This document shows, in pieces, positions 1 to 64,000 of a DNA stretch of 64,000 nt. Each line of letters opens with the position of its first letter. Within the stretch, counting starts at the first letter, position 1. The position numbers and the translations under genes were made by a program. The notes beneath the pieces were generated by a model. It saw only the letters and a list, made by a program, of their open reading frames with translations, searched no databases and was not told where the DNA came from. The stretch covers positions 16,368,001 to 16,432,000 of the forward strand of contig CM022679.1 of assembly GCA_012295275.1 (NCBI GenBank). Reading direction: 5' to 3'. Source of the stretch: Chrysomallon squamiferum (taxonomy: Eukaryota; Animalia; Mollusca).

Positions 1-689
1 AAGTTTTAGAACTGATATAATGAACAGCGAAAAAATATTAAAATGGCAGATTTGTTGTCTGCAAGAGTGAAAGTAGCTTGTGTAATTCAGAAGTCAATTA
101 ATTGCCATTGTGTAATCACTAACAGTTTACAAATGCAAAATCTAATTTTGTTTAATGTTATTTTTTATGAATGAATAGTTTTTTGATTATTAATAAAATT
201 TTAACTTTTATTTATGAAAATATCAATCCCCTTCAATACTGTAATGGAACGCTCCTCTTTGAAAACGGTGGGCAAATTTATAACATATTTGTTAGAGGTT
301 TTGGGTTGTTGGTTGCATGGTACTTGTAGAGGCTAGTAGCAGTTCATTCCTCTATTGGTTTTACACTGTTACACAGTTTTTATTATTAAAATCAAATATA
401 ATATTTAATAAACATTATACTCTATACAATACATAATTATTTATCTTTGGGGATCACTATATATAAATTTGTTTTCAAATATTACAGGAGCAATACATTA
501 TTTTCACTTTCTATGTTGAGAGATGGGGTGCATGGGTGTGTATATTAACTAGTACTATGTGAGCAAGTTGCCTACGAGCAAGGGTACATAAGCCATAATA
601 GCAAAACAAAAAAACAAACAAACAAAAATTCATAAATATTTATTTAGAAACACTTATTCCCTCACCTAAAAGAATGCAGTGGAACAAAT

Positions 690-2640
690 ATCCGAATTTT
701 AAAGATATCAACTGGTGAAGGAAACAGCTTTTCCATGGGTTTGTAGGAGCTAAAAACTGGTGATGCAGAAAGTTTTCTTGCAGGCAGCTTACCTGACTTA
801 GCCGAGGCTATTAGCTCCACTGAAGCTGAAAAGTCAGGTTTCTATGCCCAATTGTTAATGTCAACAACAAACACCATGACAGATAGACATATTGTGAACA
901 AAAAATTCAAGATGCATCTTCAAGTGAGAGAAAATATTTAACAGATAGAGAAAAAAAAGAATATAATAGAAATCCATGGTCTTTACTGTGGACTCCATGT
1001 TCTAATTAATATGGCATCATCGGCCAAAAGTGTTATTGGTTTAAGCCATGATCTGATATACCAGTGTTGTAAAAGACTAACTGAAAGTGGATGTGGTGAT
1101 GAATTTAAAGCCATTCTTGAAGCAGAAAATAAGAAACATCATCTCATCACATTTATTGGCAATTGTTTCAATGACCTTTTCATCAACGGTGCTACTGTTT
1201 ATTATCACTGGAATGACATACCTTCTTTTTTCCATGAACACTACTGTGGGCAAAAGAATAAACTTTTACAAGCTATTCAAATGGTATAGAGATGATTGAT
1301 AATAAAGCCATGTGCCATGCTTTAGGCATTATTGAAAAGGACTCTTACTGGTCCATTGTGGTGGCTCTTGGAAGAAAACAAACATATTTTTGAAATGATC
1401 TCACATTGGGAACTTCTGTACACCAGTGTTCTAAACCTTAGCAAAGATACTACAGATCTTATTCATGGTGAATCCATATTCACAGGTGTTTGCATCACAA
1501 AGGATCATGTATGGGCTAATCTGTTTGCCACTCAAGATGCTGGATTCCAGCAAAAACCAAATACTGCCTACAAAAGGTTTTACACTCATTTATCCCATTG
1601 CTTTTTCACCAGTTACATGATCAGCTACCATGAGGAAAGTTCTATCAACCAAGTCAGAAAGTTATAGAGGAAACTGCTGGTGTTCAAGGCACATCAAAAT
1701 ATCTGAAGCTAACTTTGATGACCTTGACAGACTTGTGAAAAGAGCACTGCAGAAAGAAACTTCAACACAAGCAGGAGCTATACTTTATGTTAGAAACACG
1801 ACTGTCAAATATCTGAAATCTATTTCCAGTATCAAGAAAAGAAAGTATCTAGATACTGCTAGGAAACATGCAAAACAAGGAAGACAAACGGAATATCAAT
1901 GATGGAAAGAAATAATTAAAAACCATCAGCAACTTCTAGCAGAAAGAAAAAGAAAAAAGGGATTACAGGAACAAAAGGCAAGAGAATCAGCACAACAAAT
2001 AGCACAGAAAGTTCTTTCTGCTGGGTTATGGTACATTGACAAGCATGTTAACCAAAATGTACAGTTAAGTCAAGCTTCAAAAGGTAACAGTGCATGTAAA
2101 GTAGCAGTAAAGGAACAGATAAAATATGTACATGTGCATAAAGTCATTCTGATTGAAAAAAGTCTTGCAAAGTTTCAAAAAGACTAGCAGACTGTCACTG
2201 ATCCAGCTTGCAGAATATTTAAAATCCATCATGAGACTCCATCCATTATGAAATGTTTCACAACTGATTTGTCATTCAGTTATATCCTCACAACATTCAG
2301 ACAAAAAGAGGACAAATATCCATTCAGCGCCACAAATTAAAAAAGCCAAAGAATGATCCAGACGTGCAGAAAACCAAGTATTAGCTGTAGCTTATGATAC
2401 TGACTGGTTTGTAGGTGAGGTGTTGACAGTTCAAAAAAATCAGTAACAGTGAAATTTCTTCAAAATATTTCCATGCGCAAAGGAATCATGGTTGTTAAGT
2501 GGCCAAAGACTCATGACATCAAACACTTGGATGCCAAATTTGTGATTTCCTATGGCTCTGACATTGCACCAAATGATTCCAGTGGTTGAACAGTAAGTTT
2601 TCCTGGGAGTTTAAAAATTTCAAAGATGTATCGGGAATAA
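690..2640 (+). mobile_element. Degenerate DNA-transposon transposase (DDE-type) inside an intron of the TPR gene
   Basis: Collinear + strand coding-like fragments broken by stops/frameshifts: NTMTDRHIVNKKF (~870-910), GLYCGLHVLINMA (CxxH, ~978-1016), FIGNCFNDLFING, SEANFDDLDRL, and a C-terminal LAVAYDTDWFVGEV...VKWPK segment (~2380-2510). D/CxxH/E order fits hAT/P/MULE-related transposases (inference). No introns; ends not defined. Confidence 0.65.
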
Positions 2641-3375
2641 GAAAGACTTCATTTTTCAATTTAGTGACTATTTTTTTCACTGTTTGTAAATATATGCATA
2701 TAAGGTCAAGGTCATTTCATTGGATAATAATAAAATGTTGATAGTTAACTTATGTATTCTGTTTTAATAGAATACAAAATTTGACAAGAATTAGATAAAA
2801 ATTGTTGAAACTAGAAACATAAATGTACAAGAACAGCAAAATTTTGATATTTCTGATGACACCTTTGTTTTTTTTACTAGCACACTGTTTCTAAAAAATT
2901 GGGCATTTTAGCATCTTTGATTTGACATAGCTCACAAACTACTTATCCAACTTACAAAATTCAAAGAGCTAGTTATTTCTTTTAAGGGCCTCCTTGAAAT
3001 GATATTCAGTGTCAGATATAATTTTAACATTTACCTTTTGCTGCAGTTAATATATATATATATATCATTAATTTTGTTTAAATTTTTATTGTTTAATTAA
3101 ATTAAATAGAAAGAATATGTTCTTCAAGAGGTAAGGACATTTTCATTTTCCATTTTATAGTGAAAATCTTTTTTATTAAGAAATGCTAAAAGAAATTACT
3201 TATTTACTGTTGAAAGATCGACTTTGCAGGAAATGAAAGAGAAAGTATCAAAGCACATCTTACTCTATTATTAGTTGGAGACTGGAAATCTGAAACAAAA
3301 CAATAATCAGGAAATACATAACGCATATTAAAGTCATATGTACCTAAACCATGAATTTGTAAAAAAGAAACTTAC

Positions 3376-5784
3376 ATATGACTGAACATTCTCAAGTCCT
3401 TCTTTGGCTGTATTAAGAGCTTCTTTGTATTTCATTTTTGCTCTGAGAGCTTGAATTTTTCTGTAATACGCTTTCATATTTTTTGGCTGAAGTTCAATAG
3501 CTGCACACAAAAAAAAAGAAAAGAAATTGCAAACAAAAGTTAAAATTAAGATTTCAATTTTATGAACTGAATATATGAAAAGATCTAGTACATATTTTTA
3601 AAAACTATAAATAATTAATCCTAACTAAGACACTACAAAGACCAACCAATAAAAACAGTAAACAACAACAAACTAACAGACTGAGCTTAGCATAAATAAT
3701 ATCCTATATTTTATTCAACTTTTAAGACAACATTACTAAGTCATAATGAAGACATTTTTCAGCCCTTTAATTCAATTTTTGTAGCAATAAATAAATAGGA
3801 TTGTACAAACTAGAACTTCAATACATTTTTTTAGAATGTTAAATAAAAATAAAATACTACTACTGCTGCTATTAACAATATATACATATACATAAACACA
3901 CATATATTTAAATATAATTCACTCACCAATGTCACAATCCTCAACAGCTTTGTCATACATCTCCTGCAATTAAACAAACAAAACTTGCATTGATGCAAAC
4001 ACTTGTTTAATCACTTTTCATAAAAATGAAAAGAAAAAACCTAAAGAATATTTTTGATTTTCATATTTTTAAGTGTTTCAATTTCCTTTAAAAATGAAAA
4101 ATATATCATTATATGTTTCTGCTCCCTCCATGTTTACACACACACAGTATTTCTGCACTTAAAAAAAAAAAATGTTCATGTTATAATCACTAGCAACTAT
4201 ATCTGAAATGTTTTAATTATTTGAGTTCTTACCAATAGAAAGATGCATAAAAATTAAATGTTTTACTGCAAAAATTTTACTATATTCCAGAAACTGCATC
4301 CAATATTGAAAAAATATATATAAATATTATAATCAAATAATATTCAGTGAAATTATTCAAGCACTTCTTTCATTTGAAGAAGATTAATAATAATAAGATA
4401 AATGTTTAAACTTCTAACATACAAGCTTTAGACAGCAGATTGCACGGTTTGAGTGGAGTGTTGAAAGGAATTCTGGATCAACCTCATGATAGAACCGATT
4501 ATCCAGCATCTTGGTTAAAAAGAGAGCATGACAGTAGTGCTTTAATGCTGTGTCATACTGAGCTTCTCTGAATAGCTGGTTTCCTTCATCTTTGAGATCT
4601 TGCATTAAACTCATCAGATGAATCTAAAATATTAAATATTTAATTTGTTAGAGATGCCATATCTTAGCATTATTGTTGTAATGTTAAAGATAAGTCCTTT
4701 CAACTGCAATAAAATTATTTTTAAAGATGTTATAATTTGAGCCCATTCATTATAATTTACCAAACTTTGGCCATATTTCCAAGTTATATATATTATATTT
4801 TTATTAAATGTTCATGACATAGTATATAATAGAAATTACAATAAAAAAACTAAAAAATATAACAGAACAAATTCTAGTCTGGGAAACAAAATAAACAGTT
4901 ATCTTACTTTATCAATCTCAGGTTCCCTTTCATTCCTGAAAATAATTTTTTAAAAACATTTCAATACAGAGTAATAATTAATTATACAAGATCTTGTTCT
5001 TATGGAATAGGATATGCTATTTGTGCTTAACATATTCATTTCAGTGTTTTGAATACATTATCAAATTATAGTTACTGCTTTATTGGTTGCTATTAATCTT
5101 ATAATTATATAAGATATAATAATAATAATATATGAGAATAAAATAACAAACATGTTGTGTTTACGGAAATCCATACTCTGTCCTTTTCCTATTATTTAAA
5201 TATATCACAAGAGACTGTGGTGGGTTTTGGGGGGGGTTTCTTAATAAATGTTTTTAATTCATCATTTCCTTTTCTTTTTTATATCTTTCTCTATGCTCTA
5301 TTACTTTCATATTCTATTACAATGGAACAACATCCAGAAATAAATAAGTCACAAAATGTATTTAGGTTATTTGTTTATACCACACCATAAATATATTTTA
5401 CAAGAACTATCATATTAATTTAGATCATTACTCTTTAGACAGTGTTTTATGTACAACAGAACACGATAATTTCAAAGAATATATTTAATATGTGTAGTTA
5501 GATAGGCCTATTTTTAGACTGTGATTTAAATTTTCAATTATTACCAAAATCAAAAGAACTATTTTTTTGAAGGAAACCATATATGATATTTAACCTTATA
5601 CATGAAATTTTTGATATTACTGGTGACAGCAAAAAAAATAAATTACAAAAAATAAATATAACCTGGTTTTACAGTGATTAATAGTAACAAATGAAAACTT
5701 TAAAACCTACTGCAGATCATTCCAGAAGAACTGTATCCTCTGCTTTCTCTGACTTCTTTGTTCAGGTGTACCCTGGACATCCAT
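3376..5784 (-). CDS. TPR-domain protein, 5' part (ZC3H7A/B-like N-terminus); gene continues beyond the left edge
   Basis: Phase-consistent GT-AG exons 5784-5711, 4935-4908, 4623-4423, 3963-3927, 3500-3376 give MDVQGTPEQRSQRKQRIQFFWNDLQNEREPEIDKIHLMSLMQDLKDEGNQLFREAQYDTALKHY...LHSNRAICCLKLEMYDKAVEDCDIAIELQPKNMKAYYRKIQAL: three TPR motifs. The leader resembles ZC3H7B from memory; no zinc fingers are seen in the window, so orthology is unproven. Confidence 0.8.
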
Positions 5785-7346
5785 CTTGAAACCCAAAGCT
5801 GAAATAAAATACAAAACAGCAAATAAAGCAAATATTCAAACTCATCTTCCTTGCTACATATAAGCATGCATGCACTTGCACACATACACACACACAGAAA
5901 TTAGATGTACATGTATACACACAGAAGAAATAAAATTTTAGTTTTCAGAGACAATAATCTTTCAATGATCATAATATACACACTGACATCTATCACAAAC
6001 ATCAGTTTCATATCCAGGAAGCCTTATTTTGGTGACAGCTAATCTAGAAAAGATTCTTTTTTAGGCTTTTGATTTTTTGTTTTAGAAAGTTTTTATGCCG
6101 TGGGTCTAACCGGGAGATACATATACTAAGTCAGAGCACACATATTACAGGCCCATTTTAAACTTCTGTTGTGTGTCACATTTACAAAGAGCTATCTGTA
6201 ATTGTTAGTGTTAGAATTAGTGAGCTATAATAATAAAATATATTACAAGAGATGTCAAGTTTTTTAACAGTACTATTTCATTCGAACAGTAAGTAAAAAG
6301 CATATTACCAGCATTGATTTATAATTATTAAATCTGTAAGTGATAAAATGTTTGAAACTTGAAGGAAAACTTCTTAAAATATAACTTCAACTTAAACAAG
6401 TCTTATGTTTTGCATGGACTAACAGGAATGATAACTTGTAACAGCACTAATTGCATGTTCAAAAAATGGCTCCATATTTCTCCAATCTAATGCCTGAATG
6501 TTCTTTCCAAATGGGTTCCAAATGGGTTTAAAACCATAACATGGCAGTTTCTGAGAGCGCACAGAAATTTCCAGTCAAAATTCAAGACAGTGGTGTTTGA
6601 TGCCAGTCAGTGTTCATAAACATTTAAACATATATTCTTTCATAATGAAATCACTTTTACATGGATTATAACATGTAATTTGTTAAAATAATTCATTTAA
6701 TCAATGCCTGGTAGCTTTGACCTCATACCACCTCATGCCCATTTCATACTATATTTTTTCTAATTTGATTATGACGCCAGCAAAAAAAACAACCAAAACA
6801 AACAAACAAAAAAAGTAAATAATTTTCAACACTGGTGGCTGTATATGAAGATGACTATTCTCATTATGTACGATGTGGACATGTTACTCTGCCAAAACTC
6901 CACAGCAGACAGTTCTGAGTTCATTATTGTAAACAGTAAAACAATTCTTGAAACCATTACAAATAAAACAAAATTCTATTATTTATTTCCATTTTCAATG
7001 AATTAGAAGTCACATGTAAAAAACAAATTAATCACATATTATTTGGATGATTGCCCTGATCATTCATTATACCGTTTCACTTTTTCAACGTTTGATACTA
7101 GTTTTAGGACAGAAAATTGACTTTTTTTTTCTTTTCTTTTTTTAAAAGGTCCGTCAACCAGCCGTAAGAAGAAAGTTTAAAAAATCATAGTCTATGCTGC
7201 TTATTACTTCTTAACTTAAGAAACTTTTGAATTTTACGTATGACCCAATTATTGATATTATTACTAAAATTAATAATAACAAACTTGTATTAGAAAATAA
7301 CAAAAGTATTTAATGATGATTTACGATAAGGGATTCGCCTTTATAC

Positions 7347-7669
7347 CTCAGATATGATGCGATATAATCATAATGTCACTTGGTTTTCAATAAAAACCAG
7401 CACTGCGTAAAAATTTATGCCAGCCATTTCAATTTGTTCTTTTATATTTCCCGTGGGTCTGCGACGCACCATTTCTCTCTCTCTTCAAAGAAAATTTAAT
7501 TTATTTGTTAGGAAATACGTTTATTGTGTTTTACTATTTATATGTTATGAAAATCTTTTTCATGCAATATTAGAATATACTGATTAATAATTCCTTTTTA
7601 AAGTCGAATGCTTTTGTTGTTATTCATTTATTTTTAGCTTTTTATTTGTTATACTTGAAACACGCGCCT

Positions 7670-7742
<73 letters not shown>

Positions 7743-7891
7743 CCTCAGACACAAAACCATTATCAAGGACAGTTATTTAATATGTTGAACACAGACGGTT
7801 AGAACATGAACTGACGTCCTCGGTGCTGAAAACAGAGGTAGAAATTAAGTTAAAATGCAGGTGGCGCTGACGTTGACGTGTTTTATCCAAA
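7347..7891. promoter_or_regulatory. Putative bidirectional promoter between the TPR gene and SRP68
   Basis: CpG-richer than the flanks; CRE-like TGACGT motifs at ~7812, ~7868, ~7875; candidate non-coding first exon on minus with donor GAG|GTATAA ending at 7347; contains a (GA)n tract. Confidence 0.5.
7673..7740. repeat. (GA)34 microsatellite
   Basis: Perfect dinucleotide run directly visible. Confidence 0.97.
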
Positions 7892-10800
7892 ATGGCTGGT
7901 GAAAGAGAAAGCGTGGATTCTTCTCGGGAACGAAAAACAGACGACCAAACAAGCACAGATCAACCTGTAGCGCAGTCGTTTACCGTTGAAGGTATGCATG
8001 CTACAGGGAATGTAATGTCAAAATACACGTGGATAGTTAAGGTTTCATGTGACCGAAATAATGTTAAAACATTTTTATACAAATGTTCAATATGTTAAAC
8101 GTTAAAGTAAAAACACATGGTGAGTGCGGCTATCGCGGTGTTATATTATTGTATCACGGTTATATGCTGTTATTTCAAAATAAATTTTAACAGTTTTCGA
8201 AATGAGAGTAAGACAAAGCTGATATATTTTACTGGTTTACCAGTAACAGAAAAACTTTATAAAATATATATATATTTTTTGTTTGTTTAAATAATATTAA
8301 TAAATATGAAACTCAAACTTTACTTAAAGAAATCATTTTTCACTTGACTGTTTCAAGTTTAATTAAAAACATTTGAAAGTCAGGCATAACGCAGCCAGTT
8401 CATCGTTAATCATCAGTAGCAGTTACTTACTGTTAGCTTCAGGTGTATCCATGAAATAAATAATCAATAATGAGATAAAATTGTAGTTAAGATTAGACTC
8501 CTGTATTATCAGTAATTGGTTACCATAAGCAAACTTAAATATAATCCTTTTGTATTTATTGTAATCATAAAAATGTTTTAAAAATGTATGTAAACTTGTG
8601 TATTTCACTGAAATTTATCTGAAGTGTGAAGCATTGTAACAAATGTTCAGTGTGCTTTATTTTTGATAAAAATTTATTTAATTTGTTTCACAATTTACAT
8701 AAAAATAATGATAATAAATATATTCTTCAATTCCATTTTTTGCAACTTGGGCTAATCCCTTCTATAAATCAGATAATGTTCATGGCAACATACATTTAAT
8801 TTTCTAAGAATTATGACATTTATTGTGATTACAGTATTACTGTTAACTAATTAAGTGAATAATGGACACATATGGCTCCTTAGTTCCTTTATTATATTAG
8901 TTCAACAACACATTATCTGGTGAAATTCTACACATCAACTCAGATGTAAACTTTTGATACTATATATAGGTATGTGTATTACTGCCGGAACTGCGACTGC
9001 CATTTTCTGCTATATCCGTGTGACCTGGATCTCCCTGATGTCTCTGCATAAATCGCTTCTCATTGGTCAGGGGCTGGGAGTTTCGGTTATCCCTGATGGT
9101 ATAATTAGCATGAAATTCCTGTATCCTCACTCATTTTCGGATTTTTCAGTTCGGTCAATTGGTTCGTTTCGGAGTTCAAATTTTTTTTCGTATTCAACAC
9201 GTTAAAATTGGTTGTTTTCGATATCGGAGGATAATCTAAGGTAGATGTAGGCGAAGAACAATATTTAATTTTATTATATGTGAATTTATATTGAAATCTG
9301 ACATAGCTGAGCAAATTTATTAACCCCGGGAAGACGAGCTGCAAAATCGAAATGGCTTCAAAATCAAACATGGCGGAACAAAAATTTGAGTGAAACTGAA
9401 GTAATTTCTACCCTCGATTTCAGCTATGTTTGATAAATGAGTGATAGAACAGATTGTGATGCTGTATAAATATACGACTGTACTCTGTGTCACACTTTTA
9501 TTACCCGATGGATTGTAAATAGTGGACAATTGTGGATTTTGCGAGTGCCTTCAGCCAGTCGGTATGAACTAATTTTGAAATTTAGTAATCATTATTGTTA
9601 TGTTGGCCTTCTTTTCGGGATGCCTAACTTGAAGTGGAAAAGAAAATCCCCCAATCCAAGGACTGGTATAGCCAACCAACACTTGGAAGAGAACTTTTCC
9701 AATGGAATTCCAGTTTCTTTGGCGAATTTCTTAAATGGTCACATATTCAATATTGTTTATTTTTGTCTTTCGCTGCAAAAAAAGCCATGCGAAGACCTTT
9801 ACAGAACTTCAATCATATATCCCCAGTAATATTACTGGTCATCAGAGAAATACAGTTTTGAATTATATTACATCACAAATTCAGAAACTTGTTGACAACA
9901 CTCTGAACAAGTTCAAGAAACTCGGTGACACTGTGGAATTCAATATGTTTGATTCCATTTGTCACGAAAGTTTTGATCAGCTGAACCTGACCAGTACTAT
10001 TTCCACAGTTATGTCATGTATTATCCAGCCAGTGGAAGTCCCTCAGGCTGATGAAAAAAATGCCATTGTTCTTCCCAGTACCAAGCCTGTTGCTGTGTCC
10101 TCGCTGAAAAGCAGGCAGTTAAGAAAGTGCCAGAACTGTGAGAGATATCATGAAAGTTTGCAATTTGCCAAACAGAAAGTGAGAAACAGGATCTCTTAAA
10201 ACGTCAGAATTAAAATATACTGTATTACTAATTATTTATATTGCACTTTTAATAGCTTGAATTGAGAGAACTAGTTACCATCTATCTTCAGTCCAAATTT
10301 CACTAATAAAATTTGATTATTAAGAAAGTTACATGCATTTTAGTGAAAAACAATAGGATTTTGGTCACGCCATTGTAATGCAAATGCAGTAAATAATAGA
10401 ACAATTAATTAGTGTTAACTGAAAACGTTAAAATGCTGTAACTTCCTTAATACTCAACAGAATCACATGATGTTTGTTGTTTTTTTTACAGGGTTTTTAG
10501 AGTTCTTTTCAGCAATGTTATTTATGTTGAATTTGGTGGTGATTGAATTTTTTGTCCACATACCTACTATATAATAGATTACTCTAAACAGGAATGTACA
10601 GTTTCATTCTCATTTCTTTTTTTAGTTCTTCAGATCATTAAAGAAGCTCAGCAGCAGCATGGTTTACGTCATGGTGACTATCAAAGATACAGGTATGTGA
10701 TAATGTGATTCTGAAAATAATGAGCAATATATTATGACTGTTAACAATTTTATTGCATTTGCAAGAAGTTTTTGGATTTGTTTTTTTAAACTTCATTTAC

Positions 10801-13800
10801 ACGAACAGATTGTGTAGTCATTTATTATAAGATACAGTTGTTATTTGTTTATGTTGCAGCTTTTTCAGAGGCAAATGCTAAATTTCTTAAGCAATTAGTT
10901 TTACAACTGTTTATTAAATATTTTCATTTTATTATTATTATTATTATTTTAATGTTTTGATATTCATGGTTTGTAATCTTTAACTTTTGCAGGTTTCTGA
11001 TAATAGCCTTTTGTAACAGCATCACACACACACACACCTAGATTAGTTTAAATATTTAGTCGAAATATTTGTTGATAGGAAGGAGTCACTTATTAGCTGT
11101 ATTCATTTTAAAACAGAAATAAAATTTGTTCATCATTTATTTAAATTATCTTTTTCATGCCATGCGGTATGATGATTGAAATCTTGTATAGATGTATTTT
11201 AGTGAATGTGTTAATACTGAGTAATAATGATGTGATCCTTTTCCTCCATTAGATGTATAAATATAAACATTATTTCAGGGGCTACTGTTCTAGAAGAATC
11301 AGACGTATTAGAAAATCTTTACATTTTCCTCAGGGAGGTAAATATAAAGTACAGCCAAAAAAGATTGTGCCTGAAATGTTAACTGATGCCAGGTAAAACT
11401 ATTTTTGTGTTTATTTTGTCTTTTTTTAATAATTACCTTTCGATATATAATATTGACTTGATTGATGCTAGGTTTCTTTTAAATAGTTAAACAGAAGCTA
11501 ACAGTAGATTATAAATACCATAAGAATTAGTACCAGCAGCCTAGCCAATATAATTGGTTGACGTTAAGATTTTGTCCATTTTCCTCCACTCCCAAATCCC
11601 TTCTATAAATCCTACCATAAAAACAAATAAATGGAAATAATGATCATTATGTGCTCTTTTAAATGGTGGTGTTCTTGTGGTATGTTAATCAGTTCTTTGT
11701 ACGAGTGTTAAACATGATGGGGTAAACGTATTTCAGCACCCATGGTCAGCAATTAAAAGTGAGGAGTAAAAAATCCTAAAATAGGGTTGCTCTACAAACG
11801 CCTGGCTTGTTTTTGCAAAAATGGCTTCAGTATTATTTTTAGCACAGTAGGCTCAAAGTTCAATCTTTCTAACTGTGTGCATGTTGCAATCCAAGGATTA
11901 GCTGAGTTTATGTATTGCAGAGGATTATGGTTAAACATCAAATGCTTTCATTATGTGCTAAATTTTTTGCATATTATGTGAAATTAAAGTCAGAAAAAAT
12001 TGCCTGCCAGTACCTATAAGAATTGATTAAAAATAATGAAAACGAAAATACTTTTCATTTGTGGTTTAATATTGTTATCCTTCACTGGATGTTATCAAGT
12101 AATTTTAAACAGATTTTTGAATAACATCCAGTGTCATGTTCTATGGCATATATCTCTGTTATTCTTTGGTGATGTTTAATTTATGTCACAATTGATATTT
12201 AATGTTGTTGTTATTTTTTTTTATAGATTTCTACACTTGCCACTGTTCTGTGCTGAAAGAACATGGGCATATGCAATGGAGCTGAAGTCAGAGGCAAATA
12301 CTGAACTTAGAAAGAAATTTCACATGTTGTCTAGAATGAAAAAAGCAGTTCATTATTCTGAAGAGTTAGCCGTTTTATGTGAAAGTCCGCAATGTGATGC
12401 CAAGACAAAGCTAGAGAGCCAGGTTTTAACTTTTATTTATTTGTATTTTTTTTTTTTATATATGATTTCTTACTGCAGTCACTTACTGAAATTATATGAG
12501 AGTATATTTTTTTACCAAATTAATTGTTTTGCTGCTTGAGAGCTAGGTTTAATGTTAACACATTTTTTCTTTTGTTTGATCTTTCATTATTGTCACTTAT
12601 TGGGAGCATACATTATATAAAAACAGATTCTTTTATCCAGATAATTGTATTAATTATTTTGATTATGTCTCGAAAAATGTTAACTTTGGAATTTAATGTG
12701 CATTTTTGTATCTACGTTTACTGCATATTTAACTCATTATCCAAGATACTTTTAAACATTTTTGAAAAATGTTTGTTTCTGCAGGCTTACAATGCTTGGA
12801 TGAAAGGAAATCTTAATTTTATGCTAGAGAAGTGGGAATTAGCAATTGAATTATACAGCAGTGCGAAGTAAGTTGAGACAGAATTATTTATTCTCTTTTT
12901 CAAAACTTTCTTTTTATTTAGTTTAATAATAACATGTTTTTTTTCTCTCATACAGTTAACATCATCTAGAGAAACTGTTCAGTATAAAATACAGTTAAAA
13001 ATTAACTTAAAGACAAACTTGCTGCTAACTGGTAAGATGGAAGCAATGAGTTTTCATTGCTTTCATAAAAAAATATTACACACATACTCCTACATAAACT
13101 AGATTTTTGATATAAGTGAGCTGGGTGGGACATAGTGAAGTTGAAGGTGCTTGTCTGGTGTCCCTTTATTTAAAATGCACCCTTCTTAGCCAGCACATCA
13201 TAACAGAATTATGAAATGGCCTTGATGCATAATCCTATTTTGGGGATGGTATATATAAAAATATTGTTTTTGCTAATCGAACAGAATAGCCCAAACTTAT
13301 TGCATTGTGTTATCTCTTTCATTCTCATTTGTAATCTTTGACCATATGTCTAGCAGCATAGAACTGTTTTCCTTCATTCATGATCTATATTTTTATCAGG
13401 ACAGTATATGAAAAACTAGCTGGTGCTTTCTCTGAAGACCTACAAACAATGTATCTTCAGAAAGTTGAGGAGATTTCTCCCAACATTCGTTACTGTGCCT
13501 ACAACATTGGTGATGAATCTGCTCTACGGGATCTCCAGAACATGAGGCTAAAATCTGGTGAAGATCAGCTTACCTCAAAACTTGATGTAAGTCTCCAAAG
13601 TAGTGTATATTATCATTATTGTTTCAGGACTCATTTTCATTTAATATATATAAATACAAATGCTTATATTTCTGTCTGTCCGACTGTCCATTCATCCATC
13701 CATCTGAATTTTGAATAAAAATGTATTTCAGATGTTGTAAGTGTGAAAGATGCACATTTATGAGAATATTCTGTCTAAGAGGATGTATTATGAGAACAAC

Positions 13801-16800
13801 CTAAAAATGTTTCTTTTTTTCATATATGTATGTCCTATCTGGTAATAAAATAAATTTGCAGTATTCCGAATAATTCACCTTTTTTTTTTTAATCTTCAGA
13901 TTAGTATACAAATATTCTTGCATTATGTAATTGTTATCAGTGCCACACAGTGACCAAAAATATTATTTTTCTTTTCAGGAACTCCTTTCCCAGACTCGTG
14001 AAAAAAAAGCATCCACTCTGTCTGAGATTAGCTGGCGTGGTCGCACAATGCCTATAAAATTGGAAGCTGTCCGAGTGTTTCTTCTCAACCTTCAGGAGAG
14101 TTCCAAGGAACTAGAAACAACTGAGAACAGTGAAGCCAAAGTTTCTGTTTACGAATCACTTCTCAAGCAGTGTATTGATGCTCAACAAGTTTTGAGAGAT
14201 GCACTTCAGGAAGACCCAGTTAGACTTATTTGATATTATTAAATTAGTTAATTTTTGTAGAATTATTCTTTAGAAAATGCTTCAGGTGGGACTGATACAT
14301 TTTTTACATGTTCAGAATGATTATTCTGTAATGTTAGAATTTTTATTGCCTAAGATGAAATGTTTTTTTTTTTTTAAACCTCAGAAAAACCAGTTTATAT
14401 AATGAATTTTAATCAGAAAAAAGAAAAAAAAAGTTTATTTTTATTTATTTATTTATTTAATTTTTGCATGATTATGCTTAATGTTCTAAATATTAAACTG
14501 TCTGAAATTTATTTATAGAATTTTAAAGCAGCTCAGAGAGGTCAGCCTATTGAAGGAAAGATTTCAAACCAGCATTATCTGCACTCATACTTGACATATC
14601 TTCGTCTAACCAAAACTATAGAAAGAAACTTGTTACTGATTAACAATCTGAAGAAATACATGACTGGAAAGAAAATTCCTGAAGGGCACAAGATCACAAA
14701 ACCACAAGACCTCGTTAGATTATATGATATTATTATACAGGTGGGATTTTTGAGAATATTTTATTTGAATACTTAAAAACGTATATAATTTTTGGTTATA
14801 TTTTACTTTTAATAAAACTTCTATTTAATAACTTTATATATATATTAGTATTGGTTCAGAATTATGATAATAAAAGTATTACTTTTTACACAGAGATATT
14901 TGTATTTTAATTTTAATAAACCATCTGTTTAAAACTGCATAAGTCATAGTATTAGCATTGGTTAAAAATTATGAAACAAGTATTACTTTTTACACATAGA
15001 GATATCTAAAATATGCATAAAAGAGTTTTATTTGAAGCAATAAGCTTAGTAACAGATGTGTACAGCAGTCTGTCATTTAAGTACACTTTTGACAATATTG
15101 CTTTTACAATTCTGAGAAAATTAATAATATCACTTATTTGTTTTAAACGAAATATTAATGTTATAATGTAGGTAGCTCTTAAAGTAGAGTTTTCATTTTT
15201 GTTAAACAGAATCTTTCTCTTTCCTAGAATTTAAATGATATACCAAGTCTACATGGTCTAGAAGAAGATCCGACTTTGGCAGATGAAGTAAAAACTAGAG
15301 TTTTAGGATTTAAAGCATTTAGGTTTGTAGTGATTACAGGGATAATTAATAATGTATTTGTTTACAGATGTTATCCAGTAAACAAGTTTAATATATGTGT
15401 TGTAGATTTTTGTTTTATTTCTCTTTCATCAATGTTTATATACTTTGTTTAATCCACAAATTGAATTTATATACATTGCTGAGATCTAAACCATGCAGAC
15501 AGATAATTAGTAACTTTATAATTTTTATCAGATAAGAATGTTGTAAGATGTTTTGATAATAAATATACAGGTCAATAATAACACATTTTCCATGTATGGT
15601 TATTTTTAATTTTATCCTAAATGTTTGAAATTTCAGGTCTTTTTACATAGCTCAGTCTTATGCAGCAGCAAAAAAATGGACTGAGGCTATTGGTTTATAC
15701 CAGCGTGTGTTAGATTATGCTCAGAAAGCAGTTAAAGGATATAGAAGTTTAAAGGGCCAAGGCACAGCCATTAAGGTAGTTTACAACACAGTTTACACAT
15801 TGTTAAAATAATGATAATAAAAGTTTCATCCTCAGAATGATTTTCTAAAGACTCTGTGATGAATGAAATTTCACAGTTTTAAACATAATTATTAATATAA
15901 AATTTGCAAACACATATAAAAGATACCTGGTAGCCAAGCATTGTTATCAGTATGAAACTAAATGACTAATATAATCTGGTATTTACTGTTTGTTTCAGAA
16001 TGAACTGTCTAATCTGGAAGCTCTAATACAAGAAGTGAATGGTTCAATGTATTCCTGTCATGCTTTCAGTATCCTCAAATCAGATGACAGTGTTGATCAA
16101 GCTGCAGCTTCAGCCATTAATGAAAAGAAGGTAAATAAAAGAAAAATGTTTTTATACTGTTTCAGTAAAGTAAATTTAAAAAAAGAAAAGAAAAAAAAGC
16201 TTATTTCGAAATTTGTATATTTAGGTATTCACAGAATATTTTTTAAAAATTTGATGGGCATGTGTCTAAATGTTTGTAATTTTTTTTTTTTTTACCTATT
16301 AATCCTAATCCTTCTGTAATGGTGATTATGCACAGAATTATTATTTTCTTTATTTCATGTTGGCATTACATAGAAATGTAAAAAAAACCCACAAAAATAA
16401 CTATATTGTATGGGAAAGTGAATGCCAGGCTTCTGTAGTGTTGCAGAAAAAAGACTGGAAATGTCAAAGTTATTAGCTTTTTTCCTGTTTTCACATTATA
16501 GTGCCTGCAAAAATTGGTCATTAGAAACAGAAGAAAAATGTGATATCTTTAGGATGTAATATGCTTTTTTTCATTGAATAGTAATTTTAATTTTAATTAA
16601 ACAAAATTTCTCTCTCTCTTTTTCAGCCTCTAGCAGAACGTTTGGATCAATATTTTGAAGACAAATCATTGACTAGCAAAAAACCAAACTTGATACCCTT
16701 CCCACCAGATTTCAAGCCTATACCATGTCGACCACTGTATTTTGACTTGGCACTGAATCACTTGGACTTCCCTGCTCTAGATGAAAAAATTGAGCAGAAA

Positions 16801-16863
16801 AAGGCAGGAGGTGGACTTACTGGCTTTGTCAAGGGCTGGTTGTCTTGGGGAGGAAAGAAATAA
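7892..16863 (+). CDS. SRP68: Signal recognition particle subunit SRP68 (12 exons, ~603 aa)
   Basis: Exons 7892-7991, 10626-10692, 11279-11392, 12227-12422, 12785-12867, 13400-13586, 13979-14218, 14519-14740, 15228-15322, 15637-15775, 15999-16130, 16627-16863; all GT-AG, sum 1812 nt, in frame. Hallmark motifs [83 protein letters not shown]. Confidence 0.97.
8967..10566 (+). mobile_element. 1.6-kb non-autonomous DNA transposon with 10-bp TIRs and 7-bp TSD in SRP68 intron 1
   Basis: TAGGTATGTG at 8967-8976 and its reverse complement CACATACCTA at 10557-10566; CTATATA flanks both sides (8960-8966, 10567-10573). Interior is CpG-rich with broken ORFs (9530-9829, 9634-9861, 9735-10199). Confidence 0.75.
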
Positions 16864-19219
16864 ATGCTTAAATCAAAATAGAGTGCATCGTTTGAATGAT
16901 GATGTAGTGAATTAAGAAAGACTTAAAATGGTTCATGTACATCCCTTGAGTTTGGGGTGTATGCTTTATTTCAGTGATAATGTTATTGATTCTTTTCTCT
17001 TTTTTTTGTTATTACATAAGTTGATAATTTAAAGAATTTGTACATGAAAGTCAAGAGAGTCATTCCTTTCCGTTTGGTGTGCAGCTGATGTGACACCTGT
17101 AATATTACCTTTGTTAGTTAAGTTATAAAATGAATCAAGAAACAAAAACTTGTTCATGATCATATAGAGACCACAGTATAGTTGTAATAATTTTTTTTAA
17201 CAATCAGTGGTTAAAAAGTATTTATTATCTTCATTGAATCTGAGACATTAAAATTCATGTCAAATATGTAGATTATCTTTATTTTCAATGCATTAATCAG
17301 TAAGATTTAACACAGACATATAAACAAATATGTTTTACTATAATGTAATGCTTTTGTTATTTAATAAAAAATAATTTAGAAATAAGGTTACATATTCATG
17401 TATGAATGGTGTGTTTGTATTTGTAATTACCTTTTTTCTTTGACTGCCTATGCACAAATGTGTTAACACCATTAAATTTATTACTGTTATAACTGATAAA
17501 AACATTGTTAGTGCTCGTAAATTATGTTAAGTAAAAGTATGATACGTGATTGATTCCTCTAACCACTTAAAAACATGTGATACTACCATGTGACCGTCAG
17601 AAATAAGCATAAAGTGAATAATAAAAAGACATGACAATTTACAGTTGCTGAAAAGTAATCTTAATATTGTTCTTTTATTTTATTATTATTTTCTTCTTTT
17701 TTTTTGGCATCTGAACTTTTTATGTAATATTATTTTTAAGTATGACTGAGCTAATAACAAATTTTCATTTTTAGCCACTACACTGCCATTCATTATTTAA
17801 GCATGAAACAAAACTTAGATAAAAATAAATTGTATATTATACCAGTGGAAAAAATAACCACATTTTCAACATTTCTTAAGTGAATATTATTCTTTGCTGG
17901 TGTGATTAAGTAATTATTTAATGTATTGCTTTCATTTTAGCAATCAAATTATAACAGGCTGTTGATTAAAAATTATAATTTTTGACTGTGCTTGATAATT
18001 TAAAAGTTCAGTACAAACTATTTACAGTTTCCTTGGATTTATCCATACATTTTCCTTCTTCATCATACCGTGTTTAATACTTGATTCTTTGGTGTACAAT
18101 TTGGTTATGGGTTCTGATAAAACTTTTTTTTATTATTATTATACTTGAGCAAATAAAATATCAAATTTATGATAAATCAATTGTTGTACTTTCTGTGGAG
18201 CATGTCCCAAAAATTTTTAAAATATTTATAACAACTTTTTATTTAATGAAATAACATCACATATGAATTTTTTTTATCTGCATGTAAACAGTAACAGTCG
18301 TAGCATAGTCAACATAGTATTTAAATTTACATTTAACTGGAGAAACTTAAATGGTTCTCTCTCTCACTTGTTTTTTTGTTTTTTTTTTTTTTTTTTTTTT
18401 TTTTTAATCTTTTTCCTAACCTGGATTGTATATTATTGTATCAGGGTAGTAGTCTCATGATTATTTTTTTTAAATACTTAACTTAGATGAAATAAAGTAT
18501 AACTATTTAATTTGTTATATAATTAAGTATATATATGTAAACTGGTTATTTTATTTATTTTTTTATTTATTTAAATTCAATTATTATTTTTAAATTTGCA
18601 ATTTAGAATAATTATAGATACCCTGAAAAAAAAAAAAAAATTAACATGTTGGAATGAAACTGCTGTATAAATATTTTATATTTTAAATATATCTTTGCTG
18701 AAACAAATTCAAAAGAAAGTAGATACGTTCTACATACTTGCTACATACTGTTTCTGTTGTGGGTTTTTTAACCATTTTTAGTTAATAACAAAGTATAACA
18801 TACAAAATATCTCACTGCTGGTGTTTTTCTGAAATTGTGACTCATGCTATTAATCATAAAAATTTCCATTTTATATGATAATTTTCCTCCATGCATTTAG
18901 TAATCAGACTTTCTTGCATTTATTAATTTATTTGGAATATCTGGCGTAACCTCATGAGCCATTAATATTTTGTTGTAATTATAAGAAACAAAAATTTAAG
19001 AATTCTGATATCTACATTAATACAGAAGTACTTCATGATGTTGTTTACATAAACATGATAAACATTCTAGAATAAAATAAGTAGTTTTAAGAATAGACAT
19101 TGTAAGAATTTTTTTCATTTTAACTAGTCAAATTTTTACAATGTAATTGTGATATATATAAATTATTATGAAAATGCCCCATCCTACAATTTGACAAGTT
19201 GTATATAAGAGTATACTGA

Positions 19220-19650
19220 AATCTTGCAGTAACTGTCTTCTTCAATGTCCTTCCTGCATTTCAGCTCTGTCTGTGGTATTTTTAATTTTTGTTACATCTT
19301 TTTGTATCAGATTTAATTTATTCAAAATCAATCTTGCTCCTTTTTGTCAACAAATATCTCTTTCATTTTTAACAATGCTTGTCAGTATTTGGTTAAATGT
19401 ATTTTTATGACTAGAGATGTTGTGACATATTTCTTGTTTCAGTTCACTGACACAATAAACATTTACACTTCAAATATTATTTTTAAAAGTTCTGTTGAAA
19501 AAATAAATATAACTGGAATATTTAACTATCAACAAATTAGATTTATAATAATATATATGCCATGGTTACAAAAACCACTCCCCTTGTATATCAAGATATC
19601 TTGCTGTAAGCAGTCACAGTAATATGTTAGTTCACTTTTCTTTGCATAGT
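19220..19650 (-). pseudogene. Inverted, decayed partial paralog of the downstream K/E-rich gene
   Basis: Minus strand ~19365-19220 reads LLTKRSKIDFE*IKSDTKRCN...KCRKD versus LLTSMNKTDFEQIKCDTKRFN...KCRME in exon 34112-34482; minus ~19610-19535 matches intronic 30730-30810 (CTGCTT.CAGCAAGATATCTTGATA.ACAAGG..AGTGG.TTTTGTAACC). Confidence 0.75.
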
Positions 19651-19678
19651 ATAATCATCTTATTATTTCATTTATTTA

Positions 19679-19709
<31 letters not shown>

Positions 19710-21381
19710 TCTTCCCTTTTATATTATTATTATTATTTTTTTTTTTTTTTAGATACCTAAACAAATCAAACAAAATACAGTGTTGCTTGGGACGTGTTAA
19801 TATTCTTATTACAGACTGAACAATCAGACATTTAGCTGAAAGTAAGTGTACACCATCTTGCTGCACATTCTATATTTCCCTGGAATGGAACCAAAACAAA
19901 ACTTTCAAAATTAAGACTATATTTAGTAAAGCAAATGTAAGATTAAACAAAAAAAAACAACAACATGGAAGCACTAAGATAATAATGGGCTGAAGTTTCA
20001 AGCTTAAATGAATTCCTACATAAAGAAAGTAAATTTAAAAAATACTACTAGTAAAAATATCCAGAAAAGAGTCTACCGAAAGAAATGAGAGATGCTAAGG
20101 TTAGTTCCCTCACTGAAACCTCCTGTAATAGGTGGTAACTAATGAAAATCTCTTATTAAATTTCTAGTTTTAACTTTTCTTAAAGCTTCATTAAATACTC
20201 TGGTCAAATATTTATATTTTTTGTGTTTTGTTTGTATGTATGTACATACATTTTAAGTGTAATAAAATTCAAATTTAACAACAGTTTGACATTAATATTT
20301 TGTGGTATAATAGAAACATTATTTTAAACAAACTATTGTCACTGCACCACTAGTTTAGTCTGGTGTCTCCAAAACAAAAATTAAATCAGATGGTTCACTT
20401 TCAGTTACATGAAACACTACTGATTTCTTAGAAAAGCTTCACATTAGTTAAAAAGTGAAAAACGTTTTATCAGTATCTTCTGAACATTTAATAAAATCTC
20501 TGAGGAGATTATTTTTGAGATGCCAGCTCACAAGAATGCAGATGAATTCATTTACAGTGCCAAGACACACCTACATACACATTACACATACATGCACAAC
20601 ATTTTTTACACAAACCCTGCTATTGCATATTTCTTTCAGAAGTTAACATTATTAAGAATTGTTAACAACTGCCATTTCTAGATTCAGATCTCTATGCCTT
20701 TGAAATATAAATATCAACAAATTAATTAAATGTGAATAATTTAATGAAAACATTAATATGTATCTGGGAATAAATTACCTTGGCAGTTGTTTCAGCACAT
20801 TCAGTTAACTGTTAGCATTTGATGTTGGTGTTTGAGGAACTGGTTCTGTGAATGTTTTATTTTATAAAATAGGAGATGGAAGTAGTTCAGTAGCATAATG
20901 CTGTAACAAATGCTTCATCCAGGCTTCTATTTTCTTTCAAACTTTTTCATTTCTTATTATTTTTGTTTTTAATATTGCTGTAGGTTGGTTATTTGGTAGG
21001 TTTTTCTTTTTCTTCATTCATTTATTATTTTACTTCTCTTTTTGTGAATTTATATATATACTTTACTTAACATACTGTATTTTACAAAATTCTATTTATT
21101 TATTTTATTTTTAATTATTATTATTTTTATTATTATTACTGTATCTATGACCAGCAAAAATGGGGCGGTAGGCCTATATATTAAAAATTAGTTTATGTAT
21201 TACGTTTTGTTATTGGGTAATTCAAATTGTTTTTATTTTATTTTAAAAATTTTTCGTTAGCTTATGTTTATTTGGATCAATCACAAAATTTATACTTATT
21301 CATCCTGCTATATTAGCCATTTAGTTCAATCACGATTTAAAATAAATAAATAAGTGGAAAGAAATTAAATATCATTTTAAC

Positions 21382-22155
21382 TGATCGCGGATAAATACAA
21401 ATGTAACCTAAATCGTTTAAATTTTTTATGACATTTAAAAATAACACTTTGTTGAGATACTGTTTATTTATTTATTTACTAACGGTGCTCGCTTATCAGT
21501 ATGTCGTGACACTCACGACCATTAAAAAAAGAGAGACTCTAATGGCCTCTACAGTCTTTGCTGATACAGCAACCAAATGAACGATTGGTACCTGTGTATG
21601 AATCAAACTGAAACATATTATGTATGTATTACCATTATTTATAATATCTTTGATACATTTTTATATTAAAAATTTATCAATCTCTCTGCCTTATTTAATT
21701 CAAGCATCCATTGTTAAGTGGTTATTGTATATATGTGCATGTGCGGATTCATTTGTTTATATGTTACCAGTTTTTAATGTATTTTTTATTTCTTTTTCTT
21801 TTTGTTGGTTTTCTTTCTTTTGATCAGTCATCACAGTTTCTATTATATACCATGCCATATTTAGTACAAATCAAGATTTATAAAAGAAAATAAATAGAAA
21901 GTAATGAAAGAAAAAATAAATTACCTCTTTGATTGATCGCGGTTAAATACAACTGTAACAAAAGTTTTAATGTACAAAAATAAAAGTTTGTTGTTATATA
22001 TCTTTTTTTATTCACTATTAGTATTATTAGTAGTAGTAATGGTGCTCTCTGTTTAGTATATTGTGGCATTCATGACTAGTACTAAAGACAGTAGAGGTCT
22101 CTACTGATACAGAACCGAATGAATGATGGGTATCAGCGTATGAATCACACAGAAA
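21382..22155 (+). repeat. Diverged direct repeat, two ~230-bp copies ~550 bp apart
   Basis: TGATCGCGG(A/T)TAAATACAA(A/C)TGTAAC at 21382 and 21934, followed collinearly by GGTGCTC... and CTGATACAG...TATGAATCA blocks in both copies. Confidence 0.75.
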
Positions 22156-22420
22156 AAACTGGAAATCAAGTTGAATTTAGATAATCTGTACCCTGATTAT
22201 ATTTTCCAAAGGCTGATTAAATCAGGACAGACGAATTTTATTTTAAACAGTTTAGATTGTTTTCTAATTTGACTTTCCAACCACTTCAACAAAGGGATTA
22301 TATTTTTGAAAACTGCTGTTACTCAATTTTTCAACAAACGCTGCGTTAGTTGTCTCCCCTATCATAATTATTTCCATAGTGATAGCTACAAAGGCGGACG
22401 AAGTTTTTATTGCGCTAACT

Positions 22421-25400
22421 ATGAACACAGATTTTAAATTTCAGGAAACCCAAACAAAATACGCATGTGTGTCTTCTCCAGATGTATATACCGATAGAGA
22501 AGAAGAAATGAAGCAGACATCAAGACGAAACAGTCGTAATCAGTCAAAACGATACGTGGACAGGTAATCGGCCATTCAGTTGTCATAGGCAATGGTGCTT
22601 TAGAAATAGAATGATTTCATAATTTTTTAATGCTAGTCTGTTAAGCAGCTTTAAAGACATATTATAATTTCACATTTTTTTAAAATTTAAAATAAATGAA
22701 ATATTTAATTATTAATATAGATATATTAAGTAATATTGTTGCCATATTCTATTCTATTTCTTTTTCAATGTCTGACAGCCTTAAAATAAAAAAAAACACA
22801 TTACAATAAATGTTTTTAAATCAAATAAATTTACTGTGAATAATGTATAACTTAGCGATTTTATTTAATTTTGATTATAAATCCTATATTGAGTATTATT
22901 GAATTATTCAGAAAATTGGTTTACAAACATCAGACGGGCGATCTCGTCTTTAAAACTAATGTTTTCTTCCTTTCGTTCGTCAATTTTTAATAATTTACTC
23001 ATTTTATTTATTAAATGATTAAGAACATTGTTATAGTGTGTGGTATCCATTAAACTGTTAATATAAAATGTTGGGAATTAAATGATACAACAATTAAGTA
23101 GTTATATTTTTGGAAGGAGGTTAGTGGTGGATTAACCATTATTAAGCATGTGCTTACAGCATCAAGAGTATGGAAGACCACAGATTTTTCCACTGCCAGA
23201 TTTATTATTGGACTGTTGTACAAACAGTAATCCTAGGATTAATGATTAAATATTAGATATTAGATATAATAAGCATGTACTTATTATATTACAAAAAGCA
23301 AAAAAACTATACTGCTTCCTCAAAAAAGTAGCTTGACTTTAAAAAAACAAAAGTCCTAAAAAAAAGGGCACCAAAATTTAATCCCTGTTACAGTCTCAGT
23401 ATAACAGTTCAGGGGAAGTAATGAGAAGTAAAATCACCAAAACCTGTTTGCAGTATACCTTCTGTTTATCAAAACTGAAAATATATTTTAATTTTTGTTT
23501 TGTTTGTCCCTAAAACCATATTTCATCAGAAAATTATAAAAAAAATTTTACATTTATTTTATATTATTTTTAGAGAACTGCTTCATTTGGCAAAAGGCAT
23601 AAATCCTGAAGATGTGCCAAAGATTAGAAATGTAAGTAATTTGTTACAGTAAATAAGTTAAATAATTATTTTAGATATCAATTACAGTAAATAAGTTAAA
23701 TAATTATTTTAGATATCAATTGCATAATTAATAGATGACTGATGTCAGTTTTAGATAGATGTAAAATAAAATATGTACCTTATAAATTTCTTTTGTAACA
23801 ACGATGCTTCTTTTTATCTTTACAAAAATAGTTACTTTAAAAAAATATGTATTCATAAATATATTTAAAAATGCTTTCTAACTTACAGAACAGAATCACT
23901 TAAAGCATATTTTATGTTTTCAGGAGGAAGATTATACTAATTTTGAGTTGGATGGTAAGAATTTTACATGAACATTATCATTAATATCACCAAAAGAACA
24001 ACTTTTTTATATTTAAGAATTTATATAATCTTATAGTTGAATTTTTAATTTTTATTTTTTAAATATTAATTTTTATATGCATATATATAAATAAAATGGT
24101 TGGTGCCAGTAGCAATCTACAATTTTTATTTATGTTTGACTGTTGTTAACTGTTAATATGTTTCTTAATTTATTTGAAGAACTACTACTATGAGTAAATG
24201 TTATTTTTTGTTTGTTTGCAGCAAGAGATATCTCAGATCCATCAATAACTTCTAGTTTAGAGGTAAATATAAACAAAAATTATTTGAGGTAAATAATTTT
24301 ATCATGTATTTGATTCTGAACATATCACTTTATTAAACTGCTTATAACTGCTTTTCTTATACAGTTTTATTTATGTAAAGATTTGTATTAGAAGAATAAT
24401 TCAATATGATTACTATATATTAGTAAAACAGATGCTTCTTTAATTTAATTTTAAAACATTTTCAGGGTATTAAAATACCAGAAAAGTCATCAAATTATGG
24501 ATCTGTTCACAGTAAGTAATGCTACATTATTAAATGATATTTATTTGTATGTATTTATTTTTTTCTAAACCAAATATGATTTATTTACATGTCAACAAAT
24601 GGTTTTAAATAATTAAACAGGATAATTTTCTAAAATAAAAGTTATTTTTCATTATATATATTTTAACTTACTATGATGTTAAGCATAAGAGCAAAAAGCA
24701 GTTTTGAATTGACAAACTGTATCTTTAGATGTGTTTGTAACAAATATTTCACATTCTGTCACAGAAAAAGAATATTTTGGACTCCCCGTGCGTGAAGAGT
24801 GGAAAGGCAGAAGTGAAAATGTGTTTTCACTAGATGGCACTACCTCTGGCTATAACATAAACAAGGAATGTCAAATTTCACAAATGTTTTTAAGTATCAT
24901 TATTTTTATATAACTAGTATAAATTTATTATATATATATACATTTAATGCCACTTGGTTTATTAGACATTTTTTATCAGTATTTGTTCCTACAAAATCTA
25001 AATTACAGATCTAATCTTATATTATTGACAAAAGTTAATATATGCTGGTCATCATATAATGTTAAGTATTAATATTATTTCATTGCATGTGAAAACTTTA
25101 GTTTTGTTTATCAACAGGAGGAAAACATGTTTTAATTTTAATCAGCATATTTTTCTTTACCTAATAAACAGACAGAGAGAGCAAAATGTTGTGATTTTAT
25201 TCGCCGAGCACAGGAACTAACTCTGAAAGAGGTAAAGCTTTATTGTTGTTTATAATTAATGTTTCTTCTTAAGTATTTAATGTGATATTCCACAGATACA
25301 GGATAAATAAGATTATTGTCTTTTGCCAATGTTTATCTTTTCATAAATGTTAGTAATCTGTGGTTTTCTTCTTCTTCTTCTTTTTTTCTTTTTTTTAAGA

Positions 25401-27963
25401 TTCAAATGGAACATGATGAAAATCTGATTAAAGAAAAACAGTCTGAACCAAAACAAGTCCAAAATGGGGATTCCTTCCATATGTTTAAAGAAAAACATAT
25501 TCACAGTCAAAGCACCTCAAATATTTAATGGTCAGAAAGAACCAGAGGAGAATTCTGAGATGCATCGCCAGAATGAAAATTCCAAAGCAAAAAAATGGAA
25601 TTTTGAAAATTCTGAATATTGGCTGATGCATGAGCCAATTCCTGCCTATCCACCAAGCAAATGGACATCCCCAAAGGTGAATATAATTATCTGCTTCAAT
25701 TTTACAACATTTTAAGTTTTGATATTTTACTACATTTGATATTTTTCAAAAAATGTTTTGTTCATAAAAGGTAAAAGTTTCATTGTTATTATTTTGTACC
25801 ATATACCAGTTTCTTAGTCTTTTTCATTTTGATTTTTTTTTTGATAAGTAAGATCCAGTATCAAAAAAAAAAAAAAAAAAGATTTTTTAGAAATTCTCCT
25901 ATTCCTTTGGCTTTTAGATCAATGGTACTCCTTTCTTTCAGTCACATTTATCAGAAATAACAATGTTAATAATGATGATCCTTTTATTGATTTAAACAAA
26001 ATGTATTTGTGTGTTGTTCTTTCAGATCAAACTTTAATTCACTTAAAATTCAGATTAAATTAAGAAGTTTCAACAGCAGAATAATAATTGACATGCATTT
26101 ATTTCCATGATTTACAGGATAAAATGGAAGACAAAATAGTAGTTGGAGATGGTTTATCTCTAACCAAAGAAACCGAAGAAAGTATTAAAGGGAAATTTGA
26201 TGGATGGAAAACCTTATATGAGAGAGGTTTAACCAACTACATGGTAAACAGTGACTTGATATTTTCTGAAATACATATTTATATATATATTTATTTTTTT
26301 CTAAATAGGAGATTCTTAAATTAAATCTAAAGTATATTTTAATGCTAACTTTGAATGTTTAATGAATTTTTAAAAATAATTTGAGTCCATAAATTAAATT
26401 TTAACACTATCTTGGTTTTATTTCTTGGAAGCCTCTGATGTTTTGGTGTCATGTTTTTAGCACATTTTTATGTTGCTATTTTATAAGTTTAATTTATTTT
26501 TATTATTTTCTTTCAAACAGATGCCTTTTAACAATTATTATTTTCCTTTGTTGATTTCACAATGTGAGACAAATAAAATAAAAAATACTATTTAAAATAA
26601 TATTTCTTTATTATTACAATATAATTTCAGGTTGAAATTCCTTGGACCCATTTTATGGATGGTGCTGGTGATATTTACAGCAAAATAAATAATAAAACGA
26701 TTCAGGATAATCAAGATGAACTAAATGTGGAAAAAAGCTGGAATAAAGCAAAGCAGTTGGTAATTAAATATACATTGATGCCTGATGTTATGTGTTGATT
26801 TAGCATGTGGCATATTCTGTTATATTAATATGCTGAGATAATTAAAATTTAGTGTTAATATTCTGTTGGTAGTTATAAGATAAGAGTAATTTAAAATAAT
26901 ATAAATAAAAAAAAATGCCTTAGAAAGGGAAAAGGAAAGAACTTCTTTTTGAATATGGTAGCCAATTCCTCCTATCCGCCAAACAAATGGATGTCTATAA
27001 AGGTGAATATAACTAAAAATAAAAATGTAATATCATACTTTAACCTTATTTGCTTCAGTTTTCCATTGTTTTAAGTTTTGGTATTTTACCACATTTGAGG
27101 TTTTTCAAAAAATGTTTTGTTCATAAAAGGTAAAAGTTTCATTGTTATTACTTTGTTACAACAAATTAAATGTGAAATATCTTATACACATATTTATCTT
27201 TGTTTGTTTTTGTACAATGGTATTAAATATATTCATGTCCAAACATACCCAAATAATGATTAATTTTTCTGTTTAAAACAAATACAACTGGTCTGTTTTA
27301 TTAATCTTTAAATTTGTTTCCTTTTTCTTAAATCATTTGTGGTTATCTGATTCTCATAATTAAATAAAAATTGAAAACAACATCAATGGCAGTGTAATAA
27401 TTTTAGCTTTATAACAATAGAATAATGAATAACAAAAAGGCTTGAACAAAATCATTTTTTTTTTATGGTGCTCATGATAATGGTGATAACTGAAAAAAAT
27501 CATATACCAATTTCTTAGACTTTATTTTTTTTAAATTTGTTTGTTGAATAAGATCTGTTATCAAAAACAAATGTTTAAAAAACATTCTCCTATTCCTTTG
27601 GGTTTTAGATCAATGGTACTCCTTTCTTTCAGTCACATTTATCAGAAATAACAATGTTAATAATGATGATCCTTTTATTGATTTAAACAAAATGTATTTG
27701 TGTGTTGTTCTTTCAGATCAAACTTTAATTCACTTAAAATTCAGATTAAATTAAGAAGTTTCAACAGCAGAATAATAATTGACATGCATTTATTTCCATG
27801 ATTTACAGGATAAAATGGAAGACAAAATAGTAGTTGGAGATGGTTTATCTCTAACCAAAGAAACCGAAGAAAGTATTAAAGGAAAGTTTGATGGATGGAA
27901 AACCTTATATGAGAGAGGTTTAACCAACTACATGGTATACAGTGACTTGATATTTTCTGAAAT

Positions 27964-28011
<48 letters not shown>

Positions 28012-29469
28012 TTTTTTTTTTCAATCAACATTAGATTCAATAGGAGAGAATCCACTGAAGTTAAATGTAAACTATCTTTTACTGCTAACTTTGAATGTAT
28101 AATGAATTTTTAAAAATAATTTGAGTCCATAAATTAAATTTTAACACTATCTTGGTTTTATTTCTTGGAAGCCTCTGATGTTTTGGTGTCATGTTTTTAG
28201 CACATTTTTATGTTGCTATTTTATAAGTTTAATTTATTTTTATTATTTTCTTTTAAACAGATGCCTTTTGACAATTATTATTTTCCTTTGTTGATTTCAC
28301 AATGTATAACAAATAAAATAAAAAATACTATTTAAAATAATATTTCTTTATTATTACAATATAATTTCAGGTTGAAATTCCTTGGACCCATTTTGTGGAT
28401 GGTGCTGGTGATATTTACAGCAAAATAAATGAAAAAAAGATTCAGGATGATCAAGATGAACTAAATGTGGAAAAATGCTGGAATAAAGCAAAGCAGTTGG
28501 TAAGTATATATACACTGGTATATAATGTTATGTGTTCATTTAGCATGTAGCATATTCTGTTATATTAATATGCTAAGATAATTAAAGTTTAGTGTTAATA
28601 TTCTTCTAGCAGTTATGAGATCAGAATAATTTAAAATAATATAAATTAAAAAAAATGCCTTAGAAAGGGAAAAAGAAAGCACTTCTTTTTGAATATGGTA
28701 GCCAATTCCTCCTATCTGCCAAACAAATGGATGTCTAAAAAGGTGAATATAATTAAAAGCAAATACGAAATATCATACCTTATTTGCTTCAGTTTTCCAT
28801 TGTTTTAAGTTTTGATATTTTACTACATTTGAAATTAAAAAAAAAATTTTTTGTTCATAAAAGGTAAAAGTTTCATTGTTATTACTTTGTTATAACAAAT
28901 TAAATGTGAAATATCTTATATATATATTTATCTTTGTTTATTTTTGTACAATGGTATTAAATATATTCATGTCCAAACATACCCAAATAATGATTAATTT
29001 TTCTATTTAAAACAAATACAACTGGTCTGTTTTATTAATCTTTAAATTTGTTTTCTTTTTCTTAAATCATTTGTGGTAATCTGATTCTCATAATTAAATA
29101 AAAATTGAAAACCACATCAATGGTTTTTCGATCACAGGTACAGAACCACATTTATCAGAAATAACAACGTTAATAATGATGATCTTTGTATTGATTTAAA
29201 CAAAATTTATTTGTGTGTTGTTCGTTCAGATCAAACTTTAATTCACTTAAAATTCAGATTAAATTAAGAAGTTTCAACAGCAGAATAATAATTGACATGC
29301 ATTTATTTCCATGATTTACAGGATAAAATGGAAGACAAAATAGTAGTTGGAGATGGTTTATCTCTAACCAAGGAAACTGAAGAAAGTATTAAAGGAAAAT
29401 TTGATGGATGGAAAACCTTATATGAGAGAGGTTTAACCAATTACATGGTGACTTGATATTTTCTGAAAT

Positions 29470-29517
<48 letters not shown>

Positions 29518-32500
29518 TTTTTTTTCAATCTACAACAGATTCAATAGGAGAGAATCCACTGAAGTTAAATGTAAACTATCTTTTACTGGTAACTTTGAAT
29601 GTTTAATGAATTTTTAAAAATAATTTGAGTCCATAAATTAAATTTTAACACTATCTTGGTTTTATTTGATGGAAGCCTCTGATGTTTTGGTGTTATGTTT
29701 TTAGCACATTTTTATATTGCTATTTTATAAGTTTAATTTATTTTTATTATTTTCTTTTAAACAGATGCCTTTTGACAATTATGATTTCCCTTTGTTGATT
29801 TCACAATGTGAGACAAATAAAATAAAAAATACTATTTAAAATAATATTTCTTTTATTATTACACTACTATACTTTCAGGCTGAAATTCCTTGGACCCATT
29901 TTGTTGATGGTGCTGGTGATATAAATGAAAAGACGGTTCAGGATGATCAAGATGAACTAAAAATAGAAAAAAGCTGGAATAAAGCAAAGCATTTGGTAAT
30001 TAAATGTACACTAGTATATAATGTTATGTGTTCATTTAGCATGTAGCATACTCTCTTATATTAATATGCTAAGATAATTATAGTTTAGTATTAATATTCT
30101 CTTGGTAGTTATAAGATAAGAATAATTTAAAATAATATAAATACAAAAATACCTTAGAAAGGGAAAAGGAAAGCACTTCTTTTTGAATATGTGATTAGAG
30201 TATCAACTTTGTACATTTTAAAGGCTGATGATGTGATTAAAGGAAAACTGTTTGAAGAAGAAAAAAAACACAGGAAAAAAATAATTGACAAGGTAGCAGG
30301 TCAGTCAGACAAAGTTGATAGGCAGGATGTGGGAGAGAAGCATTATATAAAAGAGGTAAAATTTGTGTTATTGTTATTGCCTATGATTAATAATGATTTA
30401 AAAAGCAGGTGTAAAATTTAAAGTGATATATTATTGAATAAAGGACATTAAATATTATTGAAAAATCACTTATAATTGAATATTGGAAGGAGAATCGACA
30501 CAGTTACATATATAAATTGAAAAAATCAAAACTGATATAACCTTAGTCTCAGATTTGAATAACAATACATTCTCAGAAATATTTATTTAAAACTAACAAA
30601 CAAGACAGAGATCCATTATTTTGATCCGAATGCTTATTTAAGTTATTGCTGGGAAAATATGCATAACAAGCCTAAGCAACAGCTACAAAAAAAAACCATA
30701 GGAAAGAGACCTGACATGTCTGTGCCAATCTGCTTGCAGCAAGATATCTTGATACACAAGGACAGTGGATTTTGTAACCCAGCACATATATTATTATGAA
30801 TGTAATTTTTCTTGGTAGTTAAATATTTTAAGTTGTATTAATGTTTTCTGAAGTATAAGTGTTTATTATGATAATGAACTAAATATAAAAACATAATGGA
30901 GCACTTAATTATTGGTTTCTTTTGTCTGTAGCCAGGTGATTACTTCAAATTCAGTGATGCCTTCAAGGAGCTTCCACAGACAATGAAAGAGATAAAAGAA
31001 AACAAAACAGAATTTGAGAATGAGAATACGGTAATAGTTAAATAAGTAATTCTCGTGTAAGTTGTATTTTTTAAATGGATATCAGTTTAGTTTTTGTTTA
31101 CTCATAATATTCAAGTATTTTAATTTGGATTAAAAACTTAAAACTTAAATAATGTAGATATTTTAAAAATACAGTTTTATTTTCATTTATCTGATACTAT
31201 TTTCTTTTTGTTGTTCATTAATTGTTATGCAACTTAATTTACATTGTTTTGTTTTCAGTTTCAAAACTGGATTATTAATCATGATATGAAAACAAAAAAA
31301 GAAAAGTAAGCAATGTTTGCAAAAATTATTTTTCATTTGTTACTTGTAACAAAAGATTATGTTTAGAAAAGTGAAGAAATTTAACAAATTTATTTTGTTT
31401 TGTTTGGGTGTTATTTATATATGTAATTCATACATACTTTTCTCTATAATTTTCACTGACACATTAAAAGTGTGTGTGTGTATATATATATAACAAAAAT
31501 TTAGAAATCACTTTAAACATAATAACATTTAGTTGTTTTGGCTTTTACATATATAAGAGAACATTGTTAACTTTTTTTTTTTTTTTTGTCCAGACATTAT
31601 GAAGAGAAACAAAAAAAAAAGGAAAGCGATAATAATAATGAGGAAAAATTGATGAATTCCTACATAAAATTTAAGGAACTGGCTTCAAATGTAAACCTTA
31701 AGGTTTGAATATCATAAACATAACAATAAATCAGTTATATATTGAAAGAGACACTTTTAATTTATTTTGGAAGACTGAATAAAAGAAAACGATCTTTAAT
31801 TTTTTAATTTTTTTATTATACATTTACAGATTAATTTTTCAAAATGCTTTTTAATATTATTAAAGTCCATTTATTTCAAAATGTTTTTTCCTTTATCTTT
31901 ACCCATATATAGAAAATGCCTTCCTTTGAAGAATGGAGAAATTGTGTAACATCTCATCGCATTGAAGAAAATGTTGCTAATTTTAAGAAAGAAATCATGT
32001 GTAACCTTCCTCTGTCAGAATTGAAAATCTCTGGGATGAAGGTATAGCTTATATGAAATTGCAGTACTTTTGAAATCAGCAAGGAATAGATCAGGGGGAT
32101 TTTTGTCTGGCCCACCAGTTGAACATTTGGATGCTATTTATTACATTAACTTCATTGTTTTTTCTTTAAACCTCCAGATCAGAGCAGCCTTGCTTCCTAG
32201 AGTGAAGATAGATTTTAGAGAGAGAGATATTGGTGTGTGTGTGTGTGTGTGTGTGTGATACATTTGATATCTTGGCCTCCTCCAAAACACTGTATAGCTG
32301 TCTGGCCCCCTCTGTCCAAAAGGTCTCTGACCCCTGTTATAGATGATTATAAATACACAAAAAAAAAGTAGTTAAATCACTATATTATTTAAAAGAAATG
32401 TTTAAGTAAAAAGTGTATACACAATGTGGGAATTAATGATTGAAATCCAGATCATGAAAACATTTATTTTATCAGTGTTTTATAACCTAATAATCATTTT

Positions 32501-35500
32501 AAGTCTTAAAATTAACAAAACCAAAAATAGAGAAAATACAGTGAAATATTTGAATGAATAAAGAGCTTTAAAATTGACTTTCCTTCATAAATATATATGT
32601 ATGTATATATAGTTTTTCAGTAATATATCTTTCATTTACAAATATTTTTTAACTCATGGCATGATTATAAAATATAATAATGTATATATGCTAAGAGTTT
32701 TTAAATACTAACAAACAGACAATCACAATATTTAAATTAGCATTGTTTTAAACGTATTTCCAGAAAACATATTTAAAAGAATCTACAGAATACACTTTGA
32801 GGAAATAGCTAAATGTTTTTAATATTTTCTTGAGCAAAACTGAAAGAAAATGTATCTGTATTTTGTAGATATCTAAGGATCATATTCGAGATTATACTAA
32901 ATTTATTAAAACCATACGTGAAGTGGATCAGGAAGTGAAAGAAAAACAGACTGAACCTAAAATTGAAACAAAGGTAAAAATTCAATGAGAATGTTTAATT
33001 TAAATTACAAATTAACAAAAGATTAAAATTATTATTTAAATTATTGTTTATATCTAATTAGCCATTTACTGAAAATATGAAATATGTGAAAATATCTCCA
33101 GTCATAAAAACACACTTTACTATGTACTGACATGAACTGTTAAACATTTTAAATTTTTTTTGTTAATATATAATTACTTTCCATTGAATTTCTTTTAAAT
33201 GTAGATGGATGATTACAATCAAATTGTAGCTGCCATAGATCGACTAAAACAGAAACTAAAAGAAACAAAAAGAAAAGAAAAACAACCAGAACATTTGAAT
33301 GATTTTGTAAGAGTTAAATTAGAATTTATCCATGTTGTTTAATAATCTGTAATTAATAGACCTAGGGTAGAAGTCAGTATCTAATTAAGTGGATTTGTTA
33401 ACTGATCATCAAATTTTCATTGTCATACAGATGGAATAATTACTTGTTTTAATTTAATTATCCAGCTCATTTGAAATAGTAAATGTTTTCTGATTTGTAA
33501 AATATTTTTCAAACACAGATTATATTCTATTTGAATCATATGCTTAGCTTTAATTCCAAAGTAAGATGAGAAAATTTTTGACAGCTATTAAAACAGAGTA
33601 GAAATAAAAATCTACTAGAAGTTATAATTTTAATAATTCTGCTATTTCAGTCCTGCTTAAGTGAAGAAGAGAAAAGGGCAGTGGAGTTTCGTAAAGACTA
33701 TGATAAGGATTTTAAAGAACGACGTGCCTGGCTGGATCAGCAAATTAAAGACAACTCTGCCAGACAACTCTACAAGTCAGTATACACTCCTTAACAATTT
33801 TATAATTATTTTAAGTCTGTAGTTTGAGTAAAAATGACTTTGCATACTGAAAATTAAATATAGTGGCGAAATCATTGCAACAATAACTGATTAGGCCAAA
33901 AGACTAACTTCTTCTTCTTTATTTCTATTTTTAAAATTTTACAAGGTTTTTATTTTATTAATTTTATTGTTACAGATTTGTGCATTCTTTTCAAATAACA
34001 CCATTATTCAGAAAAGCATTTTTGATTATTTTAATAACTATTTATTAATGTAATATTAAAGAGCACTTTAAAATTTATTAATACTTCTTTACTTTTCCGT
34101 TTTGGCACAAGAAGAGAATCTCTGAATGCAGAGGGAAAAAGAAATTTGTTGACAAGCATGAATAAGACTGATTTTGAACAAATTAAATGCGATACGAAAA
34201 GATTTAACAACTCAGAAATTAAATACACAATTGACTCAGGTGCAGCCAAATGCAGGATGGAGATGCAGAAAGCCAAATCTTACAAGGACACATGTGAGGC
34301 AAAATGCAACAAGGAGATGATTAACATAAAACCCTGTGTGTATCCATCTCTGGAAAACTTAAAGAATAAAAATCTTAAAGAATGTTCATATATTGAAAAA
34401 AGGAATGGGATAATGACTCATTCTATTATGGATCGGATATCTGGATACTTTGAAAGAAGACTTGCTGAACTGTTGGCTGGAGGTATGTATGGTCATAATA
34501 ATTACATTGTAAACATTTCTTGCAATATTTTCTTTTAGAACCACCATCAGTCATCCTTACAATAAAATCATTTATTTTATTCTAGAAGGTCCATCATGTT
34601 TATGTAAACAACATCTCAAAGAAACAGTTTTCAGCTGAAAGTACAAATGTTGTAAAGTAGATAAACTGATAGTCCTAAATGTGACAACTTAAAATTTCTA
34701 ATTACAACAATTATTCAGTATTTTGAATAAGACTTGAGGTATTTTTGAAAAACATTTAATTCATCATTTTATTTGTAAACTGATAATCAGGAGATTTTTT
34801 CTTTTTAATTAATTTCTTTTAGATAATGAAAAAGAACCTCTTACGAATTCTGAAAAGACCAAACAAAAGAAATCTCATGTAGATACAGTAATGTTGGATT
34901 GGAGATCACCAGATATCAAAGTTAAAATGTGCTATTGAAATAAACTTTTATTTTCTTAAAGCAATTTACTTTATACATACTGAGTGTATATTGCAGTACT
35001 TTATTTTTTTTTTTTTAATTTTATAAAGAAAGAAATTGAAATTCGATGGAAGTATAAATATATCACAGTTTCATAAATGTCTCTATTGTTGCTATTGTAA
35101 AATTTTAAATAATAATAATAATAATAATACAATGGGTGGAACAGTAAATTGTTTTGTAGGAAGTTATTTCAATATTTTATAATTAAAAACAAACATTTTG
35201 GATAAAACATTTAAATTATTCCATTTGATATGAATAATAACCTTATAAACTTATTAATATCTAAAAATTCAGTAGTTGGAAATTTTTCATTGACTGTTAT
35301 TTCAAAATTTGGTCATAGGTTTATATCATGGATATCACATCCTGCTGCTGACTTTACTGCAGTATTTTATTTTTAGAAAAATGTGGATACATATTTAAGT
35401 TACTGCATATCACACATATGTACGTTTATAAATTTAGCATTACATAAATTTTTATATCTATAATTTGATCTGTAGAGAATTTTTCAGATGGTTTTACTGC

Positions 35501-36584
35501 CTGATAATAATAATTTACCTTTATTTTATTATAACATTAATGAATTTGATGTGTATGTGCTTTATGTTATTGCAACATTATATTTTTTTTAAAATGAAGT
35601 AAAATAATAATAAAATAATCTTTTCTTTTAAGATTCCCTGTTTAAATATATAGCATTTTATTATTTATATATATTGTAATATAGGGAAATTTACCAGGAT
35701 TTTATTCCAATATTTTGATTCACATAAAAAAAATCTTTAAAAAAAAATAATCTTTTTCTTTGTGTGAGTGTGTATTTTATATCTTTTTAAAATAAATAAT
35801 TATATTTTGAGTTTCATAAACTTTACCTGCATGAAATTTATTTTTGAAAACGAATAATAATAAAAAAAATATAAAAAAGTGTAATAAAACATTTGGTGAT
35901 GTATGTTTTATCTATTTTTTTTTTTTTTTTTTAAATAATAAATAAAATAGGAATTGTTTTTTTAATGCTTCATAAATATTTAAATACCTGTACTTTCACT
36001 GTAGGTTTACAACTATATATTGATTTAAAAAAAAGGAAAATCTATTTTCTTTGTGTGTGTGTGTCTGTGAGTGTGTGCGTGTTCTTTCGTTTCACATTAA
36101 AAAATATATATACATATTTCCATAAATATAAATATAGTGTATGTAGATGTGATTCAAATGAAAAAAAAAATAAAAATAAAAATAAATATACAATATATTA
36201 TTTTGATTATTTATAAAGTTGCTTTTTTCAATCAAATAATTTTTATTTATATGCATATTTTAGATAATGTATAATACTAATTCATTAGTTACTTTATGTA
36301 CTTTATATTTTCAAAAATTGAATACCAAATGTTTTGTGCTGGATTATCAAAATTATTAAATTACATTACCATGTTGACCTGTACCATTGATACAGTCTGA
36401 TCTTTACTTGGTGAATGTTAAATCAGTTGGTTCACTTTCAATGATCTTAATTATTATAAACTGATCTGATTTATTTGTGGAGGCTCCAAATTTTAAAGTA
36501 AACAACTTTTAATAAATATTTCTTCAGATTATTTTCAAGGAGCCCAGAAAGCTGGCACATAAGAAAGCAGATGATGTTATTTAG
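22421..36584 (+). CDS. Uncharacterised K/E-rich protein (~950-980 aa, ~25 exons) with an internal triplicated exon pair
   Basis: Phase-consistent GT-AG exons: 22421(or 22508)-22563, 23574-23631, 23924-23954, 24222-24262, 24466-24511, 24729-24893, 25176-25231, 25400-25676 (one extra base), 26118-26243, 26631-26759, 27809-27934, 28371-28499, 29322-29447, 29879-29995, 30224-30355, 30932-31030, 31259-31305, 31594-31702, 31913-32041, 32869-32973, 33205-33306, 33651-33775, 34112-34482, 34823-34920, 36528-36584 (alternative stop at 34938). No domain recognised. Confidence 0.75.
23643..23721 (+). repeat. Short intronic tandem duplication (~38 bp x2)
   Basis: TTACAGTAAATAAGTTAAATAATTATTTT(T)AGATATCAA repeated twice. 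Confidence 0.85.
25633..30190 (+). repeat. Tandem triplication of a 1.3-1.7 kb intragenic unit (~25633-26959, ~26960-28699, ~28700-30190)
   Basis: Near-identical intron and exon sequence three times; each unit has exon A (DKMEDKIVVGDG...TNYM) and exon B (V/AEIPWTHF...WNKAKQ/HL); junctions GAATATGGT|AGCCAATTCCT. Confidence 0.95.
32092..32336. mobile_element. Small hAT-like MITE
   Basis: CAGGGG...CCCCTG termini; flanks GAATAGAT / TTATAGAT (6/8 match, decayed 8-bp TSD); internal repeated GTCTGGCCC and a (GT)n tract. Confidence 0.5.
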
Positions 36585-37206
36585 CACACACATTTACACA
36601 TGCAACGATGAAACCATGTACAAATGTCTTGGGCATTTCCATAATTTAAATGAATATGTTATTTGTTAATTTATTATTGTTTGTTTGTTTGCATGACCTG
36701 AAAATACTGGATATTTTTATAAGCAATCAATGTACTGATTGAATACTGTTTTGATTTATATGTATTAAAAAAGAAACTTACGTGATGGGCTCACCTTGAA
36801 CATATATATTTCATACTGGAAAAGATTTGTCGGAATGAAAATAACAGTACGATATTCTATTATTGTTAGCAATTATTGCAATCTATAATGTACACAAATT
36901 CCTCCTGGCTCACTGTTACTGTGTAATAAAATGATGATTGTCAGGTTGTATATTAATAATGGTGCATAATAAACATCTTAACACTGTAATTAAAATAACA
37001 ACAAACAATATTCATTGTTGTGTTTTTTTGTTTTGTTGTTTTTTTCATTTAGTTTTTAAATAAACAAACATAGAACATAATGACAAATAGGTACATACAT
37101 ATATGGTTTGGATGCAAACAATGGGGGAAAAGGAAACCAATAATGCATTAAAATACAAATATGTTGTACATTAAAAAAAATGACACTTTTAATTTATATT
37201 TATTTA

Positions 37207-37217
37207 TTTATTTTAAT

Positions 37218-37302
<85 letters not shown>

Positions 37303-37315
37303 TATATACATACAC
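37207..37315. repeat. (TA)n/(CA)n compound microsatellite
   Basis: Long TA run with CA flanks directly visible; a second (TA)n run lies at ~37555-37607. Confidence 0.9.
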
Positions 37316-37551
37316 ACAATTCTATTTACACATTAATTAACAAGTTTAATGTTGGTGTATAAAATTCAGTCGGGTTTTGTTACAGCTGATTTGCGTAGTT
37401 TAAAAGGGTGAGCTATTTTGGAAAAGATAACAGTGGGAAGACAAACTTAAATGCAATTTCTGTGACATGATTTGTACCTGAAAAATTCAATGAATAATAA
37501 TACAATCCTCCCCCCTCATCATCCCCCTAAATAAGCATGTCGAAATATATT

Positions 37552-37610
<59 letters not shown>

Positions 37611-39172
37611 AATTTAAAATAATTAAATTCAAGTGTCAAGCGATCACAATTCTTTTAAAAATTATCAAACACTGCAACAATATTAACTGTAAATTTGCCA
37701 CCCTGACCTAAGTTTTTTCTCCAGATCAATTATCATTTCATAAATTTTTAACATTTAACATTGTAAAATATTACAAATACATCTTCTTCAAAACATTACA
37801 CTGATAATCTTAATAATATACTACTATAAAAATATTTTATCATACACACTTATTTTTCTACATAAATTACATCCTGTTATATAATTCATTAAGGATATAT
37901 TTATTTTTAATTTGTTCTCTTTTTCCTTTTCTTTTGTTTAAATAAAAAGTGAGAAAAACGTTCTGTAAAAATGTCATCTTTCACTAACAGTTACATTTCA
38001 AAAACAGAAGATCCGGTGCATTGTCAGTATTACATCTAAAATTACAACAGAAAAAAAAACAAACCTGTTATAAAAATGTCATATTCATAATTTCGTCATT
38101 ATTTGATATTTATATATTAAAAATTTGTTAAATAGTAAAATAATCAGTTTTTTTTTTACAAGAAATGTCCTATAACAAACCTGTTCACATTATTTAAACC
38201 CTAGAACATTTTACTTTACAAACTGAATTTAAAGCTATAATTCAGAAATTTTTATTAAGGATGAAAAGGAGAATGCTTTTTTGTTTTTCTGTAACCAATG
38301 CTAAAAAAAAAATTCTTTTGGAGGAAGAGTTCTATAACAATTGTATCATAATAATACAGATTACAATTTTATCACAATAATTAACTATTCAAATCTTTAA
38401 TTTCTTTTTAAAATTATAATAATAAATCAAGCAATCTGAGGAGTAAATTATGTGATATCATTGTCAATGATATCTCTAATTTAGTTAATAAAATGTAAAT
38501 AATTTTTTTTGGAAATATAAATTAAATACTATTTAGTCAGTGAGATGCATTACTTCTCAGAATTTTAATCTAAGTGCTTGTTATTACAGTTTGCAGTCAA
38601 AGAAATGTAACAGTTTAGCTTTGCCTGAAACAAAGGCCAAATGTATTAGAATCTACACTAAAATATAATATACATAATTTTCTGATATATTATTTCTTGG
38701 ATAATATTAAAAAGGTATACAGGATAATAAAACCCATAAATGAAAATGTTTTTATGAATACTGCTGCCTCCAGAGTGAGTATCAATAATTAAATTTGTAG
38801 CTGAAACCATTTTAGAAAATATGTTATGCAATAAATAAATATATTGTTGTTGGACATATTCAGCAGCAAACAGGCTGCAAATAAAGAAATTCAAACCAAA
38901 AACCACCCAGAAGATATTAAAAAATAATTTTGCACAACAATGTATGACTGATAACAAGGTGCAAATTCCTTTCAGTGAACAGTAACAAAACAATGAAAGG
39001 AAAATACTTTTAAAAAGAGCACCATATAACAATTTATCCATCTTCATACTGGACAATGTTCTACAAGTCATTATTAATAAAAATAAAAATTGCCATTCTA
39101 TAATCCAGAAAGTAAAATATATGCATCATCAAACTGAAGAATGTTCTTCATTTCAAACAATGAGAACACCTG

Positions 39173-42100
39173 TTAATGGCTGTATCTGTGCTGATGCCCA
39201 TAACTGCTGGGATAATGTTTATGGTTGTGACCACCTTTTGTCTGGTATCTTTTCCAGTTACCAGGATGAGAACTTCCACTGTAGCTGTGATGGGAGGAAT
39301 TGCTGCTTCTGTGGCTGAAGTGATTGCTGCTGCTGTGGCTGGAGTGATAACTGCTAGCATGGTTGGAGTGAAAACTGCTAGCATGGCTGCCATGATGACC
39401 ATTCCGCTGGCTTGAATGCTGATGTCCTCCACTGAAATGATCTGGTGTTGAATGACTCTGAAAAAGATCACACAATAAAATCGATTTACAAATCTTTTTA
39501 GACAAATTTCATTGTCATATCTTTAAACAAAAGAATAGTGTAATGCACATATTGATCTTTAACAATAATGACAGGATTTTAGAATGTTTTTACGAAGGGT
39601 CCCATAATGAAGCAAATTCTGAAGTTAATTCAGTAAAACTTTTAATCACAATGAAATTAAGACTCAGATTGTAACAGTATTTCAAACAACAGCAAAAATA
39701 AAATTTCTTTATTATTTTTTTTTTTATTTTTTTTAAATCCCTGATTCAGAAACTGTCATGTTAATATTAATTTATAATCCATTGATATGCTCAGTTTTTG
39801 TTTATGGTGTTTATGCATGTACCTTCCCAGATGTTCTCTCATCCAGCATTTGTTGGAATGGATTATGGTTAAAATTTGTCTCCAAGGAATGTTTTCTCAC
39901 TTTCTTTATCTAAAAATAAAAATAATTTATTGTGGAATAACACAAAAAGATCTACGTATGTGTAATATATAAACATTTCTTAAACAGAATATTTGAACAG
40001 TAATATTCATATTACAAAAATTTTGACTTTTCACATTTATTATCTGTATGCATTAGCAATAATGATGTCACATATGAAAGAAAAATGGGAACTTTCAAGA
40101 GCTTTTTACAGTACTGTTCTGTTTATTACAAACAAATGTTTCTGAGCAGTGCAGACCATCACCTGAAAGTATAGAAATCATTCAAATAAACACAACTGGT
40201 TTGCAAGCAGGTGACATCAAGTCTAATTATATAGGGTTGGTATTCCACATTATTACATATGTTTTATAAAATTCTTTTCTACACACCCTTCCAGCATCTA
40301 ATTCCTCATCATAGTCATCCTCTCTCTGTTTCTTTCTACTGCTCTGTACTTCTTTTTCCACCTCCTGGTCAAGATGACTAGCACCTCCTTCCCATGATGG
40401 AACTAAAATTAAATATTTTTAAATATATTTTAATATATTAACCTGCTTTTTGGTTATCAGGAGCTTTTAACATTTAAAATAAATGACTATAATATTATTT
40501 TATTTAAAACTCAAACAGTTAAAATATTTCACTGAAATACTAAATTATACATTTATTTAATGGTTATCGAGTTGATTATATGTACAGTGTCATATAAACC
40601 ACAGAATAATTTGTTTATCTTACCTGATGACCCATATCCTTTAATAGAGGAGTTCTTCTCTAGTTCAGCAGCTACTTTGGAAAACTTACTGCCATCCCAA
40701 ATGGTCCCAACAGGCTTGGGACCTCCATTTCTAGAATTTGAATAGTAGTCCCATGTCTGCTCAGCTACTGAAATCAACCCAGATATAACAGATTATTTAT
40801 TATGTATAATAATTAATATTGATTATTTTTTAATTTTAATAAATAAAACTTTTTTAATTTCAATGATATAAACTACAGTGTTTGTCAGAATGAATTTTAA
40901 GCAGAAGACCAAATCAAATAAATACTGAAAATTAATAAATAAAAATGAATTTTTTTTGTTTTATGCTCACTTTGTTTAGCACTGGCCACTGTATTACTGC
41001 TGCTGACAATGGTTTCTTTGGTTTTCTCAACCCATATGTAATCCAAAGAGCTGGAATCGTCCTGTTTCTTTTCAGACTGTTCATCACTGTCTGAGTGATG
41101 TGCATGCTTTTCTTTTTCCTTTTTGTGTTTGTGTTTCTTTTTTTTCTTCTTATGTTTTTTCAGTGAGGTGTCCAGTTCAGAGTTTTCATTTATTAGTTCT
41201 TTGTATTTGTGTTTATTTTTTTTATGTCTTTTATGTTTTTTAACTTTCTTTGACAGGTGATCCTCCAATGGGGATTCTAAAAGCAGTGGCTGTTTATCAG
41301 AACAGCTTATGTGGTTGCCATTAGAAATAGCTGCCACAGTTTCTGTCATTTTATCTGATGACGAATGTGTTTTTTTGCTGCCTTCTTTATGAAATGGCAA
41401 TTTCAGTTTTGCCAAACAGCCAACAGTTTCATTTTTGTTAGAATGTTCAGAAAGATAGCTATCACCATTTTCCTTACTGTTTTTATTCAGCAATGAGTGT
41501 CCATTCAGGCCGTCCTGATTGAATGGTAATTTCATCTTTACTTCACATACAGTTTCATCATTTCTCCCAATATCCGCTTTATCACAGATGTTTTCTTCAC
41601 TTACATTGCTTAGTATTGTTTGATGTGTTGCAAGTTGTATTTTGGATGATGGCTTTTGTATCACTGTGGATTCCTGCAATATATTTTCAGTCAATAATTG
41701 AGTTTCATTATTTTCACCACCATCATCTTTAAAACTTATATCATTCTGTTTCAATATTGACCCTTCTTTTTCAGCTTCTAGATAATTTGAGTCTGTAGAG
41801 ATATATTTTCTTTCTCTAGACTGACTGGTGCTGGAAGCTCCATTATTTCCTCGCCTGGAACAAGATTCTCGCTCGGAACAAGATTCTCGCTCCTGATCAT
41901 GGGTCACAAGCCATTCAGTAGTAGAGTTTACACTTGTTGTACTGGAACATGAACCAATAGATGGACTGGGTTCCAGTTCCTGGTCTTCCACATGCCAAAT
42001 TGAATTCTGGCCTGACTTGGTGCTACAAGAAACAATATTTGCATCTGTTTTTGAAACAAGAGTGTGTGTTTTATTTGTCTTTCCTAGAACAAAGTCTTTT

Positions 42101-45100
42101 GTTGCATTATTGGGTGTTTCTAAGAGACTGGAGTTGCCAGGCACAGAGGTAGTAGCATTCAGTTTTGTGTCAAACACAACCCTTTTATCTGGGCCATTCT
42201 CAGTCTTCTGATTACCAGATTCTGACTTCTTTTGGCTGTGAACACCATTTGCCTTGACCTTCTTCGCCAGAGGTTCCTGATCTGAATCTGAATCATCTCC
42301 ATATGGAACAAGCCTTGACACTGATTGTTTCACATCACCATTCACTAGTCTGTCCTTCTTGTCCATCACTTTCGCGTAACCATCTGGGCTTTTCTCAAAT
42401 GTGGTTACTTTACCATTCTTTATGTGTACTACGATTCTTGGCTTTTTATCACTGGAACTGTTGCTTTTGTCGCCTGAACTGCTGCTTCTATCACTCAAAC
42501 CATTGCCTTTGTAAGCTGGACTATTGTTTCTGTCTCCTGAACCACTACTTCTGTCAGCTAAGCCATTATTGGTCTTGTTTTTCACCGAGTTCAGCCCAAA
42601 AGACACTTTGACTCTTTTGTCAGGCAATATTGAATCACTCCAGCTGCCAAGTACATTACGTTTTCTTGAGACTGGGCTTCCCACCTCAGTGCTGGGTGCA
42701 CCTGTACAACAAAGACAAGCAGTTTAAAATGATTCACATTCAGACACAAAATAATAGCATGATAAGATTTATTCTTTTCATAAAAATACACTATATTTAC
42801 ATTAAAAAAAATAATAATAATAATTAATTATAAAATGATGGTTATGATAAATTATGGAAATAGTTACCTTGCTTTTAATGCTCAGGATTCCATAAACATT
42901 TTTTAATTTCTTTGTGTCTATGAAATTAGTTATATAATTACTCTCACCAATTCCATTGGAATAGTTAGAATATTCCAGCTTCTGTGGACTGTTCTGATTC
43001 TGAGCACCTTGCACTGTGGGTCCAGTGTTAGGCTGAAATAAAAAAGTAAGACACTAGTAAAATAAATATAACAGTAAATTTTAACAAGTCCACTGATCTG
43101 TAAATAATTAAATGTACTTAAGCTGCTGCTTTTTCAACACCACCACCAATGACAACGACAACAACAGCAACAAAAATAAAATAGCCACAGTTCAGGTTTA
43201 AAAGGCAAATACCATTTTTAATTAAACCATGAAAATTTCAAATCATTATAACCTGAAATTTATAGACATTTTTCAAATTAATTTAACCTGTGAACATATG
43301 CCAATGGAATTTGAAACATATTACTAACTGATAGCAATAAATCATTTTAATATGAAACAAAATACTGTATAAAGTGGAGCCAATAAAAAATTCAAAATGA
43401 TAAAAATAATATAAAGACTTTTTTTCTTTTTTTGTGACATATTAGCATTTTTCTTTTCAGTCAGGTTTTAGGGATGGTACAATGACTCACCTTTTTAGGA
43501 GCTACTCTGCTATAAAAAAGGACATATGCCTGTGCATCAAAAACATGATTAACACTGACAGGAGACACCTTTGGAAATAGAAAAAATAATAATAGAGCTT
43601 AAACCAGCGATAAAAAGTTATATTATTATTACATAACATGTAGCATTTACAGTTCAGTTTTTTATCTGATGGGTTTTTTTTTATGTGTAATGTTTCTCTT
43701 TTTTCTTCTTCTCAGTTTCTACAAGTTTTATAATTACAACAATAGGTATTTTCTTTCAGTATGTTATTAATTCTACCAAATAACAGGCATCAAGTAGTGA
43801 AAATTTGTAAATATTTCCAGTTTTACAGCAGATAATACACAGAAAACTTAATAAATATCTTTTAAAATTTTGATTATAAAAATATCCAAAATAAAAGATA
43901 TGATAAAACTAAACAGGAAAACAGTAAACAGTTAACATGGATCTTTTAAGAATTAATTTCTACTTTTAAAAAGATGTACTTTAAATGAATTGACTTTATA
44001 TACATATTAAGTTATCTTATTATTCAGTTACTGACAATGTACAATTATTATTATTATTATTATTAGCTTACCGAGGAATCATTCATGCAGTACCATATAC
44101 TGGTGGGTGACTTTACATAACAGTAGTAGTGACCTGAGTTACAACAGTCCCCTGAGTGAACCAGCACAGCATACAGTCTGTAAAATACTGGTTCTCCCTG
44201 AAAATAATGATATTTATTTTTGAAGGCAAAAGAGAACTGATCACCAGTATTTATATATATATATATATATATAAAGATTATTTAACACAAAGAGTAAAAC
44301 AATTATAAATCTATCAGAAATGAACACAAGATAATAAATATTGTGAAGTAATGAGATAACAATAGTGAATAAACACACACACACACACACAGAGCAATAT
44401 ATTTAAACTGACTTGTAAGAGAAGAACAGAAGGGTGTAAATTATCAGTCTAGACATTAAATAATCTGCAAATTGTGTCAAATGTAGATACTATAATAAGT
44501 ATATTAATATGTAGGTTGCTGAAGAATATTTACATCCATAATATAATTAATATATGATTAATAATTTCAGAACATAACAAGGTAACATGTATTTACTGAT
44601 GTAAAAACAATGATCACGAAAATGCTTGAACAAATCAAAGAAAAAACAAAATAATAGCATAATAATAAGTTAGTTTTATAATCACAGACATAAACAAACA
44701 GCATTAAGATTAGTACTGAAAAAATTAAAGCTAGTTTTGTAAATGAAAAACAAATTTTAAAATGTGTTTAAATGTTTATTTGTTTATTTATTTACTTACT
44801 GGTTAAAATGTTAGCAAAATTTTGTTACTGTTCACTTTTTACTATGAAATTAAAGATGATTACCTTTTTCTTGCTTAAATAAGGCCTTAAATTAAGCTTA
44901 TCTGGAAAACGAATGTACTGTCGTATTTTCCCCATATTATGTTCATAGTCAAACCTGAAAACATGTAATAACAAATCACAAATGGAATGATTAAAGGATA
45001 ATATTTTTAAAATAGCTAAAATAATTCATTATAATCAAATTTGAAATGTATGCAAATTCAGCAGTTAATTTTTGAATTGTTTAGTTTCCAATTTTTTTTT

Positions 45101-48100
45101 TTTTTTTTAAACTCGAAATATCTCTGGGATTTTTAAAATTTGATTTACCTTTTGAGTTGAATAGTCATAATATTTGGAGGTTTGTGTACTGATAGTCTCT
45201 TCTGAGCAGAAACCTTTCTCTTACAGCTGGAAATAAAACAATATTTTTAATAATTAAAAGATATTCAGAACAAAGAGACAATTTTTTTTTTAAAAAACAT
45301 CAATTTTCAACATTGTCACGAATAGTATACTTTGTCATTTATTTATTTTTCATAATAACAATAACAATAACAATAATAGTAACAACAATAAAATAAAACT
45401 AACAATAATAATACAATAAAACTGTTACCTAAGACAAAGGTATGCATTATCCTTTTCCAGAGTTTCTGGTTGGACAAATTTCTCCAAAGCTCTTTCTAAA
45501 GTTTTCATATTCTGGAAATATATAATTATTATCTGAATGAATTCATCAAATAAAACACATAATTCAAAATATTTATTTCAACTGAAAATTACCATCATAT
45601 TGTAGTTTTATAACTTTTTATCCACTGACAACATCTCCTTTTGAACAAATATTTCTTGAAATTATTACATATTTGACTTCAATCTTATTCTTTTGCTAAA
45701 TGTTGAGTTATCAGGCATCAGTTCAAATTGATTCATTGTTTCTTAAAGCTGTTATTTCTGCACAGTGTTTGTGTTTGTCCACAAACACTGGCAAGTTATT
45801 TGAAAGAACAAAGTTTCTACAAAAAGCCAGCAATCAGTCAGCTTATATTTTGAGGCAATGAGTTCATGCCAAGTCATTTAAGGGTCGGTAGACTTCAGTT
45901 CCACAATATACTGATGCTTCAGTAAGATGTTTATCATTATAGTATTTTGAACATACTTGCTTAACAATCTTATGCCAGTCTGTGTTAGGTAAAGAATAAT
46001 GCTTTTTGGTGAGAAACAATTAGTTCTGAAACAATTACACATCCACTGACATAAAAAAATTAATAATAAAAAAATATAATCAGCTTGGGAGAAAAGTAAA
46101 TGTTTGGGTAACTGAAGCATTTAACAATCATTAGAGGTTTATAGGTCAAGAGCTCAAATGATTTCTTTATTTTCTGTCATTAATGGGGTTACATTTTTAG
46201 TTAAATATCTGAATTAAAAAAAATCATTTGAAAGTGTCATTAGACTTTATGAATGAATGTTGTAATTAAGAAATGAGAATTCTGTATTTATACTGTTAAA
46301 AGATTTATAAATTTCATTTACTGAAAAAAAAATTACAATATACCAAACAACACTAAAAAAACATCACTAACCTGAATGTCTAAACTTAGGTCCATAAATG
46401 GATCAAATGTATTGGATGTTTCTCCACATTGAAGGCAAAGAACTGAAAAAGATTTAAATGATATTTAGTCAGAAAATATTCAGCTATATACAATGGAGCT
46501 TCAGCCATTAATGGATAATTGTATGCTAAAAGTGGTAAAACTATTAACTAACTGTAACATAAATGAAATGATTTACTTTGCAGTAACAACTTATATTTTT
46601 GGTAGATGAGTGACATTATAAAATAAATATTTCAGATGATTATAAGATATGTAAATAAAAATAGAAGTTATGTTTCATTATGTGCAAATACAGAGATTAA
46701 CATTCAACAAAAATTAAGTAAGAGTATAAATATCTTTTTGGAACAAGATTATATTACACTGTAATTTTTATTAGTTGCCTCTTATACAGTTAGTTATTTT
46801 AATAAAATTGTGTAATGGGAAACATTTTAACATTTATACCTTGACTTCTTAGAAATCCTCCAAATATATGGTTGATAACAGTGGTTTCTCTGCTGTACTT
46901 GTCAAGCCTGAAATACAAAAGAATAAATCTTCTGTAAGTGTAACACATGCATTTCCTCTCTTGTTACTTGCAAATTCAAACAGTTGTGAAATGTATAGTA
47001 ATAAAGATACCAAAGTTAATTAAAATAAAGTTAAATATTTATGTTTTCTTCACAGTGCACACCTAAAGATGTTCACGTTACAAAAAAAATGGTTACTGAA
47101 TATTTATTGATTAGTTACAATCTGTAACTATTATATTGATAATTAATTATTGTAATTGTTCTCAACCCTCCTGAAAGTGGTTTATATGTTTAAGAAATAG
47201 ATGTGATAATACAAATCTAAAAACTGATATGGAGAATTAATGTACTTACGCTGAATGCCCATTTAAACATGCTTTTTGAAGAGCATCTACAACATATCGC
47301 AAAAATTCATGTGCATCTTCTTGACTGCCCCAGTGCATATGCTTTGCTATCACTAAAATAATAATGACAAAATTAATGTTATTTCTAGAACTATTGTCAT
47401 CGTGTAAGCTAACAAAGTAATCTGAAAAATTATTATAATGTACATATATTTACATCCTAGTAAACTGAAAATGTAAATAATAATAAAAAAATGATTTAGT
47501 ATATGAAACTATATAAACTACAAAAGGATAATTAAAAAATGTAAACTTGATAGTAATTAGATAAATAAATTATATTTTGCAGATACTTACTTTTCAGTTT
47601 GTGAAGAATTGGATATGGTTTAATGGCATGCCCATGGTTCCCAAAACATCTTCGAATATGATGTTGTAGTTCACACAGCATGCAAAAGCCAGTTTGGTTA
47701 CCTAAACATAAACACATAAAGAATGTTTTCATATCAATCTGATAGTCACCAAACATGCTACTGATGTATATATTAGTTTGGTAATTCTATGATGCAAGAG
47801 GACACACTAACTTCATTTTTTCCCCTCTTTATTTATGTTTGTTACACACACACATCATAAAATACACATCGATTCTTAACCATTAGTTGAGTAGAAGAAC
47901 AATAATTAGGAACAAATATTTTGTTATTTTATTTTTTATTCAAAAAAGATAAAAAAAGAAAAACATGTAATTGTATCAAAAAATATTTGACATCCATGAC
48001 AATGCCAAGTGTAGTTGTTTTTGTCTGCCTATAATACGAAATATGAATAAAAATTTAAAAAAAACAAACACAAAAACTCACACGTCTTCTTGTGTTCATC

Positions 48101-49095
48101 TGATAGGCAATAGTTAACAAGGGGAGGTGTATAAGTCAAGCACTGAAGTGTTGAATTAAGAAAACAAGTGTTTCCCATGTTAACTAGACCAGAACCAATC
48201 TTTTGAACCCGCCTCCATTCTAGTCGCACTTTCTCTTTTGGGTAAAGCATCACCTTTGGTTTTGGAAGACAATCTTTACTGTCCTTTTTCTGTGGGTTAT
48301 TCATGTCTTAAAAGAAATATAAGAAATATAAACATAATGATATAATGCAAATAGTTAACATTCTATTCTGTCTTGTGTCTTCAAAAAATAAATTAAAAAA
48401 ATAATAAAAAGAAATAAAGAAAAATATCTGCAATATGTAACTTTATTATGTAAATTATGTATGTATGTATGTATGTATGTATACTTTTTAAAATGCATTT
48501 AATAGTTAGCTTAATTTCTTAAGTTTTTAGAAAATATTTTATTTATTTAGTCTGGAATGAAAACCTTTTTATTTCAGGTCCATATTTTAGAATCCTAAAT
48601 TATTATTACAAAATTATTTAAAACAAAATTTTACAGTACTGTTTTATTATATTATATTATAGTTCTTAATTACTAACAAATAACTGTATTTGGAACATTC
48701 TGTCCAAAAATAACAATATTATTTAATTATTTACCTTAGTAATAAAGTGACACAAATCAGTTTAATGCATAAATTTAATAACAAAATATTCAAATTATGT
48801 TACCATTTTCTGAACTTCCACTTCCTTGATCTGAAATCCTTGCTGTCTCATTCAGTGGTATATATTTGGATTTGCAACCATCCAGCACATGTGAACCTGA
48901 CAACTTATTTGGCAAGGCATTCCTGATTTTGTTACAGTTAAGTTCTTGCATGGAAACATTTTCCGATGCTTTGAAGTCAACCTGGTGCAGCAAAGCCTTT
49001 TTGGAAGAAGAAATAATCTGATCTGACAGAAGACGTGTCCCTTCATTAATTGCCGTTTTCACTGCTTGAGTCAAATCCGCAACGCTGGCGGGCAT
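39173..49095 (-). CDS. USP36: Ubiquitin carboxyl-terminal hydrolase 36 (USP36/USP42/scrawny family), 17 coding exons, ~1257 aa
   Basis: Exons 49095-48804, 48306-48082, 47701-47591, 47352-47250, 46907-46840, 46442-46372, 45511-45429, 45226-45149, 44954-44864, 44197-44072, 43568-43491, 43032-42948, 42701-40971, 40767-40624, 40402-40287, 39909-39823, 39457-39173; sum 3774 nt, in frame. Cys box [33 protein letters not shown], His box [16 protein letters not shown]...WYCMNDS, poly-K basic tract, and USP36-type tail [17 protein letters not shown]...NPFQ. Confidence 0.95.
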
Positions 49096-50821
49096 AATAA
49101 ATTAGTATTTGACACTTAGCTGAAAAAGAATAAACTACTATTAGTAAAGCTAAAATGATAGTATGACAGAAAATAAAGTTGCAATCAATTTGGAATCCTG
49201 TTAAGATAAAAGGTCAGAATGTTATGCATAAATATATGATAATGACATATATTTATATGGTTAGCAGACCCAGTGGTTTTCTGTTTTGTGTTTTTGTAAA
49301 TTCTGTTTCATTTCTGTTTCAGGAATAAACTGTGTAATTAAAAACTAACATATAAAATAAACTAAAACAATTTGTCAAAATCACAGGAGAAATATAATAT
49401 TTATTCAAGATTCTTCTGTCAATGTCTCCATTACATTGAACATATTCCACATTTATCTTAAAAACAGCAATACATGTACTTGAAGGAAACACAGCATCGC
49501 TGTATGAAAAGTGTGCGTTAGTTGTGAAAAATCGCATCAGGATCAAAGATCTCAATTAAATCTAATTGTTTTAAAACAGAATTTTACAACTAAGTATAGA
49601 CAGTATTTTATTCAAAGTGGATCAGGGCTGACAGGCCGTAAAGAAAATGAAACTTCACTTAAACCATTTAATGACCACGGAATATAGCAACTGTGCAAGC
49701 ATGATTGGGGCACTGCATGTTTGACAACATCAACAAATTGTCTTTTCTTAGGGTGTAACAACAGTAAAAGGGATAATTGTTTTTCAACTTAGCTAGGTTA
49801 GTGTTGAGTAAGTGTATTTTATTTTTATTTTTTCCCCATTTTTTTTAATGAAGAAAACTAAAAACTAAAATTACTGTAACTGCAATTTGCACACCTTAAC
49901 CCTGGGTGTAAGACAGAACCCATGACATGTAAAACCCCTGTTTTCCAGCTGTAACCTTTTTCAAAAAGTCAGGCTGACTATGTTTTGAGGACAGGTCTTC
50001 TGGGCATAAATTAATGTATGAATTCCTTACTGATGTTAGCCACAACTTAAGAAAAATGACATGCAAGGAAATAAATAATTCCAAAATGACATAATATTTA
50101 CCAGTTGCATTGTTATTTCCATTAATGACATGGGTCAAAATATCTTAGTCCAAAATGTCCTACATTCAGCGATGCAACATGATGACAGTAGTTTTTGCAT
50201 GAACTTATTTGTCAATAAACTTATCAGTGTCATTTCTCATATGCATGTATGTCTATTTTGCTCTAAAAGGCTATTCTTTCTGATTATAATCATGAACACT
50301 TTATTTGTGAAGAAAATGTTTACTGTTTGTTTATTATGTATAGAAGTGAACAACAGAACCTCATAGAAGGGCCCAATATCTGTTGTTTTTCTTCTTCCTT
50401 CCCTTATTTAAATTATAAAATTGATTAGAATATTATAAAGTCAAATATCATTAGTAATGTTTAACAATTACTGATTGAAATAAACAAAAACAAGAGAAAA
50501 CAATCAACAATATTTTACTGATTCAATGTTTTAACCACAAGCGCTTTAAAGAAATATGTTAATTATAGTTTATTCATTCAATTGTATTATGCAGTCACTA
50601 TAATACTGTTTATCTTTAAAACAACAAATGGCACATGGTTCAGAAGCTTGAATGCCACATGTGATCTAATTTTATTTCAAGAAATGAACCGGTTTACAAA
50701 CAATTAAGAGACAAATAAAGAATTTAAACATCTAATTACCATTGAAAGATAATTATAACGTATATAAGCAATTTAATTCGACTGACAGCATCGCTGTATA
50801 ACATAAACTAAAAAGGTATAC

Positions 50822-51220
50822 CTTAAAACAAGACGAAAAAATGAATTTCACCATTTATAAGATAACTTCGATTCTTCCTTGACGCACAGACAGTTTCGAT
50901 CATACGAAATCGTTGCTAGCCTTGAACTCGCATAGAACTTTCTACACAGCATCAATAATATTCAAAAAATAATAATTACATTTTGAATTTTAATGCTTAC
51001 AGACGTATATGTATATATATTTACAAAAAATTAATATTTTGTTTTAAAATTACCATGTCAGCATGCGTATTTATTGCGTTGCACCAGTTTTCTGTTACTC
51101 CACGCTACACCCCTATTTTGCTTAGGACTATAATTCAGTCTAGTTAATTTATTCCTATCATAGGTCTAGAACAACGAGGCCGAATTTTCGTATTTAGCGA
51201 GATAACACGAGGTAATAGAA
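50822..51220 (-). promoter_or_regulatory. Putative USP36 promoter and non-coding first exon
   Basis: CpG-enriched patch; candidate donor TAAG|GTATAC with exon ending at 50822; the ATG-containing exon begins at an acceptor near 49119, implying an upstream UTR exon. Confidence 0.45.
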
Positions 51221-53072
51221 AATATACAGATATAGAAACTATGTCAGTAAAAATCAGTCTTCCAGAAAGATATGCAACTTTAGTGAAAAGTATGGATGAG
51301 TTGGCTGTTAAGGTCTATACAAATATTGTTCATCACATCAAGGACCACGGCTGGCTCTGTCTGTGAAAAGGCAATACTTGCACCAAAAATTGAAACTGTA
51401 CATTTACTATTCCTTGTTTAAGTAAAAACAAAAAACATAATAAAAAAATAAATAAATAAATAAATAAATAAAAAGAAGAAAAAAAGAAACAACAAACAAG
51501 CATATTAAAATGACATCCAAGACATCTTTGATGGCAGTGATAAACAAAAAGTTTTAAAAAATGTATGTGAATAAAAATTTCTTGTTTTGTTTCATTCAAA
51601 ATCTGCGATCAGTCATCAGGCAGCATAAACACAGAATATTTCAAACCAGTATACATGTTTTACGCACAAGTATGTAGCTTTTGGCGAGTTCTTGAACTAT
51701 ACAATATTTGCTAACACTCATAAATTTTAATTGATTGCACTAATTATTTCGAATGTACCAATGTCAAATTAAGAATTTCACAAAAACTCCACATAAATTA
51801 ATCCAGCACACACACACACAAAAATCATTTTTCAAAACTGATATATTGTAGAGACCTTTACATTTTCTAGCATTTTGCAAACCTCAGTTGAGTAGTCTGG
51901 TTCATTTGTCTAACATTGTTGAGAGTTAGTATGTTAGAGGAAGTTGACATGCAGTTGGAAGCCATTTATAGAATGACAGAAATCTAGATATGATAAAATT
52001 AATTGATTTTGTAATATAATATTTAGAAAGTAATGAAAATAAAAATTGTAAAAATTGAAAATTTAAAAAAAAAAAAGCCAAATGAAAAAGAATTATGATA
52101 GTCCATTTCATTTTAGTTTTGAAATCATCTTTATAATCAATGGATGATTACAGTTTAAACTGTCATGTTAACTCCAGTTGCTTTTGAGTAGACTGAAACA
52201 TGATAGGTGATAACATCACACACAAGATATTTACATATACTCATTTCAGTATAGATTCCATCTCTTCCACCAAAATAAAATAATTTTAGATAATCACATT
52301 CAATCATTGTGTGGTTATTGTGGTTTTCTCTTCTTCAAAATATATGAGTTAATAAATGTGACATATGTCGGCATGAATCACGTATTTCATTTGCTTAGAA
52401 GTACTGCTACTGATTCCAACTTGCACTTCATTGTTAGCATGCATCTCTTCCTTTTGTTTTGTTATGAGACATTCTTTAACAACATTATATTTCAAACTCC
52501 ATTAAAGAAAATATTTTCAAGTTATAAATTGTTGCAATAATAGTGCTAATTTTGACTTTAATGTTAAAGAAATTCATTATTACAAACCACTGTAAGATCC
52601 TTTTGATAAGATCCACAAAATGATGATCATTTAGTTCAAAGTTGATTTAATACATACAGATCTACATTGAATTTTTTTTTCAATATCTGCTCAGTGTTTT
52701 TAATTAAAACAAAACAACTGAAAAATTAATGAAAAACAGATTATTTAACAGCAGTTTATTTCCTTTAATAATTCAGCTGCCTTTTTATTCATGATTTATA
52801 TTATAATATTATATTTAAATGAACGAACAATTTTATAAATTCAAAAATTTATAAAAGAAATAACATGAATAATTTTTAACTTTAATTTAAATAATGCATA
52901 AATTAAATTACATATTTATTCGCCTAGTTTCTTACAATATCAACATTTTATATGATGTAAAGAATAAATAGATACTATAAGTCATCTTGTAGAAAAGAAG
53001 AAACCCAAAACAAATTTGATTTTTAAGTTACAATGTAATTTTAACAAAAAAGATTTTAGAATGAGTATTAAT

Positions 53073-53834
53073 TCATGATTGTAGAGTATTTTGTTCTCTT
53101 ATGTTTGAACATTTTTCATCTATGTTGAATCGACTGTATTTTTCTCTCAAGAGAAAAAGAACAGGAACACAGATTCCTACAGATCCTAGAACAGTCCAAT
53201 TCATCCACATTGTGCCTGAAAAAACCCAAACATTTATCATTTAATAAAAGTAAAATATTTATTTGAAAAATATGAAAGCAATAATTTGAAAATAATCAGC
53301 ATTCTCTAAAGTATTCATTAAAAAATATATTTATTATAATACAGTATGTAGCACATATGCAAATGTATTTGAGAAAATATCATTTTTTTTTGGTGGGATG
53401 ATATGTCATAATTCAAAGCATATAAAATGCTTTCTGTTTTTAGTAAAAATGTAATGAATAAATTATAAACATCTAAATTCTTTATCATTAACAAACACTG
53501 GTGTTTTATAATAAATAAAACAAATTGGAAATATACTAATGTAGTTATGCTGTTTTGTATGTAATGCCAACTTTAAACTTTTAATACATGAAGAAAATAT
53601 ATTTTAAAATAGAAACTTACGAATATTAGGAACCATTAGAACAAGAAGAAAGAGAAGACCTCCCAAGTTATTTACAGTTGTCAGAACACCATTGGTTGTC
53701 CCTTCACCAATTGGATATGTCAGTTCACAAGACAATTCAAATATGAGTGGGACTGCTGCATTCACTGCTGTTGTACCCACTATTACAGTGACATATAAAA
53801 CAGCTGCAAAATAAAACCCATAACTAATGAAATT

Positions 53835-53869
<35 letters not shown>

Positions 53870-56800
53870 CATTATTTAAAGAAGTTGGAAAGTAAATAAG
53901 ATAACACTGTTTAGAACATTTTTTTATATATATTTATCTTGTGATTACTGTACACAAGATATGATGATTTGATAAATTTCTATGGCTTTCTGGCATGGCA
54001 CTATATTTACTTCTAATAATTATGTATGTATTATTCAAAGTTACTTCTTTAGTGTTTAATCGCTGGTTTAGATTTTGAAAATGGTTTTTTTTTTTCATTT
54101 AAAAATAAAAACTATTTTATTTTTAAATAGTTTTATCTTGATGTGTAGATAACAAAGAAATCGATGTGAATATACAGTTGTCAAGTGTGGGGAGTTGAGA
54201 AATAAAACCGTTAAGTTCATTTAATTTTTGTATTACTCAGAATTGCAGAATAGAAGAGACAACTGTGTTGCAACAATGATACCCTTCTTTAAGATTTTTA
54301 ACACGGGCAAATAGAGATTAAAACAAAATATTTTATTTTGAAATGAGGTAGGAACCTGTTGATGCTGGTACTATTCCATAACAAGCCAATGCAAACCAGC
54401 AGAAGAAGCCAGAACTAATGATGAACAAAAGGATGATAAACCACTTCAAATGTTTGGAAAATTTATCAGCACATCTGAAATGTCACCCAAAAAAGATTAG
54501 TGAAAAGAAATCATTTATTAATATTACTTCAGTACAAGCAAAAAAACCCAAAGAAGTTATGATCATTTAAAACCAAGTGAAAGAAAATGTTCATTCAGTA
54601 TAAAAATAAAAAAAACCTTTAAAAATGCAAAACAATTATTATATTTTGTGTGAATATAAATTATAATAATATAATTGAGAGTTTAAATGTCAGTTCTTGC
54701 TTAACAATTAACCATTCTAATTAACAGCTTAACTATATTACCTGGGTACAGGTAATTATGATGTAGGGTAATTATTATATATTCAACATGTTTTACTAAT
54801 TTCATCTTATTTTACCTGGCTATAATAAGAGAGCATATACATCCGCTACATGTGGCATAGAATCCTATAAACCCTGCTTCCATCTCATTGACACCTAGTG
54901 GAGCTAAGTTGACATCTAAAACACTCGCCCAGCAGTTAACAACACCTAGTGACACACCATACACCGTAGAAATCAACCAAAACTGACCATTTCTGTAAAC
55001 AAATAAAGAAATATTTAACAATGAATACAACATATTTTTAATCACTATTAGTTGGTGTCATGCATACAGTTACTATACAAGGGGTAAAGAGAGAAAGAAT
55101 AACTCTGCAGACTTACTGTGGACCACTTGGTAAATATGTATTTCTAAGACTTGACACCCGATAGTTGACTCGTTTTACATGCTGGTCTGTTGTTAAACAT
55201 TCATTCATTCATTCTAAGACCTCTGTCTAGGACAGGAAATGATTCAATGGGTGCGATGAAGGGCACTGACTCTGCAACCACTGTCTAACCTCCCGCCATG
55301 CTAATAAATATTTGTGCAGAAATTTAGCTTATTAATAAAAACCTGTTGTTTTATCTTGTATAAAATTTCAACTATTTTGTCATCAGTTGCACAGTTTAAA
55401 ATTGTTTTAAAGCTTAATAAATTAATCTGTTTCTTTTAAATATCAAAATCTGCGTGGATTTTATTACAGCAATAGTACTATGCTAGGGCTTATTTTATTT
55501 GAAAAACTTAAAATTAGAATGCTACATTATGAGTGGAAGGTCGTCAACATAACTCTATTACTTCTCTTCTGCCTGTAAAAAGATAATTATTAAACCATTT
55601 GAAGTTAATTCAATTCTTACAAACCAGAGTTTTTATTTCTTATTTTACAAAACCAAGATATTTCTTATAAACCCAATTAACATTTTACAAACCTATATAC
55701 CTTCTTACAAAAGTACTTTATTTGTTACCTTTATTACTTATAAACCTAACTTTTTTTCTTACAAACATAATTTATCCCCCTATACCCAAGTAATTTTTTT
55801 TAAATCCTTTTTATTCAACAGATCTAAATAATTCTGTACAAACCTGAATAAATTTTTAAGACCAAGCCAGAAGTTTTCTCGAGCAAGGGATGCACTAACA
55901 CATGGTGGTCTTGGTGGTTTCTTCGGGAAATAGAGCAACATTAACAACAGAATGGCCAAAGACCATCCAAACTCTGTAACAGTGAATGAAATGACAGGAT
56001 AATAAAGAAATGAAGAAAAAAGAAAAATAAGAACAACATTGGTTTTGAGAATCAAACAAGAGCAGCTTTGTAAATATATCTTTCTTAAATTCAGAGTTGA
56101 TGTTAATTTGATTATATTTACATCTTGAACAGTATTAATATAATCCAATTTAATTTCAGAAGTCACTGTTTAATTTCAGATGACATTATATAAAATAATT
56201 TCAAATATCAGGATTATTTACTAAAAACCTATTTTTTATATATATATATATTTTAAGTTTCTAATTATCTTTAACATTAAATGTACTAAGTAAGATTTGA
56301 AATACAGATGTTTAGATATATCACCTGATTCAATAGACTTTATGTAAAATCATTACATTTATGAAACAGTTTATATCCTTTGGATACTGAGTATAATTAT
56401 TATAAATGTGACAAAGCTCTCTATATATAATTATTTTTTTATTACACAACTCACCTATATACATTAAAAACATAATTCCATTTCTTTCTTCTTCAATATT
56501 TACTATAAACAAGAGTAACATCTATTTAGTTACAAATACATATTTAATAAAAGGACACATAAGTCAGGGTTTGTTTCAAAAGTAAATAGGAATAAAATAT
56601 AAATTTCTTTGATCAGCTAGAATATAAAAAAATAAATAAGAATCATAAGCTAGAAATATTAATATGCAATATATTTAAGGGCATGCAATTACATGCATTA
56701 AATTACTAAATCTGAAATTTACATACCCAAATATATATTTATGAAAAGAAAATGACCAGGAATGAAATGATAAATTAAATTTCATTATCATTATTCTGGC

Positions 56801-59800
56801 TATAATTCTGTATTTGATCACCTGTTGAAAATAAATATGTGTTGTGTCTCTTTGTAAACTTTCAAAATTACAACCATTCACAATTTTTTTTTTCTTTCTT
56901 TCAAACACTGTTTTTTTATAATAAATTATGAAGGAGCATGGGAAATGTTCTTTTACCCTAAAGCATTTTTGTAATTAAAAACAAAAGTAATTTAAAAAAA
57001 AAAAAAAAAATAATAAAATCCTCCACAAAAAACACAAACCTGTTTGAGTAGAATTTTTGTTAAACTTTTTAATCAAGTAGTTTCTAAATGTAAAAATCAC
57101 TAGCTATATTTTCAGTTTCAAAAGCAATTTTACCTGAAGTATTTGTACAGTTCTGAGTAATCCACTGTTCGTGTGGCTGAGAAAATTCTTGCAGCTCAAA
57201 ATTTGTAAAATTTCTGTGATATAAAACAAAAAATAACATGAAATTTTACCCAATGTGTAATAAATGAACAATGTCATTAAGAAATGAAAATTAAAATCAA
57301 ATGGAACAGATTTTTTAAAAGATAATATCAAAAAGACAAAACAAAACTATGTAAAGAAAGTTTCAAATTATACATGCAATATTTGTGGTAGGCTGTGTAC
57401 TTTTTATTTCTAACTTTGTAAAACAGATACTTCTTTCTATTATTATATTTTAAGAAAGGTAAAAAAAAAATTAAAAATAAATAAACCACCTTGCTAGGAA
57501 ATTAGACAGATGCTTATTCTTTGTAAAGTAATTTGAAAAGTAATTTGAAAAGTATGAAGCAATAAGCTAGATGATAATTAACTTACACTGCGTGTGTGTG
57601 ATTTTTTGAGCAAGTAATATTCCCTTGAGGAACCAGCAAAGGACCTGAAATTAATCAAGCTTAATCTAAAACAGCCTTGTTAAATACACATTACAAAACT
57701 GACTCTACTGACTGTAAATAATTAGTGTCTTTTTGAAATAATCACTAAATGCCATAAAAAATAGATAAATAAAAAGTAGTAGTAATAATAGAATAGAATA
57801 GAATAAAAACTGGAACTGAAAATACATAACATTTATAAAGAGAAGTGTTTTAAAATAACAATGACTAGTAATAAGCATCTTTTAACTAACCTGTCATGCA
57901 TTTTCAAAAAGAAATTACTTCCTAAGACTATACACATCAATGCACGTTATATTTAATACATTTTACACTGACCTGTTACTGAACTTACTTTCAGATTCCT
58001 CCAAATAAAAAATATAGTTAATATAAAATAAAATTAAAAAAAAGAAATATAACAAGAAAGAAATTCCAGAAGAAGCAACTATTATTAAAAGTATTAAACT
58101 AAGTGTATTAGAGCGACTCTTTCTACAAGTTGTACCTGCTAGCCAACATGTTTAAATAAAAATGCATTTTTGCATTGAATTTTATAGAAATTACCAAGGC
58201 AACAAAAAGATTAATTTTTTTTAAAATTAAAGACAATTTAAGGTAAAAGTAAGCATATGTGATGAGAGATTAGATACAAAGTGCAAATAAAACTGTTTAT
58301 GTCTTTTCCTTCACCAAAGCTATTTCTATTAATATCACATTGAGTAAAACAAGATGAATGTTAGAATTAAGTAGCTCACTGAACAATTTAGATGTTAAAC
58401 ATGTATTTATGTATGATTTTTTGTGTTTGTTTTAAGATCACATTTGTATGCTAAATTATGACAGAAGAGGCACTGATAATAATGGCCTCATCTCTCCAGA
58501 TATTATCTAAAATACAGTTCATGAATACACAAGATGAAACTAGCTTCTATATTTTTATAAATATTAATGGAATCATGTTATCATTTCTTAATTTGAAATG
58601 ATTTATCTTTATAAACCTGAGTTATTACCATGAATATGTAACAAATTACCAACACGAAAAACTCAGTTTAAAATGTGTGGCTTCTGCTATGATGCAGGAG
58701 TCAGCAAAAAAAATAACATTTATCATTTCTGCAAATGGGAAATCTTGTAGAACAACGAGAAATGCAGCAATATGAAGAAACATGAAAGGAATTAATATTG
58801 GGAATATTACACAAACATGAAATATTAGCATGAATGAAAGCCAGGGCAGGCTGCCTGTGGAAATAAATGGAAGTAAGGAGGAGAAATACATACCAAAAAT
58901 GAAAGCAAAAGCTGTCAAGATGTTTGTAATAGCAAAAGAAGATGCAGTGCACACTGTTCTCTCACTGGGAGAAAACCAGACAGCAGATAGAGCTGGAGGA
59001 GCAGCCATTGCTACAGGTCCAGCCAAACCATTGAGAAAATGACCAGTGTTAACTAACCTGAAAATTATCCCCTGTATCAATTACTACAAACAGATTTTTC
59101 TTTTTTTAAATAAAATTATATAGTAAACCAGGACAACAAGTACAAAACTTTCATATTTGATGATTTTTTTTATAAAATGCATGTAAACACTTCTCATTTA
59201 TAATACCAAAAGACTGGTTATAAATCCATCTGAGTTCTTTCCAACTTTTACATTTTATTTCTACAGTCCTATGCATAACCAAAAGACATAACAAGATAAA
59301 AAGAATCCCACCAAAACTGAAGTCAAAATAAAACTGATGATGCTGAAACTGTTTTTGAAGACAATTTCACAATAACATTATGTAACAAAATTATATGTAT
59401 TCATTCTCATTAAAAGCTAAGTTTGCTGGCAACAAAACATACAAAAACCACTTATTCAACAAAAAAAGAAGAACATAAATAAGAAGAGAAACAAAATGAA
59501 AATTAAATAAAATTGTACAAAACAATTAACAATAATGGAAGATAAGTAAATGCCTGGAGCTGAATCTTTGTTATCAGCTTCCACTGAACTGAAATGCAAT
59601 CTTTTTACATAAGGTGATTCTTTACTAATTTTTATTTATTTTATTTTTTAAAGTGCCTCTTCTGCCATAATTCTTCAGTTCTGCATTTTGATTTGCAGTC
59701 AGTTACACTATTTTATATATTACTTTTAATGCAAAAACCACTCAATTTTTTTTTATATAAGTAAACCAAATTTTATGCAGCTTTTATCCATTTTTATGAC

Positions 59801-61513
59801 ATTTATTTGGAATTCAGATTATAAATGTATATTGAAAGTGACAGAAACTGGTACCTTACAATTATATTTTTAATTTTTTATAATGTAAACCTTCTACCAC
59901 TACAAAATCAGTGAAACAACGCCTGGTACAAACCTACTATAAAGCCCATTCCAGTTAACAGTATGGTAATTCCAAATGCTGTAGCAGTGCAAGTGGTTCT
60001 CTCATTTGGAGGAAACCAAACAGCAGAAACAGCAGGGGCCCCACCCATAGCTACAGGTCCTGCTGCACCCACTATACACTGCCCAGCATTTACCAACCTG
60101 TAACAAGAACATAGCGACATTAATTACCTTAACATGTATGGAAAACAGTACAAAACATGTGACATTTTGCCAACCACCAAGTAAAACAGATCTTTTGAAA
60201 GACCTATGAGAAATCCCGAACCTATTCCAAACATGTACATAGAGAGAATAATAGCAATGCTTGTTAATCTTTCAGAGGGAGCAAACCACATCATGGACAA
60301 TTTATACATGATGAGAAAGGTACAACTCCACCAAGACCAACCATCATTTGACCAAAGTTTATGCACCTGTGGAACATTGCATATCTGAAGTTAGAATTAA
60401 TGCTTAACATGCAAGACTTTTAATTATGAATAAATAAACTATTACCAGAAAATAATTAAAAACTATTTTCTTTTTATATAATTAAATTAAATTTAATCAG
60501 TCAGATAAAAAAAAAAATAATAAAATAAATACCAACAATCTTAAAACAGAAAGAACATATCATTATAAATTTGAACAAAAAGTTTCAATAGTTATAACTT
60601 GTGAATGTGTATATTAATATATTTGTTTCAGTTTCAAATAATTACTGAGTGAGTAAATGCTGAATTTATGTATTTGTATGTAACAGTTTTTCCACCAGTT
60701 TTTGTTATTATGCTTGTGTATATATGAATATGTATGTGGTTCTACCAGATGTTAATCTTACCATGTGACAGCTGGAACTGATGATGTAATGCAGCGAAGA
60801 CTACAACCCACTGTAATAAGTAACATACTTGACAAACATGCCCAACGTAAACCTTGAAAAAATTAAACAAATATTGTCATACATAAAATAGATATTCATT
60901 AATGATAAGACCAGTATAACATTAAAACATTTTAGATTAAAGATGATTTTATTTTTAATATATGGACATACAATAAATTCATCAATAATTTAATTGTTTT
61001 GATTCATATATTAAATATCAAAAAGATAATTTATATTTAAACAAATGTTCATTATTGTGACCTTTATAAGTTTATTGGAAAATATGTGTGGCAAGATTTT
61101 ATTATTCTTTTTATTGTTATTATTATTATTATTTGTCATCTAATTTGACATGTTTGACATGTTTGGCCTGATTTTTCTCACCTTTTACATCTATCATCCA
61201 AGAGAAAAAAACGGCACTAATCAAGTAGGAGATCGGACCCCAGTTTGTCAGCAATGAAATGTCAGAAGAACCCCAACCATAAACATCGTATGCTGATGTG
61301 GAAATGGGTCCCCAAGTATTCCAGACTCCACCCTGGGTTCCAGCAAACAAGGAATAAACAAGAAGAATGTACCAGCGACGTTTATATACCTTTAATATTA
61401 GTCTCACTTTCAATAATGACGTCTGGAACAATTACCGAGTTTGTTTCAGCAGAATAGTTTGAGTTCGAGTCATCGTGTGTTTCCGTCAGCAGTGGTTCTT
61501 TTTGTTCATCCAT
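53073..61513 (-). CDS. SLC49A4: SLC49A4/DIRC2-like lysosomal MFS transporter (FLVCR/SLC49 family) with three alternative copies of exon 3
   Basis: Exons 61513-61182 (one extra base near 61391), 60852-60762, [60366-60204 | 60097-59934 | 59057-58894], 57644-57587, 57213-57134, 56502-56455, 55973-55844, 54992-54816, 54474-54356, 53803-53621, 53215-53073. Motifs EQKEPLL (dileucine-like), KVYKRRWYIL, QGGVWNTWGPI, LNGLAGPVAMAAPPALSAVWFSPSER, YFPKKPPRPP, PLIFELSCELTYPIGEG, WMNW match DIRC2. Confidence 0.92.
55040..55214 (+). mobile_element. Possible SINE 3' remnant ending in (CATT)n
   Basis: TTGACACCCGATAG...TGCTGGTCTGTTGTTAAACATTCATTCATTCATTC resembles from memory the tail of gastropod SINEs; no RNA pol III boxes or TSD identified. 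Confidence 0.35.
58894..59057 (-). CDS. SLC49A4: SLC49A4 alternative exon 3c (164 nt, most canonical copy)
   Basis: TTTCAG|...|GTATGT; (W)LVNTGHFLNGLAGPVAMAAPPALSAVWFSPSERTVCTASSFAITNILTAFAFIF(G). Confidence 0.9.
59934..60097 (-). CDS. SLC49A4: SLC49A4 alternative exon 3b (164 nt)
   Basis: TTACAG|...|GTTTGT; (W)LVNAGQCIVGAAGPVAMGGAPAVSAVWFPPNERTTCTATAFGITILLTGMGFIV(G); open, same phases as 3c. Confidence 0.88.
60204..60366 (-). CDS. SLC49A4: SLC49A4 alternative exon 3a (163 nt as assembled; 1-nt deletion, possible pseudo-exon)
   Basis: CCACAG|...|GTCTTT; (W)CINFGQMMVGLGGVVPFSSCI-x-LSMMWFAPSERLTSIAIILSMYMFGIGSGFLI(G) with one frameshift near 60300. Confidence 0.7.
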
Positions 61514-62238
61514 GTTGTCACTTAAAGTACGAAAGAATAATTCATATGACAATTGTTACAGTTATAAAATGTTGTAGTTTTACTCGTTTGGAAACTAAAC
61601 GATGTAATAAACCTTTGTCAACAAATGAAATTGTTTCATTTTATAAATGAATTGGTACGTCTTGAACTTGAAGATTACCTGGTTTTTTTGTCAGGATTCG
61701 ATGGTCAATCAACAATTTTTCTTTGCTTCAGTTTAGCGGAGCTATATAATGATTAAATATCACAATGCAAAATCCAAACAGTAATAGTTATAACCTTGTG
61801 TATAACTGGCATGTTGCTGCATCGCATAGTTAAAATAGAACTGACCATCTCCTGCTGTCACGAGGAATATTTGTCTCGATTTCCTTATTTGTTATAGGTA
61901 GGAAAAAAGCTTGACCTCCCTTTGGAGGCATCAAAGTATTATATAAAATCATTTTTTTTCCCTTCTAATATACCTTTTTTGAAACAGGAACGATCGAATA
62001 TCTTTCCTTTTGTTCGTTTGTTGTTGTTTACAAACGAAATAAACTTTACATTGAGATAGTTTAGAGTTATCGCTCTTTCGTCTAATTCTCTAGAGCGGGA
62101 TTTTTAAATATTTTTAGAAGACGAATGAAAATGTGTGAACATGCATTTCGTAGTTTCCATTTTCTACGAAACATATCAAATGAAATACGTACAACTCCAT
62201 TTTGTTGATTGTTAATAAATTAGTAAGACAACAAACGA

Positions 62239-62273
<35 letters not shown>

Positions 62274-64000
62274 AAGACCAAGAGTTCTTTGCATCAGAAT
62301 TTGTTCTTTAAAGTTGTAGAATTTATGAATCTACTGTCAGTTTTAGGAGACAGATTTTGCAGAACCCCCAACCCTCTAAAAAACAAGAACTACCAAACAA
62401 ACACATGAACAGAACACGTATTTTAAATATCATAACAATAATATCTCCATTTGTCATGGAAAACTTTCAGTGAGACTCGGTCAAGTACAGTTGAACATGC
62501 CTAATGCTGGTCTTCCAAGATTTAAAGCACGATATATTGACAGAACTGTTTAAAGAAACAACTTGTGGGGTTCTGCAAGGTTATATTTGACAAAATTTCA
62601 ACCCTAATAGAGATTCAAATTTGGGGATGTAGAAGATTACTGTTCTTAGATGGTCATTTATCTTCACCAGGAAAGATAGTGGAAGACCATATTTGTCAAA
62701 TTTGGTAAGACAAATATAGCTAAGAAAATGCTGTGGACCATGGCAAAGTGGAGAAACCATTAAATCATTAAACAGAAATGTAACTTAATGCATAGAATAC
62801 TTGGGAAACAATGAAATGTACAGTAATATCAAAAATTACATTTTAAAATTTGCTTTGGGTTTGATAACATAACTCTATCACAAAGGGATATTTTAAGATT
62901 TAGTATTTCTTGTAAGTAGATAATATGAGAATGTCAAAATAAAAGATTCATACCTTCATAACACTGGATTGCTTTATTTTTTATAAGCAAGATTTGAATT
63001 TAATATTGTTGTCTGGGAGGTTTTACTGTTGTAATTTTTATTTATGAATGAAATTTTATATTATTACAACAAACATTTTTCGTATTAAAATAGTTTTACA
63101 TCTTTATTTTCAAGATACAACTAAGTATGTTTAATAAATTTAAATGAAACAATATACACAATACAGTCATGTAAATTAAAATATGAATAATAGTAATAAA
63201 AAATAGTAATAAATAATAATCATTTAAGTAAATAGAAAAACATCCATTTCAATTAACAAAATACAATCATAATTATGTAATTAAAATCATTCAATAATTT
63301 ACAAAATGATTTATATGATTCAGTTTCAATCCACTATTTTACAAATAATTTTACATAAAAAATACAAAGAAAAGTCTATATTGCCTGTTTGTATGAAATG
63401 GTCAAAATATCAAAGGAACAGGCATATTTTAGTAACTTCTTGTTTAAACAACTTTTCACTGTTTTTGTTGTTTACTGTCAGTGCTATTTTGATGCACATT
63501 TTTCAATACAAATACATTTTACAGCTGATAAAAATATATCAAAATGTTATAAAATAAATTAAGAATATGAACAATAAAATTATAAATGTATTTACAGTGA
63601 ATCGTAGTATCATAATCAAAGTCACACAATAGAAGAATTAGTTTTTGGCTTTAATTTAAAAATCTTTAATATGTCTACAGCAAAAACTTTAACTTAGTAT
63701 TTAATTCACCAAATTACAAAATTTGCACAGGTATGTTAATTTATGGCTGTAGTGTTTTTTTATTTTTTTTATTTCACGATAAAAATACATCGGGTAAAAC
63801 GTAAAAGTACAGTATTTCTACGATTTGAAAACCCAAATGGTTTGCATGTGCAAAAACAACAAAATCCTAATTCATCAGACACATTCATTTTACACCATCA
63901 GAAATCATTTGAAGATTTTCTATTCATAAATATCTTAAATAAATAAAAACTATAAACAAAATTAACTAAACTCATTATATGCTCCTAACAAAAATGTACA

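Follow-up and report, generated by a model that had tools for sequence, protein, structure and literature searches.

Tandem exons of which one is chosen are known to reshape transporters and an enzyme in several animal groups. In vertebrates, the solute carrier gene SLC12A1/NKCC2 has a tandem set of three mutually exclusive exons, 4a, 4b and 4c (PMC8373072), the same design as described here, and they are reported to swap a transmembrane segment and to change ion affinity (PMC6873903, citing a review). In coq-2 (exons 6a/6e) and mrp-1 of helminths, annelids and molluscs, equal-length mutually exclusive exons likewise remodel the protein core, and the mrp-1 exon sets are described as having arisen independently in several lineages (PMC7434440). 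For SLC49A4, one substrate has been reported; transport of pyridoxine coupled to H+ is a mark of the SLC49A4/DIRC2 subfamily. The PDB gave five matches, all of them FLVCR1/2, with no SLC49A4 chain among them. A 2026 preprint ties zebrafish slc49a4 to red-cell formation, and the accessible part of its text does not mention splicing or isoforms (PMC13484576). In the literature searched, which lay mostly outside subscription journals, we found no account of TM4-TM5 exon swapping in SLC49A4/DIRC2, and nothing on MFS tandem exon duplication with mutual exclusion or on MRP1 docking. A catalogue of human tandem exons has no match to SLC49, DIRC2 or FLVCR in its supplement.

We found a comparable arrangement in the window, meaning the whole stretch of 64,000 nucleotides of Chrysomallon squamiferum DNA that was analysed. 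Our reading, which we hold to be fairly probable as a whole, is that a gastropod SLC49A4-type gene carries three tandem TM4-TM5 exons, of which 3b is spliced, 3c is likely to be spliced and 3a is frameshifted, and that the two live proteins are likely to differ in the substrate they prefer or in the rate of transport, since TM4 and TM5 are predicted to line the path that the substrate takes. The gene lies on the minus strand and has 11 coding exon positions, from 61513 down to 53073:

Exon 1, 61182..61513, minus strand: N-terminus, TM1 and most of TM2
Exon 2, 60762..60852, minus strand: TM3; single-copy; common donor, ends in phase 2
Exon 3a, 60204..60366, minus strand: 163 nt; pseudo-exon with a frameshift (one base missing near 60302) and a stop near 60292
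Exon 3b, 59934..60097, minus strand: 164 nt; open TM4-TM5 copy; spliced
Exon 3c, 58894..59057, minus strand: 164 nt; open TM4-TM5 copy; probably spliced, from the contig branch pattern
Exon 4, 57587..57644, minus strand: single-copy; common acceptor, starts in phase 1
Exons 5-11, 53073..57213, minus strand: luminal loop and TM6-TM12
Exons 5-7, minus strand: 57213-57134, 56502-56455, 55973-55844
Exons 8-11, minus strand: 54992-54816, 54474-54356, 53803-53621, 53215-53073

The exon 1 peptide matches SLC49A4 homologues, with Gigantopelta aegis at the top (91%), and the window protein is sister to the G. aegis protein in a tree of 47 rows (support 100). The source animal is accordingly placed among gastropods close to G. 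aegis, a group of vent snails. The constitutive exons are identical to those of G. aegis at 329/412 positions (80%). A fold search with the model of Gigantopelta isoform X3 gave FLVCR1/2 as all 12 best matches, with target TM-scores of 0.84-0.92. Sequence and model together mark this as a gastropod SLC49A4 homologue with a predicted 12-helix MFS fold of the FLVCR type, the SLC49A4 label coming from database names and the tree holding no vertebrate SLC49A4. The original prediction of an SLC49A4/DIRC2 gene agrees with this, and human SLC49A4/DIRC2 and FLVCR1/FLVCR2 have family and fold in common with the mollusc protein. Exon 1 as assembled contains a one-base frame break near 61392, on which the original prediction was silent; it is probably a homopolymer error in the assembly. 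Downstream of the break, 64/70 positions are identical to Gigantopelta. The junction between exons 1 and 2 is present as a loose end in both RNA runs described below. The N-terminus has an LL with upstream acidic residues, whose spacing is one off the human ExxxLL lysosomal acidic dileucine motif.

Three homologous exons with AG/GT borders had been predicted between exons 2 and 4, and their coordinates and lengths (163, 164 and 164 nt) are correct. The predicted phases, 2 in and 1 out, hold for 3b and 3c but not for 3a, which is one base short and whose translation reads ...SSCINCP-stop. The original prediction hinted at this defect ('3b/3c stayed open', '2-3 transporters') without stating it. 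The residue sets that it singled out, HFLN/QCIV/QMMV and TNI/TIL/YMF, are present. Nucleotide identity is 107/164 between 3b and 3c, 83/164 between 3a and 3c and 85/165 between 3a and 3b, and the 3b and 3c proteins are different at 22/54 sites. As is usual for tandem-duplicated mutually exclusive exons, 3b and 3c are homologous neighbours that agree in length and phase. When all eight copy combinations are read to the exon 11 stop, starting in the 3' part of exon 1 that is in frame, the frame is open in two, 3b alone and 3c alone; skipping of all copies and all four multi-copy combinations give an early stop. The stop lies inside 3a when 3a is used, in exon 5 when all copies are skipped and at the start of 3c when 3b and 3c are joined, and the distance from these early stops to the last junction, which lies downstream of them, is 722-1213 nt. 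A stop that far upstream of the last junction is the usual mark for nonsense-mediated decay. The claim that exactly one copy is used stands at the protein level but not at the RNA level, where exon 2 is joined directly to exon 4 in one of two RNA runs. Of the two to three transporters envisaged for this gene, two live copies (3b and 3c) are found here, 3a being frameshifted.

Splicing was read from contigs of two RNA runs (X8 and X9) of one study, in which DNA or unspliced RNA is also present. Both runs contain a joint of exon 2 to 3b (GT..AG, with 664 nt skipped), and one (X8) contains the 3b-exon 4 joint, with the exon 4 sequence as a loose end. In both runs, a contig ending in exon 2 plus GTT splits off from the 3b junction contig, so a second continuation besides 3b is needed. 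Since no downstream exon apart from 3b and 3c begins with GTT, splicing of exon 2 to 3c is likely. The contig depths, which are a poor gauge of expression level, hint that 3c is no rarer than 3b. No 3a-3b joint is present in the contigs of either run. The direct exon 2-exon 4 joint, which skips all copies, was found in run X9, again with exon 4 sequence as a loose end, at a depth of 11.6 versus 5.9 for the exon 2-3b joint; its product is frameshifted, and the junction is absent from the X8 contigs. Because of this skip-all RNA, the splicing step by itself does not enforce exclusivity. As a separate observation, a skip-all depth at or above that of the 3b junction in X9 fits nonsense-mediated decay poorly unless decay is weak.

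Isoforms of other molluscs were taken from RefSeq XP entries, which are automated predictions. G. aegis has three such isoforms, whose differences are confined to the 54-residue TM4-TM5 block, and the blocks pair one-to-one with the window copies: 3a with X3 (at 100/99), 3b with X1 (100/97) and 3c with X2 (98/84). At 74% to X1 and 78% to X2, respectively, 3b and 3c are as conserved as the constitutive exons (80%), and a copy stands at 74-78% to its own orthologue versus 54-59% across copies. Isoforms differing solely in this block are held by 6/30 clusters and come from nine mollusc species (G. aegis 3, H. rubra 3, H. rufescens 3, H. asinina 2, H. cracherodii 2, P. vulgata 2, P. caerulea 2, C. 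angulata 3 and M. gigas 2), all as predicted models. Mutually exclusive use, as originally proposed, is therefore seen in relatives in the form of predicted isoforms that differ only in the block. The 3a orthologue is intact in Gigantopelta. Among the members compared, which exclude short fragments and comprise 13/100 members of the second oyster cluster, the remaining 24/30 clusters show no swap. In non-swap clusters, Bradybaena and Littorina have near-identical copies with separate locus tags, which are whole-gene duplicates. Fused cassette repeats occur in 5/234 proteins with a cassette match (Batillaria, Magallana and three Littorina models), which suggests tandem copies mis-joined by annotation.

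A window-only origin of the copies is rejected (p-AU 1e-4). The duplications are placed before the split from Gigantopelta by the sequence comparison, and the old duplication that had been predicted is upheld both by this rejection and by the one-to-one orthology. In AU tests on 54 columns, no lineage-only clade was rejected (Gigantopelta plus window, p 0.44; Haliotis, 0.18; Patella, 0.34; oyster, 0.48), and neither was a shared 3c/Haliotis clade (0.29). The copies 3b and 3c cluster weakly with two Haliotis types (91/82) and have L/M at G195 in common with them. One ancient origin and repeated origins across lineages would both be compatible with these data.

The models of Gigantopelta X2 and X3 (pLDDT 86.9 and 87.3) have an identical 12-helix layout. 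The cassette (residues 149-202) covers TM4 (145-175, with a kinked end) and TM5 (178-206) in these models, as the original prediction had assigned it. In FLVCR1/2, TM4 and TM5 face TM10 and TM11 across the inward cavity, choline is ringed by TM1, 2, 4, 5, 7 and 11, and TM4b is the inner gate (PMC11168923). When FLVCR1 sites are mapped by ungapped alignment, the substrate contact Q214 falls on G161, which is glycine in 13/13 variants compared; this invariance argues against a change at the Q214 contact. FLVCR1 N245 falls on position 192, which is T in 3b/3c and Y/F in 3a, N being the commonest residue (34/81 homologues). The gate serine S203 of FLVCR2 (23-residue offset to FLVCR1) falls on position 173, with A, A and M. 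G195 is kept in 73/81 and is L/M in 3b/3c. Of the 21 TM5 positions, 10-17 are different between sibling isoforms, and residues 188-198 in TM5 vary within the family as a whole. A difference in cavity shape, and so in affinity or substrate range, would be the likeliest outcome. The originally proposed difference in substrate or proton coupling is plausible. The role of the transporter is likely to be lysosomal export of small cationic metabolites, either pyridoxine-like or choline-like, if human SLC49A4 and FLVCR1/2 are taken as a guide.

Exclusivity would most likely arise from splice-site competition together with decay of out-of-frame products. The splice sites would compete so that one copy is chosen, skip-all and double-inclusion messages with early stops would be removed by nonsense-mediated decay, and this decay would let splicing set the amount of transporter. 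We favour this mechanism because skip-all RNA is present and because steric, U12 and pairing mechanisms are unsupported. Steric exclusion has a limit of about 50 nt; it is unlikely here, with introns of 106 and 876 nt and a candidate branch motif about 83 nt from the 3a donor. U12 incompatibility was rejected on comparison of the donors (GTCTTT, GTTTGT and GTATGT) with the U12 consensus. Docking-site/selector systems of the Dscam type consist of competing long-range RNA pairings that are conserved. In a scan that took in part of the 3b-3c intron, 0/15 segment pairs were clearly above eight shuffles each, the best being about 1.5 sd.

We conclude that 3a is a dead exon in C. squamiferum and not an assembly slip, because the same letters are found in contigs of four runs and no junction leads into or out of 3a in the contigs of the two RNA runs. 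The contigs of two DNA runs and two RNA runs cross 3a gap-free and match the assembly at 666/666, 666/666, 397/397 and 393/393 letters. The two DNA runs belong to different studies, one possibly the source of the assembly and the other independent; contigs lose rare alleles, and a rare intact 3a allele may exist. The depth of 3a equals that of its flanking introns. It could be argued that all three exons are functional and that the 3a frameshift is an assembly error, given that a nearby intronic repeat has 67 letters in the assembly and 68 in three contigs, that exon 1 has a similar one-base break and that the Gigantopelta orthologue of 3a is intact. However, the discrepancy in the repeat means that single-base assembly errors exist and are detectable, and 3a is not one of them. 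With 4/4 runs from two studies matching 3a gap-free and a 3a junction in 0/2 RNA runs, we regard this reading as very improbable. The loss of 3a looks recent in this lineage, since 3a has a single lesion, has kept its AG/GT and shows no clear excess of branch length (0.21 versus 0.18 for its Gigantopelta orthologue). The 3a donor, GTCTTT, departs strongly from the usual consensus, and at T185, where 81/81 other rows agree, the Gigantopelta orthologue among them, 3a has I. Compared with the constitutive exons, 3a is less conserved (33/53 versus 329/412, p 0.007); it is not clearly less conserved than 3b and 3c together (p 0.09). A search for short 3a-type fragments gave five candidates, none of them significant. 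Rescue of 3a through an AG 18 nt upstream was ruled out, as it keeps the same frame and creates a stop at the junction.

The cassette could also be real and its isoforms functionally equivalent, the copies drifting at tolerant helix positions and being gained or lost without selection. This agrees with the retention of the gene here after 3a was lost, with the variability of TM5 188-198 across the family anyway and with the 24/30 clusters that show no swap. We nevertheless consider equivalence unlikely, since the signature of each copy is preserved from one species to another (74-78% to the orthologue against 54-59% across copies) and two to three copies are retained in several lineages. Another reading makes exon choice secondary: the main function would be on/off control or a half-transporter, with regulated skipping leading to decay or to a C-terminal product from a downstream start. 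A skip-all depth of 11.6 out of about 26 in X9, with none in the X8 contigs, and a Patella isoform (X5) that begins at Met right after the cassette would fit this idea, but the skip-all RNA comes from a single run, and we think it quite improbable. We also tentatively raise the possibility that the SLC49A4 TM4-TM5 exon is a recurring duplication hot spot in molluscs, whose copies diverge and sometimes die. Each copy might then be a plug-in specificity module, by which a lysosomal carrier would switch vitamins or amines by tissue, with regulated skipping as an off switch. If so, the switching would perhaps serve the harvest of metabolites from digested symbionts or food.

Because the isoforms already sit in RefSeq sets, the exon swap in SLC49A4 has been seen but not remarked upon: as automated models, isoforms X1-X3 of SLC49A4 homologues from molluscs swap the same 54-residue block. 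Unlike these RefSeq sets, the Chrysomallon gene has one dead copy and a skip-all RNA. The pair of species with intact and dead 3a offers a natural loss experiment, and isoforms that match everywhere except in TM4-TM5 are natural chimeras for mapping substrate choice in SLC49 carriers. The transporter fold of NKCC2 differs from MFS, and mrp-1 encodes an ABC transporter. NKCC2 swaps one helix with an effect on function that has been shown, whereas SLC49A4 swaps a two-helix MFS hairpin with a predicted effect; coq-2, an enzyme, has been proven to switch substrate, whereas a switch in SLC49A4 is predicted. The splicing design itself, tandem mutually exclusive exons in a transporter gene as in NKCC2, is known, and SLC49A4 is a new case of it.

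The window also holds the following features:

about 39000-49100, minus strand: ubiquitin C-terminal hydrolase gene with several exons, matching Pfam UCH
about 11200-16900, plus strand: multi-exon SRP68 gene (Pfam SRP68)
about 750-2600 (plus strand) and 8900-10200: broken, GC-richer ORF pieces
4417-4623, minus strand: exon-like ORF that, on visual inspection, looks similar to a TPR repeat
61392, minus strand: one-base frame break within an A run, in exon 1 of the SLC49A4-type gene

The UCH gene looks like USP36/42. One of its exons comprises 608 codons, and at 39150-39520 it carries a repeat rich in either His/Ser or Ala/Thr/Ile. Four of the GC-richer ORF pieces and the exon-like ORF had no match in Pfam; the GC-richer pieces as a group look like transposon remnants.

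In the SLC49A4-type gene, the exon 1 frame break is probably an assembly error. The intronic repeat at 60466-60532 has 67 letters in the assembly versus 68 in three contigs, reflecting either an assembly slip or an allele.

In five predicted proteins, one from Batillaria, one from Magallana and three from Littorina, the TM4 or TM4-TM5 block is repeated and fused within the gene models. These models likely represent exon clusters missed by annotation.

The junction 60762 to 57644 (minus strand), which joins exon 2 directly to exon 4 and shifts the frame, is present only in X9, one of the two RNA runs compared as contigs. The first in-frame Met downstream of the cassette lies in exon 6, and the predicted Patella isoform X5 starts at about the same place.
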